A DNA stretch of 64,000 nt from an uncultured delta proteobacterium (GCA_963745035.1 CAVUVW010000024.1:8450-72449), one strand, 5' to 3'; positions 1 through 64,000 are shown, counted from the stretch's first letter. Notes: a model not told the origin generated them from the sequence alone. A program made the numbers and translations.

Positions 1-862
1 TCGCTTCCAATCCCATCGGACTGTCCACGTGAACCGGGAGCACGGGGATCTCGCCGTCGTCCTCCATTTTGCGAATGATGTAAATCAATTCCTGGGTTCG
101 GCCGACGGCGAAAGCTGGAATGATCAGGCAGCCGCGCCGCTCGACCGTCGCCTTGATCAGCTCGCGCAGCTCGCTTTCGGAATCCTTGGCGTGGCTTCGG
201 TTGCCGTAGGTCGACTCGATAAGCAGCCAGTCGGCGCCGCCCGCGGGCTCAGGATCTTTGAGGATCGGCCGGTCGTAGCGCCCAAGGTCGCCCGAGTCGA
301 CGAGCGTTCTCACATGCCCGTTTGACTTGAAAGATAGTCGCGCCGAACCGGCGCCGAGAATATGGCCGACCCGGCTGAATTCGAGGAACACGCCTTCGGC
401 GACCTCGACGGACTCGCCGATGCGCGTCGAGCGCAGCAGGGTCAAAGACAGCTCGGCGTCCTCGACGCGATAGAGCGGCAGTGCCGGCGTGTGGCGCGAA
501 TAGCCTTTGCGGTTCGCGTAGCGCGCCTCTTCTTCCTGTAAGTGCGCCGCGTCCGGGAGCATCACGCCCAAAAGATCGCAGGTGGCGGGCGTCGCGAACA
601 CCGGTCCTTTATAGCCTTTGGAAACCAATCGCGGGAGGTAACCCGAATGATCGATGTGTGCGTGGGTGAGAATCACCGCGCGCAAGCGCTCCAGATCGAT
701 CGGCACCGGCGCCCAGTTGCGCTGGCGCAGTTCCTTCAGCCCCTGAAACAAGCCGCAGTCGATCAAGACCTGATCGTCGCCGCACGAAAATAAATATTTC
801 GATCCAGTGACCCCGCCCGCCGCGCCCAAAAACTGCAACGAAGCCGCCGCGCCATTCGACAT
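1..862 (-). CDS. MBL-fold metallo-hydrolase, beta-CASP/RNA-specificity family (runs off window edge)
   Basis: Manual translation: MSNGAAASLQFLGAAGGVTGSKYL..IDCGLFQG..LTHAHIDHSG..GHILG..SGDLG..ESTYG..IPAFAVGRTQE..VDSPM; GAGGA RBS upstream of ATG 862. Confidence 0.9.
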   Translation of the reverse strand, partial: MSNGAAASLQFLGAAGGVTGSKYLFSCGDDQVLIDCGLFQGLKELRQRNWAPVPIDLERLRAVILTHAHIDHSGYLPRLVSKGYKGPVFATPATCDLLGVMLPDAAHLQEEEARYANRKGYSRHTPALPLYRVEDAELSLTLLRSTRIGESVEVAEGVFLEFSRVGHILGAGSARLSFKSNGHVRTLVDSGDLGRYDRPILKDPEPAGGADWLLIESTYGNRSHAKDSESELRELIKATVERRGCLIIPAFAVGRTQELIYIIRKMEDDGEIPVLPVHVDSPMGLEA

Positions 863-1004
863 GCACCACCATCCTCAAACGGTTGTCTCGCACCGATTAA
901 GTAAACAGAGCAACGCAACTTGCGCAAGCGCGTGGCGCAATTCCCATCACTCCATGACTCCAACCTCCAAAGCATGCGGAACATTGCGACGAAGACTAGC
1001 TTGA

Positions 1005-1093
1005 TGGCGGAGGGGGCGGGATTCGAACCCGCGGCCCACGGTGTGGGCGCCGGTTTTCAAGACCGGTGGTTTCAACCGCTCACCCACCCCTCC
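1005..1093 (-). tRNA. tRNA-Ser (anticodon TGA), long variable arm, encoded CCA
   Basis: Reverse complement GGAGGGGTGGGTGAGCGGTTGAAACCACCGGTC-TTGAAA-ACCGGCGCCCACACCGTGGGCCGCGGGTTCGAATCCCGCCCCCTCCGCCA folds as a class II cloverleaf with GTTCGAATC T-loop. Confidence 0.95.
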
Positions 1094-1121
1094 GAGAATG
1101 ATGTTCAACTACTTACGCGGT

Positions 1122-2308
1122 CTACGTGCGCTCGGCGGGAAAATCCTTGGTAACAGCATGTGGAACAAATTCCGAATCCTTTTGCAACGTCGCCGCGGTT
1201 TTAAATTCACATAGCGCTTGATGCATCTGCAACGCTGTTGTGTCCGGCCGCTTTCATCGCGATATCGACGTGAACACCGCGGCGCGACCATTCCGTCTTG
1301 GCGCTGTGTCGGTAATCGTGAAAGCGAAAATTTTCGATCTTCGCGCGCTTGCGAGCAACTCTCACGGCCTGTGTGATCATGTCCTTCGTGATCGGCCGCC
1401 CGTCATCCCGCGTAAATACCAGGCCGTTGACATTGGCGACGATGGCGCCGCTGCGTTTCTCCTGCTCGATCTCTTCCAGGATCTCCAAGACGCGATCGGT
1501 AAGCGGCGCTCGCTGCTCAACGCCTGTCTTGACTCTGCCGCCCGTGGGAACGATCTCCCGCTGTACGCGATCGATCATGCCTTTTGTCAGTCGAACGATG
1601 TCGCCTTGTGATAAACACGTCTCGCGCGCAACCATGGCGACGCGCTGAAGCCATGCCGGATAGGCTTCTAAGATTGCCCTTTCTTCTTTGTCATTCAGAA
1701 TCCGATCACGGTGCGATCGCTGTATCAAACCCGCGAAGGAAGGTGTAGCGGCTTCGTGCTCGTTCTCCCTGGCCTTATTAAGCATGTGGCGAAGACAGGA
1801 GAGTTCGTTTGCCACAGTCCCCGGTGAAACTGTCTTGGCGGCCTGCTTCCCGGCGCGGATGATATGCTCCCGAAGGCGTTGCGTCCGGTACTTGAACAAA
1901 TGCTCCCGCTGAATCCCTGTAATCAGTACCGAGCCCAACAGCCGCTTGATGGCCGCCACGAGATCGCGCTCGCGATTGAACGATCGCTTTGTCTTTATTT
2001 CCTCGAGATCCAAATAGCAATCCGCCCAGCTCGCAACGGTCATTCCTTCAGCGGCCTTTATCTTGTCGCCGTCAAAGTCCTCTCTCTTCACGTTCCGGCC
2101 CTGATAGAGCGCGAGAGCTTCTTTGGCCGCTCCCAGCTGAGAGCCAAGCGGGAACTTCCGCCGCTTGCCCTTCCAGTCGGTGAAAAATTGCGTAATAGAT
2201 CGTCCGCCAGTCGGCGCCGGCGGTCTGGTACTGCCGCCGGTACAGATGCTTGACCGGCACTTCGACCTTGCCGCGGCGCTCGGTTACTCGTTCGAACGTT
2301 TCTTTCAT
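1122..2308 (-). CDS. Tyrosine recombinase/phage integrase (frameshifts near ~2185 and ~1225)
   Basis: N-term MKETFERVTERRGK..; core with TVANELSCLRHML, RVKTG, FRFHDYRH, AGHNS, and catalytic Tyr (..RYVNLKP) recovered after frame correction. Confidence 0.85.
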
Positions 2309-2353
2309 AAAATTCCTTTCTGCCGTTCCCTAGCTCTGTTATGGTAAGCAGCA

Positions 2354-2617
2354 ATGTATCCACAAGACCGTGAAATGTGGGTTGCCGTCCTCGCGCTTGC
2401 ATTCGCAGACTTGGAAAACGACGCTACCCGCCTAGACGCATTCAACTGGATCACCTCCACTAACCGCGATGTCGGCAGCTTCAATTGGATTTGTCATCAC
2501 GTTGGCGTTGAGCCGGCTTATCTGCGCCGCGGGTTGCAACACAATCTGACGCAACAACACATACCGCCGGTGCTCCGCGCAGTCGGAGAATCCGAGAGTC
2601 GGTCCAACACGAGTTAA
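2354..2617 (+). CDS. Small conserved hypothetical phage/island protein
   Basis: 87-aa ORF with pattern W.AVL..A..D..DA..WI.S....GSF.WIC...G.EP.YLRRGL, recognised from small mobile-element proteins. Confidence 0.55.
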   Translation: MYPQDREMWVAVLALAFADLENDATRLDAFNWITSTNRDVGSFNWICHHVGVEPAYLRRGLQHNLTQQHIPPVLRAVGESESRSNTS

Positions 2618-2620
2618 ACA

Positions 2621-2896
2621 TCACCTCCTTTTCAGAAGCTCAATCATTTCTTCTACCGTCTCGATCTCATCCTTCTTTCTGTAGTAGCAAAGTTCGACCA
2701 GTTGCCTCATCTTATTGACAATAATTCGGGCTTCCATCTTACTGAGAGACTTCTCTTGGTCTTCTGTCGCTTTATTTTCCTCTCTTCTCAGGCGCTCGAC
2801 TTCCTCAAGCCACGCTTGTAGCATTTCTTTGCTCACCGTGTACTCGTCGGCGTCTGGTTCGAGGATTTCCCTCATTTGATCAATTGTCTGATGCAC
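2621..2896 (-). CDS. Hypothetical coiled-coil protein
   Basis: 91-aa charged helical ORF with AGGAGAGG RBS upstream. Confidence 0.5.
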   Translation of the reverse strand: MHQTIDQMREILEPDADEYTVSKEMLQAWLEEVERLRREENKATEDQEKSLSKMEARIIVNKMRQLVELCYYRKKDEIETVEEMIELLKRR

Positions 2897-2931
2897 GTCG
2901 TCCCTCTCCTTTCATTTGGCTGCTCCTCATG

Positions 2932-3165
2932 TCAGGAAGATGATACTCCAGTCTCTTGAATTTCCCGAGCCGGACCTTTTGAGCCCGGCCCCACGTTGAT
3001 ATGGGTTTTGATTTCGGCCGGCGATCGCACCGCCCGCCGGCCCGGTTTGCGTGACCGGTAAGTTTCCCCGCGCGCGAGTACGAGTTCGCCTTTTACCTTG
3101 CGCGCCTGTTTTGGAACGCTACCAACTGCCATGATTGAAACGTCTCCCTGACGATATGCTTTCAT
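2932..3165 (-). pseudogene. Fragment of YRQGDV...GExTGH conserved hypothetical family
   Basis: MKAYRQGDVSI..LVLARGE then frameshifted TGHA; remainder degenerate; GGAGGG RBS. Confidence 0.45.
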
Positions 3166-3289
3166 TTTTTTGCCCTCCGGGTTTAGGGTCGATTTTCAAA
3201 CCTTAAAGCCAATCAGGGCGCAACGGTGGGGCACGTGGAAAGCAACATTGCCCCAGGTTACTAAAACCTAGTCCGCGTTAGTCAACCAG

Positions 3290-3494
3290 TTATTTAGCTT
3301 TCTTTTTAGGCCGACCGCCGAGTGACTTCGTGTTTTTGTATTTGGTCAAATCCGGGCGCTGGATAAGGAAGACGCCACCCACGTCGATATATGGCAATCG
3401 ACCGCGGTTGATGGATTTTGTGGATCGCCGCCCGCGTCACTTTCAACAGCTTGGCAGCTTGCGGGACCGTGACAAGTTTCTCGGTGTCAACCAT
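3290..3494 (-). CDS. Excisionase-like HTH DNA-binding protein (1-nt frameshift)
   Basis: Corrected MVDTEKLVTVPQAAKLLKVTRAAIHKSINRGRLPYIDVGGVFLIQRPDLTKYKNTKSLGGRPKK, HTH_17/Xis pattern. Confidence 0.7.
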
Positions 3495-3593
3495 GGGAGT
3501 CATTATTCAGTTACCCTAACTGTGTCGATCCGCTTCTTTATCTCTCTCCTAAGAGGTTGTTTAAATTTCCTCTCCATTATAGGAACCGAGAAC

Positions 3594-4364
3594 GTGAAGG
3601 AAATTATACAAATATCGTCGGTCATGCTCTGCCACAATCGTCTTGTGCTTTCAAAAAGATGTCTAGAGTCTTACCTGAATACCATATCGGTTCCTTATGA
3701 ATTACTTATCGTCAACAACGCATCGACGGATGCCACTAGCGAATGGCTTGAGGAAATAAGAAAAGATACGCGAATAAGGAATATTATCCATCGGGAGCAA
3801 AATGATCCAGCTGCGGCTTTAAATACAGCCCTGGCCATGTGTACGGGCAGATACCTCCACATTATGGAAAATGATTATATCTATCATGATGGATGGGATA
3901 CCTACGTGCTTGACTGTTTTGATCGGATCCCTAACCTCGGCCAGTTATGTATTTGCTCGGGAGCCCCAAGATTGATCGGCTCGCATCATAGAGAATTGGT
4001 ATACCTGTCGACGGATAATGTTGTCAGTAGTTCGGTATTTCCAAGAGCGCTTTTTTTTGATCAAAAAATTAGATGGCAGAATGATTACAAGGGCTTTATG
4101 CCGGGTGACAAGACGTTTTCTGATACAGTGAAAAGAGCTGGATTTCTAGTTGCCTGGCCTGACAGACACATTGCAGAAGCCGTCGGGTTTTCCAGGAAGG
4201 AATACGCAAGAGATCCCGATTACTATATAAAAAACTATAAACGGAAACTTCCACCCGTCCGGTTATTCTTGAAAAACATGCTTCGCACCAGACGCGATTG
4301 GCGAACAATAAAAAGACTAATCATGTTTTACTGGCTCAAAGTGAAGACTTATTTCACCTCATAG
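3594..4364 (+). CDS. Glycosyltransferase family 2 (island cargo, AT-rich)
   Basis: ISSVMLCHNR..ELLIVNNASTDAT..ALN.AL..CTGRYLHIMENDY GT-A motifs. Confidence 0.85.
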   Translation: MKEIIQISSVMLCHNRLVLSKRCLESYLNTISVPYELLIVNNASTDATSEWLEEIRKDTRIRNIIHREQNDPAAALNTALAMCTGRYLHIMENDYIYHDGWDTYVLDCFDRIPNLGQLCICSGAPRLIGSHHRELVYLSTDNVVSSSVFPRALFFDQKIRWQNDYKGFMPGDKTFSDTVKRAGFLVAWPDRHIAEAVGFSRKEYARDPDYYIKNYKRKLPPVRLFLKNMLRTRRDWRTIKRLIMFYWLKVKTYFTS

Positions 4365-4975
4365 ATCCGCTACCGTCGAGCACTAAAGGATGATACTCAC
4401 GGCGCCGTGCTGATGGATCTTCAGCTCTCCGTCTACCGGTTTCAGTCTGTGCTCGTCGTACCACCCGATATAGTAGCCCTTGTAAGTCCATGTGTGGACA
4501 TGCGGAGCCTCTTTCTGGCGCTCACTGTTGCTATCATCCTTCTCGGCTGAGCTTCAACAGAATTTCCCACCCGCGGCCCTGTTCCAATGGCGCCAAAAGC
4601 TTCGCCGCGCGTTTAGGTAACCAGTGAGTCCAGCGGCATTCCGGCGAGCAAAACCTCCGGACACTGCCGCGCCGCGATTGGCGGTCAGCCATGGGAGCCT
4701 CACACAGCAGGTTTGAACATCGCTCAGACAGGCCTAATCCAAAGCGTTAATGCTTTCCTGGCACACTTTCCCGCCCCGGTTAGGGGTTTGCTACCCTCGC
4801 GCAAATTCGTGGTTTTGACCTTCGCGAACGGAAAACCGAAGCCGAGTAGCCAGAGCGCAGCGACATTTATTCCGTGACGCAGCGCACCGCCGATCAGCCG
4901 ATGAAGACAATGAAATAGCCCGAAATAGGATTCATTCAGTCTCTTTACCACAAGCCGCTGAGGTCGGACGCTTCT

Positions 4976-5822
4976 CTATTTGGTTCCAGCTGCGATGAGA
5001 AGCTCGCTCGGAAACTCAACGCCATTCGGACCTTGGAACCTGCTAAACTCTTGCTCAATTTCCACCCAAGCCTTTTCTCTCTCAGTGTCACTGAGTTTCG
5101 CGGTGAGCTGCTGCAAAATGGGGGTTTGCATGGCCTTAACAGCGTCAGCGGCCGAGGCGAATCGCCTTTGTACGAGGAACTGCTTTGATGAGAACTTCGA
5201 GGAAGCCGGCTGTCCTAAAGAGAGCTTCGAGAATCGAGGGTTCCCCTAAAGTGAACATCCCGGGCACGTCCGGGCCCGGGGACGGGATGTTTCCAATACG
5301 CCGAGCAATCGCGAGCGGAAGCCAATGGAATGGATTTTTCTCCGCGCTTGACCACACAAGGGCAACCACCCTCGATCCGGGCTTCACCACACGTCGCATC
5401 CCGAAAAGAGCTTTACCGCGCTCGGGAAACAACATGAGACCCTGCCGGCAGATAACGGCATCGAACGAGTCGGCTTCAAGGTCGATGTTCGCCGCATCCA
5501 TCACCCGCGTCTCGACGTTGTTAAGTCCTGCATCCCGAATCGCTTCGGCAGCCAAATTCAACATGCTGGCAGAAACGTCTGTGGCTAACACGTACCCGCT
5601 CGGACCGACGCGTTGAGCTGCCCGGATGGTCTGCTCGCCCGTACCGGCGGCGACATCCAGAACTCTGGAACCGGCGCGGAGATTGGCGAGGTCGAGCATC
5701 ATCTCGTCTGCGATGGCGTTGACCTTAGCCCGCTGCGCTTTTCTGCGCTGCCATTCTTCGGCGACGTCGGCGGCGCCGAAAACTGCTCCCTCTTCACTTG
5801 TACTCGGCAATTTTGTGATCAT
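4976..5822 (-). CDS. Class I SAM-dependent methyltransferase, UbiE-like (frameshift near ~5160)
   Basis: VLDVAAGTG, ATDVSASML, DSFDAV; C-term MQTPILQQL..FQGPNGVEFPSELLIAAGTK* in adjacent frame. Confidence 0.85.
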
Positions 5823-5931
5823 CGCATTCTCCCTCTTTCCCGGTAACACCATGGGAACAATTTTCATGGGAAACGTGGTCAATCTGGACAATGCGAATCA
5901 ATTAGCACAATCGGAGAAAAGTTTGAAAGAC

Positions 5932-5965
5932 AAATAAAAACGGCGACCTATCGCTAAGTCGCCGT
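5932..5965 (-). terminator. Rho-independent terminator downstream of the displaced tRNA 5' half
   Basis: Minus strand ACGGCGAC-ttagcgatag-GTCGCCGT followed by TTTTATTT. Confidence 0.65.
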
Positions 5966-5999
5966 CTCTTATCAACACTCGCGTTTTGGGCTGTTCAGT

Positions 6000-6039
6000 T
6001 TTTCAAGACCGGTGGTTTCAACCGCTCACCCACCCCTCC
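6000..6039 (-). repeat. att site: duplicated 5' half of tRNA-Ser ending at the anticodon loop
   Basis: 40-bp exact copy of 1054-1093. Confidence 0.9.
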
Positions 6040-6065
6040 AAGAATGCTGTTAGATACTTACGAGG

Positions 6066-6442
6066 CTACGTGCTCGGCGGGAGAATCCGTGTTGCAACTA
6101 TGTTGCAAAATTCCGAATCCCTTTGCAACGTCCCGCGGCTTCAAATTCACGTACCGCTGATACACTGCAACGCTCTTGTGCCCTGCCGCTTTCATCGCAA
6201 CGTCGACGCGAACGCCCGACCTGACATTCGGTTTTTGCGCTGTGTCGACAATCGTGAAACCGGAAATTGTTCACCTTTCGCGCGCCTACGCGCAACTCTC
6301 AGGGCCTGGGTGATCGTTCTTGTGGATTGCCCGGCCGTCATCCCGGGTGAAGATCAGCCCTCTCATGTTGGTTAGAACCCGGCCCGCCTTCCGCACCTCT
6401 ACTCCGCCTCGGGCTCAATTACTCGTTCGAAGGTTCCTGCAT
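6066..6442 (-). pseudogene. Internally deleted paralog of the 1122-2308 integrase
   Basis: MQE(T)FERVIE..GVEV joined directly to KAGRVLTNMRGLIFTRDDGRAI..NFRFHDCRHSAKTE; roughly 800 bp of the middle is missing. Confidence 0.85.
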
Positions 6443-6925
6443 GCCTTTTCCTTTCTTTACTTGGCTTCTTTTGGGAAGTGCAGGTTCTGTCGTACGCAGA
6501 TTATAGGCGGGCATCCCGTTATCGCGGTAATGACCATCAGTATCGATGCTGTAATCGTCTTGCAGCTTCAACGTTAAACGCCAAGCGTTAGCATCACACC
6601 GGGTTTGGCGGGAAATTTTTCAACTGCCTGATAGTTGCTGTGGGTACTCTTCCAACCTTACGTCGGCAAGAGATCCTCGCCTGAATTTTCTGTGCCTGTT
6701 ACCACGCCGGGCGTAAATGCCGCGACTCCGGCGAATACTCAGTTTCCATATATTCTCGTAGTGTCTCTAAAACGCCCCGGCATAATCCGTGCTGTACAGT
6801 GCGTCTGGCTGGAGCTCGGGCACTGACATCTCGTTGTCAACATCTTTGATGGTCCTTGCTCCAGCCGCCATTCCTTTTTGTGTTGAGGGATCATCCATCG
6901 GCAAGCGCTTTTGAGCTGGCGATAA

Positions 6926-7102
6926 ATGCCTATCATTCGCGGGATCAAGGTTTTGGTTTATGGCTTGGTTTGGTTGCTGGCAGCAGGGGTAATCGGTTGG
7001 GCCCTCGATCTGAATGCCGACGCGATGATCTTCGTGCTCATAGCAGTGGCGCTTGTCGCCGTTGTGACAGGTATTTGGCTATTCGAGGAACTGGATGGCT
7101 GA
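6926..7102 (+). CDS. Small two-TM membrane protein (58 aa)
   Basis: MPIIRGIKVLVYGLVWLLAAGVIGWALDLNADAMIFVLIAVALVAVVTGIWLFEELDG; below the ORF-track cutoff. Confidence 0.45.
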   Translation: MPIIRGIKVLVYGLVWLLAAGVIGWALDLNADAMIFVLIAVALVAVVTGIWLFEELDG

Positions 7103-7158
7103 AATAGGCAAAATGGCAAGTAAACACCTCCGACTCCCGTTCCAGCTCCATTACACGC

Positions 7159-7416
7159 GTGGGAAAGGTGCCTCCAGTGTCTTTGAAGATTCGTTTCGAC
7201 GACAACAGTTTTCATGCCCTAAAGAGATCCGTCCCGCCGCAGTCGCAGTCACGAACTGTCCTCGAATCCGCAGTACACGTCACGTTCTTCGAGGTCGTTA
7301 TAAACTGCACGGAGGCGGAAGCACGAACTTTTCTGCTTTATGCTGATCACTGCCCCGCAGTCGTCGCGTCGATCGAGCAGGCGCTGCGCGAAGCAGCGAG
7401 GTCGCGGACAGGTTGA
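7159..7416 (+). CDS. Small hypothetical protein
   Basis: 85-aa ORF with amphipathic, protein-like composition (INCTEAEARTFLLYADHCP). Confidence 0.45.
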   Translation: MGKVPPVSLKIRFDDNSFHALKRSVPPQSQSRTVLESAVHVTFFEVVINCTEAEARTFLLYADHCPAVVASIEQALREAARSRTG

Positions 7417-7425
7417 CCACCGCAA

Positions 7426-7500
7426 ATGGCGATACTGACCTGCATTCTCGGGCTCGTCCTTGCGGTTGTAATCGTCGTTTACTTGCTTTTCGAAGAATGA
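7426..7500 (+). CDS. Putative 24-aa single-TM peptide
   Basis: MAILTCILGLVLAVVIVVYLLFEE*, starts 9 nt after the preceding stop. Confidence 0.3.
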   Translation: MAILTCILGLVLAVVIVVYLLFEE

Positions 7501-7770
7501 TTTTTCCGTGGCGTCCGCTGCGTGTTCTACCCTTTAGCCCTCCGACTCTCTCCGACGCCTCACGATTTCGAGTATTATGGCGATGTTTTGGTCTAAAGAG
7601 CTGATGTGCTGCAGATTATCCGTCAGCCGGAGGCAAGTCATGCAATCCTGAATGCAGCAACTGACTGCCAATGCCCTCATGCGATTTGCGTTCTGATGCA
7701 TTGCGTTCCGCCTAATAGTGAAATAATAAGATTGAAATTCTGTGTGCTGAATTGTTCGGGGACCACAAGA

Positions 7771-8778
7771 ATGCACCTTTGGCTACGCATGTTTTTTTCA
7801 GTCCTGCTCATCTTCGCCATCGGCTTCTTCGGTGTGATTACGTCGGCCGGCGCACAGACGAAAATGGAGAAGCTTCACGTCGGCTACAGCGCTCAAGCCG
7901 GTTCCCTAGCGCCGATATGGGTCACCAAGGAAGCCGGATTTTTTAAAAAGCACGGCCTCGACGTTGAGCTGCTCTTCATTCCGGGAGGGCCGACGGCCGC
8001 GGCCGCGCTGTTGTCCGGCGAGGTGCCGATCACCGTGATCGGCGGGCCGGCGGTGGTGAGCAGCAATCTCGCCGGCTCGGATCTCGTCATGATCGCCGGT
8101 ATCGTCAATACATTCGCTTTTCAGATCGTCACGGTTAAAGGCATTACTTCTTACCAGCAACTCAAAGGTAAACGCCTCGGCGTGAACCGCTTCGGCGCCT
8201 CGCCCGACGTGGCCGCACGATTTGCGTTGAAGCATATGGGCATCGATCCCAAGGAGCTGACAATCCTGCAGCTAGGCGAGCAGTCGACCCGGTTGCAGGC
8301 CATGATGGCGGGACAACTCGAGGCTGCAGTCTTTTTGCCGCCGATCACCACGATCGCGCAGAAACAAGGCATGAACGTGCTTCTGGATCTCGCCGAATTG
8401 GGCGCGGAGTTTCAGATTACCGGACTTGGGAGCAGCCAGAAGTTTCTCAGCCAACACCGCCCGACGGCGATCAAGTTTATGCAGGCGTTCGTAGAAGGCA
8501 TTCACTATTACAAGACACACAAGCCGGAGAGCATGAAAACCATCGCGAAGTACATGAAGATCAGCGACATGGAGTCCGTCGGCGCGACCTATGACTACTT
8601 CGCGCCTAAAGTCGTGCCGCGGAAGCCCTACCCTTCCCTCAAAGGCATCAAAGCATTGATCGATTTGGCAGCGCTTGAAAAGCCTGAGGGAAAAAGCCCT
8701 TCGCCCGAGCGATTTGTGAACACAACGATCCTGAAGGAAGTTGATGACAGCGGATTCATCGATCGTTTGTATCGCTGA
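7771..8778 (+). CDS. ABC transporter substrate-binding protein, NMT1/THI5/SsuA family
   Basis: Signal peptide, then LAPIWVTKEAGFFKKHGLDVEL, LKGKRLGV, GFIDRLY. Confidence 0.9.
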   Translation: MHLWLRMFFSVLLIFAIGFFGVITSAGAQTKMEKLHVGYSAQAGSLAPIWVTKEAGFFKKHGLDVELLFIPGGPTAAAALLSGEVPITVIGGPAVVSSNLAGSDLVMIAGIVNTFAFQIVTVKGITSYQQLKGKRLGVNRFGASPDVAARFALKHMGIDPKELTILQLGEQSTRLQAMMAGQLEAAVFLPPITTIAQKQGMNVLLDLAELGAEFQITGLGSSQKFLSQHRPTAIKFMQAFVEGIHYYKTHKPESMKTIAKYMKISDMESVGATYDYFAPKVVPRKPYPSLKGIKALIDLAALEKPEGKSPSPERFVNTTILKEVDDSGFIDRLYR

Positions 8779-8840
8779 CCGAGAACGCCGGTCGCGCTAA
8801 CGTCGCCACCCAAACACTAAACCGATTTTTTGGAGGAGAG

Positions 8841-9950
8841 ATGCTGGACTTTATCAATCCGTCGCACCCGTCTGAATTTGCCGTTTTGCGGCTCGTCGCC
8901 GAGGCACAAGAGGGCGGCGGCGACGTTTTCGACATCGGCCGTTTGTGCAAGACGCTTCAGCCCGGCGATTTGGAAGGTTGGGAAAAAGGCTGGCTGGCAC
9001 TCGCGGAGTCCATCGAGGCAAAAGCCAAACGCGAGCTGGCGCTGGGCCACAAGCGCACCGCGATGCAGTTCTTTTTTCATGCCAATCAATACTACCGCAT
9101 GTCCGACGTGTTCCTCGCCGGCGATGAGCTGGAGCGCAGAAAGGCGCGCTTTCTCAAATGCCAGGAGAATTTTCACGCGGCCGCAAAGCTGCACACGCCG
9201 CCCATCGAGATCGTCAAGATCCGTTGCGGGGCGGAAGAATATGAAGGGTACTTCTGTCATCCCCTAAATCCCGCACCCGGCAAGTGGCCCGTCGTCTTTC
9301 TGATCGGCGGCGCCGACGCCTTCTCGGAGGAGCTTTACTTCGACGGCAGGCCCGCCACGGAGCGCGGTTGGGCGCTTCTCCTCGTCGACACTCCCGGGCG
9401 AGGCTCGTCGATCTATGTGAAGGGCATTGTCTCGCGGCCGGACTATGAAGTTCCCGTCAAAGCCTGCTTCGATTATTTGGAATCGCGGCCCGAAGTGGAC
9501 GCGAAGCGCCTAGCCGTCATCGGCATCAGCATGGCCGGCTACTACGCGCCGCGCGCGGTAGCCTTCGAACCCCGCGCGAAAGCGTACATCGGTTGGTCAG
9601 GCTGCTACAGCGTGTTGGACGATCTCTACGAGTTCTGCCCGAATTTGCGAGCGACCGTGCGACGCTTGCTCGGCGGTTTGACCGACGAACAGGCGCGCGA
9701 GCGGCTCAAAGCCTTCACCATGGAAGGGATCGCGCAGAATATAAAATGCCCGACTTTGATCACTCACGGCGGTCACGATATCCGCATGAGTGTCGAGGGA
9801 GCCAAGCGGCTGTTTAACGAGATCGGCGCCAAGGACAAGACGTTGATGATCTACGACGATCCAAAAGCCGGCGGCACGATTCATTGCAGCCATGACTATT
9901 GGGCGCACAATGTGCCGTTCATGCTCGACTGGCTCGAAGAACGGCTGTAA
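8841..9950 (+). CDS. Alpha/beta hydrolase, FrsA / 2,6-dihydroxypseudooxynicotine-hydrolase-like
   Basis: GGADAFSEE, VDTPGRG, nucleophile elbow GISMAG, GGHD, C-terminal HC. Confidence 0.85.
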   Translation: MLDFINPSHPSEFAVLRLVAEAQEGGGDVFDIGRLCKTLQPGDLEGWEKGWLALAESIEAKAKRELALGHKRTAMQFFFHANQYYRMSDVFLAGDELERRKARFLKCQENFHAAAKLHTPPIEIVKIRCGAEEYEGYFCHPLNPAPGKWPVVFLIGGADAFSEELYFDGRPATERGWALLLVDTPGRGSSIYVKGIVSRPDYEVPVKACFDYLESRPEVDAKRLAVIGISMAGYYAPRAVAFEPRAKAYIGWSGCYSVLDDLYEFCPNLRATVRRLLGGLTDEQARERLKAFTMEGIAQNIKCPTLITHGGHDIRMSVEGAKRLFNEIGAKDKTLMIYDDPKAGGTIHCSHDYWAHNVPFMLDWLEERL

Positions 9951-10089
9951 CGGTCAGCGCGACAAAGTTCTCCGCCAAATTGCACTGCACCGCAAATGAT
10001 TTCGGAGTTTCGCCGGCAGCCACATTCACGGCGCAATGAATTTTTCGCCGCGGAGCCGGGCGGCGTTTTTTGGTGGTCGCGCTCACAGC

Positions 10090-11135
10090 TCAGCGCCGCA
10101 CCAAATCCCGCAGCAGCTTTTTCCAGTGCTCCTCCGATTTTTCGTATTGCTCCAATGTCATGCCTTTCTCCGGATACCAGCGTTTGAAGCCGTAGTTCTT
10201 CGTGGATGTCGCGAAGCGGAATTTTTCCTCGAAGATTTTTTGCCCTTCCGGACTGAGCAGAAAATCGATAAACAACAGAGCCGCGTGTGGATTGTTTGAG
10301 CTCGCCGGCAGCGCCACGCCGCCGGCATTCGTCGGGTTGAGATCCATGGGGACCCATTCCGTCGGCGCGCCTTTCGGTTTTCCGGAAAGCACGTGATTGC
10401 GAAAGATCGAGATCGACATCGGCATTTCGCCCGCGGCCATGAGCTCGTGCATGGCTCCGCCCGAGATCATGTGCATCTTGATATCGAGCGCGCGGAGCTG
10501 CTTGACGAACTCCTCGCCCTTGGCCTTGATCATCGCGCCGATAAAGCGCACGCCGGTCACGTCGCCGCTGACCGCGATCTTGCTCTTGTGCTCCGCCTTC
10601 GCAAGCTCTGTAAAATTCTTCGGCACATCGGCAGCTCGAATGAGATTGCGATTGTAACCCAACCCGACGATCGACTCGCGGTCCGTCGTCCATAGCACCC
10701 GTCCCTTGTCCGCTTCCTCCTTGGCGTCGTCGGGAAAATGCCCCAGATGAGGCGAAAAATACGGCATGAGCAGTTTGCTCTCTCGCATCATCATGAGCGT
10801 CGCAGGCGTCGTTTCAAGTAAATCCGCCAGGCCGCGTTTGCTTTGCGCTTCGGTCATCAGCCTGCGGGTCAAATCACTGGATCCGGCGCGATAGGTTTCA
10901 ATCTTGATGCCGGGATACTTGGCTTCGAAGACGTTCGCGATGTCGCGATGAGCGGTGAGGCTCGTGTACCACACCATCTTGCCTTCTTTTTTGGCACCGG
11001 CTTTGAGCATCTCCTCCCGGTCCGCTCCGCGATAGCTGGCGAGATCGGCGAGGGACTTGGTCTGGGCGGAGGCACCGAGTTTAGCGCAACCAGCAGTAAG
11101 AAGCTCCAGAGCACCGCTAAGTAAACTGCTCGCAT
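10090..11135 (-). CDS. Fe3+/polyamine-type ABC substrate-binding protein (frameshift in leader)
   Basis: AKKEGKMVWYTS, FEAKYPGIKIE, NPHAALLFIDFLLSPEGQ; signal MRAVYLAVLWSFLLLVAL in adjacent frame. Confidence 0.85.
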
Positions 11136-11185
11136 GTTCAAATCTCACAGTTACAAATCTATGATCGGTGCACACTGGAAAAAGC

Positions 11186-11213
11186 AGATCCTTCACTTTC
11201 GTTCAGGATGACA
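11186..11213. repeat. TGTCAT/ATGACA-family REP-like palindrome
   Basis: AGATCCTTCACTTTCGTTCAGGATGACA; relatives at 13764-13831, 15097-15123, 16681-16759. Confidence 0.6.
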
Positions 11214-11319
11214 GCTCCTCTATCAACTCCGAGCACGATGCGATCCCCGAGCCTTTCGCCATCCGAGAGCTGAGATTCACCATCACTCCACCACTCCATA
11301 CTCCAGCCCTCCAGATCAG

Positions 11320-13723
11320 CTATTCCAACACACCGTCTTTTTTGTGTGCCGCGATCGTTTCTTCGCTGTAACCGACGACATCGCGCAGCACCGCTTCGGT
11401 ATCTTTGCCGAGGACCGGGAACTCCCAGCGCCGGGTCAGCTTGGAGTTGGCGAACTGCAGCGGAAAATTCGGCAGCACGACTCGTCCTAATCGTGGGTTA
11501 TCGACCTCGACGATAAACCCGCGTGCTTTGAGCTGCGGATCATTGGTCAGGTCTTCTCCCGTTTGCACGACGCCGGCCGGCACCCCGGCTTGCTGCAGAC
11601 GATTCATGACATCGAACGCGTCCTGCCCTTGGGTCCAACGCGAAATAACCGCATTCAGTTCGTCGCGGCGCGCGAGCCTATCTTTCAAGGTTTTAAAGCC
11701 CGCATCTTGCGCCAACTCCATGCCGACGACTTTCGCCAGCGCCGCCCATTGTGTTTCGTCTTCGGCCGCGATAGCGCACCAGCGATCTTCGCCTTTGCAG
11801 GGATAGCAATCATGCGGCGCTGCGGCCGGCGACGCATTGCCGATCGGCTGGGGATCCTTGCCGCTTGCCGCGGCCTCCATCAGGCTCGGACCGATCATGA
11901 ACGCGGTCGCTTCCGATTGCGCCAAGTCGATGAACGCGCCCTTCTTCTGCCGATCGCGATACAGCACACCGGAGATGATGATGATCGCGCACAGCACGCC
12001 GGAAACGTAGTCGGGAAAAACCGTTTGCGAGCCGATCGGCGGGTTCGTGACGCCGGGATGATTCCACAGATAAGTAAGGCCGGTGAACGCGGTGATGTTC
12101 ACCCCGACGGTAGAAAAATGGCGCTTCGGGCCCGTAGTGCCCAGACCTGGCATGCGCAGGTTGACGATGTCCGGTTTGACCTTGCAGAGCTGATCGTACG
12201 CCAAGCCGATACGACCGACTACGTCCACGCTGTAGTTGTCGAGCACGGCGTCGGCGTGCGCGATCAAATCGTGCAGCACCGGCTGGCCCTGGGGATGTTT
12301 CAGATTGACGGTGAAAGACCGCTTGTTGCGGTTGAACTCCAGAAACCGCGGCGAAACGTTAGGGTCTTCGCCCGTGCCAAAAAAGCGGAACGGGTCCATA
12401 CCGCCTTTGCTCGATTCGACCTTGATCACGTCCGCGCCCAACTCGGCCAAAATGGTCGTCCCGTACGGCCCCGCCAGCACGTGATCGAAGCTCACGATGC
12501 GCATGCCGTCCAGCGGACCATTGCCGCTATTCAGTGCGGAACTTGACCGCCTAACAGCTCCCTCTCTTTTCGCCCCCGCCGCGGAGGAGATGGAAGAGGG
12601 AGATATGCCAACTATCCAACACCGGCACGCTGCCCACGGGAATGCGCTCACCGTCGATGACAAACGGCATCGCCGGCTGCTTGGTCTTGCCGAAGCCCGC
12701 GTGCTCGACCGGGGCCATAAAGCCGCGCTCCTGCACATGCTCATCCTTGGCAAAGCCCATGGGAGTATTCACCGGCACGCAAGGAATGCCTTTTTCCTGC
12801 AACAACTCGGTAATCTCAGCCATGGTATGCCGACCGACAAAAGCCTCCACTGCCGGATTGAGCTCATCAGCGTGAGCGCGGCGGTACAGATTGTTGAGCC
12901 AGTCCGGTGCGTCAAACTTCGCATCATGATCTTTCCAGATGCTAAGAAACAGTTTCCAATGCTGCCTCGTCACGTAGAGGTAAACGAAGCCGTCGCGGCA
13001 AGGAAATATCTTCGCCGGCGCAACGGAGCCATGCTGACTGCCGGCGCGTTTGGAAATCTGCTTCTCATTGGCCCACAAGCGAATGATGTGCTCCTGGGTG
13101 GCCAAGGTTTCCTGCATCGAGGCATCGACGTGATCACCTTGACCGGTGCGCTCGCGCCGGTAGAGTGCCGCGAGCACGCCGGCGGCAGCAAAAACACTCG
13201 CGAAGTAATAGGCCTGTGTCTCGGGGGGCCGCACCGGCGCCATCGAAGGATCGCCGGCGATATACAGAAATCCGCTCTGCGCCAAAGCAACGAGATCGTT
13301 GTACGCGAAATTCTTCTTTGGTCCCGTCTGTCCGAAAGCCGTGATCGACGCCATCACGATGCCCGGATTGATGGCCGAGAGATCCTTGTAGCCAAGCTTC
13401 TTCGAATCCAGCTCACCGGGCTGAAAACTTTCCAGCACTACATCCGCCGTTTTCACCAGTTCGCGAAACGTCGCGCGATCGGAGTCTTTGTCCAAGTCGA
13501 GTACCTTGCTCGCCTTGCCGGCGTTCAGGTGGGCGAACGTCGTGCTCAGCCGTTTGCCATCCGCGGATTGGACGAACGGTGGAAGATTGCGCACAGGATC
13601 GCCGCCCGGCGGCTCGATCTTGATCACTTCCATGCCCAAATCGCCGAGCATACGGCCGCAGAGTTGGCCGCTGAGACCGGTCAAATCCAATGCTCTGAAT
13701 CCTTTGAGAAATGCTGCGCTCAT
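11320..13723 (-). CDS. Double-domain class III CoA-transferase (CaiB/BaiF), split by a frameshift at ~12610
   Basis: Two CaiB domains (LGMEVIKIEPPGGD..HLNAGKAS; LGADVIKVES..FNRNKRS); the second ORF has no separate RBS and overlaps the first through a linker. Confidence 0.8.
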
Positions 13724-13763
13724 AGTCTTACTTTCCAACCATCGAGAGGTGGCGGGTCTAGCA

Positions 13764-13831
13764 AGGTCTCTCACTTCGTTCGAGATGACAATCGCTTACT
13801 CACTTGTCATTTCGAGCGACGCGAGAAGTCT
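13764..13831. repeat. Tail-to-tail pair of TGTCAT-family REP-like palindromes
   Basis: AGGTCTCTCACTTCGTTCGAGATGACA ... TGTCATTTCGAGCGACGCGAGAAGTCT. Confidence 0.65.
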
Positions 13832-13930
13832 TTCCCGGATTCACCGATTTTTGTATTCTAGAAGTTGGCTACCTTCGTTAGTATCTGATTTCTGATTCTC
13901 ACGCGCCCACATACTGGCTGCGCATGGTGT

Positions 13931-15025
13931 TCAGGATCTCGCCGCCTCCTGTACCATTCTTTCGACGATCTCCTTTGCCGGCCGAGCGCTCTTTTCCTCG
14001 CTCAACATTCCGGCGACTTGGCCACCCGGCACTTGCAACACATCGACTCGATCGGCGGCTTCCGCGGCCCGGCGGATTTCATCCATGGCATTACCTTGAT
14101 ACGGCGTCGGCATGGCTTCCAATCCCGATTCCATCCACGCTTTGATCACCGGGCTGCGATAATGGCGCGCGTAGTGCCCGCTCGTGTACGCCGTGCGCAC
14201 GAAATCCTCCGAGCTGCCGGTTAAAATTTGCTTCTTGTAGACCGGATTGATGCCGCATTCCTTACTGACGAGAAACGTGGTCCCGCACCACACGCCGACC
14301 GCCCCGAGCGCGAGAGCAGCCGCGACGCCGCGGCCGTCGCTGATGCCACCCGCGGCGACTACCGGTTTCGGCTTCACCGCGTCGACGATCTGTGGAATCA
14401 AGGGAAAGTTCCCGATCGTTCCCGTGTGCCCGCCGGCTTCGTACCCCTGCGCGATGATCACGTCGGCGCCTTTGCGCGCATGGCTCAGCGCATGCTTCAC
14501 GGCGCCGGCCAGCGCCATCACTTTCGTGCCGATTTCATGCGCAAGCGGCACGACCTCCGCGGTGTCACCGAGACCGATGATCAAGATCGGCACTTTCTCT
14601 TCGAGAATGACTTTCAATTGCTCGCGCGTCGCCTTGGGAGTTTTCACCCAGCTTTTTCGATCGGGCGGCTGCGGTTTAAGTCCGAGCTTGGGAATGAGCT
14701 CATCGGTAAATTTCGCGTGACTCGGATACTTCTCTTCGATCTCGCGGTGCACTTCGTCCGGGTCGGGAATCTTCACGTCTTCCATTTTCGGCAAGGTGAT
14801 ATCGACACCGAACGGTTTGTCGGTGAGCTTGCGCACCGCGCGAATCCGCTCGCGGATAACTTCCGGGCGAATCGAGCTGCCGCCGATGCAGCCGAGCCCG
14901 CCCGCGTTCGATACGGCCGCGACCATTTCAGGCGGAGTCGTCATGCCTTCTTTATCCCAACCCATGCCCGCTTGGATGATAGGAAATCGAATCCCGAGCA
15001 GATCACATAATGGTGTGTGCAGCAT
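13931..15025 (-). CDS. Nitronate monooxygenase / FabK-like flavin oxidoreductase
   Basis: PIIQAGMG, AVSNAGGLG, QGYEAGGHTG, AAGGISDGRG, GVWCGT. Confidence 0.9.
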   Translation of the reverse strand: MLHTPLCDLLGIRFPIIQAGMGWDKEGMTTPPEMVAAVSNAGGLGCIGGSSIRPEVIRERIRAVRKLTDKPFGVDITLPKMEDVKIPDPDEVHREIEEKYPSHAKFTDELIPKLGLKPQPPDRKSWVKTPKATREQLKVILEEKVPILIIGLGDTAEVVPLAHEIGTKVMALAGAVKHALSHARKGADVIIAQGYEAGGHTGTIGNFPLIPQIVDAVKPKPVVAAGGISDGRGVAAALALGAVGVWCGTTFLVSKECGINPVYKKQILTGSSEDFVRTAYTSGHYARHYRSPVIKAWMESGLEAMPTPYQGNAMDEIRRAAEAADRVDVLQVPGGQVAGMLSEEKSARPAKEIVERMVQEAARS

Positions 15026-15135
15026 AGTTATCCTTCTCCTCGCCGTTGGTGCGAACGAAACCACATTGTTTCGTCTAAAACGAAGCCAAATGGTTTTGTC
15101 ATTTCGACTGAAGGGAGAAATCCTTCCTAGATCAC

Positions 15136-15954
15136 CTATTTTTTCCGATCCTCCGGCTTCACATAACCGGTCGTCCCGCCGCCCTTCTGCGAATGCAGAT
15201 AACCTTCCACATCGCTCAGCGGATTGGTGTAGTAGCGCATGCGATGCGAAACCAGATCGTCCGTCCTCAGCGCGGTCAGGAAATCCATGTCCTTCTGCAT
15301 GTACGCCGCGATCTTGGCGCTTTCCAACGTGACCGCATTGCGGCTGCCCAATTCCTTCGCGAGCTGCTCCACATTCGTTGTCAGCTGATCATCGGGCACA
15401 ACCTCGGAAACCAGACCCACCCTCTCCGCCTCGGCCGCAGTCAAATTTCTTCCCGTAAGTTGGATATAGAAAGCCTTCTTGAACGGAATGCCGCTGTGAA
15501 ACAGGGTCGATGTCGCCACAGCACCGTAGCTGCCGCGGATTACTTCCGGCATGCCGAACTTCGCCGACTCTCCGGCGATGCAGAGATCGTGGGCGTTGAT
15601 GACTGCGAGGCCGCCACCGAGACACCAGCCGCGCACGGCGGCAACCGTGATCTGCGGCATCGCGCGCAAGATGCGCACGATCTCATAAGTCGTCCCGGCA
15701 TGGTCCCAAGCCCGCTTGCGCTTCCACGACTCGCGTAAGTCATAGAGATCCAGACCCGAGGAATACGAATCGCCCGAGCCCGTCGTGACAATGCATTTGA
15801 TCTTGTCGTTCTCCGCCAGCGCCTTCAACGCCTCGATCAGCTCCGCCATGAACTTGTGGCTCATGGCATTTTTCTTTTCCGGTCGGTTGAACGTCAGCCA
15901 CGCGACGCCGCTTGCTTCGTCAATTTTTTGCAGAACGGTCGTAAAGTCCGCCAT
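15136..15954 (-). CDS. Enoyl-CoA hydratase/isomerase, resembling hydroxycinnamoyl-CoA hydratase-lyase
   Basis: NRPEKKNAMS, SGLDLYD, VRGWCLGGG, FGMPEV. Confidence 0.8.
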   Translation of the reverse strand: MADFTTVLQKIDEASGVAWLTFNRPEKKNAMSHKFMAELIEALKALAENDKIKCIVTTGSGDSYSSGLDLYDLRESWKRKRAWDHAGTTYEIVRILRAMPQITVAAVRGWCLGGGLAVINAHDLCIAGESAKFGMPEVIRGSYGAVATSTLFHSGIPFKKAFYIQLTGRNLTAAEAERVGLVSEVVPDDQLTTNVEQLAKELGSRNAVTLESAKIAAYMQKDMDFLTALRTDDLVSHRMRYYTNPLSDVEGYLHSQKGGGTTGYVKPEDRKK

Positions 15955-16115
15955 CGGTTCCTCCAAAGAAACATTTGCGACAATGACATCTTCTCATAAC
16001 ATAAATTGGAAACGAGAGGCGAGAGCGAGAAAAAGAGATCGAAATACTTCCGGGAGCGTGGAAGTAATCGACCGTAACGCCCAAATCCTTTTAGTGGAGT
16101 CCGGTCCCAATTAAC

Positions 16116-16148
16116 CTGGATTCCCGCTTAAAGCATGCGGGAATGACG
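16116..16148. repeat. CGTC-family REP-like palindrome
   Basis: CTGGATTCCCGCTTAAAGCATGCGGGAATGACG. Confidence 0.6.
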
Positions 16149-16197
16149 GAGAGGCTAGCTGCATTGGAAGGATTACCACCTGACCATTCTTGCTCAA

Positions 16198-16650
16198 CTA
16201 CCGTTTCTCGACCTGCGCGATGTCAATCATATCCCGCTGGCCGCTGTTGCGATAAAGCCGCTTGCCTTTGCGCGGATAGTCGACAACATCCTGGGCAAGA
16301 CGTTGTCCAATCACGAGGCAGACCAGCGGCTCCGTTCCGTCGTTCACCGTCTCATGCGCCGCGCCGCCGGCTGGAAAGCCGATGAAGTCCCCGGGACCGA
16401 TCTTCTGTTTGACCTCACCCATCACCTCTGTCCCAGAACCCGACAACACGTAAATCGCTTCGTCCTCGTACTTGTGGGTATGGAATTCCGTCGACTTGTC
16501 TCCCGGCGCGATCGTGATCAGGTGAATGCCAATGTTCTTGAGCCCGGCCTCGTCACCGATGGATTTGTCCAGACGGATCGCAGCAGGATTCAACTGGTGA
16601 ACACGACGTACACCTTCCATCTTCGCGATTGCTTCAGCGGATAAGTACAT
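16198..16650 (-). CDS. Cupin-domain protein
   Basis: PGDKSTEFHTHKYEDEAIYVLSG, GDFIGFPAGGAAH. Confidence 0.9.
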   Translation of the reverse strand: MYLSAEAIAKMEGVRRVHQLNPAAIRLDKSIGDEAGLKNIGIHLITIAPGDKSTEFHTHKYEDEAIYVLSGSGTEVMGEVKQKIGPGDFIGFPAGGAAHETVNDGTEPLVCLVIGQRLAQDVVDYPRKGKRLYRNSGQRDMIDIAQVEKR

Positions 16651-16680
16651 GCCACACCTCCGGGGACTAAAAGTCGTAGT

Positions 16681-16759
16681 TGTCATCTCGAGCCTAGCGA
16701 GAGATCCTTCCGAATCTCTGCAACTTGACGAAAGATTTCTCACTTCGTTCGAAATGACA
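16681..16759. repeat. Inverted pair of TGTCAT-family REPs (REPIN-like)
   Basis: TGTCATCTCGAGCCTAGCGAGAGATCC ... AGATTTCTCACTTCGTTCGAAATGACA. Confidence 0.7.
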
Positions 16760-16831
16760 CATCGCCTGGAATAAAGCCGCTACGTATCGGCTCGCGCCTG
16801 ATCGTTCGAACGACTGGAACATCTGGAACGA

Positions 16832-17702
16832 TTATTTCCCATTCATGAGAAAAGGCACGACGATCTCCGCCAGTTCCTCCGGTTTCTCGTGCGGAATATG
16901 GTGACCTGCGCCTTGGACCGGGACAATCTGCGCGTTCGGAAAAAGCTGGGCGCGATGGCCGCGCACGGATTTCATGAAATCGCTCTCGGTGCCGTAGACG
17001 AAAAGGATCGGACACTTAAGCCGCCGGATGAAGGCTTCGATCTGGCCCTCCGACATCGCCGTAGTCGTGCGGTAGCGGAGGATCGGATCGTGTTTCCAGC
17101 GATAGCGATCGCCCTTGAAGTGCGTTCCGTGGCGCGCCATATGCAGCGCCGCTTTGTCCGGAATCAGCGGAAAGGTTTTTTGCAGCGACTTGGCAGCGGA
17201 CTCCAATGTTTCGTGCGGAAAAGGAATCTCGACGTAGTCCCGGCCTTTCAAGCGCTCCGCGACGATGTCGGGAACTTCGTCGTCCGACGCGCGCGAAAGG
17301 GCCGAGTGATTCGAAGAGCACCAATCGTTTCACTTTTTCGGGAAACGCGCCGGCGTAGAGCAGGCACATGCTGCCGCCGAGGGAGTGGCCGATGATGGTC
17401 AACGGCTCCTTGTCCAAATGTTTGAGCAAGCCGGCGAGATCAGTCAGAAAATCCTCGTGCTGGTAGCCGCGGCTCGACGAAGGCCACTCGCTGTCGCCAT
17501 GCCCGCGCAGGTCGAGAGCCACGGCATGCTTGATCGGCACGCTCCGCTTGATCAGCGCTTCGAGAAAATAATCCCAGCTCCTTCCTTGATCGCGCACGCC
17601 GTGAACGAAAACGAAGGTTTCTTCCGCCGGATCGCCCCATTCCCAATAGTGTAGTTTCAAGCCATCGTGAACAAAGTAACGTTGCCTGGGTTGTAAATTC
17701 AT
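16832..17702 (-). CDS. Alpha/beta hydrolase (frameshift near ~17290)
   Basis: HGVRD, DLRGHGDS, GHSLGG, GAGHHIPHEKP. Confidence 0.85.
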
Positions 17703-17778
17703 GACTCCGTGGTGACTTCCCCTCTCTTGCTCTTCGCGCTTTCTAATGCAAAATCCGAAATCGAAGATCCAAAATGAT

Positions 17779-18861
17779 TTACTTTCGCGCCTGTTCGATA
17801 AACTGCTGGACGAACTTGACGATCTCATCGGACGCCGTCAGTACTTTATCACGGAGTTTCTCGCCGTCCTCGCCGATGTCGAAACGCGGTTGAAAGCGCA
17901 TGGCCTTCTTGGCCTCGGCGATAAACTCCTCGTCCTTGGAGAGGTTCGCGAACGCGTTTCGCATGGCCACAACCGCTTCCTTCGGTGCATTCGGCGGCAA
18001 CAATGCCACGCGGCTGAGATTCTGGCTCGCCATGTTCGCCGCTTTGAGCGTTTCATATTTGATGCCCGTCGGCGCTTTGTTGAAAATTTGCGTATAAACC
18101 TCGGTGAACGAATTCAGCTCGGGATAATCCGGGCTTTTCCTCATATTGCCGTCGGGGCTGATCAGATCGTGATAGTAGAGCGGCGTGACCATCCCGGTCT
18201 TCACCAACTGCGGTTCGACAACGCCCCGGTACCCCGGAATGTTTTCGTCATGATACTGAATCTCGTTGCGCTGCACGGCGAGGCGCGCGTCGTTGCTGCT
18301 GTTGTAGCCCGTGACGTAATCGTATTTGAGCCCCAGAATATCGAACGCCAGCCGGAAGCGCAGATCTTTATTGCTGTCGAAAGAGAGCCCACCGGCTTTG
18401 AAACGCTCTGCCTTGACGATGTCGGTGGGCTTCTTGATTCCCGGCGCAACATCGGAACGGATGTAGCAGACGGTGACGCTGCCCACCGAAGCGATGAAAG
18501 GTAGTTTCATCAGATCGGTCCTGAGGGTCGAGCTTCTCATCATGTGATGATTGTAGGGTCCGGTAAAATAGCCGAGGGTCAAAGCGTCTTTCTTGGCCGC
18601 TTCGCCGAGAAAATTGATTCCCGTGACGCCGCCGGCGCCTGCCATGTTCTGGACGATGACCACAGGGTTTCCCGGTATATGCTTGGCCAGATGCCGAGCG
18701 ACGATCCGTCCTTCGATATCGGTGGGACCGCCGGCGGCGAAGTTGATCAGGAAGGTAATGTTCTTTCCTTGATAAAAAGGCGCCTGTGCGGCGAATCCAG
18801 GATTGATCGACAGAACCGCTCCGAAGAGAAAAACCAAAGAAATTCGGCCGTGGAACTTCAT
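17779..18861 (-). CDS. tctC: Stand-alone TctC/Bug tripartite tricarboxylate transporter substrate-binding protein
   Basis: AAGGAGA RBS, signal peptide, QAPFYQGK..FAAGGPTD..RHLAKHIPGNP..QNMAGAGG. Confidence 0.85.
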   Translation of the reverse strand: MKFHGRISLVFLFGAVLSINPGFAAQAPFYQGKNITFLINFAAGGPTDIEGRIVARHLAKHIPGNPVVIVQNMAGAGGVTGINFLGEAAKKDALTLGYFTGPYNHHMMRSSTLRTDLMKLPFIASVGSVTVCYIRSDVAPGIKKPTDIVKAERFKAGGLSFDSNKDLRFRLAFDILGLKYDYVTGYNSSNDARLAVQRNEIQYHDENIPGYRGVVEPQLVKTGMVTPLYYHDLISPDGNMRKSPDYPELNSFTEVYTQIFNKAPTGIKYETLKAANMASQNLSRVALLPPNAPKEAVVAMRNAFANLSKDEEFIAEAKKAMRFQPRFDIGEDGEKLRDKVLTASDEIVKFVQQFIEQARK

Positions 18862-18864
18862 GAT

Positions 18865-20428
18865 CAATTCTCCTTTCATTTGCGGAGTTCGTTGGCGATT
18901 GGGCTCTGTTTGCGCGACGATCATTTCTCTCAATACGACTTTGTTGACCTTGCCGACTTCGGTGTGCGGCAGCGAGGAGCGAAACTCCACCGACTTGGGT
19001 ACTTTATATGCCGACAGCCGCTCCTTACAGAAGCCGAGCAAGTCCTCAGCTCTCAGATCGCTGCCCGGCTTGGTTACGATCACCGCCTTGACAGCCTCGC
19101 CCCACTGCGGGTCCGGCACGCCGATGACGGCGGCTTCCAGAACGGCCGGATGGCTGTAGATGACGCTCTCGATTTCCAACGGATAGATGCTGATGCCGCC
19201 GCTCTTCACCATGTCTTTCTTGCGGCCTGCGACAAAAAGGAAGCCTTCCTCGTCGAAATAGCCAAGATCGCCGGTGTAAAACCAGCCGTCGCGGAACGAG
19301 GCATTCGTCGCTTCGGGGTTTTTGTAGTAGCCGTGGCTCGCGAGCGGGCTTTGGCAAATGATTTCGCCCAGGTCGCCGACTTTCACGGATTTATTGCGTT
19401 CGTCGACGATACGCAGATCGACGCACCAGACCGGTCGCCCCGCCGCATTCGGCTTGGCATCCATGTCCGCCGGCTTGGAGATCGCCATCTGCCCCGAATC
19501 CGTGGAAGCGTAGGTGCGATATATATTCGGCGTCAGGTTTTTTTTCAGCGCTTCGAGCACAGCCGGATGCACCTTGCCGCCGGTAATCGCCAGGCAGCGC
19601 AAGGTGCGCGTATCGTATTTGGTCGATTCCAGCACGTGCAGCATGCGCTCGCACATGGTGGGTACGGCGCCGACGTAGGTGACTTTCTCCCGCTCGATGG
19701 TCTTCAGCACTTCTTCGGCGTCGAAGCGCTCGTGCAGGATCATCGTCCCGCCGAAATAGATGATGCCCAGGGTGAATGATCGCCCGGCATTGAAATAGAT
19801 TGGCGATGACAAGATCGCGATATCATGAGCGCCCAGGCCCTTTTCGATCGCATTGTTGATGCAATGAAACACAAACGTCCGTTGAGTGGTCAGGCATCCC
19901 TTGGGAAACCCCGTCGTTCCCGACGTGAGCAGAACCGCGAACGGATCGTTCTCATCGACGTCCACCGTGGGCTCCTCGATCACTTTGCCCGTCGAGCAAG
20001 CCGCCGTAACTTAGATCCGCGGAGAGCGAGAATGATCTTGAGCAGTTCAGCTTCTTGAGCGTCTTCGCTTTCTCGAATTCCGCGACGCAGTCTTCCTGAA
20101 GGATGATGAAACTCGGCTCGAGCGCCGCGAGCACCGAAGCAAATTCCAGCGCCTTCCACTTTACGTCCAGAGGAATCGCCAGCGCGCCGATCTTGGCCGT
20201 GGCAAACAGGATCTCCAGATGCTCGATCCGATTGCCGACGGACAGAGCCACCGCGTCCCCGCGGCGCACCCCGGCCGACAGCAACCCATTCGCAAGTTGG
20301 TTGACCCTGCGATTGAGCTCGCCGTAGGTGGTCTGGCGAAACTTGTCCTTGGCGGCAATCTTGAGCGGAAACTTATGCGCGTTCCGCCGCAGACCATCAT
20401 GCATTAATAAAGGAATACTTGTGCCCAT
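18865..20428 (-). CDS. Acyl-CoA synthetase (AMP-forming); frameshift at ~19980, stop lost
   Basis: LTSGTTGFPKG, YASTD, GWFYTGDLG, GRKKDMVKSGG, EVGKVNK. Confidence 0.9.
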
Positions 20429-20435
20429 GAGTCGA

Positions 20436-20555
20436 ATTTTGGATTTTAGATTTTAGATTTTCGATTAGCCGGACAGATAAAGCCGGCACCAACGTGGATT
20501 CTGGATATTGCTCGGCACTCCGACAATCCAAAATCCAAAATCGGCAATCTAAAAT
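20436..20555. repeat. Inverted heptamer tandem-repeat element (ATTTTGG/ATTTTAG ... AATCCAA/AATCTAA)
   Basis: ATTTTGGATTTTAGATTTTAGATTTTCGATT ... AATCCAAAATCCAAAATCGGCAATCTAAAAT. Confidence 0.8.
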
Positions 20556-20557
20556 GG

Positions 20558-21377
20558 TCATCTTGCCTTTCCAATTCGGCGGTCGCTTCTCGACGAACGC
20601 CCGGGGTCCTTCTTTCGCGTCTTCGGTTTGCATGACCATGCTCTGCAGGTCCGATTCGTAGCGCAGCCCCTGCTCCAGGGTCATCTCACTCCCCTTGTAG
20701 ACCGCTTCCTTGATATAGCGCAAAGCGAGCGGCGCGCCCTTCAAGAACGACTGAGCCATTTTCTCGCCGGTCGGAATGAGTTGATCGTAAGGCACCAACT
20801 GATTGACCAAGCCGATGCGGTGACACTCAGCGGCGTCGTACAGCTCTCCAGATAGGCAGAGTTCCAGCGCCTTCGGAATCCCGATCAGCCGCGGCAGCCG
20901 CTGCGTGCCGCCCGACCCCGCCATCATTCCGAGCCGCACCTCGCTCACGCCGAGCCGCGCCCCTTCCGCAGCAATGCGAATGTCGCAGGCCAAGGCCATC
21001 AGCAATCCCGTGCCTACTGTGTAGCCGTGCAGCAGCGCGATCGTGATCTTATTTATCGCCGCGATCGCCGGCGCCGGAGTGCCGGGAATAGCGTTGTGCT
21101 TCGCTTGACGCTGGACCAACGCCGATTCCGTCGGTTCAGCCGCCGCTGCGGCATTGTTGCGAGCACGATCCTTGATATCGCCGCCCACCGAAAACGCCCG
21201 CTCGCCGTTGGCCTTAAAAATAACAACCTGAACGTCTCGATCCTCTTCCGCCCGGCGGCAATATTCCACAATGGCCTTCACCATGTCGCGATTGACCGCA
21301 TTCAACGACTCCGGCCGATTCAACGTGATCCAGGCAATCTTGTCTTTGACTTCGTAAAGAACTTTTTCTTCCGCCAT
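20558..21377 (-). CDS. Enoyl-CoA hydratase/isomerase (true end ~PPNWKG; ORF read-through probably an indel)
   Basis: LNRPESLNA, AFSVGGDI, ACDIRIA, GGTQRLPRLIG, EGPRAFVEKRPPNWKG. Confidence 0.9.
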
Positions 21378-21407
21378 TCACTTCCCCCTGCGTCACTTTT
21401 GATTTCT

Positions 21408-21652
21408 TTACCCTGCCTTTCTCACCTTCGCAGCTTTGATCATTCCATCAATAGAAAGATCTTCATCTAACTCCGGCCAGTGAATTCCGTATCCTGACGG
21501 GGACAGCTCGAAATTTGCCTTCGTGCGCTGGTCTGCTGCCGCGAGTTTTTGGAATGTTGCCTTAGATCAATCCGGTAATCCCGGCCATCAACCGTTAGCA
21601 GAAGGTACTGATTCTCAAACCGCAAATTTTTTACACGATGATGCTTTTTCAT
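21408..21652 (-). CDS. DUF2442 family protein (putative antitoxin; 1-nt frameshift in an A-run)
   Basis: Corrected ..NFELSPSGYGIHWPELDEDLSIDGMIK, DUF2442 signature. Confidence 0.75.
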
Positions 21653-21799
21653 CGTTTCTTCTCCGCAAAATTGTCCCACTCCCTTTCGATATATTCAAAA
21701 TACTCGAAGATTATCCTTTTGACATCTCTCTTGTCTTTCCGTCTCGTTAGCATAGAAGAAAAAGCGCCAGCCACGAATCGACAGGAGAATTGTCGGCAA
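21649..21799 (-). pseudogene. Internally deleted DUF4160 (putative toxin) gene
   Basis: (M)PTILL.RGWRFFFYANE joined to KRDVKRIIFEYFEYIEREWDNF; ATGA overlap with DUF2442. Confidence 0.6.
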
Positions 21800-21819
21800 A
21801 GAATGTGCCCACCTTGATG

Positions 21820-22878
21820 CTACTTTATCACCCTGTCCGCCCGCGCCAGCACTTTCTGCGGAATCGTCAGGCCGATCTGCTTCGCGGTCTTTAGATTGAT
21901 CTCGAACTCGAACTTCGTCGGCTGCTCCACCGGCAGATCGGCAGGCTTGGCTCCCTTCAGGATTCTGTCCACGTAATATGCGACGCGCCGGTCGCTGTCC
22001 GCGAAGTCCGCTCCATAATACATGAGCCCACCAGCATCTACAGATTCTCTCCTGCCGAACACCGACGGTAACCGGCTCTTTAACGCAAAGTCCGCGATCC
22101 GTTTTTGGTTAGTATTTATTAGCGGGCCCCCTACGGGCACGTAGAGTCCATCCGGGCGCTGCTTGTTTAGTGCAGCGAATACCTTCTCAAAATCGTCCGC
22201 AGCTCGCACCTCCCAAGGCTGAAGAGTCAACCCCAGCGCACGCGCCGCCACCGGGAGAACCTCTTTCACCTCGAGTACACTGGACCGATTGGCCGGATCG
22301 TAGAGAACCGCGACACGGGCAACTTTGGGAACGGCTTCTTTGAGCAACTCTAACCGCTTCCCGCCTAGTTCTCTGGAAAGAAGAGTAAGGCCGGTGACGT
22401 TGCCACCGGGACGGGCAAGACTTTGAACCAGGCCTTCCTCGACAGGATCGGACCCTTGGCCCACCATAACGATGGGAATCGTCTTGGTCGCATTCTTGGC
22501 CGCCCGGGCCGTCGCGATCCCTCCTGCCACCACGATGATATCAACCTTGAGACGCACCAGTTCGGCCGCAAGCTCAGGGTAGCGATCGCGCTTCCCTTCC
22601 GCATATCGGTACTCGATGGTGATGTTTTGTCCTTCTATGTAGCCAAGCTCGCGCAGAGCCAGCCGAATTGCCTCGGCACGGGTAGACTCACCAACTGGGT
22701 CTTGCGACGATAGATACCCTATCAGCGGGACCTTCTTCGGCTGCTGCGCCTCGACCACCGCCCCACACATCGCGAATGTTATGATGAGAGCAATCCCCAC
22801 CAATTTTCGATTTTGGATTTTCGATTTTAGATTGTCGGAGTAAGAATTCAAAAATCGTTTCAGCAATGTGTTTTGCAT
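21820..22878 (-). CDS. ABC transporter substrate-binding protein (ABC_sub_bind / TrpX-like)
   Basis: LRELGYIEGQNITIEYRYAEG, SLARPGGNVTG, GAKPADLPVEQPTKFE; leader contains heptamer-repeat-encoded NLKSKIQNRK. Confidence 0.92.
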   Translation of the reverse strand: MQNTLLKRFLNSYSDNLKSKIQNRKLVGIALIITFAMCGAVVEAQQPKKVPLIGYLSSQDPVGESTRAEAIRLALRELGYIEGQNITIEYRYAEGKRDRYPELAAELVRLKVDIIVVAGGIATARAAKNATKTIPIVMVGQGSDPVEEGLVQSLARPGGNVTGLTLLSRELGGKRLELLKEAVPKVARVAVLYDPANRSSVLEVKEVLPVAARALGLTLQPWEVRAADDFEKVFAALNKQRPDGLYVPVGGPLINTNQKRIADFALKSRLPSVFGRRESVDAGGLMYYGADFADSDRRVAYYVDRILKGAKPADLPVEQPTKFEFEINLKTAKQIGLTIPQKVLARADRVIK

Positions 22879-22950
22879 CAGATGTTTGCCCCGAATCGAA
22901 AACCTGTCCTAGGCAAAGTCAAACGATCGACAATCCAAAACATGTTTTGC

Positions 22951-23745
22951 CTACTTTCCCTTCCACACCGGCGCGCGCTTTTCGGCGAACGCGCGGGGGC
23001 CTTCCTTCGCATCTTCCGTGCTGCCGATCAATGACGAGAGGTCGGCTTCCAGCCGCAGTCCTTCTTCGAGCGGCAGTTCCACGCCTTTTTTTATCGCTTC
23101 CTTGATAAACATCACCGACGTCGGCGCGCCTTTGAGTATGCGGTTGGCTAGATCCTCGGCGGCTTTGATCACATCCGCTGACGGCACCGCATTGTTCACC
23201 AGACCCAGCGACTTTGCTTCGAGGCCGCTCACCGTGTCGCCGGTAAGGCACATTTCCATCGCCTTGGTGACGCCGACGGCGCGCGTCAAACGCTGCGTGC
23301 CGCCCGCGCCCGGGATGATCCCGCGCCGGACTTCCGTCAGTCCGAGTTTAGCATCTTCCGCCGCGACGCGAAGATCGCAGGCGAGGGCGAATTCTAATCC
23401 GCCGCCTACGCAATAGCCGCGGATCGCGGCGATGGTCGGTTTGGTGATCGCCGCCACCGCACGCGCCTGGGTGTAAATTTTGTTCGTCAGTTTCTGCTGG
23501 CGCCGTTCGATGGGCGAAAAAACGGTCTCAGCGCGCTCTTTTAAATCCATGCCTGCGGAAAATGCTTTTTCCCCCGCGCCGGTAAAGATCGCGATCCGCA
23601 CATCACCGTCCTCTTCGATCTGTCCGCAGGCTTCGATGAGCTCTCGCGTCATCTGGCGGTTCATCGCGTTCATCGCCTCCGGCCGGTTGAAGGTGACATG
23701 TGCGATTCGGTCGCGTACATCGAACAGAATTGTCTGGTAATCCAT
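22951..23745 (-). CDS. Enoyl-CoA hydratase/isomerase
   Basis: AFSAGMDL, GGGLEFALACD, LTEVRRGIIPGAGGTQRL. Confidence 0.92.
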   Translation of the reverse strand: MDYQTILFDVRDRIAHVTFNRPEAMNAMNRQMTRELIEACGQIEEDGDVRIAIFTGAGEKAFSAGMDLKERAETVFSPIERRQQKLTNKIYTQARAVAAITKPTIAAIRGYCVGGGLEFALACDLRVAAEDAKLGLTEVRRGIIPGAGGTQRLTRAVGVTKAMEMCLTGDTVSGLEAKSLGLVNNAVPSADVIKAAEDLANRILKGAPTSVMFIKEAIKKGVELPLEEGLRLEADLSSLIGSTEDAKEGPRAFAEKRAPVWKGK

Positions 23746-23772
23746 TGCTCCTACCTTTCTTGGTCACGTAAA

Positions 23773-23924
23773 GTTCCAAACGTTCAAGACGTTCAACCGC
23801 TGCGCTCAGTTCAACCCTCTCCTTGATCCTCCCCCGCGTGCGCGGGGAAGAAAACTCTACTCTGGGCCGGCTGACGCTGGGGCTAAACGATTTGAACGGC
23901 TTGAACGTTTTGAACAACTTTAAC
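23773..23924. repeat. Free intergenic GTTCAA...TTGAAC inverted tandem repeat with a nested CCCCCGC..GCGGGG palindrome
   Basis: GTTCCAAACGTTCAAGACGTTCAACCGCTGCGCTCAGTTCAA ... TTGAACGGCTTGAACGTTTTGAACAACTTTAAC (9-bp period). Confidence 0.8.
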
Positions 23925-23934
23925 GAGTTAACTA

Positions 23935-24924
23935 TTATCGTCCTTTCGTCTTCCTTTCCTGCGCCAACTGATCGAGAAAGGACAAATCCAACAACTCATT
24001 CACGTTGAGCTTCATGCCAGCCAGGTTCTTGTCGTTCGCGATCACGTTTTCCATCGCTTTCGCCGTGACGATGGGCAGGCCCGGCGTCACCTGACTATAG
24101 ACTCTGCGGGTTTCTTCCAATTCCTCGGTGTTGTTCGAGCGGTAGTATTCACCGAGATACTTGATGACCCGGTCCTTGTTTTTCTCGTCGCGATAAAAAT
24201 CCATGCCGTCGGCTAACCCGCGCATGAAGTTCATGACTGTCTCGCGGTCCGTGCGAATGAAGGATCGAAGCGTTACGGGCCCGGCAACCGTGTACTCGAA
24301 ATCCTCCTTGGAAAAATCAAAGAACGTTGGATATCCGGCTTTGCGCGCCTTCAGCGTGAACGGCGATTGGAACACCGACGCCTGAATTTGTCCCGCGGTG
24401 AGCGCTGTCCATCGATCTCCCTGGCCACCTGTGCCAACGATCTGCACGTCCTTCTCGGGATTCAGCCCGATCCGTCGCACGGCTACCCGCGCAATGAAGT
24501 CCGTGCTCGACCCCAGTTGGCTCACGCCGATTCTTTTTCCCTTGAGGTCTTCGGGTCGTTTGATCGATGGATGCGCCGCCAGCACATAATCCAATCGATT
24601 CCCGACTGCGCCGATAAACTGGAATTCCTTCGCCCCCTGCGCCCACGCAGCTACGACGGTGGACGCGCCTTGCAGTTGTAGCATCAGCTCACCGGAGAGC
24701 GCCGCCTGGATGCCCATCAACCCGCCCCTGATGTAGATCGGCTCCAGCTTTAATCCATGCTTTTCGAAGGAGCCCGAGCGGTATGCAACCCAGAAATAAC
24801 TCGACGAACCACCCAACGGATAACCAACTTTGATTTCGCGAAGTGGTTTGGTTTGGGCAAACGCATTTGAGAAAACGAGAAATAAGGCAGTGACGATGCA
24901 AAAGCGTGCGGTTTGAAGCTTCAT
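23935..24924 (-). CDS. ABC transporter substrate-binding protein, NMT1/SsuA family
   Basis: Signal peptide, FEKHGLKLE, DLKGKRIGVSQLGSSTD. Confidence 0.9.
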   Translation of the reverse strand: MKLQTARFCIVTALFLVFSNAFAQTKPLREIKVGYPLGGSSSYFWVAYRSGSFEKHGLKLEPIYIRGGLMGIQAALSGELMLQLQGASTVVAAWAQGAKEFQFIGAVGNRLDYVLAAHPSIKRPEDLKGKRIGVSQLGSSTDFIARVAVRRIGLNPEKDVQIVGTGGQGDRWTALTAGQIQASVFQSPFTLKARKAGYPTFFDFSKEDFEYTVAGPVTLRSFIRTDRETVMNFMRGLADGMDFYRDEKNKDRVIKYLGEYYRSNNTEELEETRRVYSQVTPGLPIVTAKAMENVIANDKNLAGMKLNVNELLDLSFLDQLAQERKTKGR

Positions 24925-25003
24925 CAACGCACCTCCCGGCGCTGTCAGTAGCCGCGTGCCAACTCGAAGGTGAAATTTTGACATTCCTATTCAGCTGATC
25001 TAT

Positions 25004-25306
25004 TTATTTATCCGCTCGTCCTGAGCTTGTCGAAGGACGCGCAAGCCGGGATACCTCTTCCCAATCACCCCTCATTAGAGCTTCCTTCTTCTTCCGGCTC
25101 CAACCTTTGAGCTGTCGTTCGCGCACGAATGCGTCAGATCGCGAAACAAATTCTTCCATAAATACCAACTCAATGGGTAGCCTTGTCCGCGTATATCCGC
25201 CAAACTCCCCAGCTCGGTGCTTCGCCAGTCTCAGCTCGATGTCATCGGTCTGCCCAACGTAATAAGATTGATCTGAGCAACGGAGAATGTAGACCCAAAA
25301 CGCCAT
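25004..25306 (-). CDS. Small GIY-YIG nuclease (SLX1/UPF0213-like)
   Basis: MAFWVYILRCSDQSYYVGQTDDIELRLAKH..YTRTRLP..AFVRERQLKGWSRKKKEAL. Confidence 0.92.
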   Translation of the reverse strand: MAFWVYILRCSDQSYYVGQTDDIELRLAKHRAGEFGGYTRTRLPIELVFMEEFVSRSDAFVRERQLKGWSRKKKEALMRGDWEEVSRLARPSTSSGRADK

Positions 25307-25369
25307 TAGCAAGGCTTCAATCGCGACAAACCTAGGCAGCATCCTTCGACAACTCAGGATGCGCGGAAT
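25010..25369. mobile_element. GIY-YIG cassette flanked by ~30-bp inverted REP-like repeats
   Basis: Left ATCCGCTCGTCCTGAGCTTGTCGAAGGACG; reverse complement of right TTCCGCGCATCCTGAGTTGTCGAAGGATG. Confidence 0.6.
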
Positions 25370-25394
25370 ATGAAAGTCATCATTGAATTGGGCA

Positions 25395-25815
25395 TCATCC
25401 CGCCAGTTCGAAACACGGCAATTTGATCGCCGGATCATGCGTCTGCTCGAACACCGCTTTCACCCGGTCGCCGGTCTTCACCTTCTCTTTATTGGCGCCA
25501 ACCAACTTGCTTTCGACGATCACGCCCTCGTCCAAAATCACGTTGATGTAGTAGATCGGCGTCTCGTCTTTGAACGCTGGGTTGCGCGGCACGCGCACTA
25601 AAGTGAAGGTGTGGATCTTACCCGTACCTTTCGACTCGATCCAATCGAGCTCGCCGAAACAATCCACGCAGGCGACGCGCGGAAAAAATTGCACCTTGCC
25701 GCACTCTTTGCATTTTTGCAGCAAGAATTTGCCGTTGGCCGCGCCCTGCCAAAACGCTTGATCGACTTTATTGACTTTCGGGAAGACTCTTCTGCGGCAT
25801 TCTCGCTTCCGCCAT
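25395..25815 (-). CDS. Zn-ribbon/OB-fold (DUF35, ChsH2-C-like) thiolase partner; frameshift near N-terminus
   Basis: AFWQGAANGKFLLQKCKECG..FPRVACVDC..GTGKIHTFT. Confidence 0.88.
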
Positions 25816-26966
25816 TACTTTCTCCTTTCCATCACCAGCGCCGCGGTGGTGCCGAGATTGCGGCCATAGTTGAGCCAGCCGATGCCGGTGACCAGCGCCC
25901 GCTCCGCTTTCTTGACCTGATGCCCGTCCGCTTCGCCGCGCAGCTGGCGCAGCGCTTCGACGATGTGAAGATAGCCGCCCGCGAGACCGGCCTGTCCGAC
26001 GGATAGCTCCCCGCCGCCGGTGTTGACCGGGAAATCGCCTGCGTAAGTCAGATCGTGCGCATCGACGAACTTGCCGCCTTCGCCCTTTTTGCAGAATCCC
26101 AAGTCTTCGATCTGAATCATGACCGCGATTGGATAGTCGTCGTAGATTTCCACGAAGTCGATGTCTTCGTGCTTCAGCTCCTTGAAGATGCGCTCGCCGA
26201 CCACTTTCTGCCCGAACGTGGTTTTGTCCGGCAGCATGTTGGCGACCTGGTAGTGCGAAATCTCGGCGTCCGTCACCAGGTAAACGAGCTTATCGGTAAT
26301 CTGTTTCGCCCTCTCTTCCGAAGCCAGGATGATGCACTCCGCGCCGGAGCAGGGCATGACGCAATCGAACAGGCGAATCGGATCGGAAATCATCCGCGAA
26401 TTGAGATAGTCTTGCATGCTCATCGGCGCGCGAAACAATGCCTGCGGATTATTGAGCGCATTCTGGCGCTGCGCGACGGCGATCTTGCCGATCTGCTCCA
26501 GGGTGGTGCCGTATTGCTCCATGTGCAGGCGTTGAATCAGTGCCATCAGCGAATTCGGCCCGCCGTAGCCGAACACATCCACGAAGTTGCCGCGCTGGTA
26601 TTCCAATATTCGTTGGGTCGGCATGCTCCGATCGAAGGAATTGCCGCCGACCAGGAGCGCGACATCGATGTGGCCGCATTCGATGGCGTCCGCGGCTCGC
26701 CTCACGCTCATCACGCCGCCGGCGCCGCCGTAATCTCCGTTCAGCACCCAGTCTACTTCCAAGCCCAACTGCTCGGCGACGTGGGGCGAATAATCCGGGC
26801 TCGCCTGGGTTGTAATCGAAAATCCCCGGAGATCTTTTTTCTTGAGACCGGTTTGTCTCAACGCGTCGCGGATCGCTTCGGCATAGTACCAAAGCACCGA
26901 TTCTTCCGACTGTCGCGAATATTCCGTCGAGCCGTAACCGACAAAACACACCTTCTTTCGTCGCAC
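25815..26966 (-). CDS. SCP2/Ltp-type thiolase-family protein
   Basis: DYLNSRMISDPIRLFDC, EIYDDY, EDLGFCKKGEGG, PVNTGGG; canonical Cys and His absent. Confidence 0.88.
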   Translation of the reverse strand: MRRKKVCFVGYGSTEYSRQSEESVLWYYAEAIRDALRQTGLKKKDLRGFSITTQASPDYSPHVAEQLGLEVDWVLNGDYGGAGGVMSVRRAADAIECGHIDVALLVGGNSFDRSMPTQRILEYQRGNFVDVFGYGGPNSLMALIQRLHMEQYGTTLEQIGKIAVAQRQNALNNPQALFRAPMSMQDYLNSRMISDPIRLFDCVMPCSGAECIILASEERAKQITDKLVYLVTDAEISHYQVANMLPDKTTFGQKVVGERIFKELKHEDIDFVEIYDDYPIAVMIQIEDLGFCKKGEGGKFVDAHDLTYAGDFPVNTGGGELSVGQAGLAGGYLHIVEALRQLRGEADGHQVKKAERALVTGIGWLNYGRNLGTTAALVMERRK

Positions 26967-27053
26967 AGTTTCTCTCCTTTCACTCGATAGATAGTTTGGT
27001 GTTCGGGGTCTCGAGTCCCGCGTCTAGAGCGAACCCAAGAGCAAACCCGAGCG

Positions 27054-28178
27054 TTATGCGGAGGTGAGGAAGCGCTCTCCCCGCGCCCGATCCAGTTCCT
27101 CTTCCCGGCCGAACAACAGACGCAACAGCCGCGTCTCCCGATAGAATGCCTCGAAGGGCAATTCCTTGGTCACGCCGTAGCCGCCGTGAATTTGGATCGC
27201 CGTGTCGGCGGCTTGGAAGGCCGTCTTTGCCGCGCGCTTTTTGGCCAGGCTCGCTTCCTCGAAATACGGCAAATCCTGGTCGGCGCGCCACGCGGTCTCG
27301 AGAACCAACCAGGTCGATGTGCGCAGCCCGATAGACAAGTCGGCGAGCATCCACTGAATCGCTTGCCTGTCAGCCAGCCGTCTGCCGAACGTCACTCGAT
27401 TGCGCGCGTGCTCTATAGACGCTGCGAGACAGCGCATGGCGATTCCCAAACAGCGCGCCGCGATGTTCAATTGCTCCGAGGCGATGACCGCGCCGGCTTC
27501 GTATTCGTATCCGACCAGCTGCTCGTTGGGAATCTTGCAGCCCCGCAAGGTGAGCCGCGCGACAGTGGCGTCGCTGGTCAAATCGACTTCATCGGCAACC
27601 GTTAGTCCCGGCAAGTCGCGCTCGATCGCGAACAAGCCCAAGCGCTGCGTGCCCTGCTCGCGCGCCGGAAAAAGGAACAGATCGGCCTTGGCATTGGAAA
27701 CCGAGATCGACGAATCGCGGAGAATGCAGCCGTCAGTCTCCTGGCGGTAGAGCGTTTGGAGCGCGCTCAACTCGCCGGTCTTGTGCGCTTCATCGAAAGC
27801 CAGTGCGAGAGATAGCGTGCCATCCGCAAGGCGCTGCCCGTAGGCGCTTTCGAACATGAACTCGGGGATGGAAACTGGCTTGAAAGGCAAAACCGACCGG
27901 CCGAATTCCCGGTGAATCAGCACGCGCGCCACCGCGCCGAGCGCCGAGCCGCCCAACTGTTCCGGCAATTCCAAGGTCCATAACCCGACCCGCCGAGCGC
28001 GCTCGACCAATTCGTCGCGGACTGCGGGATCGAGATCGCGCCGGGCCGGATCTCCCGGCGGAAGAAACGGTTGCGCCTGGCGCAAGTATTCCCCTTCGCG
28101 TGCGACCAGCTCGCGATCGACAAACTGCGCCGCGGTGTCTTTGATGAGCCGCTCCTCTTCGGTGAGTTTTAGATCCAT
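27054..28178 (-). CDS. Acyl-CoA dehydrogenase-like subunit (non-catalytic partner)
   Basis: RVTFGRRLADRQAIQW and IQIHGGYG present; TEP motif and catalytic Glu absent. Confidence 0.8.
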   Translation of the reverse strand: MDLKLTEEERLIKDTAAQFVDRELVAREGEYLRQAQPFLPPGDPARRDLDPAVRDELVERARRVGLWTLELPEQLGGSALGAVARVLIHREFGRSVLPFKPVSIPEFMFESAYGQRLADGTLSLALAFDEAHKTGELSALQTLYRQETDGCILRDSSISVSNAKADLFLFPAREQGTQRLGLFAIERDLPGLTVADEVDLTSDATVARLTLRGCKIPNEQLVGYEYEAGAVIASEQLNIAARCLGIAMRCLAASIEHARNRVTFGRRLADRQAIQWMLADLSIGLRTSTWLVLETAWRADQDLPYFEEASLAKKRAAKTAFQAADTAIQIHGGYGVTKELPFEAFYRETRLLRLLFGREEELDRARGERFLTSA

Positions 28179-28288
28179 AGCGAGCCAAGCTCGATGCGAG
28201 AGGCTTGACCAACACTCCCGAGATTTTTCTTCACGCGAGCCTCATTCCGGAGATCCTACTCACGCCTCGAGCCTCAAGCCTCACGCCT

Positions 28289-29485
28289 TCACAGGATTTC
28301 CAAGGACGCCACGCCTTCGCGAAATAGCGCCCTCTGGATGATATGCCGCTGGATCTCCGACGGACCCTCGACAATGCGTGTGGCGCGCGCGTGACGGAAA
28401 GCCCGCGCGAGCGCGTGATGCTTACGCAGCGCCGACGGGCCGACGACTTCCAGAGCGAAGTCGATGATCTGATGCAATAGCTCGGTGCCGAGCAACTTGA
28501 CGTTGGCAGCCTCCGAGCGGACGTCATGCTTCTGATCGGCTTTCCAGGCGCCCAGATACGTGAGCAACCGGAGCGCCTCAAGCTCGCCCAAGAAATAACC
28601 GATGCGGCCGGCAAACTTGTCCGCGTCCTTGGCATCACCGCGCAGCAAATCGTGCACGACGCGCAGCACGCGTCGCGATTTACCGTGGGCTCGGATGCCG
28701 ACTTGAAAACGCCGGTTGCCGAGCCAGGATTGATTGAGCGCCCAGCCGTTGCCGATTTCACCGAGCACCTGCGATTTGTGCACGCGGCAATCTTCAAAAA
28801 CCAATTCGCAGGGCTCGGTGCCGGCGATCGTCGCGATGCTCCGGACCACCCGATAGCCCGGCGTTCCGGTATCGACGAGAAAGCAGGTGACACCTTCACG
28901 CCCGGTGGTTCCCGGCAGGCGCACAAAAAGCTGGACGAAATCAGCGACGTCGGCGAAGGTCGGAAACATCTTGGTGCCGTTAATGACGAAGTAGTCGCCG
29001 TCGGGCGCGGCGGTGGTTTGCATCATCGACGGATCCGCGCCGGAAGCCGGCTCGCTCAGGCCGAACGCGGAGGTTTTCTCGCCGCGTATGCACGGCCAGA
29101 GATATTTGTCGATCTGTTCGCCTTTACAGTTATAAAGGATATTCGATACGTGATTGCCGAGCTCGAAGGGGACGGAGCTTTTCTCCAGCTCTTCGGTGAG
29201 CGCGATCATGCCGACGTTGCTGATTTCGTTGCCGCCGTACTCTTTGGGCACGTCGAGGCGCCATAGTCCCTTGGCCTCGGCCTTCTTTTCCAGCCCGGTC
29301 ATGAGCGTGAAATAACGCTGGATCTCCGGGTCCGCGCTCGACTTCACCCGGCTTTTCCAGCGGCTTCCCTCGAAAATGTCCGGCGCGTGGGCGAACTCCG
29401 GTTCCAGCGGAACGAGCTCGTCGCGAACGAACTCCTCGACGGTCTTGCGCAGGCTCTCTTCTTCGGAAGAAAGACGGAACTCCAT
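28289..29485 (-). CDS. Acyl-CoA dehydrogenase (catalytic subunit)
   Basis: AFGLSEPASGAD, INGTKMF, RIVEGPSEIQR. Confidence 0.88.
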   Translation of the reverse strand: MEFRLSSEEESLRKTVEEFVRDELVPLEPEFAHAPDIFEGSRWKSRVKSSADPEIQRYFTLMTGLEKKAEAKGLWRLDVPKEYGGNEISNVGMIALTEELEKSSVPFELGNHVSNILYNCKGEQIDKYLWPCIRGEKTSAFGLSEPASGADPSMMQTTAAPDGDYFVINGTKMFPTFADVADFVQLFVRLPGTTGREGVTCFLVDTGTPGYRVVRSIATIAGTEPCELVFEDCRVHKSQVLGEIGNGWALNQSWLGNRRFQVGIRAHGKSRRVLRVVHDLLRGDAKDADKFAGRIGYFLGELEALRLLTYLGAWKADQKHDVRSEAANVKLLGTELLHQIIDFALEVVGPSALRKHHALARAFRHARATRIVEGPSEIQRHIIQRALFREGVASLEIL

Positions 29486-29778
29486 CCCGACCGATTCCCT
29501 ATCTGTTCATAATCGAGCGTTAAGCAGGCGATTTTCTCTTGCGATACCCTCCACTTATCACACCTTCCACGACCAGCGAAAGAGTTGAGCCGACATTGAC
29601 CTGACAATCATGTCTGTGCTAAGCGAATGGCGGACATTCACCGGGCCTTCACTCTACGCGCTGCGGCGCTTTGGTTGCGCAAAAGAAATAGACTGGGGTG
29701 GAAAACTTTGCTACATTGCGCCGCTCTAAGGAACTGTGAGGACAGCCGGCCTTGCCGGTTATTACAAAGGAGCTTTCC

Positions 29779-30270
29779 TTGAAGATCAGACCCGCGGCTT
29801 TATTTAGCTTTTGCGCTCTCGTGTTTTTCTGTGTGTTCGTATATCTGGCGCAGGAGTGGCGGCTGCAAGCGCGTCTTTATCCGTTTGCGATCGGTATACC
29901 GATGCTGATCCTCGCAATCGTCCAAGTCATCTTGGACTTAAAAGGCGTCACGGCGAAACAGTCGGCCGACGCCACGCCGATGGATTACCAGTTCACGAAA
30001 GACGTCGATCCGGTGACCGCCAGAAAAAGAGCCATCACGATGTTTGCCTGGCTCGTCGGGTTTTTCGTCGCCATATGGCTGCTAGGCTTTCCAATCGCCA
30101 TCGGATTGATGATGTTCACCTACCTGAAGTTTCAGGGCGGGGAATCCTGGCTGTTGTCGGGCACGCTGACAATCATCGCCTGTCTTTTCTTCTACGGCCT
30201 GTTCGTCAGGTTGCTCCACCTGCCGTTCCCGGACGGTCTGCTCACGACCTGGCTGGGGTTGCACGGCTAG
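29779..30270 (+). CDS. tctB: Tripartite tricarboxylate transporter small membrane subunit TctB
   Basis: Four-TM protein with ARLYP, LLGF, LFVRLLHLPFPDG; AAGGAG RBS before TTG. Confidence 0.85.
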   Translation: MKIRPAALFSFCALVFFCVFVYLAQEWRLQARLYPFAIGIPMLILAIVQVILDLKGVTAKQSADATPMDYQFTKDVDPVTARKRAITMFAWLVGFFVAIWLLGFPIAIGLMMFTYLKFQGGESWLLSGTLTIIACLFFYGLFVRLLHLPFPDGLLTTWLGLHG

Positions 30271-30398
30271 TTCGCTATCTCGAGCGTGCCGAGAGCTTTG
30301 GCCGCGGCGCGGCATTCATTTCATGATCCTGCATTGTCAAGCGAGCGGCTAACGTTGCGCGGCTATTGCATGGTAGCTCTCGCAAGAAGGAGGAGCCC

Positions 30399-31464
30399 AT
30401 GAAAGCGCCAAGCCTGCCTAGACGGATCAGCTATCTCGCGTTTCTCACCCTATTCCTCCTGACCCTTGGACCCGATCGCGTCCGCGCATGCGCAAGGCGA
30501 GGTATTTTATAACGGCAAGACGGTGCGCATCATCGTCGGCTTCACGCCGGGCGGCTTTTACGATCGCTGGGCAAGATTGTTGTCGCGCTACATGCCGAAA
30601 TATATTCCGGGCAATCCCAACTTCCTCGTGCAAAACATGCCCGGCGCCAGCTCGGTGATCGCGGCGAACTATGTTTACAACCTCGCCAAGAGCGACGGCT
30701 TGACGTTGCTCGTGCCGATCAACAGTTTGTACCTCGACCAGGTCGTCGGCCGCAAAGAAGTGAAGTTCGATGTGCGGAAGTTCGACTTCATCGGCACCCA
30801 GGAAAAAGCCCCAACGATGCTTTACTTTCGCGCCGACAGCCCGTTCAAGACTCTCGCCGACATCATTCAGGCCAAGGAAGCGCCGAAATGCGGCTCCACG
30901 GGAACGGCCAGCACCGGATATCTTGTCGCCCGATTACTCGACGAAGCTTTCAAAGCAAAACTCAACACCGTGACCGGCTATCAAGGCGGCAGCGAGATTG
31001 ATGTCGCGGTGGAGCGCGGCGAGATCGTTTGTCGGGGCATGGATATTCCACCGCACTTTGGCCGCGAGCCGTTCGATTCTTGGCACAAGCGCGGTTTTGA
31101 CCGGCACATTCTTCAAGGCGGACCCAAGCGCGATCCGCGCATGCCGGAAACCCCGACCCTGTTCGAGTTGATGGATCAATACAACTCACCCGAAGTGATG
31201 CGGCGCGTTACCCGCATCGTTCTCGCCAGCGGCGAGTTCGGCCGGCCGATGGTGGCCGGTCCGGGAACACCGCCGGAGCGGTTGAAACTCTTGCGCGAAT
31301 CCTACGCGAAGGCGATGCGCGACCCGGGCTTGATCGAGGAAGCCAAAAAGGGCCAGATGGATATGGAATACACGTCCGGCGAAGATCTCCAATCGATGAT
31401 GAAAGATCTCATGAACCAGCCCCGCGATGTCATGGATCGGGTGAAAAAAATTCTCACTGAGTAG
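30399..31464 (+). CDS. tctC: TctC paralog 1 (frameshift in leader)
   Basis: FYNGKT..GFTPGGFYDRWAR..IPGNP..QNMPGA. Confidence 0.9.
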
Positions 31465-31490
31465 CGGATCGGTAGAAGGTGAAGACGTTT

Positions 31491-31543
31491 CACCACGGAG
31501 GCGCGAAGGACACGACGATTTCGTAGGGTGCGCTACGCGCACC
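31491..31543. repeat. CACCACGGAG 9-mer-type arm plus GTAG-family REP
   Basis: CACCACGGAGGCGCGAAGGACACGA followed by CGTAGGGTGCGCTACGCGCACC. Confidence 0.55.
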
Positions 31544-31623
31544 GAGGAATGGGAAGCTTGGCGTGGAGCGCGGCACACGTTTTCTGAAGGCTGCTGCCGA
31601 CACGCACGCGAAAGGAAGCTCAG

Positions 31624-32674
31624 ATGCTACGAGCAAGACACGAAAGTTATTTTGGTCGCCTGCATTGTCGCCTGGAGTTTGAACGGCGCCGCCAACCTTA
31701 GCGCCCAAAGCGAACCGTTTTACAAGGGCAAGACTGTTCGCGTGATCGTTGGCCTGTCACCGGGTGGCTTCTACGATCGCTGGGCGCGCTTACTCGCGCG
31801 CTTCATGCCACTTTACATGCCGGGAAATCCGAACTTCATCGTTCAAAACATGGCCGGCGCGGGTTCGATGATCGCGATGAACCATGTTTTCGGCGTCGCC
31901 AAACCCGACGGACTCACCGTCGTCATGCCCAACTACGGCGTCTATCTCGATCAAATCGCCGGGCGCAAAGAAGTCCGCTTCGATATCACCAAGGGCTACT
32001 TCATCGGCTCGCCGGAGAAAAGCGACGTCATTCTCTACGCGCGCGCCGATGCGCCGTTCAAATCCGTCCAGGACATGAGAAAACTGCCCGAGCCGCCCAA
32101 GTGCGGCGCCACCGGCACGGCCGGCGCCGATTACCTGATCGCGCGCGTGCTCGAGGATACACTCGGCATCAAGATCAACACGGTCCTGGGATACGCCGGC
32201 GGCAGTGAAATCGACATCGCCGTGGAAAAGGGCGAAGTTCAGTGCCGCGGCATGACCATCGCTCCTCACTTCGGCCGCGAGCCCTTCGATAGCTGGCACA
32301 AAAAAGGGTTCGATCAACATATCCTGCAAACCTCCGAGAAGCGCGATGCGCGCACGGGCGACGTGCCGACCATTTACGAAATCTTCGATAAAGAAAATAC
32401 CGCCGATGAGAGCCGGCGCGTAGCCGATGTGATTTTGCGCGGCGGCGATTTCGGCCGACCGATGATCGTCGCGCCGGGCACGCCCATGGACCGGGTGAAT
32501 ATACTTCGCGACGCGTACGTCAAATCTATGAATAATCCCGAGCTTCTGGCCGAAGCCAAGAAATGCCGCATGGACGTCGAGCCGGTCACCGGCGAGCAAC
32601 TACAGGCATTGGCCAAGAGAGTCATGAATCAGCCTCCCGCCGTCCTCAAACGCGTCAAAAAAATCCTTGAATAA
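31624..32674 (+). CDS. tctC: TctC paralog 2 (frameshift in leader)
   Basis: GLSPGGFYDRWAR, PPKCG, GEVQCRG. Confidence 0.9.
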
Positions 32675-32734
32675 AGCTCCGCAATCTTCGGCGCCGTGAT
32701 CCATACAGCGGCGCGAAATACAAAGGGAGAACAC

Positions 32735-33771
32735 ATGAGAGTTGCGATCTTAGCGCTAAGTCTAATCTTTGCCTGGGCTTCGCAGCTTCACGCCCAAGCC
32801 GCGCCATTTTATCAAGACAAGCAGATCCGCGTAGTCGTCGGCTTTACCACCGGCGGTTTTTACGATCGCTGGGCGCGCCTGCTGGCGCGCTACATGCCGA
32901 AATACATTCCGGGTAATCCCACTTTCATCGTGCAGAATATGCCCGGCGCCGGCTCGGTGGTCGCGGCCAATTACGTTTATAGCGTCGCCAAGCCGGACGG
33001 CTTGACGATCGGGTTTCCCAGCAGCGGACATCTATCTCGATCAGATCGTCGGCCGTCCGGAAGTAAAATTCGATTTGCGCAAGTTTGCCTGGATCGGCTC
33101 GCCGGTGATCCGAGCCGATGCTTTTCTATATGCGCGCCGATGCGCCCTACAAAAGCATCGCCGATATCAAGAACGCCAAAGAGCCGCCCAAATGCGGTTC
33201 CACTGGAACGGTCAGCACCGATTTCATTTTGGCGCGCATGTTGGAAGACACCTTGCCGCCGTTGAAGATCAATACTGTTCTCGGCTATCCCGGCGGATCC
33301 GAGATCGATATCGCCGTGGAAAAAGGCGAAGTCATGTGCCGCGGCATGACCGCGTCGCCCTACTTCGGACGCGAGCCGTTCTTGAGTTGGCAAAAGAAGA
33401 ACTTCGTTCGCGTCCTCCTTTATACCGGCGCGAAACGCGACGAAAGAATTCCCGACGTTCCGACCATCGCGGAGATCTTCGAGAAGGAAAAAGTCCCGGA
33501 GAACAGCCGCCGCGTCGCGCAAGTGATCCTCGCCGCCGAGTCTTTCGGACGGCCGATCATCGGCACGCCGGGCATTCCGGCGGACCGGGTCGCCATGCTG
33601 CGCCAAGCATTCGATCAATCGATGAAAGATCCCGAGCTGCTCGCTGAAACGAAGAAGCAGCGCATGGACGTCGATCCGACGAGCGGCGCGAGCCTGGAGA
33701 AACTCGCTCAGCAGATCTTGCAGCAGCCGCCGGAGGTTCTCGCGCGGGTCAAGAAAATTCTCAGCAATTAG
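32735..33771 (+). CDS. tctC: TctC paralog 3 (internal frameshifts)
   Basis: GFTTGGFYDRWAR; reconstructed from three frames. Confidence 0.85.
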
Positions 33772-33837
33772 TTGAAAGTACTCTTTTAAGTGGTAAAGTT
33801 CGTGCGAAAAATTCATTTTCAGGAGGTTAGAAACTCA

Positions 33838-34875
33838 ATGCACCGTTTGCTCGCAGCTTTGTTATTGCTGAGTTTTGATCACGGCGAGTCGGGCGAATGC
33901 CCAGACCCCGTTCTATCAGGGAAAGACGATTACGATCATCGTCGGCACCAAGGCCGGCGACGCCTATGACTTGTATCCGCGCATGCTCGCCGAGTTCATG
34001 CCGAAATACATACCCGGAAACCCGAACTTCATCATCCAGAATGTCCCCGGCGCCGCGTCAATGATCGCGGCCAATCAGGTCTACAATGTCGCCAAACCGG
34101 ATGGCTTGACCATCGGCGCCATTTACCCGGCGCTTTACTTCGAGCAGCTCACGAAAAAGCCCGAGGTGAAATTCGATTGGACCAAAGTTCGGCTGGGTCG
34201 GCAATCCGGTCACGTCGAACCATCTTTTGTACATGCGCTCGGATGCTCCTTATAAGTCGATGGACGACATCAAGAACGCCTCGGCGGCGCCCAAGTGCGG
34301 CTCCAACGGCATTACTTCGACCGGTTACTATCTGCCGAAGCTGATGGAAGAAACTCTCGGCACGAAGTTCGATATCGTTTTGGGCTATCAATCCGGCCAG
34401 GACGTGGATCTCGCCGTGGAGCGCGGCGAGGTGGTATGCCGCGCTTTTACCATCACCGCCTATTTTGCGCGCGAGCCGTTTATTTCGTGGCGCAAGCGCG
34501 GCTTCGTCAACACGCTGATGCAGAGCGGCGCCAAGCGCGACCCGCGGCTGAAAGACGCGCCGACGATCTACGAGCTGATGGACCGCTACAAAACCAACGC
34601 CGCCGGCAGAAGCCTTGGCGAAAGTGGTTTTGTCCGCCGGCGAATTCGGCCGTCCTTTGGTCACCCCTCCCGGCGTGCCCGCGGACCGCTTGAAAATTCT
34701 GCGCGACGCGTTCGACAAGTCGGTGAGCGATCCGGCGCTGTTGGCGGCTGCCGAAAAACGCCGCCTGGAAATGGATCCGGCGAGCGGCGCGGAGATTGAA
34801 GCATTGGCGAAGGAAGTCATGGCGGCGACCCCGGACGTCGTGCAGCGCATGGAAAAATTGTTGGGCGGAAAGTAA
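33838..34875 (+). CDS. tctC: TctC paralog 4 (internal frameshifts)
   Basis: GTKAGDAYDLYPR; reconstructed from several frames. Confidence 0.85.
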
Positions 34876-34967
34876 ACAGCTAGCGCCGGCTATCCCTCGA
34901 GGTTGTTGCATGACGGCAGCCTTGAGGGATATGCTCCGGTCAAATTTCGGCGGGAAGGAGAAACTTT

Positions 34968-35994
34968 ATGATTCTGATTCTCGTCCTCGTGCTAACACTC
35001 GGGTGGAGCTCGGCTCTACTCGCGCAGACGCCCTTCTATCAGGGCAAGACCATCAATATCATCGTCGGCACCAAAGCCGGCGACGTCTACGATCTCTATC
35101 CGCGCCTGCTAGCGGAATACATGCCCAAACATATACCGGGCAATCCCAACATCATCGTGCAAAACGTCCCCGGCGCCGCTTCATTGATCGCCGCCAATCA
35201 AGTCTATAACGTCGCCAAACCGGACGGCTTGACCATCGGAGCCATTTATCCGGCGCTTTATTTCGATCAGTTGATCAAAAAACCGGAAGCAAAATACGAC
35301 TGGGGAAAATTTCAGTGGATCGGCAGCCCGGTCAAATCGAATCATCTCCTTTATATGCGCGCCGACACGCCGTACAAGAGCGTTGACGACATCCGCAAGG
35401 CGACTACGGCGCCCAAGTGCGGCGCCACCGGTGTCGCCTCTACCGGATATTACATGCCCAAGCTCATGGAGGAAGTGCTCGGCACCAAGTTCGATATCGT
35501 GTCCGGTTACGTGTCCGGCCAGGACATCGATCTCGCCGTCGAGCGCGGCGAGTTGCAGTGCCGGGCCTTCACCATCACCGCGTATCACGCCCGCGAGCCT
35601 TTCATTTCCTGGCGCAAGAAGAATTTTGTCAACGTTCTCATCCAAACCGGCACCAAACGCGATCCGCGTCTCAAGGAATCTCCGACGATCTACGAGTCGA
35701 TGGACCGCTACAAAGTCGGCGAAGCCGGACGCAGTCTCGCCAAAGTCATCCTGGCTTCGGGCGACTTCGGCCGCCCGCTCGTTTTCGCTCCGGGAGTTCC
35801 AGCCGACCGCGTGAAGATTTTGCGCGACGCGTTCGACAAGAACGGTTACTGAGGCAGCCTTCTTGGCGGAGGCGGAAAAGCGCCGGCTCGAGATCGATCC
35901 AACCCAGTGGGATGAAATGCAATCGCTCGCGAAAGACGTAATGGCGACCCCGCCGGACATCGTCGCGCGCATGCGAAAGCTGCTAGGCGAATAA
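34968..35994 (+). CDS. tctC: TctC paralog 5 (frameshift near C-terminus)
   Basis: GTKAGDVYDLYPR; ordinary signal peptide. Confidence 0.88.
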
Positions 35995-36084
35995 TTCGCT
36001 CTGCGCTTAGCGCAGTCAAAATTTTGAACCCGAGCTTAGAGACAAACGTCGTCGGCTCGGAAAAGTCGGAAACCATCGCCGTTT

Positions 36085-37113
36085 ATGGCTCAACGCATCT
36101 TGGTCTTACTCCTCGCCCTGTTCTGGCCGCTTGACCTTCACGCCCAAGCGCCGTTTTACCAAGGCAAGACCATCCGGCTGGTCGCCGGGACGCCGGCCGG
36201 CAGCGTGTACGATCTCTACGCGCGCATGGTCGCTCAGTTCATGCCTAAACATATTCCCGGCGCGCCCAACATCATCGTGCAGAACATGCCGGGCGTGGCC
36301 TCGATGGTTGCGGCCAACTACATCTACGAGGTCGCCAAGCCCGACGGGCTGACCATCGGCTCGATCCAGCCGGCCCTTTATTTCGATCAGCTGGTCGGCC
36401 GCAAGGAAGCCAAGTTCGACTGGCAGAAATTTACCTGGATCGGCAACACGACCGTGTCGCACCACCTCCTCTACATGCGCAGCGATACGCCGTACAAGAC
36501 CATCGAAGACATCCGCAAAGCTTCGGTGCCGCCCAAGTGTGGCGCCGAGGGAACTGCATCATCTGCATACTATTTGCCGAAGCTGCTGGAAGAAACCATC
36601 GGCGCGAAGTTCAACGTCGTCACCGGCTACAACTCCGGCACGGATGTCGACCTGGCCGTCGAACGCGGCGAGGTGCAATGCCGTGCGTTTACGATTGCCG
36701 CCTTCTTCGCGCGCGAACCGTTTCACACCTGGCGCAAAAAAGGATTCGTTCACGTCGTCGTTCAGACCGGCAAAAAGCGCGATGCCAGCCTGCCCGACGT
36801 TCCCACCCTTCCCGAGCTCATGGAGAAGCACAAGACTGCCGACTCCGGCAAGCGCCTGGCGACGGTGGTTCTAGCTGCCAACGAGATTGGACGTCCTATC
36901 GTCGCCACGCCGGGAATTCCGGCGGATCGGGTAAAGATTCTTCGCGAGGCGTTTATGAAGGCGGTAAAGGATCCGGAACTCCTGGATGACGCCAAAAAGA
37001 AGAAGCTGGAATTGGATCCGGTGTCCGGCGAAGAGCTCGAAGCGCTGAGCAAAGAGATCATTGCCCAGCCGCCGGATGTAGTGGAGCGCATGAAAAAACT
37101 ATTAGGCACATAG
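36085..37113 (+). CDS. tctC: TctC paralog 6 (intact)
   Basis: GTPAGSVYDLYAR; 342-aa ORF with ordinary signal peptide. Confidence 0.92.
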   Translation: MAQRILVLLLALFWPLDLHAQAPFYQGKTIRLVAGTPAGSVYDLYARMVAQFMPKHIPGAPNIIVQNMPGVASMVAANYIYEVAKPDGLTIGSIQPALYFDQLVGRKEAKFDWQKFTWIGNTTVSHHLLYMRSDTPYKTIEDIRKASVPPKCGAEGTASSAYYLPKLLEETIGAKFNVVTGYNSGTDVDLAVERGEVQCRAFTIAAFFAREPFHTWRKKGFVHVVVQTGKKRDASLPDVPTLPELMEKHKTADSGKRLATVVLAANEIGRPIVATPGIPADRVKILREAFMKAVKDPELLDDAKKKKLELDPVSGEELEALSKEIIAQPPDVVERMKKLLGT

Positions 37114-37146
37114 ACTCGATTCGAACACCATGCAAAGGGAGAACGT

Positions 37147-38185
37147 ATGAAGCAAAGCGTAATGTGGTTTCTGGTTTTGTTTGCCGGATGGGCTTCGAGC
37201 GCGGCGGCGCAGACGCCTTTTTACCAAGGCAAGACAATCACGATCATAGCGGCGCCAAGCCGGGCGACGTCTACGATCTCTACCCTCGTCTGGTCGCGGA
37301 GTTCATGCCGAAGCACATTCCCGGCAATCCAAACATCATCATTCAGAACGTCGCCGGCGCGGCAGGTTTGATCGGTACCAATCAGCTTTACAATATAGCC
37401 AAACCTGACGGGCTAACCTTCGGCGCGATTTACCCGCCGCTCTACTTCGAGCAGCTCGCCAAACGGCCCGAAGTAAAATTCGACTGGACCAAGTTCATCT
37501 GGATCGGTAGCACGGTAAGCTCCAACAGTCACATGTATATGCGCGCCGATACGCCGTATAAAACCATCGAAGACGTCCGCAGCGCATCGACTCCGCCGAA
37601 ATGCGGCGCAACGGGCGTAACATCATCCGCTTATTACATGCCAAAACTCTTGGAAGAGGCCATCGGCACCAAGTTCGAGGTTGTGCTCAGGTTATGTCGC
37701 CGGCTCGGATATCGATCTCGCCGTCGAGCGCGGCGAAGTTCAGTGCCGGGCGTTTACGATGAATGCATATCTTCGCGCGCGAGCCGTTCATCACTTGGCG
37801 CAAGAAAAATTTCGTGCGCGTGCTCTATCAGACCGGAAATAAGCGCGGATCCGCGCGCTCAAGGACGTGCCGCTGTTCAACGAACTTGATGGACAAGTAC
37901 AAGACGCCGGAAAACGTCCGTCGATTAACCAAAGTCGTGGTAGCAGCGGACGAGTTCGGCCGCCCGCTGGTATTCCCTCCCGGAGCGTCCCCGCCGATCG
38001 GGTCAAAATTATCCGTGACGCGTTCAACAAGACGATCAACGATCCCGCTCTGCTTGGCGGAAGCGGAAAAACGCCGGCTCGATATCGATCCGGCTACGGG
38101 CGAGGAACTCGATGCCTTAGCGAAGGAAGTCATGACCGCGCCTCCGGATGTCGTCGAGCGCGTGAAGAAACTGATCGGCATGTAA
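37147..38185 (+). CDS. tctC: TctC paralog 7 (multiple frameshifts)
   Basis: GAKPGDVYDLYPR; ordinary signal peptide. Confidence 0.82.
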
Positions 38186-38196
38186 CGTACTGAGGA

Positions 38197-39282
38197 ATGA
38201 CGATGGGCGTTCAAAAGTTCAAAGGTTCAAGCGTTCAAGGTTTTCGGACTCGTCTCCGTTCTGACCTTTGAACTTTTGAACCCCTTGAACCTTGAACGGG
38301 CGTCTGCCCAGACGCCCTACTACCAAGGCAAGCAAATCCGCCTCATCATCGGCTCGACTCCACGGCGGCGGCTACGATCTCTGGCCGCGGGCCGCGGCCC
38401 GTTATCTGACGAAGCACATTCCCGGCAATCCCGACATCGTGCGCGCAGAACATGCCCGGGGCCGGCGGCCATCGTCGCGGCGAATTATCTTTACGGTATC
38501 GCCAAGCCCGACGGCCTGACCATCGGCGCCTTCAATCCCGCGCTGTACTTCGACCAGCTCATCAAGCGGCGACGAAGTCAAATTCGACTGGCGCCAAAAT
38601 CGCCTGGATCGGCTCGCCCGAGCAGAACGAGATCATCCATTTCATCCGCACCGACGCCCCGTTCAAAGCATCGACGATCTGCGCAACGCCAAGGAGCCGC
38701 CGAAATGCGGCAGCTCGGGGACCGGCACCACCGGGCATTACATGCCGCGCCTGCTGGAAGAAGTCATCGGCATCAAAACTCACATCGTCAGCGGTTATCA
38801 GGGCGGCTCCGAAATCGATCTCGCCATCGAAAGAAACGAGGTCGTCTGCTGGTCGCCGTTGATCGCCACTTATTTCGGCCGAGAGCCTTACAAGCGGTGG
38901 CAGAAACCGGTTTCACCCGGGTGGTGCTGCAAACCGGCAGCAAACGCGACCCGCGATTGAAAGAGGTGCCCACTCTTCCGGAGTTGATGCAGCAATACAA
39001 AACTCCCGACGCGGGTAAACGTCTGGCGACTGGTGATTCTCACCGCCGTGACCATGGGCCGCCCCATCGCCGCGCCGCCGGGAACACCACCGGACCGAGC
39101 TCAAAATCCTGCGCGAAGCGTATGCCAAGGCGTTGGCCGACCCTGAGTTACTCGCCGAAGCCGACAAGCGCAACTGGGACGTCGAGCCCCTGAGCGGCGA
39201 AGAGCTCGAATCCCGCGCCAAGGAAGTGATCCACCAACCGGCCGAGGTGATCGAGAAAATGAAATGGGTGCTTGGAAAATGA
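38197..39282 (+). CDS. tctC: TctC paralog 8 (many frameshifts; palindrome-encoded leader)
   Basis: GGGYDLW, IERNEVVCWSPL; reconstructed. Confidence 0.75.
38209..38297. repeat. 89-bp GTTCAA/TTGAAC palindrome in TctC8 signal sequence
   Basis: GTTCAAAAGTTCAAAGGTTCAAGCGTTCAA-loop-TTGAACTTTTGAACCCCTTGAACCTTGAAC. Confidence 0.9.
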
Positions 39283-39325
39283 CCCTGCCAAGATCTATTT
39301 CGTAGAGCAAAGACGGAGGTGCTCC

Positions 39326-40430
39326 GTGAAGCGATGCCCGCGCCGCGCGCTCCTCTCCCCGTTCAATCGTTCAAAAGTTCAACCGTTCAAAGTTCTCGGA
39401 CTCTTGATTTTCTCCGTCGTTGAACTGTTGAACCCTTTGAACGTTGAACCTTCGTTGGCCCAAGCCAATTTCTACCAAGGCAAGACTCTCACCATCATCG
39501 TCGGCACCAAGGCGGGCGACGTCTACGATCTCTATCCGCGCCTGCTTGCCGAGTTCATGCCCAAGTACATTCCCGGAAATCCGAATATCATCATTCAAAA
39601 CGTGCCCGGCGCGGCGTCGCTGATCGCGGCGAATCAAGTTTACAACGTTGCGAAACCCGACGGGCTCACCTTGGCCGCGATCTACCCTTCTCTTTATTTC
39701 GATCAACTCGTCAAAAAGCCGGAAGCGAAGTTCGATTGGAGCAAATTTGGCTGGATCGGCAGTCCGGTCGGTTCCAATCACATGATGTACATGCGCACCG
39801 ACACGCCGTACAAGACCGTCGAGGACGTGCGCGCCGCCGCTCGCCCGCCGAAATGCGGCACCAGCGGAGTGACATCGACCGGCTATTACATTCCCAAGCT
39901 GCTCGAAGAAGCGATCGGCGCCAAATTCGAGATCGTCACCGGCTACCAGGCGGGTCAGGATGTCGATCTCGCCGTCGAGCGCGGCGAAGTCGTCTGCCGC
40001 TCGTTCACGATCACGGCGTTTCATGCTCGCGAACCGTACTTCACCTGGCGCAAGAACAACTTCGTTCGCGTGCTCTATCAAACCGGCAAGAAGCGCGACT
40101 CGCGCCTTAAAGACGTGCCGACCATGCACGAGCTGATGGACAAGTACAAAACGCCGGAGAACGTGAAGCAGCTTGCCAAAGTCATTCTCATCGCCAGCGA
40201 CCTCGGCCGACCGATCGTCGCGCCGCCGTCGGTGCCGGCGGATCGATCTGAAAATTCTGCGCGACGCCTTCAATAAGACCGTCAGCGATCCGCAATTTTT
40301 ATCCGAAGCGGAGCGGCGCAGGCTCGAGATCGATCCGTCCACGGCCGAAGAAATCGACGCCCTGGCGAAAGAAGCGATGGTCACGCCGCCGGAAGTCGTC
40401 GAGCGCATGAAGAAAGTTCTCGGCATGTAA
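39326..40430 (+). CDS. tctC: TctC paralog 9 (one frameshift; palindrome-encoded leader)
   Basis: GTKAGDVYDLYPR; GGAGG RBS before GTG. Confidence 0.88.
39361..39449. repeat. 89-bp palindrome in TctC9 signal sequence
   Basis: GTTCAATCGTTCAAAAGTTCAACCGTTCAA-loop-TTGAACTGTTGAACCCTTTGAACGTTGAAC. Confidence 0.9.
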
Positions 40431-40450
40431 CAGCAAGCGAGGGATCGCAA

Positions 40451-41535
40451 ATGACGAAACTCGTTCAAAAGTTCAAAGGTTCAAGCGTTCAAGGTTCTCG
40501 GACTCTTGATTTTCTCTGTCGTTGAACTGTTGAACCCTTTGAACGTTGAACAGGCATTCAGCGCAGGCGAACTTCTACCAAGGCAAAACCCTCACGATGG
40601 TCGTCGCTTCGACCACCGGCGGCGGCTACGATCTCTGGGCGCGGCTCACGGCGCGTCATATCGTCAAGTATATCCCGGGAAACCCGTCGATCGTGGTGCA
40701 GAACATGCCCGGCGCCGGCAACATCATCGGCGCCAACTACGTGTACGGCGTCGCCAAACCCGACGGCTTGACCCTCGGCGCCGTCAATCCCGCGCTTTAT
40801 TTCGACCAGCTCGTGGGCAGATCCGAAGTGAAATTCGACTGGGCGAAATTCAACTGGATCGGCTCGCCGGAAAAAAACGACGTCGTTTCCTACATGCGCG
40901 CCGACCAGCCGCTCAAGACCATCGACGATTGGCGCAACGCAAAGGAGCCGCCCAAATGCGGCAGCACGGGCACGGGCAGCACCGGCCACTATATTCCGCG
41001 CCTTCTGGAAGAAACCCTCGGCGTCAAGACTCAGATCGTGAGCGGCTATCCAGGCGCCTCGGATATCGAGCTGGCCATCGAGCGCGGCGAGGTCTTTTGC
41101 TGGTCGCCGCTACTCGCCACGTACTTTGGCAGGGAGCCTTACCGGCGCTGGCACAAGTCCGGCTACGTGCGCGTCCTGATGCAAACCGGCGGCAAGCGCG
41201 ATGGGCGATTGAAGGACACTCCAACACTCAGCGAGCTCATGCAGCAATACAAAAGTTCCGACGCGGGCCGGCGCCTGGCGAAAGTCATTTTGACTGCAGC
41301 GAGCCTTGGCCGGCCCATCGGTACCGCGCCAGCCACACCGCCCGACCGCGTGAAGATTTTGCGCGAAGCTTATGCCAAGGCCATCGCCGATCCGGAATTA
41401 CTCGCCGAAGCAGCCAGGCAAGGCTGGGAAGTCGATCCAACCACCGGGGAGGAACTGCAGGCCTTGTCCAAAGAAGTCATGGCGCAGCCGCGCGAGATCA
41501 TCGAGCGCATGAAGTGGGTGCTCGGACGGGAATGA
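40451..41535 (+). CDS. tctC: TctC paralog 10 (indels in leader; palindrome-encoded leader)
   Basis: ASTTGGGYDLWAR, GEVFCWSPL. Confidence 0.88.
40463..40551. repeat. 89-bp palindrome in TctC10 signal sequence
   Basis: Left arm identical to TctC8, right arm identical to TctC9. Confidence 0.9.
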
Positions 41536-41538
41536 CAA

Positions 41539-42609
41539 ATGCGAGGGCCGTTCAAAAGTTCAACCGTTCAAACGTTCAAGGCTGTCGGAATCGTTTTCAT
41601 TCTGACCCTTGAACTTTTGAACCTTGAACGGGCATTCGCGCAAGCGAATTTTTATCAGGGCAAGACCATTTCCATGATCGTCGGCACCAAGGCCGGCGAC
41701 GCGTATGATCTTTACCCGCGCCTCCTGGCCGAGTTTTTGCCGAAACACATTCCCGGCAATCCCACCATCATCATTCAGAATGTCCCCGGAGCGGCGTCAC
41801 TGGTCGCTGCAAATCAGGTCTACAACATTGCCAAGCCGGACGGCTTGACCCTTGGCGCGATCTACCCTGCGCTTTACTTGGACCAGCTCGTGAAAAGACC
41901 GGAGGTCAAATACGACTGGAACAAGTTCGGCTTGATCGGGAGTCCGGTGAGCTCCAATCACATGATGTACATGCGCGCCGACGCTCCCTACAAAACACTC
42001 GATGACGTGCGCTCCGCCGGCCAGCCGCCAAAATGCGGCGCCAGTGGCATCGCGTCTACAGGATATTACATTCCCAAGCTTCTCGAAGAAGCGATCGGCG
42101 CCAAGTTCGACATCGTCGCCGGCTATCAAGGCGGACAGGATATCGAGCTCGCGGTGGAGCGCGGCGAATTGGTCTGTCGATCGTTCACCATTACCACCTT
42201 TCATTCCCGGGAGCCCTTTTTTACCTGGCGCAAGAAAAGCTTCGTGCGCGTGCTCTACCAAACCGGCAACAAGCGCGATGGGCGCCTCAAAGACGTGCCG
42301 ACGATCTATGAGATTATGGAGCGCTACAAGACGCCGGAGCCGGTGAAAAACCTCGCGAAGGTGGTTCTCATCGCGAGTGACTTGGGACGGCCGATCGTTG
42401 CGCCGCCGGGAGTGGCTCCCGAGCGTTTGAAGATATTGCGCGATGCCTTCGACAAAACCGTGAGCGACCCGGCTTTCTTGGTCGAGGCCGAGCGGCGCAA
42501 GCTCGAGATATCTCCATCGCAATGGGACGAAATACAAACCTTGGTCAAAGAAGCGCTGGCTACCCCGCCGGAAGTCGTCGAGAGAATGAAAAAGATTTTA
42601 GGAATGTAA
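41539..42609 (+). CDS. tctC: TctC paralog 11 (intact; palindrome-encoded leader)
   Basis: MRGPFKSSTVQTFKAVGIVFILTLELLNLERAFA-QANFYQGK..GTKAGDAYDLYPR. Confidence 0.92.
   Translation: MRGPFKSSTVQTFKAVGIVFILTLELLNLERAFAQANFYQGKTISMIVGTKAGDAYDLYPRLLAEFLPKHIPGNPTIIIQNVPGAASLVAANQVYNIAKPDGLTLGAIYPALYLDQLVKRPEVKYDWNKFGLIGSPVSSNHMMYMRADAPYKTLDDVRSAGQPPKCGASGIASTGYYIPKLLEEAIGAKFDIVAGYQGGQDIELAVERGELVCRSFTITTFHSREPFFTWRKKSFVRVLYQTGNKRDGRLKDVPTIYEIMERYKTPEPVKNLAKVVLIASDLGRPIVAPPGVAPERLKILRDAFDKTVSDPAFLVEAERRKLEISPSQWDEIQTLVKEALATPPEVVERMKKILGM
41550..41629. repeat. 80-bp palindrome in TctC11 leader (one 9-bp right-arm unit lost in frame)
   Basis: Right arm TTGAACTTTTGAACCTTGAAC has three units. Confidence 0.9.
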
Positions 42610-42631
42610 ATGGCCGGTGGAGAGGATCAAA

Positions 42632-43714
42632 ATGATGAACTGGTTCAAAAGTTCAACCGTTCAAACGTTCAACGGATTGAGCGTGCTTCTTTTGTTCGTC
42701 GTTGAACTGTTGAACCCTTTGAACGTTGAACGGGCATTCGCGCAAGCGAACTTTTATCAAGGCAAGACCGTGCGCATCGTCGTCGGCAACTTGCCCGGCG
42801 ACACCCACGATCTTTTCGCCCGCGCTTACTCGCGCAGCATGGGCAAGCATATTCCCGGCAATCCGGCGATCCTGGTGCAGAACATGCCCGGCGCGGGCGG
42901 CATGATCGCCGCCAATCACGTCTACAACGTCGCCAAGCCCGACGGCCTGACTTTGGGTTCCCCTTCTCCGGCGCTTTACTATGCGCAGCTCGTCGGCAGC
43001 AAGGAAGCCAAATTCGATTGGACCAAGTTCAATTTTATCGGCGCGCCGGAGCGCAACGGCCATTTGTTGTTCATGCGCTCGGATTCCCCTTACAAGACCC
43101 TCGACGACATCCGCAATGCCAAAGAGGCGCCGCGCTGCAGCGCCACCGGCGTCGGCACCAGCGGCCACGACGTGCCCAAGCTGCTCGAAGAGATGGTCGG
43201 TTTGAAGTTCCGCCTGATCACCGGCTACCCCGGCGGCGCCGAGATGGATCTGGCAATCGAGCGCGGCGAGGCCATATGCCGCGCCATCACCATCGCGGCG
43301 TTTTTCGCGCGCGAGCCATTTATCACTTGGCACAAGAACGGCTTCGTCCGCATCATGCTGCAAACTTCGCGGCAGAGAAATCCCAGAATTCCGGATGTGC
43401 CGACGCTCTTCGAATTAATGGAGCAGTACAAGACACCCGAGATCAAGCGCCGCCAGATGCTTGTCTATCTGGGTGTCGGCGGCTTCGGTGCCTGGCCGAT
43501 CCTGGCGACTCCCGGCATCCCCGCGGATCGCGTAAAAATCCTGCGTGAAGCCTTCGCAAAAACGATGAAGGATCCTGACTTTCTCGGCGAAGCGAAAAAG
43601 AGCGGGTGGGAAATCCGACCCACCAGCGGCGAAGACCTCCAGGCCCTTGCTAAAGAAGTTATCGATCAACCGCCGGAAGTCGTCGAATGGCTAAAAAAAT
43701 TGTTGGGCAAATAG
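42632..43714 (+). CDS. tctC: TctC paralog 12 (intact; palindrome-encoded leader)
   Basis: MMNWFKSSTVQTFNGLSVLLLFVVELLNPLNVERAFA-QA..GNLPGDTHDLFAR. Confidence 0.92.
   Translation: MMNWFKSSTVQTFNGLSVLLLFVVELLNPLNVERAFAQANFYQGKTVRIVVGNLPGDTHDLFARAYSRSMGKHIPGNPAILVQNMPGAGGMIAANHVYNVAKPDGLTLGSPSPALYYAQLVGSKEAKFDWTKFNFIGAPERNGHLLFMRSDSPYKTLDDIRNAKEAPRCSATGVGTSGHDVPKLLEEMVGLKFRLITGYPGGAEMDLAIERGEAICRAITIAAFFAREPFITWHKNGFVRIMLQTSRQRNPRIPDVPTLFELMEQYKTPEIKRRQMLVYLGVGGFGAWPILATPGIPADRVKILREAFAKTMKDPDFLGEAKKSGWEIRPTSGEDLQALAKEVIDQPPEVVEWLKKLLGK
42643..42731. repeat. 89-bp palindrome in TctC12 leader
   Basis: GTTCAAAAGTTCAACCGTTCAAACGTTCAA-loop-TTGAACTGTTGAACCCTTTGAACGTTGAAC. Confidence 0.9.
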
Positions 43715-43734
43715 CTTTGAAGGTGAGGAGGAGC

Positions 43735-44823
43735 ATGATTTCAACGCATTGGTTCAAACGTTCAACCGTTCAAACGTTCAACGTTCTCGGACTGTTCATT
43801 TTCTCCGTCGTTGAACTATTGAACCCTTTGAACCTTGAACAGGCATTCGCGCAAGCGCCTTTTTACCAAGGCAAGACGATTCGCATCGTCGTCGGCTACC
43901 AGCCCGGCGACAGTCACGACTTATGGGCGCGAACCTATATCCGCTTTCTCGGCAAACATATTCCCGGCAATCCCGATTTCGTCGTGCAAAATATGCCCGG
44001 CGCCGGTTCGATGATCGCCGCTAACCACGTGTTCAACTTGACTAAGCCCGACGGGCTCACTCTCGGCTCCATCGGTGGAGCGCTCTTCATGGCGCAATTG
44101 ACGGGGCGCAAGGAAGTTCAATTCGACTGGCCGAAGTATTCCTGGATCATGACCCCTGACCGGGGCGGCCATCTTTTGTACATGCGCACGGACGCGCCGT
44201 ATAAGACTTTCGAAGATCTGCGCCAAACCAACGATCCGCCGAAATGCTCCGCCACTGGCGTCGGCAGCACCGGCTACGACTTGCCGAAACTGCTCGAGGA
44301 GGCGCTCGGCTTCAAGTTTCGCGTCATCAGCGGCTACCCCGGCGGCGCCGATCAAGATCTGGCTATGGAACGCGGCGAAGTTCACTGCCGCGCCTTTATC
44401 ATCGAATCTTTTTTTCAGCGCGAGCCGTTCCCGACCTGGATGAAGAAGAACTTTGTGCGCGTCTGGCTCCAGACCGAGCGCAAGCGCCATCCTAAGCTGC
44501 CCAACGTGCCGACGATCTTCGAGTTGATGGATCAATACAAAGTCTCCGATTCGAAGCGGCGCTTGGTTGAAACCTATCTCGGCATCTGGGGATTTGGCTC
44601 CCGGCCGATTGTCGCGACGCCCGGCGTGCCGGCAGACCGTCTGCAGATCCTGCGCGATGCCTTCAACAAAATGTTCAAAGATCCGGAATTTCAAGAAGAG
44701 CTGAGAAAACGCAATTGGGAGGTGGAGTTCGTCGCCGGCGAAGAACTTCAATCGCTCGCCAAAGATGTCGTCAATCAGCCGCCCGATGTAGCGGCCGGGC
44801 TGAAACGCGTTTTGAGCCAGTGA
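43735..44823 (+). CDS. tctC: TctC paralog 13 (intact; palindrome-encoded leader)
   Basis: GYQPGDSHDLWAR; GAGGAGGAG RBS. Confidence 0.92.
   Translation: MISTHWFKRSTVQTFNVLGLFIFSVVELLNPLNLEQAFAQAPFYQGKTIRIVVGYQPGDSHDLWARTYIRFLGKHIPGNPDFVVQNMPGAGSMIAANHVFNLTKPDGLTLGSIGGALFMAQLTGRKEVQFDWPKYSWIMTPDRGGHLLYMRTDAPYKTFEDLRQTNDPPKCSATGVGSTGYDLPKLLEEALGFKFRVISGYPGGADQDLAMERGEVHCRAFIIESFFQREPFPTWMKKNFVRVWLQTERKRHPKLPNVPTIFELMDQYKVSDSKRRLVETYLGIWGFGSRPIVATPGVPADRLQILRDAFNKMFKDPEFQEELRKRNWEVEFVAGEELQSLAKDVVNQPPDVAAGLKRVLSQ
43752..43840. repeat. 89-bp palindrome in TctC13 leader
   Basis: GTTCAAACGTTCAACCGTTCAAACGTTCAA-loop-TTGAACTATTGAACCCTTTGAACCTTGAAC. Confidence 0.9.
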
Positions 44824-44930
44824 CTGATTATTGCCTGCGTTCGGGGATTGCCACGTCTGTGTTGTGAGACACCGCAGCGGCAAGGAAGTCGACAGAGTGT
44901 CATGCGAGCGCCGGAAAGCGAGGTCCTTTT

Positions 44931-46037
44931 ATGATGTACCGCTCGGAAATACGGCGACTTCTTCTAGTCAAAAGATCCAAGGCTCAAGTGTTCAAGACCC
45001 TCTCTTTCGTCGCCCTTCTGACGTTTGAACTATTGAACCCCTTGAATCTTGAACAGGCGTCTGCACAGACGCCCTTCTATCAAGGCAAAACCATTCGCGT
45101 GATCGTCGGCTACCAGCCCGGCGACAACCACGATCAATGGGCGCGCACCTACGTGCGCTTCATGGGCAAGTATATTCCCGGCCATCCCGACTTCGTCGTT
45201 CAAAACATGCCGGGCGCCGGCTCCATGATCGCGGCCAATCACGTCTACAACATGACCAAGCCGGACGGGCTCACTCTGGGCTCCTTCGGCGGCGCGCTGA
45301 TCATGGCGCAATTGACCGGGCGCAAAGAAGTGCAATTCGATTGGCCGAAGTACTCATGGATCGGCACGCCGTATCGCGCCGGCCATCTGCTGTTCATGCG
45401 CAGCGATGCGCCCTACAAATCCATGGACCAACTGCGCCAGGCCAGCGATCCGCCGCGTTGTTCCGCGACCGGAGTGGGCAGTACCGGCTACGATATCCCG
45501 CGTCTCCTCGAAGATGCGTTGGGACTGAAATTCAAAGTGATCAGCGGCTATCCCGGCGGCGCCGATCAAGACCTCGCGATGGAACGGGGTGAGGTCCATT
45601 GCCGCGCGATTACCATCGACGGATTTTTGGGCCGCGAGCCTTTCATCACCTGGCTCAAAAAAGGATTCGTGCGCGTCTGGCTGCAAACCGAAAAACAGCG
45701 TAATCCAAAGATACCCGAGGTGCCGACGATTTTTGAATTGATGGATCAGTTCAAGATCCCGGATGCAAAGCGCCGACTGGTGAATACCTATTTGGGTTTG
45801 TGGGGCTTTGGCTCGATGCCGATCGTCGCCTCGCCGGGTACGCCGCCCGATCGAGTCAAAGTCTTGCGCGAAGCGTATGCGAAGATCTTCACCGATGCCG
45901 AGTTCATAGAAGAGACCACCAAAAAAAATTGGGAGCCGAGGCCGGTAAACGGTGAGGAGTTGGAAGGACTAGCCAAGGAAGTCGTCAACCAGCCGCCCGA
46001 AGTCAGCAGCGCACTGAAACGAATTTTGAGTCAGTAG
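44931..46037 (+). CDS. tctC: TctC paralog 14 (intact; degenerate palindrome leader)
   Basis: GYQPGDNHDQWAR; close paralog of copy 13. Confidence 0.92.
   Translation: MMYRSEIRRLLLVKRSKAQVFKTLSFVALLTFELLNPLNLEQASAQTPFYQGKTIRVIVGYQPGDNHDQWARTYVRFMGKYIPGHPDFVVQNMPGAGSMIAANHVYNMTKPDGLTLGSFGGALIMAQLTGRKEVQFDWPKYSWIGTPYRAGHLLFMRSDAPYKSMDQLRQASDPPRCSATGVGSTGYDIPRLLEDALGLKFKVISGYPGGADQDLAMERGEVHCRAITIDGFLGREPFITWLKKGFVRVWLQTEKQRNPKIPEVPTIFELMDQFKIPDAKRRLVNTYLGLWGFGSMPIVASPGTPPDRVKVLREAYAKIFTDAEFIEETTKKNWEPRPVNGEELEGLAKEVVNQPPEVSSALKRILSQ
44966..45054. repeat. 89-bp palindrome in TctC14 leader, left arm decayed
   Basis: AGTCAAAAGATCCAAGGCTCAAGTGTTCAA-loop-TTGAACTATTGAACCCCTTGAATCTTGAAC. Confidence 0.8.
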
Positions 46038-46209
46038 CCCGCGCGCTGAAAAAGATTCGGCTGCTCGCCTTGACCATCATAGAGCGCAGGAAGATTCGCG
46101 CAAGAAACAAGCCAAAAACTATCACATTTTTCGCAAAAATGAGAGTTGACCGTCACGCCAATATAAGATATTGAGCATGCTCCGATAATTGTGGGCGTAG
46201 GAGATCGTC

Positions 46210-47709
46210 ATGCTTGAGGCATTTATCTCGGGTTTTTGGCAAGTACTGGCATGGCCGGCTTTTGGCTACATGCTTCTCGGCATCGCCATTGGTTTTTGGG
46301 TTGGTCTTCTGCCCGGCATCGGCGGTTTGGCCACGTTGGCGCTGATGCTGCCGTTCTCTTACAACATCAAAGACCCGATATCGGCGTTCGCCTTTTTGCT
46401 CGGCATGCTTGCCGTAACCAGCACCACCGGCGATTTGAGTTCCATACTCTTCGGCATCCCCGGCGAGGGGTCCTCAGCCGCATTGATACTTGACGGCTAT
46501 CCCATGACGAAAAATGGCGAAGCCGGCCGCGCATTGGGCGCCGCGATCACGGCCTCCGTTGTAGGCGCAATCATCGGCGCTGTATCATTGGCTTTATCGA
46601 TACCGATTATGCGTCCGCTGGTACTCCTCTTCGGCTCGCCGGAGCTGTTTATCATAGCGATCATGGGCATCACGTTTATTGGCACCCTCGCCGGAGCGTC
46701 CCTGATCAAGGGTCTTCTGGCAGGCGGCCTCGGCTTGATGTTGGCGGCCATCGGCGTCGATCCTCAGACCGGGTCGCTCCGCTATACCTTCGGCTCGCTT
46801 TATCTGTGGGACCGTCTGGACCTTATTCCAGTCGTCGTCGGCCTATTCGCCATTCCCGAAATCGTTGACTTGTCGGTTCGCGGCACCAGCATCGCGGGCC
46901 ACAAGCCGGATAAATTAACCGGAGTGATGGAAGGAGTCAAAGACACCTTTCGCCATTTCTGGCTGGTCGTGCGCTGCAGCTTGATCGGCGTCTACTTCGG
47001 CGTGCTTCCGGTGTTGGGCGCCAACGTGGCGCAATGGATCTCCTACGCGCACGCGGTGCAAGGCTTGAAAGACAAGTCGCGCGCTGGAAAAGGCGCTATC
47101 GAGGGGCTGCTCGGCCCCGGCGCGGCCAACAATTCAACCCGCGGCGGCGATTTGATTCCAACCCTCGCCTTCGGTATTCCCGGCAGCGGCGCCATGGCAT
47201 TGCTGCTCGGCGCGATGTTGATCGTCGGCCTCAACCCCGGACCCGAAATGCTCAAGTCGCGGCTCGATGTAACGTTTTCCATGGTCTGGGTGTTGATCAT
47301 CGCCAATCTGATCGTTGCAGCGCTGTGCTTTTTGATTCTGAATCATCTTGCGGCATTGACGTTTATCCGCGGCACCTTACTGATTCCATTTTTGATGTTT
47401 CTGGTCTTCATCGGCTCGTTTACCGCCAACAACGATCTCAACGACATCATCAGCACGTTGATCTTCGGCTTTATCGGCTTTTGCATGGTCAAGTTCGGTT
47501 GGCCGCGCCCGCCCTTGATCCTCGGACTCACCCTCGGCAAGATCGCGGAAAATTACCTGTGGATCTCGACCGCCGCCTACGGCGCAAGATGGCTCACGTT
47601 TCCTACGGTGGTCGGTCTCATTGCGCTGACCATCTTTACGGTGGCCTACCCCACGATCAAAGAGCGCATGGGTCGAGCCAAATACGAGCGCCCGGAAGAC
47701 GCTGTCTAA
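46210..47709 (+). CDS. tctA: Tripartite tricarboxylate transporter permease TctA
   Basis: GLLPGIGG, SILFGIPG, DGYPMTKNGEAGRAL, ANNS, IPTLAFGIPGS, PPLILGLTLG. Confidence 0.95.
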   Translation: MLEAFISGFWQVLAWPAFGYMLLGIAIGFWVGLLPGIGGLATLALMLPFSYNIKDPISAFAFLLGMLAVTSTTGDLSSILFGIPGEGSSAALILDGYPMTKNGEAGRALGAAITASVVGAIIGAVSLALSIPIMRPLVLLFGSPELFIIAIMGITFIGTLAGASLIKGLLAGGLGLMLAAIGVDPQTGSLRYTFGSLYLWDRLDLIPVVVGLFAIPEIVDLSVRGTSIAGHKPDKLTGVMEGVKDTFRHFWLVVRCSLIGVYFGVLPVLGANVAQWISYAHAVQGLKDKSRAGKGAIEGLLGPGAANNSTRGGDLIPTLAFGIPGSGAMALLLGAMLIVGLNPGPEMLKSRLDVTFSMVWVLIIANLIVAALCFLILNHLAALTFIRGTLLIPFLMFLVFIGSFTANNDLNDIISTLIFGFIGFCMVKFGWPRPPLILGLTLGKIAENYLWISTAAYGARWLTFPTVVGLIALTIFTVAYPTIKERMGRAKYERPEDAV

Positions 47710-47861
47710 CGCGGCGGATGAATCCGCCGCGCAGTTTCTGGTTTCTAGTTTATCGTTCCTCGTTTTTCGTTTTTTCCGGAGAAGTCTGACGTTTCGGACT
47801 GCTCTATCATTTCGACTTCCCATCCCAAAACTCAGATACTAGAAACCCGAAACTAGAAACT
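47710..47861. repeat. GC hairpin plus inverted heptamer repeat (GTTTCTA/TAGAAAC); likely terminator region
   Basis: CGCGGCGGAT-GA-ATCCGCCGCG, then AGTTTCTGGTTTCTAGTT ... CTAGAAACCCGAAACTAGAAACT. Confidence 0.65.
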
Positions 47862-47940
47862 ACCCCGCCCCGTTGACAGCCTCACCGTTTCGGTGGGATA
47901 AGAATTTAAACTGACGACTCTGAGGAAGGAGATCCGGTTT

Positions 47941-49608
47941 ATGGCTCATGATGTAGTGATCAAGAACGGAACGGTGATCGACGGCACGGGCAGCCCGGGA
48001 TTTCAGGCTGACGTGGCGATCGACGGCGACAAGATTTCAGCGATCGGCAAGAGCGTGGGTTCGGGCAAAAAAGAAATCGACGCCAAGGGCAACGTCGTCG
48101 CGCCCGGTTTCATCGACTCCCATACCCACATGGACGCTTTCGTCGTGCAGTACCCCAACGGCAACCCGGTGGTGAACTACGGCGTGACGAGCATCGTCAT
48201 CGGCGATTGCGGCGCCTCCTGCGCGCCGGTGCCGCCCAAGCCCGAACCGCGCCAGGTGCTGGTGCAGTATCTGCGCCGCGTCCTCGACAAATACGTCGAC
48301 GACAAGGACTGGCGCTGGAACACCTTCGGCGAATATTTGAACTACCTCGAAGGCAAAGTCGCGATCAACGTGCTGCCGCTCATGCCGCACTCCCCCGTGC
48401 GCCTGACGGTCATGGGCGAAGCCGCCTACCAGCGCGCCGCCAATCCCGAAGAGCTGGACACGATGAAAAAAATGGTGCGCGAAGGCATGGAGCTCGGCGC
48501 CATCGGTTTTTCCACCAGCCCGCGCGGCGGCCCGGCGATTCACGCCGGCACGCCGAGCACGTTCGCCGAGCATGACGAAATCATCGAGCTCGCCAACGTC
48601 GCCGCCGAGTACGGCGGCTGTTTTCAGTTCAACGGCTTCCAGATGATTCTTCAGCCGGAATCCGGCGTCCCGGAGATGCTGACGAAAATCAAGACCTTGC
48701 AAATCGGCAACGAGTTTCGCGTGCGCCCCGGCGCGAAAGCGATGGGCATGCAGTCGATCAAGTACATGGAAGATGCGCAGAAGCGCGGCCAGGATTTGTA
48801 CGGCGTGGTCATCCCCTACCAGCATATTCGCCGCTTCAACCTGGACGATTGCTTCCTGTTCAACGGCCTGCCGACTTGGGAAGCGATCAAAAACTCCAGC
48901 GACCTCAAGAGCAAGCTCCAGGACAAAGACATTCGCCGAAAGATCGAGCAAGAGCGCATCGCCTGCGAAGGCAAGCTCGAATTTCCCGAATGGCACGGCT
49001 GGGATCGAGTCGTGTTCGAGCACCTGGAAAAACCCGAACTTAAAAAACTCGAGCTCAAGAACGTCGAAGAGATCTCCCGGCTCACGGAAAAAGCCCCGGT
49101 GGATGCCTTCTTCGACACTTGGCTGGAAGACAACCTAAACTCGTCGATCTGTTATCACGGCCTCGCCAACGCTCATCCCGAGTTGCTCGCCGAAATGATC
49201 AAATCCGACACCAGCTTGATCGGCACCGACGTGGGCGCGCACCTCGACCGCTTCTTCTGGCACGGCGCGCCGACCAGGGTGCTCGGCTACTGGAGACGCG
49301 AGAAGAATCTCTTCAGCCTCGAACAGGCGGTGCACAAAATCACCGGCTTCGCGGCCAAGAGACTGCGACTCAACCGCGGCGTGCTCGGCGAAGGCATGCC
49401 GGCCGACGTAACCGTGTTCGACGCCGACAAGATCGACGATCTGGTCAGCAAGAAGCTTCCCGATATGGTGGATGCCAACGAAGTGCGCCGCCATCCGCCC
49501 GGCATGAAAGCCGTGCTCGTGAACGGCGCCGCGGTCGTGGAAGACGGCCAATGCAACGATGTCTTCCCCGGCAAAGTCCGCCGCCAGCAGCTCTGCACGC
49601 CGCATTAA
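47941..49608 (+). CDS. N-acyl-D-amino-acid deacylase family amidohydrolase
   Basis: VIDGTG, PGFIDSHTHMD, GVTSIVIGDCG, GTDVGAH. Confidence 0.9.
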   Translation: MAHDVVIKNGTVIDGTGSPGFQADVAIDGDKISAIGKSVGSGKKEIDAKGNVVAPGFIDSHTHMDAFVVQYPNGNPVVNYGVTSIVIGDCGASCAPVPPKPEPRQVLVQYLRRVLDKYVDDKDWRWNTFGEYLNYLEGKVAINVLPLMPHSPVRLTVMGEAAYQRAANPEELDTMKKMVREGMELGAIGFSTSPRGGPAIHAGTPSTFAEHDEIIELANVAAEYGGCFQFNGFQMILQPESGVPEMLTKIKTLQIGNEFRVRPGAKAMGMQSIKYMEDAQKRGQDLYGVVIPYQHIRRFNLDDCFLFNGLPTWEAIKNSSDLKSKLQDKDIRRKIEQERIACEGKLEFPEWHGWDRVVFEHLEKPELKKLELKNVEEISRLTEKAPVDAFFDTWLEDNLNSSICYHGLANAHPELLAEMIKSDTSLIGTDVGAHLDRFFWHGAPTRVLGYWRREKNLFSLEQAVHKITGFAAKRLRLNRGVLGEGMPADVTVFDADKIDDLVSKKLPDMVDANEVRRHPPGMKAVLVNGAAVVEDGQCNDVFPGKVRRQQLCTPH

Positions 49609-49639
49609 GCTCGTTTCACGTTCTGTCTGTCCTCCTCCA

Positions 49640-49672
49640 CCCTCTCCCTCAGGGAGAGGGCTGGGGTGAGGG
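49640..49672. repeat. CCCTCTCCC..GGGAGAGGG palindromic repeat
   Basis: CCCTCTCCCTCAGGGAGAGGGCTGGGGTGAGGG. Confidence 0.65.
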
Positions 49673-49704
49673 CAAAAACATTCGCCAAGAAGGATTCCAT
49701 CGCC

Positions 49705-50703
49705 ATGAAAGTCTGCGCCATCGACGTTCATCATCACTACGTGCCGAATAGCTTGCTAGAGGAAGCCAAGAAAAACGGGAAACATTTAGGCGTCGAGCTG
49801 GTCGAAAAGGACGGCAACAAATCGCTCTCCTTCGCGGGGGGGCCGCCGTTCGTGCTCCATCCCGAGCTGCCGGCGATCGACGAACGACTCAAGATGATGG
49901 CCGACTCCGAGCTCGCCATGGCGGCGCTCGAAGCGCACACGGCAACCTTGGGCTACCGGCTCACCGGCGAGCAAGGCGAGAACTGGTGCAACGTCTACAA
50001 CGACGGCATCGCGGACTTGGTCAAACGTTATCCCGACCGCTTCGTCGGCATGGCGTCGGTGCCGCTGCAAGACCCCGCGCGCGCGGCGAGGGTGTTGGAG
50101 CGCGCCGTGCGTGATTTGAATTTCCGCGGCGGCTATATCGGCACCAATGTGAACGGCAACTACTACGGCAGCGAAGAATTCGATCCGTTTTGGGCCAAAG
50201 CGCAGGAGCTCGACGTCATGGTGGTCATGCATCCCGAAGACGTCGCCGGTGCCGACAAGATGAATCCGTACGGCTTGAAGCTCATCTGCGGCAATCCCGC
50301 AGACAGCGCGCTTTGCTTCGGCTTCATGACCTACAGCGGCGTGTTCGATCGCTTCCCCAATTTAAAACTCTGCATCCTCCACGGCGGCGGATTTTTTCCC
50401 TACCATCTCGGCCGCTTCGATCAGGGATGGGAAGTCCGCGCCGGCGCCCGCGCGGCCAAGGCGAAAAGCGCGCCCAGCTCGTACTTGAAAAACATCTACT
50501 ACGACAACATGATCTATCGCCTCGACACCCTCAAATACCTGATCGGTCTCGGCGGTATCGATCACATCATGGTCGGCACCGACTATCCCTACGATCTGGG
50601 CGACTGGGATTCGGCGAAGAAAGTCGACCAGCTCGACATTTCAGACAGTGACAAACTGTTGATGCTGGAAGGCAACGCGAAACGTTTACTGCGCATCAAG
50701 TAA
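49705..50703 (+). CDS. Amidohydrolase_2 family (ACMSD-like decarboxylase/hydratase)
   Basis: IDVHHHY, MHP, HGGGFFPY, GTDYPYD. Confidence 0.9.
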   Translation: MKVCAIDVHHHYVPNSLLEEAKKNGKHLGVELVEKDGNKSLSFAGGPPFVLHPELPAIDERLKMMADSELAMAALEAHTATLGYRLTGEQGENWCNVYNDGIADLVKRYPDRFVGMASVPLQDPARAARVLERAVRDLNFRGGYIGTNVNGNYYGSEEFDPFWAKAQELDVMVVMHPEDVAGADKMNPYGLKLICGNPADSALCFGFMTYSGVFDRFPNLKLCILHGGGFFPYHLGRFDQGWEVRAGARAAKAKSAPSSYLKNIYYDNMIYRLDTLKYLIGLGGIDHIMVGTDYPYDLGDWDSAKKVDQLDISDSDKLLMLEGNAKRLLRIK

Positions 50704-50748
50704 TTCATCAACCCGAAGCGCACTGAGCGGTCGACCGGCGCTTACCGA

Positions 50749-50849
50749 TCATTCCGGCGTAGAGCCTGCCCCGGACTCGATCCGGGGGCAGGAATCCAGA
50801 TGCTCTTCTTGTGCTTGAACCGTGGATGCCGGCCTCTGCCGGCATGACG
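50749..50849. repeat. CGTC-family REP pair with nested CCTGCCCCGG..GATCCGGGG insert
   Basis: TCATTCCGGCG[TAGAGCCTGCCCCGGACTCGATCCGGGG]GCAGGAATCCAG ... TGGATGCCGGCCTCTGCCGGCATGACG. Confidence 0.65.
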
Positions 50850-50937
50850 AAATGAGCTTTCGTGGCTAGAGTCAAAACCCTTTGCTTGTGGTCGTGGTCT
50901 GTTCAGTCGAATGAGCGTGCGCTTTAATCGAAGTCGT

Positions 50938-51765
50938 TCAATTGCGGCTGCGCGTGGCGCGAAACTTGGTGTCCTTCCCTGAAGTTCGGGCGAATCCGTC
51001 GATCGTATTTCCCGCAACTATGCCGGTGAACTGAGTGTCCGCCGAGCTAAAAATGATCTGATCGCCATGCAATTTGCCCGTTACGGGAGTGGTTCCGGCG
51101 GCAGATGCCAAAGTCCCCGAAACCGTTTGATAAACTTGCTCCAAGCGAAGATCGCCTTGGGGTAGCTTCCACGTTCCCGCCACCTTCGCCGGCACATACC
51201 ACAGCCGGGCCGTGCAGAACTGGCCGCAGTCCCCATCTATCATCAAAGTTTCATCCGCGGTCCAATCGCCGATGGCAAAAGTATTGGCCACGACCCGCGT
51301 GCCTGGCCTGAGATCGAGAAGCTTCGGTCTGAGTTTCAGATTCATCTCCGGCAAAAGAAAAAGGATCACCACTGTAGCGCGGGAAAAGTCGCTCGTGAAC
51401 AGATCGGCTTTTTCGAAGGTCGCTCGGCTGCCGACTCCTTCTTTGGCCGCGTGGCGCTTCGACAGCTCGACCAGATCGGGATTGTATTCGATGCCGTGGG
51501 CACGGGCGCCCCGCTTGGCCGCCGCAATGACGTTGCGACCATCGCCCGAGCCGAGATCGATCACGTAATCCTTGGATGTAATCCTCGCCACGTCGAGGAG
51601 CTTTTCCACCATCACCGTCGGATTCGGTACCCAAACGACATCTTTTCCCGCCTGTCCGACCTGCGGCACGTACTCGCCTTCGGCCGCCTGGGCCGATAAG
51701 GACGAAAGAAGCAGGAGCCATGACGAAAGCGCAATTAGCAATACTCGACGTGACAGTCTCCTCAC
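50938..51765 (-). CDS. Exported class I SAM methyltransferase, paralog 3
   Basis: Signal peptide; KDVVWVPNP, IDLGSGDGR, GIEYNP, LRPGTRVV. Confidence 0.88.
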   Translation of the reverse strand: MRRLSRRVLLIALSSWLLLLSSLSAQAAEGEYVPQVGQAGKDVVWVPNPTVMVEKLLDVARITSKDYVIDLGSGDGRNVIAAAKRGARAHGIEYNPDLVELSKRHAAKEGVGSRATFEKADLFTSDFSRATVVILFLLPEMNLKLRPKLLDLRPGTRVVANTFAIGDWTADETLMIDGDCGQFCTARLWYVPAKVAGTWKLPQGDLRLEQVYQTVSGTLASAAGTTPVTGKLHGDQIIFSSADTQFTGIVAGNTIDGFARTSGKDTKFRATRSRN

Positions 51766-52607
51766 ACAATTCCTTCCTTGTTATTTGCCGCCGCGCGCGC
51801 TTTCCACTCGCCGCCGTTCTTTGAAGTCAAAGAAATTCCATCGCCGCTCGCGTGGCCGCGGTATTCATCTTCATCGGTCCTGAGATAAATCTCTTCGCCG
51901 CGGAGCCGGCCGCTCGTGATCGGCACAGTGCGGTTGCCCGTCCTCAGCGTTCCGCTAAGTGTTTGAAAGTTTTGCTTCAACACAAGCTCGCCGTCGGCGA
52001 GCTTCCAAGCTCCGTCGACCTTGGCGGGCACAATCCAGAGCAGCGCCGTGCACCAGCCCGTGCAATCGTCGCTGGTCGATGCGGTCTCGTCCGCCTCCCA
52101 CTCGCCCATCGTGAAAGAATTCGAAACGATTCGCGTGCCGGGCCTGAGATCGAGGATCTTGGGCCGCAGCTTCAAATTGATCTGCGGCAAAAGAAACATC
52201 GTGATTACGGTCGCTCGTGAAAAGTCGCTTTCGAAGAGATCCGCCTTGGCGAAGGTAGCCTTATCGCCGACGCCTTCCGCCACCGCGTTGCGCTTCGACA
52301 GCTCGACCATGGCGGCATTGTATTCGATGCCGTGGGCGCGAACCCCGCGCTTGGCGGCGGCGATGACGGTGCGCCCGTCGCCCGAGCCGAGGTCGATCAG
52401 GTAGTCCGCGGGCGTGACTTTCGCGAGAGCGAGCATCTTATCGACCAGCGTGTCGGGCGTCGGCACCCAGACCACATCCTTGCCCGCCTGGCCGACCCGC
52501 GGCTCATAAGCCTTCTTCGCCGGCTGCGCGGCCTCTACCCGAGCATCAGAACAAATCAGCGTCAGCAGAACAGCGAGGCAGAATTGGGTGACTCTACCGG
52601 CAACCAT
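51762..52607 (-). CDS. Exported class I SAM methyltransferase, paralog 2
   Basis: Signal peptide; KDVVWVPTP, IDLGSGDGR. Confidence 0.88.
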   Translation of the reverse strand: MVAGRVTQFCLAVLLTLICSDARVEAAQPAKKAYEPRVGQAGKDVVWVPTPDTLVDKMLALAKVTPADYLIDLGSGDGRTVIAAAKRGVRAHGIEYNAAMVELSKRNAVAEGVGDKATFAKADLFESDFSRATVITMFLLPQINLKLRPKILDLRPGTRIVSNSFTMGEWEADETASTSDDCTGWCTALLWIVPAKVDGAWKLADGELVLKQNFQTLSGTLRTGNRTVPITSGRLRGEEIYLRTDEDEYRGHASGDGISLTSKNGGEWKARAAANNKEGIV

Positions 52608-52634
52608 AATCGATCCTCGATCCTCGACGATACT

Positions 52635-53462
52635 CTACTTCCCGCTCCGGCTCGCGCTCCAATTCCCGCCCGAGCTGACCGTCCCTTCCATGGCGCCGCC
52701 GCCCACCCGGCCGGTGTAAAGCGAGCCGCCCGCGTTGAACATGATCTGATCGCCGTTGAGCTTGCCGTTGGCGATCTGCACGGTGTTGCCGCCGCGGCGC
52801 AGCGAGCCGGAAATCGTCTGATAGGTTTGCTTGAAGTTCAGCTCGCCGTCACCGACCTGCCACGTGCCATCGACTTTCGCCGGCACGATCCATAAATGAG
52901 CCGTGCAGTACGACGCACAGCCGTCTTTGACCGAGACGGTGTCGTCCGCCTTCCAATCGCCCATGGTGAAAGAATTCGAGACGATGCGCGTCCCCGGCTT
53001 GAGATTGAGAATCTTCGGCCGCAGTTTGAGATTGATGTCCGGCAACAGGAACATCGTGATCACCGTGGCCTCTGAGAGATCGATTTCGAACAGATCGGCC
53101 TTGGTAAAACTGGCTCGATCGGTCACCCCCTGTTTGGCGGCGTTGCGCTGCGACAATTCGACCATGTCGGGGTTGTATTCGATGCCGCGCGCTTTGGCGC
53201 CGCGCTTGGCGGCGGTAATGACGGTGCGGCCATCGCCCGACCCGAGGTCGATGACGTAATCGTTCGGCGTCACCTTCGCGATATCGAGCATCTTGTCGAC
53301 CAGCGCCTGGGGCGTCGGCACCCAGATCACGTCCTTGCCTTCCTGTCCGACCTGCGGCTGGTAATCGGGTTTGCCGGACTGTGCTTGCGCGCAGCCGGTG
53401 ACGAAAGCGATCAGCAGGCAAAGGGCAACGCGTGAGCGAGGCGATACGGCGAGCGCGGTCAT
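52635..53462 (-). CDS. Exported (possible lipoprotein) class I SAM methyltransferase, paralog 1
   Basis: MTALAVSPRSRVALCLLIAFVTGC lipobox-like leader; KDVIWVPTP, IDLGSGDGR. Confidence 0.88.
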   Translation of the reverse strand: MTALAVSPRSRVALCLLIAFVTGCAQAQSGKPDYQPQVGQEGKDVIWVPTPQALVDKMLDIAKVTPNDYVIDLGSGDGRTVITAAKRGAKARGIEYNPDMVELSQRNAAKQGVTDRASFTKADLFEIDLSEATVITMFLLPDINLKLRPKILNLKPGTRIVSNSFTMGDWKADDTVSVKDGCASYCTAHLWIVPAKVDGTWQVGDGELNFKQTYQTISGSLRRGGNTVQIANGKLNGDQIMFNAGGSLYTGRVGGGAMEGTVSSGGNWSASRSGK

Positions 53463-53649
53463 GAAAAGTTCTCCGTTCCTTCGAATTTCCTGGGAGGTTC
53501 GCACGCGACCCGCAAAATGTCCAGCCCGTCGCGCGGCGCCAAATCCCGGAAGGAATTGCTTGTCCGACGTTTTCAATGATAGAGAAACCGGGAGCGACGC
53601 GACGCGCGGCAGGATTCGCAATCGCTCCAATCTCCGAGGAGGCGCTTTC

Positions 53650-54804
53650 ATGCGGCAGAGATCCGATTACCCGACATTTTCCGACGGCGAGCTCGAGCGG
53701 CGCCATAGAGCAGTTTACGGCTTGATGGAACAGGAAGGCGTCGCCGCCGCACTCTTTTATGGCAGCGGACGCTACGCTTCCGACATTTACTGGCTGAGCG
53801 ACTGGCCGAGCAGCCGGGAAGCTTACCTACTCATGCAGAGCGGCAAAGAGCCGGTGATTTTGATGCAGCTCTTCAATCATTATCCGATGGCACGCGTCAT
53901 GTCCGCGATCAAAGACGTGCGCTGGGCCGGCCCGAACACGACCGATAGTCTGGTCGATCTCATGCGCGAGCGTGGTTTGGAATCGAAGAAGATCGGCTTG
54001 ATCGGATCAATTTCCTATCAGGTCTACAATAAGCTGCGGGAAAAATATCCGTCCGCGACATTTGTCGACTTGAGCGGCAAGCTGCGGATGATGCGCACGG
54101 TGAGAAGCGCCGAGGAGATCGAGCGCATTCACCTCGCCTCGAAACTTACCGATCAATCCATTCAGGCCTTGGCCGAAGGACTTCGACCCGGCATGCGCGA
54201 GGACGAAATCCCAGCGATTATCGAGACAGTTTATCTAAAGGCCGGCGGCTACGCGGGCATTCACTTCATGAGCAGCATGCCCATGCGCGAGCCGGACTTT
54301 CCGGTGCCGTCGCAATTCCACTCCGGCCGCAAGCTGCAAAAAGGCGACGCGCTGATCACTGAGATCAGCGGCGCCTACTCCGGCTACAGCGGCCAGATTC
54401 ATCGGACGTTCTCCATCGGCGAAGGCCCGACATCGGAATGGCAGAAAATGCACGACGCGGCGATCGAAGGATTCGAGGTCTTGGCGAAAGTGATCAAAGA
54501 CGGCGCGACGACGACCGAAGCGGAAGAGGCGGCGGAGGTGATTCACCGGCGCGGCTTCAGCACCTACGACGATGTGGTCCATGGCGTCAATCAGTATCCG
54601 CCGATCTTTCAGACCAAGACGCGCAAGCGCCACGAGTCGCGCGAGATGGTCTTTCGCGAAAACATGGTGATCGTCATTCAGCCCAACCTCATGACCTACG
54701 ACGAGAAGATGGGCCTGCAATTTGGCGAGACCTTGGTGGTGAAGAAAAACGGCTGCGAAACGTTCAACGCCTATCCGCGCCAGTGGGTCACGTGCCGAGG
54801 ATGA
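53650..54804 (+). CDS. M24/creatinase-fold hydrolase
   Basis: FSDGELERRH, RTVRSAEEIE, GYSGQIHRT, VHGV; metal ligands altered. Confidence 0.85.
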   Translation: MRQRSDYPTFSDGELERRHRAVYGLMEQEGVAAALFYGSGRYASDIYWLSDWPSSREAYLLMQSGKEPVILMQLFNHYPMARVMSAIKDVRWAGPNTTDSLVDLMRERGLESKKIGLIGSISYQVYNKLREKYPSATFVDLSGKLRMMRTVRSAEEIERIHLASKLTDQSIQALAEGLRPGMREDEIPAIIETVYLKAGGYAGIHFMSSMPMREPDFPVPSQFHSGRKLQKGDALITEISGAYSGYSGQIHRTFSIGEGPTSEWQKMHDAAIEGFEVLAKVIKDGATTTEAEEAAEVIHRRGFSTYDDVVHGVNQYPPIFQTKTRKRHESREMVFRENMVIVIQPNLMTYDEKMGLQFGETLVVKKNGCETFNAYPRQWVTCRG

Positions 54805-54823
54805 CAACCCAAAATTGGCAACC

Positions 54824-55699
54824 TCATCGCACGAGCGAGATCGCGATGGTGCCGCCGACCACGCAAAGCGCGCCGATGACGGTTGGGAGATTCAGCTTCT
54901 CGATGCCTCGGAGAAAGACGCCGGTGCCGACGAGAATCCATAGCGGGCTGGTGGCGACGATCGGAGAGACGATCACGACCGGGCCGAGGCTCAACGCAAT
55001 AACAACCAGAAGAATTCCCAGCGTCTCGAAGATGCCGGCCATGAGAAACGGCGCCAGCGCTTCTTTGCTCCACTTCGGCCGTTCCCGCGCCAGCGGCGTT
55101 GACAAATAACCCAGCATCCAAAACAACGAGACCCAGCCCACCATCGCGGCGTAGAACAGCGGCTCGTTGGCGAGGCCGAGCGCGTAGCGGCGAATCGGAT
55201 GGCTGATGCCCGCCAACAACGCCGCGCCCAAAGGAAAGCCGATATGCCACCACCGGTAAGCGGCCCGCTCGCTCGCCGGCTGCCAGGAGATCAACGCCAC
55301 GCCGCCGACGATCAGCACCGTACCGGCGAGAATCCAAATGTTGGCGCTTTCGCCCAGAAATATGATGGCGAGCGACGTGCTGAACAGCGGATGGCAGCCG
55401 CGCACCGTCGTGCCGCGCGAAGCGCCCATGTAAAAGATACCCGCATAGGTGAATACCCGAATGACCGGCTGCAAAGTGCCCGTGATGAAGAACAACAGCA
55501 GCACCAGTGGCGGCACATTCGGCACGCCCGTGCTCAACAGCAGCACGGCTCCCAGTCCGAAGGCGTGCACCAGCAGCGACACCAGCGTCACAGTGATCGG
55601 CGTCGAGTAACGCAAGCCGCGCCGCGCTGAGATCCCGGAAGCGGCGTAGAATAGCGACGCGGCCAGCGCGATGAGCTGCGGCGGGAGGTCCGAGAGCAT
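54824..55699 (-). CDS. EamA/DMT family transporter
   Basis: Ten-TM duplicated pattern; PLFSTSLAIIFLGE, VSPIVATSPL. Confidence 0.88.
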   Translation of the reverse strand: MLSDLPPQLIALAASLFYAASGISARRGLRYSTPITVTLVSLLVHAFGLGAVLLLSTGVPNVPPLVLLLFFITGTLQPVIRVFTYAGIFYMGASRGTTVRGCHPLFSTSLAIIFLGESANIWILAGTVLIVGGVALISWQPASERAAYRWWHIGFPLGAALLAGISHPIRRYALGLANEPLFYAAMVGWVSLFWMLGYLSTPLARERPKWSKEALAPFLMAGIFETLGILLVVIALSLGPVVIVSPIVATSPLWILVGTGVFLRGIEKLNLPTVIGALCVVGGTIAISLVR

Positions 55700-55726
55700 C
55701 TCGAAGTTGTCGCGCGGATCGAGCGG

Positions 55727-56731
55727 TTATCTTTCCATCTCGCGGATGATCGCCTCGGCGAATTTCTTCGTGGTCGCATGGCCGCCGAGATCGCGGGTCA
55801 TCACCTCGCCGCGCGCGAGCACGCGCTCCAGCGCGGCGGCGATTCGATTGGCCGCGGCTTTCTCGGAGATATGCCGCAGCATCATCACCGCCGCCTGAAT
55901 CATCGCCGACGGATTGGCGATATCTTTGCCTTTGATATCCGGGGCGCTGCCGTGCACGGTTTCAAAGAGCGCGTGGCGTTCGCCGAGATTGGCGCCCGGC
56001 ACGACGCCGAGCCCGCCCACCAACCCGGCGGCAAGATCCGAGAGAATATCGCCGTAGAGATTTTCCATGAGCAGCACGTCGAATTGCCACGGATCGATGA
56101 CGAGTTGAAGACAGGCGTTGTCCACGATCACGTCGCTGAACGCGATCGACTTGTAGCCCTGCGCCACTTTTCTGGCGCAGTCCAAAAACAACCCGTCGCT
56201 GAGCTTCATGATATTGGCCTTGTGCACCGCGGCGACTTTCTTTCTGCCGTTGGCGCGGGCGAACTCGAAAGCGAACTTGGCGATGCGCGTGCACGCTTGC
56301 TCGGTCATGATCTTCAGGCTTTCCACCACCCCCGGCACGACTTCGTGCTCGATGCCGGAATAGAGCCCCTCGGTGTTTTCCCGCACCACGATCAGATCGA
56401 TGTCTTGATAGCGCGCCTTGACCCCGGGGAGATTCTTGATCGGCCGAAGGTTGGCGAAGAGATTGAAAGTCTGGCGCAGCTCGACGTTGACGCTGGCGAA
56501 ACCCTCGCCCACCGGCGTGGTGACCGGTCCCTTGAGCGCCACCCGGTTTCTGTCGAACGAATCCATCAGCGCTTGGGGAATCGTCGTGCCGTGTTTTTTG
56601 AGCGCTTCGGCGCCGGCCAAATATTTCTCCCAGCGCACGTCGACTCCGGCCGCTTTGATGATTGCCAAGGTCGGCACGGTTACTTCGGGGCCGATGCCGT
56701 CGCCGGGAATCAAAGTGATTTGGTGTTTCAT
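55727..56731 (-). CDS. NAD-dependent isocitrate/isopropylmalate dehydrogenase family
   Basis: LIPGDGIGPEV, VRENTEGLY, VHKANIMK, NLYGDILSDL, HGSAPDI. Confidence 0.92.
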   Translation of the reverse strand: MKHQITLIPGDGIGPEVTVPTLAIIKAAGVDVRWEKYLAGAEALKKHGTTIPQALMDSFDRNRVALKGPVTTPVGEGFASVNVELRQTFNLFANLRPIKNLPGVKARYQDIDLIVVRENTEGLYSGIEHEVVPGVVESLKIMTEQACTRIAKFAFEFARANGRKKVAAVHKANIMKLSDGLFLDCARKVAQGYKSIAFSDVIVDNACLQLVIDPWQFDVLLMENLYGDILSDLAAGLVGGLGVVPGANLGERHALFETVHGSAPDIKGKDIANPSAMIQAAVMMLRHISEKAAANRIAAALERVLARGEVMTRDLGGHATTKKFAEAIIREMER

Positions 56732-56904
56732 GGTTGGCGCCTTTCGCTTTGTTTATACACCATGGATAGCGAAATAGCAGTTTCCCGGCACGTCGCGTTG
56801 ACATTGAGAAGCGCTCTCGGGTAGGTTGGCCGCAACCGAAAAACGCGATTTGCTTCCCGCCGCTCTCCGCGAACCGACCGCCTGCATTCTCGACCTCCGG
56901 CACG

Positions 56905-58176
56905 ATGATTGAAAAGCTAAACAAGAGCCTCAACGGCATGTTTTACGGCTGGTGGATGGTCGCCCTCGGATGCGGCATCCGCATGCTCGGCGGCGGTTTT
57001 CATCTGTACGGCTTCACGATCTTTTTTCTGCCGATCACCCAGGAGCTTGGGCTGAGCCGCGCCGCAACTTCCGCGGTGTTTTCGCTGGCGCGCGCCGAAG
57101 GCGCCATCGAGGGGCCGCTGGCGGGCTATTTGATCGATCGCTTCGGACCGCGCCCAATGATGTTGGCGGGCGTGATTTTGTCGGGTCTGGGATACATGCT
57201 CCTCGCCGGGGTCGAAAGCTACGCGGGATTTCTCGCCGTCTATTTGGGCGTAATCTCGCTGTCTTTTTCCGCGGGCTTCATGCATTCGCCGATGGTGCTC
57301 GCCAACTCCTGGTTCATCCGGCGCAGGGCCTTCGCGATGACGCTCGTCAGCAGCTCCATCAGCATCGGCGGCGTGCTCATCACGCCGCTGCTCGCTTTCA
57401 CCGTGCAGACCTGGGGCTGGCGCTGGGGCGCCTTCCTGGCGGGCGTCGGGCTCATCTTGGTCGGCGTGCCGATTGCGTTGTACGCCCGGCGCTCGCCGGA
57501 AAGCATGGGCCTCTTGCCCGACGGCGAACCGGCCGAGCGAAATGCGAGCGGCAGCGGCTCCTTTCATGGCGGCGGCGACGCGGAATTCAGCCTGCGCCAA
57601 GCCATGCGCACCACCGCATTCTGGATGCTGATCCTGGCCACTACCACGCGGGTCGGCGTCTTCAACTCGATCACGGTGCACTTCGTACCGATCATGGTTT
57701 GGAAAGGCGCCAGCGAGCAGCAGGCCGCCGCCATGCTGGCGCTGATGGCGCTCATGAGCCTGCCGGCGCATTTGTTGATCGGCTGGATCGCCGACCGCGT
57801 GAGCAAGCCCCTGCTTATGGCGCTCTGCATGATCATCGGCGCGGTGTCTATCGCTTTTCTCGCCTACGGCGAGGAAGTCTGGTCGCCCTGGATCTTCGTA
57901 TTGCTCATCACCTTCGTCGAGGCGATCTTTCCGGTGAGCTGGGCCACCGTCGGCGATTTTTTCGGACGCAAATCGTTCGCGAAGATTCGCGGCACCATGA
58001 GCTTCTTTTATCTTTGGGGGCCGGCCCTTGGCCCGATCATCACCGGCGCGGTTTACGACCGCCACCAAAGCTATGCACCGCTGATGGCGGCCTACATCGC
58101 TACGTTTTTGCTCGCCGGCGGGCTTTACGCGTTGCTGCGCCGCCCGGCGCCGCGCCGCGGCGATGCCGGCAACTGA
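56905..58176 (+). CDS. MFS transporter (OFA/MCT-like)
   Basis: FYGWWMV, GYLIDRFGPR, WFIRRR, GWIADR, FFGRKSFAKIRG. Confidence 0.92.
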   Translation: MIEKLNKSLNGMFYGWWMVALGCGIRMLGGGFHLYGFTIFFLPITQELGLSRAATSAVFSLARAEGAIEGPLAGYLIDRFGPRPMMLAGVILSGLGYMLLAGVESYAGFLAVYLGVISLSFSAGFMHSPMVLANSWFIRRRAFAMTLVSSSISIGGVLITPLLAFTVQTWGWRWGAFLAGVGLILVGVPIALYARRSPESMGLLPDGEPAERNASGSGSFHGGGDAEFSLRQAMRTTAFWMLILATTTRVGVFNSITVHFVPIMVWKGASEQQAAAMLALMALMSLPAHLLIGWIADRVSKPLLMALCMIIGAVSIAFLAYGEEVWSPWIFVLLITFVEAIFPVSWATVGDFFGRKSFAKIRGTMSFFYLWGPALGPIITGAVYDRHQSYAPLMAAYIATFLLAGGLYALLRRPAPRRGDAGN

Positions 58177-58347
58177 CGCTCGCGAGAACACCTATCTCGT
58201 TCTTGGCCGGCTTTCGGAGTTCCGGTTCTTGCTTGCGAAACCGCGGCAAATGACGCCGCTGAAGGGCGTTCGTGCGCAACCGTTCGCGCTCGGTGGCAAA
58301 AAAATCTTGACAATCCGGGCGCAAATCGCGAGGATATCGGGAAACAA

Positions 58348-58944
58348 ATGCTTTGGCTGGACCCCATAGGCGACCAACTCCGCGGATGCTTCCGTCTTCT
58401 AACCGGTATTTCTCGAGCCATTGTTCTCGCCGGCTTGATGTTTATGACCGGCTGCTCGACGTCTGACGACGCTTTGAAACCCCAACTTTTCTCTCCCCCG
58501 GAATCGCTCAGCAATCCGGCGATGCCCGCTTCGGCGCGTTCGCTTTCGGCCATGGAGGCGATCAGCCGCGGCGTTGCGGCGGTGACCCCGCCGGGCGCGG
58601 CCTTGAAAGACGTCTATTACCACTTCGACAGCGTCAATTTGGAGGCAGAGGCGCAGGAAATTCTTTTCAAGAATGCCGAATGGATGAAAGCGAATCCCAA
58701 GACGCGGGTGGAAATTGAGGGCCATTGTGACGACATCGGCTCGGCCGAGTACAATCTTGCCCTCGGCGCCAAACGCGCCCAAGTCGCCAGGGATTTTCTG
58801 CTAAACCAGGGTGTCAATGCCGACCGGCTCGTGACGATCAGCTACGGCAAAGAAGCGCCGGCCTGCTTCGAAGCGACGGAAGATTGCCGGGTGAAAAACC
58901 GCCGCGCCCGCTTCGTCATGTTCACCGAATTGCCGACCTCGTAG
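58348..58944 (+). CDS. pal: Pal/OmpA-family peptidoglycan-associated lipoprotein
   Basis: MTGC lipobox; IEGHCDDIGSAEYNLALGAKRA, TISYGKE, NRRA; start codon uncertain. Confidence 0.8.
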   Translation: MLWLDPIGDQLRGCFRLLTGISRAIVLAGLMFMTGCSTSDDALKPQLFSPPESLSNPAMPASARSLSAMEAISRGVAAVTPPGAALKDVYYHFDSVNLEAEAQEILFKNAEWMKANPKTRVEIEGHCDDIGSAEYNLALGAKRAQVARDFLLNQGVNADRLVTISYGKEAPACFEATEDCRVKNRRARFVMFTELPTS

Positions 58945-59077
58945 ACCAGCGCCAGCGCTCACCTCTGTCCCATATCAATCAGCATCGCGCATTCGTTAAA
59001 CCACGAAGTGATAGCTTGCGCTCGCCCACAGGTGATGATGAAAGTAGGCAGTTTCTAGGGCACGATTTTGCTTCACC

Positions 59078-59256
59078 CGTCATTCCCGCGAATTTAGGGA
59101 ATCCAGGTTTGTTCTCCGCACAATTAGCCTGGATACCCGCTTTCGCGGGTATGACGAACCCCACCGCACCCACTTCGAAGGAGGCCACGAAAAGCACGAG
59201 GCTTGGATATAACAATCCAAAAACTCCGAACTTCGTGAACTTCGTGTGCTCCGTGG
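59078..59256. repeat. CGTC-family REP inverted pair followed by CCACGAA 9-mer inverted repeat
   Basis: CGTCATTCCCGCG..GGGAATCCAGG/CCTGGATACCCGCTTTCGCGGGTATGACG; CCACGAAAAGCACGAGG ... CTTCGTGAACTTCGTGTGCTCCGTGG. Confidence 0.75.
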
Positions 59257-59292
59257 TGACGCGGAATTCTCCCTAATCTAGCTGACCTCGCG

Positions 59293-61872
59293 TTACTCAT
59301 AGCCGATCGCCGAGACGATCGGCAGGGAGCCGGCCTGCTTCGCCGGACCGAAACCGGCCAAAATACAGAGCAGCACGGCGGCGGCGATCGATAGCAAGGC
59401 GACGTCGTAGGGGTAATAGAACTGAAACGTCCAGCCCGTCAGCTGTTTGGTGTTGTAGACCACGTGGTGATACGCCATCACCGTCCCGGCGAATAGTCCG
59501 AGCACGCCGCCGAATAATCCCATCCAGCCGGCCTCGGCAACCACGCTGCGGCGCACCTGCGATCGGGTCGCGCCGATGGCGCGCAAGACGCCGATCTCGC
59601 GCGTGCGATCGAGCACCGACGCCAAAAGGGTGTTGATCACGCTGAAGATCGCCACCACCACCGCGACGATCTCGACCGCGTAGTTCACCACGAAGGATTG
59701 CTCCATGATTTGCACCACCGTCTCGCGCAACTCGCCGTGGGTGCTGATAAAGAGCTGGTAGCGCTCGCCGTGGCGCGCCTTGATGGTTTCGATGATTTGT
59801 CGCTGATCGGCGCCCGGTTCGAGCCACAGATCGAAAGCGTCGAGCAGCTCATCGCGCCAATATTTTTTATACAACGCGCGGTCGAGGAGCACGCTGCCCG
59901 AGTCGGAGGAATAGTCGATGTAGACGCCGAGCACGCGGAACGACGCGCTCCCCGACGGCGTCGCCAATGTGATCCGGTCGCCGGTCCTGGTGCCGAATTT
60001 GCTCTGAAAGCTCTCGCTGACGATCACGCCCGCCCCCTCGGCCATCTCGCGCAGCGCCCGAGCGCCGTCGCCCTCGGCCATCGGCAAGGTTCTCACGTGC
60101 GCCGAGTCGCGCGCGGAAAACGATTCGATCAAGACCGGCCGTCCCTGGTAGGTCGCGCGCACCAGGCGATAGAGATCGATGACTTTGATTCCGGGAATTT
60201 TCTTGAGCTCGGGCAAAAGCTCCTCGCGCAGCGGAACGTTTCTCGGCCCCGCCGTCCTCGCCCCGGCGCTTACGATCAAGTCCGCCGTGACCATTTGATC
60301 GACCCAGGAGAGCAGCGAGCCGCGCACGCTGTTGACGAACGCGGCGATGGTGAAGATCGCGGCCAGGCTGATCACCATGGTCGCCACCGTGATGCCGGAG
60401 CGCAGCGGATTGCGAAACAGGCTGTCCGAGGCGAGGCGCAGCTCGATCCAGGAGAGGCCCGGCAATCCGATCTTGGCTTTGCGGAACAGCCGCGCCGCGA
60501 CATGAATCAACGCCGGACAGAAAGCCGCCAGACCGAGGAGAAATACCAGCATGCCGGCGACGCCCACGCTGAATTTCGTCACCGGGCCACCGGCCGCCGG
60601 GCTGATCAGGAGCAGCGCCGGAGAGACGACGAAGCAGAGCGCGCCGACGCGATTGGGCCAGGACTTGGCGCGCCCCGCGGGACGCCACGCCGCCTGCCGG
60701 ACATTCTCCAACGGGCTTACGCGCACCGCCTCCCAGGCCGGGTGAAGCGCCGCGACCACGGCCACCAACGTGCCGCTGCCGAGCGCGAGAAAAATCTCCC
60801 GAGCGCTTAAATCGCCGCCCGCCAAATCCATCAGCGAAAATAGATTGCCGACGGTCTCGCCGACCGCGACCAGCGCGGCCCGCGCCAGCAGCCAGCCGAG
60901 CGCGGCGCCGGCCGCCGCGCCCGCCAGCGCGAGCAGCAGCGCTTCGGCGACGATCAAGCGCAGCAGCTCGCCGCGCTTGATCCCAAGACAGCGCAGCGTG
61001 CCGATTTCCTTGCGGCGCTGGATGACCGACACCGAAACCGTGTTGTAGATCAGAAAAAAACCGACGAAGAGCGCGATCAGGCTCACGAAGAAAAGCCCGA
61101 CGCGAAACGACGTGAGGAGCTGCTCGATCTGCTCGCCGCGATTGCGCGGCCGCTCGACCTGCGCGGCGCCGCCGAGCCGTTCGCGCAGGCGCTGGCGCAC
61201 GGCGTCTACCGACTCTCCGTCCTCGACCGTCAGGTCGACGATATCGAGCTTGCCTTCTTTGCCGAAAGCCCGCTGTGCCGCCGGCAGGTCCATCAGGGCA
61301 AAGCTCCCGCCAAAGACCGCCGCCGTCCCCCGCTCCTTCAACAGGGCGCGCACCGTGAACTCGCGCCGGCCTTCGCTCGTCAGCAAAGTCACCGCAGCGC
61401 CCGACGGCAATCCGAGTCGCCGCGACAACGACTCGGTCAACGCGATGGAATCGGGCCGCGCGATGAAATCCAGCGCCTGCTCAAAACCGAAATCGGCTTC
61501 GGCGAACTGGTGCTCGCGGATCGCAGAGTCGGTCAGGAAATCGACGCCGTAGACGAACAGGCGCTCGCCGGGGACGCCCGTTACCGGCAGAAACCCTTCC
61601 ACCGCCGCGGCGGCATCTTTGACGCCGGGGGTGTCACGAATGGTTCGAAACAGATCTTCGGCGATGCCGCTTTCGCCGTTGGCCACCTGCAGCACGGCCT
61701 TGCCGGCGATCTGGTCGATGGTCGATTGAAACGAGCTGGTAAGCGAGCGGTTGACGACGGCGATGGCGACGATCACCGCGACACCGAGCGCGATGCCGAA
61801 AAAAGTCAGCGTCGTTCGCAGGCGGTGCCGGCTTGCGTGGCGCCAAGAGATCGTGCGCAAAAGACCGAGCAT
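59293..61872 (-). CDS. ABC transporter permease, double MacB/FtsX domain
   Basis: RTTLTFFGIALGVA, QRRKEIGTLRCLG, DRTREIGVLRAIGA; true start MLGLLR at 61872. Confidence 0.9.
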   Translation of the reverse strand: MLGLLRTISWRHASRHRLRTTLTFFGIALGVAVIVAIAVVNRSLTSSFQSTIDQIAGKAVLQVANGESGIAEDLFRTIRDTPGVKDAAAAVEGFLPVTGVPGERLFVYGVDFLTDSAIREHQFAEADFGFEQALDFIARPDSIALTESLSRRLGLPSGAAVTLLTSEGRREFTVRALLKERGTAAVFGGSFALMDLPAAQRAFGKEGKLDIVDLTVEDGESVDAVRQRLRERLGGAAQVERPRNRGEQIEQLLTSFRVGLFFVSLIALFVGFFLIYNTVSVSVIQRRKEIGTLRCLGIKRGELLRLIVAEALLLALAGAAAGAALGWLLARAALVAVGETVGNLFSLMDLAGGDLSAREIFLALGSGTLVAVVAALHPAWEAVRVSPLENVRQAAWRPAGRAKSWPNRVGALCFVVSPALLLISPAAGGPVTKFSVGVAGMLVFLLGLAAFCPALIHVAARLFRKAKIGLPGLSWIELRLASDSLFRNPLRSGITVATMVISLAAIFTIAAFVNSVRGSLLSWVDQMVTADLIVSAGARTAGPRNVPLREELLPELKKIPGIKVIDLYRLVRATYQGRPVLIESFSARDSAHVRTLPMAEGDGARALREMAEGAGVIVSESFQSKFGTRTGDRITLATPSGSASFRVLGVYIDYSSDSGSVLLDRALYKKYWRDELLDAFDLWLEPGADQRQIIETIKARHGERYQLFISTHGELRETVVQIMEQSFVVNYAVEIVAVVVAIFSVINTLLASVLDRTREIGVLRAIGATRSQVRRSVVAEAGWMGLFGGVLGLFAGTVMAYHHVVYNTKQLTGWTFQFYYPYDVALLSIAAAVLLCILAGFGPAKQAGSLPIVSAIGYE

Positions 61873-62548
61873 CACGCGATGTCCTTCTCGATCCGGCCGT
61901 CGCGCAAGTAGATCCGCCGATCGCCGAAGCGCGGCCGCCTCCTCGCTGTGGGTGACCATGACGACCGTGCAGCCGTCTTCTTTGCTGATCTGGCGCAGCA
62001 GCGACAGAATCGCGTTGCCGTTCTTGGAGTCCAAATTGCCCGTGGGTTCATCGGCGAGAAGAATCGGCGGATCGAAGACAAGGCCGCGCGCCATCGCCAC
62101 CCGCTGGATCTCGCCGCCGGAAAGCTCTTCGGGAAGATGCTCTTTGCGTGTTTCCAGTCCGACCTTTTTGAGAAGCGCCGCGCGCGGCTCTTCCGCGTCG
62201 AGCCTGGCCCGACCGTCGAGCACGAGCGGCAAGGCGACGTTTTCCAAAGCCGTGAGGCTCGGCAGCAAATTGAAGAACTGAAACACGAAGCCGATTTTCT
62301 TCCGGCGAAACAAGGTCACTTGATCGTCTGCCATCTGGCCGACCAAGCGGTTATCGACCAGCAGCTCGCCGCTGCTCGGCCGGTCGAGGCCCGCCGATCA
62401 AATGCAACAGCGTGCTTTTGCCCGAGCCGCTCGGCCCCATGATCACGGCGAAGGATCCCTTGGCGATATCCAATGAGATACCCGCCAATGCGATAATTTC
62501 GTTTTCGCCCTGCTTGAAGACTTTGCGGACGTCGAGGCAGCGGATCAT
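61872..62548 (-). CDS. ABC transporter ATP-binding protein, LolD-like (frameshifts)
   Basis: GPSGSGKST, IGFVFQFFNL, LSGGEIQRV, LADEPTGNLD, VTH. Confidence 0.88.
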
Positions 62549-62561
62549 GTAGGTCGGCGAT

Positions 62562-62929
62562 TCAAGCGGCGCGGCTGATCTTCGGCGGTGTGAAGGAATT
62601 GATCGCCGTTCCTGGGGCGCGCTCGAGGTCTCCGCGAGATCTTTCCGCACAGCGCCGATGAGCGCGTCGACGTCGATGCCGAAGAAAATCGGGGCGTAGG
62701 GTTCGAGCTTTTCGATTCCGGTGCGCCAGAGCTTGAGAGCGCCCGCCGGCACGTTTTGCTGGAGCTTGAAGTAGCCCGCAGCGACCTGGATCAGACCCTG
62801 GTAAAACTTGCGGTCCTCGCCGTGATCCTCCAACCAGATTTCTTCGAGCGTTTCGTGGCACTCGAAGAAAAGCTCTTCGTTGAATTCATCGATGCCCTTG
62901 AGAAATCGCGGATCGTCTTTGGCTTCCAT
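62562..62929 (-). CDS. DUF309 domain protein
   Basis: GIDEFNEELFFECHETLEEIW..FYQGLIQVAAG. Confidence 0.85.
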
Positions 62930-62984
62930 GGCTTAGGTGTGCTTTCCGGCCCTTTTTCTTTCCAATATTCGCTGGAAAGAAAAC

Positions 62985-63068
62985 TCACCGCGGAGACGCG
63001 GAGTACGCCGAGACGACATTTGTCCTCTTCAAATTTTGACCTCTGCGAACTCTGTGTCTCTGCGGTGA
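62985..63068. repeat. Inverted 9-mer-type repeat (TCACCGCGGAGACGCGGAG ... CTCTGTGTCTCTGCGGTGA)
   Basis: Complementary arms with 9-bp periodicity. Confidence 0.75.
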
Positions 63069-63148
63069 AATGTCCTTCTCCACTTTTGCTGCGGCTTTGC
63101 CGCGCTCGGTTCTTTGTGGTTAATTCTTTTCCGATACTCGGAATACGA

Positions 63149-64000
63149 ATGTCACAGCCTAACGCGAAAAATGAGGTCACGCTAGACATCGATCGCCTTT
63201 CCTACGGACCGTACGGGATCGGCCGCGTCGATGGCCGGGTTCTGATGGTGCCCCACACCGCGCCCGGCGACACGATCACCGCAAATGTGGTCGAAGAAAG
63301 AGAGCGCTTCTCGATCGCCGAGCTCGCTCAAGTGCTCGAGCCCTCGCCCGCCCGTCGCTCACCGCCCTGTCCTTACGTCGGTCGCTGCGGCGGCTGCTCT
63401 TGGCAGCACCTGAATTATGAGCTCCAGCTCAAGGCAAAGCAGCAAAACGTCGAGGACTCGCTGCGCAGAATCGGCAAGCTCAGCGACTACGATCTCCGTC
63501 CGATCATTCCCGCCGCCGATGAATTTCACTACCGCCGGCGCATTCGTCTTCAGGTTGGACCTGGAAACACACTCGGATTCTACGGCGTCTCATCGCACGA
63601 TCTCGTCGAAATTGGAGCCTGTCTCATCGCTGCCGAGCCATTGAACGCTATGATCGAGACCTTGCGGCGCTGGGCGCCCAGCATGAACACAAACATCGGA
63701 ACAGGTAGAAATCGTCGTCGGCGACAAGCCGAATCAAACGGTTGCGGTGGTAAAAGCGCCGGATATGTTTTTGCCGCGGGACGAGCCCGCATGCGCGCAT
63801 CTAATCGGCAACGATAGTGGAATTCATGGTTTGATCATCGCCGGCCGCGACTGGCGCAGAGTTTGGGGAGAGCCGAGAATCACCGTGGGCCTCCACACCG
63901 CTCTCGAGCTCGACCTCGATGCCGATGTTTTCACACAGGTGAACCCACCGGGAAACCGACGCATTATCGATGAACTGCTCGCAGCGGGGGATTTTCGAAA
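63149..64000 (+). CDS. rlmD: TRAM-domain 23S rRNA (uracil-5)-methyltransferase, RlmD family (frameshifts; runs off edge)
   Basis: TRAM N-terminus, PCPYVGRCGGCSWQH, YRRRIRL, FTQVN. Confidence 0.85.

Follow-up and report, generated by a model that had tools for sequence, protein, structure and literature searches.

Rickettsia palindromic elements (RPE) form a repeat family with members in intergenic DNA and others that lie in frame within coding genes, according to a review (PMC10969869). They resemble the element described here in that a conserved peptide is encoded by a palindromic repeat and tolerated in the product, as in the leaders of the TctC proteins studied in this work. However, as described there, RPE are of about 150 bp, with many insertions into unrelated genes at surface sites, whereas the TctC leaders are of about 89 nt and belong to one gene family; moreover, and unlike RPE, the TctC element makes up a whole signal peptide, is composed of hexamer arrays and has frozen synonymous sites. 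The lineages are also different (here Candidatus Binatia or delta proteobacterium MAGs), and the resemblance is functional only. In the palindromic amphipathic repeat coding elements (PARCEL), the palindromic repeat is itself coding, as stated in their description (PMC2996958). There they form tandem repeat domains of surface proteins with no intergenic family seen, in contrast with the signal peptide formed by the TctC element.

REP/BIME elements, such as those behind malE in the malEFG operon, form hairpins that alter the stability or processing of operon mRNA. This classic malE case likewise lies behind a binding-protein gene. Correia elements have been described as RNase III hairpins (PMC2649163). 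The likeness of REP/BIME and Correia elements to the present family lies in hundreds of short imperfect palindromes behind genes, transcribed as hairpins, but they are extragenic and are not known to provide a functional peptide, while the TctC family has translated leaders, tandem hexamer arms and mostly single arms. Regarding the association of REP/BIME with REP-type transposases, the only link examined here gave nothing. Mycobacterial MIRU are intercistronic operon repeats whose short frames overlap the stop and the start of neighbouring genes, and for which translational coupling has been proposed. The repeat units described here also occupy intercistronic gaps of an operon, but MIRU are direct repeats of 40-100 bp with separate mini-ORFs, whereas the TctC element is the leader of the downstream protein. 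Finally, the DNA uptake sequences of Neisseria and Haemophilus are genus-specific motifs, often arranged as inverted pairs behind genes and also present, in preferred frames, within coding sequence. GTTCAA is similarly a genus-specific short motif under nucleotide-level selection, but uptake sequences are single 9-12-mers with thousands of copies, whereas GTTCAA forms four-hexamer arrays at about 260 places, and the present data hold no link of these arrays to DNA uptake.

The window, that is, the whole 64-kb stretch of DNA analysed, contains an operon with the order TctB, fourteen TctC paralogs and TctA, the genes flanking the TctC array being identified by family profiles. Its host is a soil bacterium. 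The profile PF03401 (TctC / Bug periplasmic binding proteins) matched copies 6, 11, 12, 13 and 14 with 49-70 bits against a curated cut-off of 27. The genes are as follows.

29752..30270, + strand: small membrane subunit of TctB type, with which the operon begins (PF07331, E 1.2e-13)
30399..38185, + strand: TctC paralogs 1-7, whose signal peptides are short and ordinary and lack the GTTCAA palindrome (sequence, trees, leader alignments)
38203..39282, + strand: TctC paralog 8, with several 1-nt indels as assembled (sequence, run contigs)
39326..40430, + strand: TctC paralog 9, starting at a GTG preceded by a GGAGG site (sequence)
40451..41535, + strand: TctC paralog 10, leader out of frame at two places as assembled (sequence)
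41539..42609, + strand: TctC paralog 11 (PF03401)
42632..43714, + strand: TctC paralog 12 (PF03401)
43735..44823, + strand: TctC paralog 13 (PF03401)
44931..46037, + strand: TctC paralog 14 (PF03401)
46210..47709, + strand: large membrane subunit TctA, with which the operon ends (PF01970, E 4.4e-120)

Seven of the 14 TctC copies (8-14) carry, after the start codon and ahead of the A-x-A site, an element composed of (GTTCAANN)x4, a 29-nt loop and TTGAAC x4, located at these positions.

38209..38297, + strand: leader palindrome of copy 8; 29-nt loop between a left arm spaced 8-8-8 and a right arm spaced 8-9-7
39361..39449, + strand: leader palindrome of copy 9, in frame (sequence, fold)
40463..40551, + strand: leader palindrome of copy 10 (sequence)
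41550..41629, + strand: leader palindrome of copy 11, in frame; 80 nt long, with the right arm spaced 8-7 (sequence, fold)
42643..42731, + strand: leader palindrome of copy 12, in frame (sequence, fold)
43752..43840, + strand: leader palindrome of copy 13, in frame (sequence, fold)
44966..45054, + strand: leader palindrome of copy 14, in frame; right arm 8-9-7 with one T for C (sequence)

The motif GTTCAANNGTTCAA occurs 25 times in the window (0.01 expected), always inside 38209-45038, and the 9-bp version of the repeat occurs eight times (0.03 expected). A previous sequence-only reading had described these seven palindromes, and its observations are partly confirmed: the elements are real, the loop is of 29 nt in all seven, and copy 11, as stated there, lacks one 9-nt unit. 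The TTGAAC units of the right arm are present, but their array is not regular, being spaced 8-9-7 (8-7 in copy 11); similarly, the four GTTCAA units of the left arm hold generally but not for copy 14, where the arm is degenerate and one of four hexamers is exact. As assembled, copies 9, 11, 12, 13 and 14 can be read in frame from a start codon across the palindrome to the mature protein, but copies 8 and 10 cannot. The right arm does not end right at the A-x-A site, since one or two residues intervene and are themselves encoded by a small palindrome. Among the leaders compared, the palindrome begins 5-30 nt past the start codon, its median distance from the preceding stop is 37 nt, the loop is of 29 nt in 36/64 and of 32 nt in 14/64, and 20 nt (39 leaders) or 23 nt (18 leaders) separate the end of the arm from the mature codon.

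The n-region encoded by the left arm, F-K-S-S-K-V-Q-x-F-K/N, is rich in Lys; the loop, rich in T, encodes some 10 residues of hydrophobic core, and the right arm encodes E-L-L-N-P-L-N-L/V-E. As anticipated from the sequence, the palindromic leaders have the positively charged n-region and the uncharged hydrophobic core, usually of about 7-15 residues, of a Sec-type (signal peptidase I) leader, with a median net charge of +4, a hydrophobic run of 10 and a mean Kyte-Doolittle value of 2.8 (44 palindromic leaders). The predicted cleavage site, (A/T/V)-x-A|Q, is identical to that of the ordinary leaders of the paralogs. The c-region of a usual Sec signal peptide is short and polar, of 3-7 residues, with small residues at -3 and -1. 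The 13-residue c-region with two Glu found here, against four residues in the ordinary paralog leaders, appears atypical for signal peptidase I, in agreement with the earlier description.

Several lines of sequence evidence support that the leader palindromes are translated and form the whole leader. Through each of the genome's six full elements, only one of the six frames is open, the one in which the mature protein is read. In a regular 8-8-8 TTGAAC array a TGA arises in every frame, which the 8-9-7 spacing avoids, and a regular 8-8-8 palindrome in the same genome (C14:275217) has zero open frames; this supports the view that the coding version has adapted to stay open through its spacing. 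Length changes among leaders are multiples of three, and independent gene calls in public data take in the palindromic leader. As assembled, 52 of the 70 leaders (16 genomes) can be read in frame from a start that precedes the left arm; the other 18 include 11 from two noisy assemblies and two from the window, whose assembly carries many 1-nt indels. In the assembly, the copy 8 ATG at 38203 misses the frame by one base, but contigs of runs X1 and X7 without one base at 38205 place it in frame. Contigs of three runs also lack one C at 38281, a loss that would close the frame of copy 8; these probably come from other copies of the family, because they are much deeper (206 of 289 in X6, 7 contigs) than the local sequence. 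Copy 10 presents the shift of copy 8 and also, after the right arm and ahead of the A-x-A codons, one additional base that is absent from all 69 other leaders, and none of the run contigs listed resolves its frame. The out-of-frame assembly of copies 8 and 10, and an ORF finder that places the copy 8 start at a TTG within the right arm, would fit palindromes that are intergenic, with the TctC genes starting downstream. We disfavour this and consider it barely credible: the 20-23 nt from the right arm to the mature N-terminus leave no room for a signal peptide, frame and triplet indels are conserved across 16 genomes, ribosome-binding sites lie upstream of the left arm, and the run contigs mend copy 8.

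Conservation of the arms was then compared with that of the rest of the gene. Among 57 leaders, which are kin rather than independent sequences and were chosen by hexamer presence, so that the figures are somewhat inflated, pairwise identity was 95.3% in the hexamers, 57.7% in the spacers, 62.4% in the loops and, for the mature parts, 49.5% at third codon positions, and the hexamers exceeded even the second codon positions of the mature domain (77%). Codon choice followed the same pattern, GTT being used in 42/43 hexamer positions (13% in the mature parts), TCA in 42/42 (5%), CTT in 34/34 (11%), TTG in 86/88 (24%), CAA in 42/42 (47%) and GAA in 90/90 (49%), while spacer bases vary even when the residue changes. 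These comparisons support a constraint on the leader nucleotides beyond the needs of the peptide, and therefore a second, nucleic-acid-level role of the palindrome is very likely. It could be argued that only the peptide matters, FKSSKVQ.F and ELLNPLNLE being functional motifs and the palindrome a historical accident. The motifs are kept in 43-45 of 52 in-frame leaders and the leader is found solely on TctC proteins, but the fixation of hexamer synonymous sites on rare codons while spacer-encoded residues vary freely, the excess over second codon positions, and the conservation of hexamer arrays at about 200 non-coding places make this explanation quite improbable.

Folding predicts a stable hairpin, as had been expected, with a mean MFE of -35.4 kcal/mol against -17.9 for shuffled sequences (40 elements); a function for it is inferred. 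Nevertheless, of 1512 arm pairs, 70 had changed, 52 of them breaking the pair, 17 keeping it through G-U and one being compensatory, and a search for consistent pairing between opposed spacers showed none. To judge from these sequences, selection is on the hexamer sequence and pairing itself is not shown as its target, because the arms are without compensatory evolution and the spacers unpaired. The earlier proposal of a dual-function module is thus partly supported, in its nucleotide constraint beyond the peptide but not in selection for base pairing.

The codons of the A-x-A cleavage site and of the first mature residues lie in a second, small hairpin.

38298..38317, + strand: small hairpin of copy 8, 8-bp stem, R-A-S-A|Q-T-P (MFE -13.8 kcal/mol)
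39455..39468, + strand: small hairpin of copy 9, one stem pair differing on both sides from the common class (fold)
41634..41649, + strand: small hairpin of copy 11, 6-bp stem and 4-nt loop, A-F-A|Q-A-N (fold)
42737..42750, + strand: small hairpin of copy 12 (fold)
45056..45073, + strand: small hairpin of copy 14, with an 8-bp stem that spans the codons for A-S-A|Q-T-P (fold)

Both hairpins formed in three of the four window leaders folded; the small one of copy 13 did not form in that fold. A small hairpin of MFE -6 or lower was present in 59/70 palindromic leaders versus 17/45 others. It comprises at least four sequence classes in different registers, and within one class two of six pairs showed changes on both sides. 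The G+C-rich stem plus U tract of an intrinsic terminator does not describe the element (30 terminator-like sites found versus 24.7 expected), the F-Y codons after the small hairpin were not T-richer in palindromic leaders (3.8 versus 4.0 T per 6 nt), and Rfam covariance models applied to 23500-46500 gave two chance-level matches far below gathering scores.

The sequence-only reading had also pointed to a free copy of the repeat and proposed a genome-wide count. The free copy is real.

23773..23924, strand not assigned: intergenic member with 9-bp-period GTTCAA arms and a 95-nt core with its own G+C-rich hairpin (sequence)

The genome contains 264 GTTCAA arms (about 260 arrays, some 200 of them non-coding), with 174 single arrays versus 43 pairs. 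Inverted pairs are thus 43 of 219 family elements, with GTTCAA preceding TTGAAC in 43 cases and the reverse order in two; most members, being single arrays, are therefore unable to form the hairpin. Single arrays began within 40 nt past a same-sense stop in 87/174 cases and an opposite-sense one in 31, against 8-9% at random, and 9-bp arrays were found in 18/18 sampled genomes of the genus and, with one match each, in 2/12 outside it. The family is hence supported as mostly intergenic, just behind stop codons, and genus-specific. The arms form terminal inverted repeats as in MITEs; the extragenic palindromes of REP/BIME do not describe the family, in which 43/219 elements are inverted pairs and seven leader copies are intragenic and translated. 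The leader type was present in 16 of 31 genus genomes, and all 60 distinct 8-9-7 right arms in the loci compared precede a TctC mature start.

These distributions bear on whether the arrays act as duplex DNA, that is, as sites for a sequence-specific protein such as a regulator, nucleoid protein or transposase-like enzyme, the RNA hairpin being a by-product and the leader copies being kept since the protein must bind at each cistron. Each hexamer is conserved while spacers and pairing are not, single arrays predominate, arms of repeated short sites are like transposon ends, and a 100-kb hot spot of arrays contains a Y1-transposase-like gene. However, a symmetric site needs no orientation bias, and the arrays favour the sense strand of the upstream gene 3:1; the 8-9-bp period is not helical; and no candidate binding protein was found. 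The Y1-like family, moreover, appears unlinked to the arrays, as it occurs in 5/5 genera and was not found in 5 of the 18 array-bearing genus genomes, and of five Y1_Tnp matches in the genome, the one locus examined had no flanking arrays. We therefore consider a duplex-DNA site unlikely.

We believe that the reading of a translated, coding-adapted GTTCAA repeat that serves as the entire TctC signal peptide and has a second nucleotide-level function is reasonably probable. According to this proposal, the left arm would supply the n-region, the loop the core and the right arm the segment that follows, with the small hairpin supplying the A-x-A site, and selection on the nucleotide sequence would hold the hexamers for the second function. 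The latter may be the same as that of the approximately 200 intergenic members in sense orientation behind stops, namely an intercistronic mRNA structure or recognition site. It might act on the TctC cistron upstream, protecting or marking its 3' end, or gate the translation start of the cistron that contains it, or both; gating is possible because the hairpin begins so close behind the start codon. More tentatively, and with doubt prevailing, these approximately 110 nt could be three superposed codes: hexamers that a putative genus-specific factor recognises, a pair of RNA hairpins, and a tripartite signal peptide complete with its cleavage site. If so, GTTCAA arrays would mark post-transcriptional (or strand-specific DNA) control behind about 200 genes, this control would have been absorbed into the secretion leaders of the 14-cistron operon so that the expression of each cistron is set by its own signal-peptide codons, and the locus would document how a non-coding repeat gave rise to a signal peptide.

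As to its origin, the element had been interpreted as a domesticated mobile repeat. The genome-wide, mostly intergenic family agrees with a repeat origin, but nothing in the data points to mobility of the leader copies, which follow gene orthogroups. A single capture followed by vertical descent with losses fits better than repeated insertion, because one coding solution is common to all and its distribution follows the orthogroups. The coding version would thus have arisen once from a genus-specific inverted repeat of GTTCAA arrays, as the shared 8-9-7 spacing suggests, and then been passed down with its genes throughout the genus; some copies would have been lost, and neighbouring ones would have undergone local conversion at least once. 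Concerted evolution without selection, in which gene conversion among leaders or genomic copies mimics conservation, could account for copies 9 and 10, whose loop and right arm differ at 2/59 positions although their mature parts fall in different clades, and for palindromic copies not forming one clade in the mature-domain tree (AU p 4.6e-8). Conversion should, however, homogenise spacers and loops too, and these are 58% and 62% identical; leader variants track orthogroups across species; and the non-monophyly is explained by losses, since 5/8 changes in a 109-gene tree are non-palindromic genes nested in palindromic orthogroups. We thus regard such conversion as a highly improbable explanation. 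Window copies 1 and 2 appear among the losses, as their orthologs elsewhere keep the palindrome (trees, leader alignments), which is thus dispensable for single cistrons. Judged as presence/absence variation of the MITE type, the leader palindromes 1 and 2 are equally well explained by deletion. Presence/absence variation was also seen for an array in a molybdoenzyme gene, and deletion explains it equally well.

The operon under study belongs to a genome of 7.4 Mb and 58% G+C in 28 contigs (G000), of which positions 8450-72449 of contig C24 are the window, and close relatives appear in the records as Candidatus Binatia bacterium or as uncultured delta proteobacterium MAGs. Pfam places fourteen tandem TctC-type binding-protein genes between the following two:

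TctB, 29752-30270, start of the operon (Pfam)
TctA, 46210-47709, end of the operon (Pfam)

All fourteen mature proteins open with an F-Y-Q-G-K-like motif. About 135 TctC-family paralogs are present in G000, several of them in tandem arrays (contigs C11, C13, C24 and C28), an expansion on a scale similar to that of the Bug family in Bordetella. In copies 1-7 the leaders are ordinary, about 20 residues long and without the hexamers, and in copies 8-14 the leader is encoded by an element in which four GTTCAA units, spaced at 8 nt, are joined to four TTGAAC units through a 29-nt loop. The sequence-only reading had described this repeat palindrome in the seven leaders, and this was confirmed by the motif GTTCAANNGTTCAA, which occurs 25 times in the window (0.01 expected), always in leaders 8-14. 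The lengths that it reported were also reproduced, with 89 nt in six copies and 80 nt in copy 11, where one 9-nt unit is missing. As to the layout, the palindrome stands, but the right arm is not evenly spaced, its units following one another at 8-9-7 nt, and the left arm is not intact in all seven copies, being degenerate in copy 14.

Of the three phases in which a TTGAAC unit can be read, one contains a TGA stop. Units spaced evenly at 8 nt run through all three phases, which closes every frame, and the 8-9-7 spacing skips the TGA phase. The right arm has stops in two of the three forward frames, and the third, which reads E-L-L-N-P-L-N-L/V-E, is that of the mature protein. Exactly one of the six frames is open in each of the six full operon elements, and none of the six in a regular 8-8-8 palindrome found elsewhere in G000. 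The leader is encoded by this stretch and is also included in the gene calls of public data. Since other spacings (such as 8-7-9 or 9-8-7) would likewise stay open, the shared 8-9-7 arrangement points to a probable single origin of the coding version. Every frame-based statement on the window carries the caveat of single-base indels, which break many of its genes (for example 32696-33771, 37164-38185 and 38276-39282) in the way expected of a long-read assembly that has not been polished. In the assembly as it stands, copies 9, 11, 12, 13 and 14 stay in frame from the start codon across the whole palindrome, and copies 8 and 10 are out of frame. These positions were compared with the contigs of four public runs, bearing in mind that multi-copy repeats blur such contigs. 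The base at 38205 is missing in the contigs of two runs, which brings the ATG of copy 8 into frame, and the same contigs lack single bases at 38362, 38441, 38593, 39032 and 40246, in the bodies of copies 8 and 9. Some run contigs also lack the C at 38281; their depth greatly exceeds that of the surroundings, which makes other repeat copies their probable source. In copy 10, one base that the other 69 palindromic leaders lack follows the right arm, ahead of the A-x-A codons, and neither of its frame defects was resolved among the indel rows listed for the contigs of the four runs.

The sequence-only reading had also proposed that the palindrome acts as a nucleic acid besides encoding a signal peptide. 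The peptide pattern was matched by 43-45 of the 52 in-frame leaders, in which the hexamer codons were fixed (GTT 42/43, TCA 42/42, CTT 34/34, TTG 86/88, CAA 42/42 and GAA 90/90), the synonymous choice being frozen on codons seldom used in the mature parts of these genes (GTT 13%, TCA 5%, CTT 11%, TTG 24%). The spacer positions vary, and the residues with them (K/N, S/G/R, K/R/T and G/T/A). Among 57 alignable leaders, mean pairwise identity was 95.3% in hexamers, 57.7% in spacers and 62.4% in loops, and over the opening 150 nt of the mature part the values were 64.6% overall, 76.6% at second and 49.5% at third codon positions, all of them upper estimates, as the set was chosen for recognisable arms and the sequences are kin. 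The excess of synonymous conservation in the arms is present (hexamers versus third positions), and the contrast between hexamers and spacers within the same 30 nt is independent of how the set was chosen. A purely peptide-level explanation fails on this contrast, and so does simple gene conversion as the cause of arm conservation. The comparison shows the stretch to be under direct nucleotide constraint besides coding for the leader. Its hexamers are even more conserved than second codon positions in the mature domain, which makes it an unusually clean natural case of codes that overlap within a signal-peptide region.

Palindromic leaders have 33-50 residues (median 38.5), an n-region net charge of +4, a hydrophobic run of 10 and a c-region of 13, the values for ordinary paralog leaders being 19, +1, 14 and 4, respectively. 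Both types end in (A/T/V)-x-A, with Q after the cleavage site, at an equal distance from the mature motif; the long, acidic c-region of the palindromic type, a predicted signal peptide, is atypical. The 8-9-7 arm was found in 16 of the 31 genomes of the genus, G000 included, with at most nine copies per genome (like those of 9-nt arrays and of the Y1-like family, this tally takes in the unpublished genome G005, on which nothing else rests). Neighbouring arms share a strand and are some 1.1 kb from one another; a reversed control gave no matches. In the fetched loci, all 60 distinct 8-9-7 arms precede a TctC mature start by 20-30 nt, and the palindrome is present in 70 of 115 distinct TctC starts of this type. 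As assembled, 52 of these 70 leaders have an in-frame start ahead of the left arm; among the 18 that do not, 11 are in two assemblies as indel-ridden as the window and three are open to the edge of the inspected stretch. Length variants differ by three bases, both in the loop (29 or 32 nt) and from the arm to the mature codon (20 or 23 nt). A search for the leader beyond TctC yielded eight matches, all of them TctC, among only 23 scored candidates, a faint indication that the leader may be confined to this family, and no convincing array was seen in other N-terminal coding regions of G000. In other lineages, TctC homologues have leaders of the ordinary type, a few of them with a left-arm-like n-region only. 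Two loci from MAGs of other lineages, L052 (about 3724) and L055 (about 1519 and 3719), contain TctC leaders that start with F-E-K-F-K-R-S-R-V-E-G and are without a right arm.

The palindromic copies do not group as a single clade in a tree built from the 14 mature parts (AU p 4.6e-8), which could be read as a spread of the leader between paralogs. That reading is weakened by the repeated loss seen in a genus tree of 109 genes, where about 14 operon orthogroups are conserved and leader state tracks the orthogroups, needing eight changes, five of which are non-palindromic genes nested in palindromic groups. Copies 1 and 2 (30399-31717) are nested in this way, and the palindrome is retained in orthologs whose mature parts are up to 90% identical. 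The remnants in the two copies are a lone TTGAAC (copy 2) and a hydrophobic stretch resembling the loop (copy 1), and their leaders look like elements that have recently decayed to plain signal peptides. Leaders 9 and 10 (39391-39449 and 40493-40551) differ at two of 59 positions of loop and right arm, although their mature parts are in different clades, which suggests local gene conversion between neighbours.

The genome as a whole contains 264 arms of at least three units, most of them with a 9-nt period, arranged in 43 GTTCAA-then-TTGAAC pairs, two pairs in reverse order and 174 single arrays. All 18 genomes sampled from the genus have the 9-nt array, and two of 12 genomes from neighbouring genera gave one match each (control, none). 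The motif is present in intergenic DNA throughout G000, with half of the single arrays (87 of 174) starting no more than 40 nt behind the stop of a gene encoded on the GTTCAA-reading strand, against only 31 behind a stop in the opposite sense and a random expectation of 8-9%. This position and strand bias suggest a role of the family, which is specific to a lineage of uncultured soil Binatia-type bacteria, in operon mRNA. The leader palindromes are close behind the preceding TctC stop (median 37 nt, 36 of 66 within 40 nt), that is, in the usual place of family members, and the T-C-G-G-A that begins their loops also comes after intergenic arrays. In other TctC paralogs of G000, the 5'-end arrays are upstream of the ribosome-binding site and outside the coding region. 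The case of the leader element suggests a possible route from non-coding repeat to secretion leader.

Forty regular elements fold into one long imperfect hairpin, made of four 6-bp helices and, inside them, a C-G-G-A/U-C-C-G stem (mean MFE -35.4 kcal/mol versus -17.9 for shuffles, z -5.9). The window leaders, for which such a hairpin had been proposed, gave z -2.0 to -5.5 with their flanks, and three ordinary leaders folded likewise gave +0.6, +0.6 and -2.9. Pairing of the long arms is predicted by folding, and no covariation was seen there: a single one of the 70 changed pairs among 1512 was compensatory, and spacers pair inconsistently, so that it is the hexamer sequence that is conserved. 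A DNA-binding factor at the arrays is the main rival explanation. A second, small hairpin, overlooked in the sequence-only reading, sits between right arm and mature codons, over those of the cleavage site, with an MFE of -6 or lower in 59 of 70 palindromic versus 17 of 45 other leaders. It comes in at least four unrelated sequence classes, which encode R-A-S-A-Q-T-P, A-S-A-Q-Q-T-P, P-A-A-A-Q-T-P-P or A-F-A-Q-A-N. In the largest, the one class for which a formal covariation count was possible, 94.8% of cells pair, two of six pairs have changes on both sides, and the covariation score was reached by none of 500 shuffles. The classes are in different registers, and RNAalifold on the 70 cleavage-site segments returned no pairs and no consensus structure. 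Rfam gave no family match, and a terminator reading of the hairpins was rejected on terminator-site counts and on the T content after the small hairpin.

Palindromic repeats within genes are known, mostly as tolerated passengers; here the repeat is a functional N-terminal module of about 60 predicted exported proteins in 16 genomes. In the openly accessible literature, we found no description of a repeat palindrome that acts as a signal peptide, and no paper linking Binatia with the TctC transporter family. We infer that the second role of the leader element would be that of the intergenic members, a transcript element just behind a cistron, a spot that in a tightly packed array coincides with the first 30-40 codons of the next gene. 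REP hairpins protect or mark the 3' end of the upstream message, and such an effect on the upstream binding-protein message is plausible here. Translation start might also be gated by the hairpin, which is plausible because it begins 5-30 nt after the start codon, and the two effects are compatible. An analogous transcript role is described for Correia elements with RNase III (PMC2649163), and in-frame palindromic elements are already known as RPE (PMC10969869).

Other members of the family deserve mention. At 23773-23924 of the window, and at many G000 loci, there is an intergenic composite in which GTTCAA arms surround a C-rich/G-rich hairpin core that recurs almost unchanged (for example on contigs C11, C17 and C19). 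Contig C13 has a hot spot at about 1,700,000-1,802,000 with 40 arms in 100 kb, all TTGAAC up to 1,758,750 and all GTTCAA from 1,774,274 on, and a Y1-transposase-like gene (1,761,018-1,761,905) lies between the two sets. A replication-linked orientation was discarded, there being no GC skew switch at this hot spot, and a REP-type transposase seems unlikely as partner, the one locus examined having no flanking arrays and the gene family no phyletic link to them. Two arrays lie in frame inside other genes. At C15:253238-253267 (locus L130, ORF 457-2808, minus strand), four GTTCAA units with an 8-nt period read R-F-K-S-S-K-V-Q-Q-F-N in a variable loop of a 783-aa molybdenum hydroxylase large subunit (PF02738, PF20256, PF01315), whose orthologs have the array in five of eight cases, lack it in two and show it decayed in one. 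At C13:834875-834898 (locus L132, ORF 512-2728, minus strand), three units with a 9-nt period encode R-S-N-R-S-K-R-S-S in a low-complexity linker of a 738-aa VWA-domain protein.
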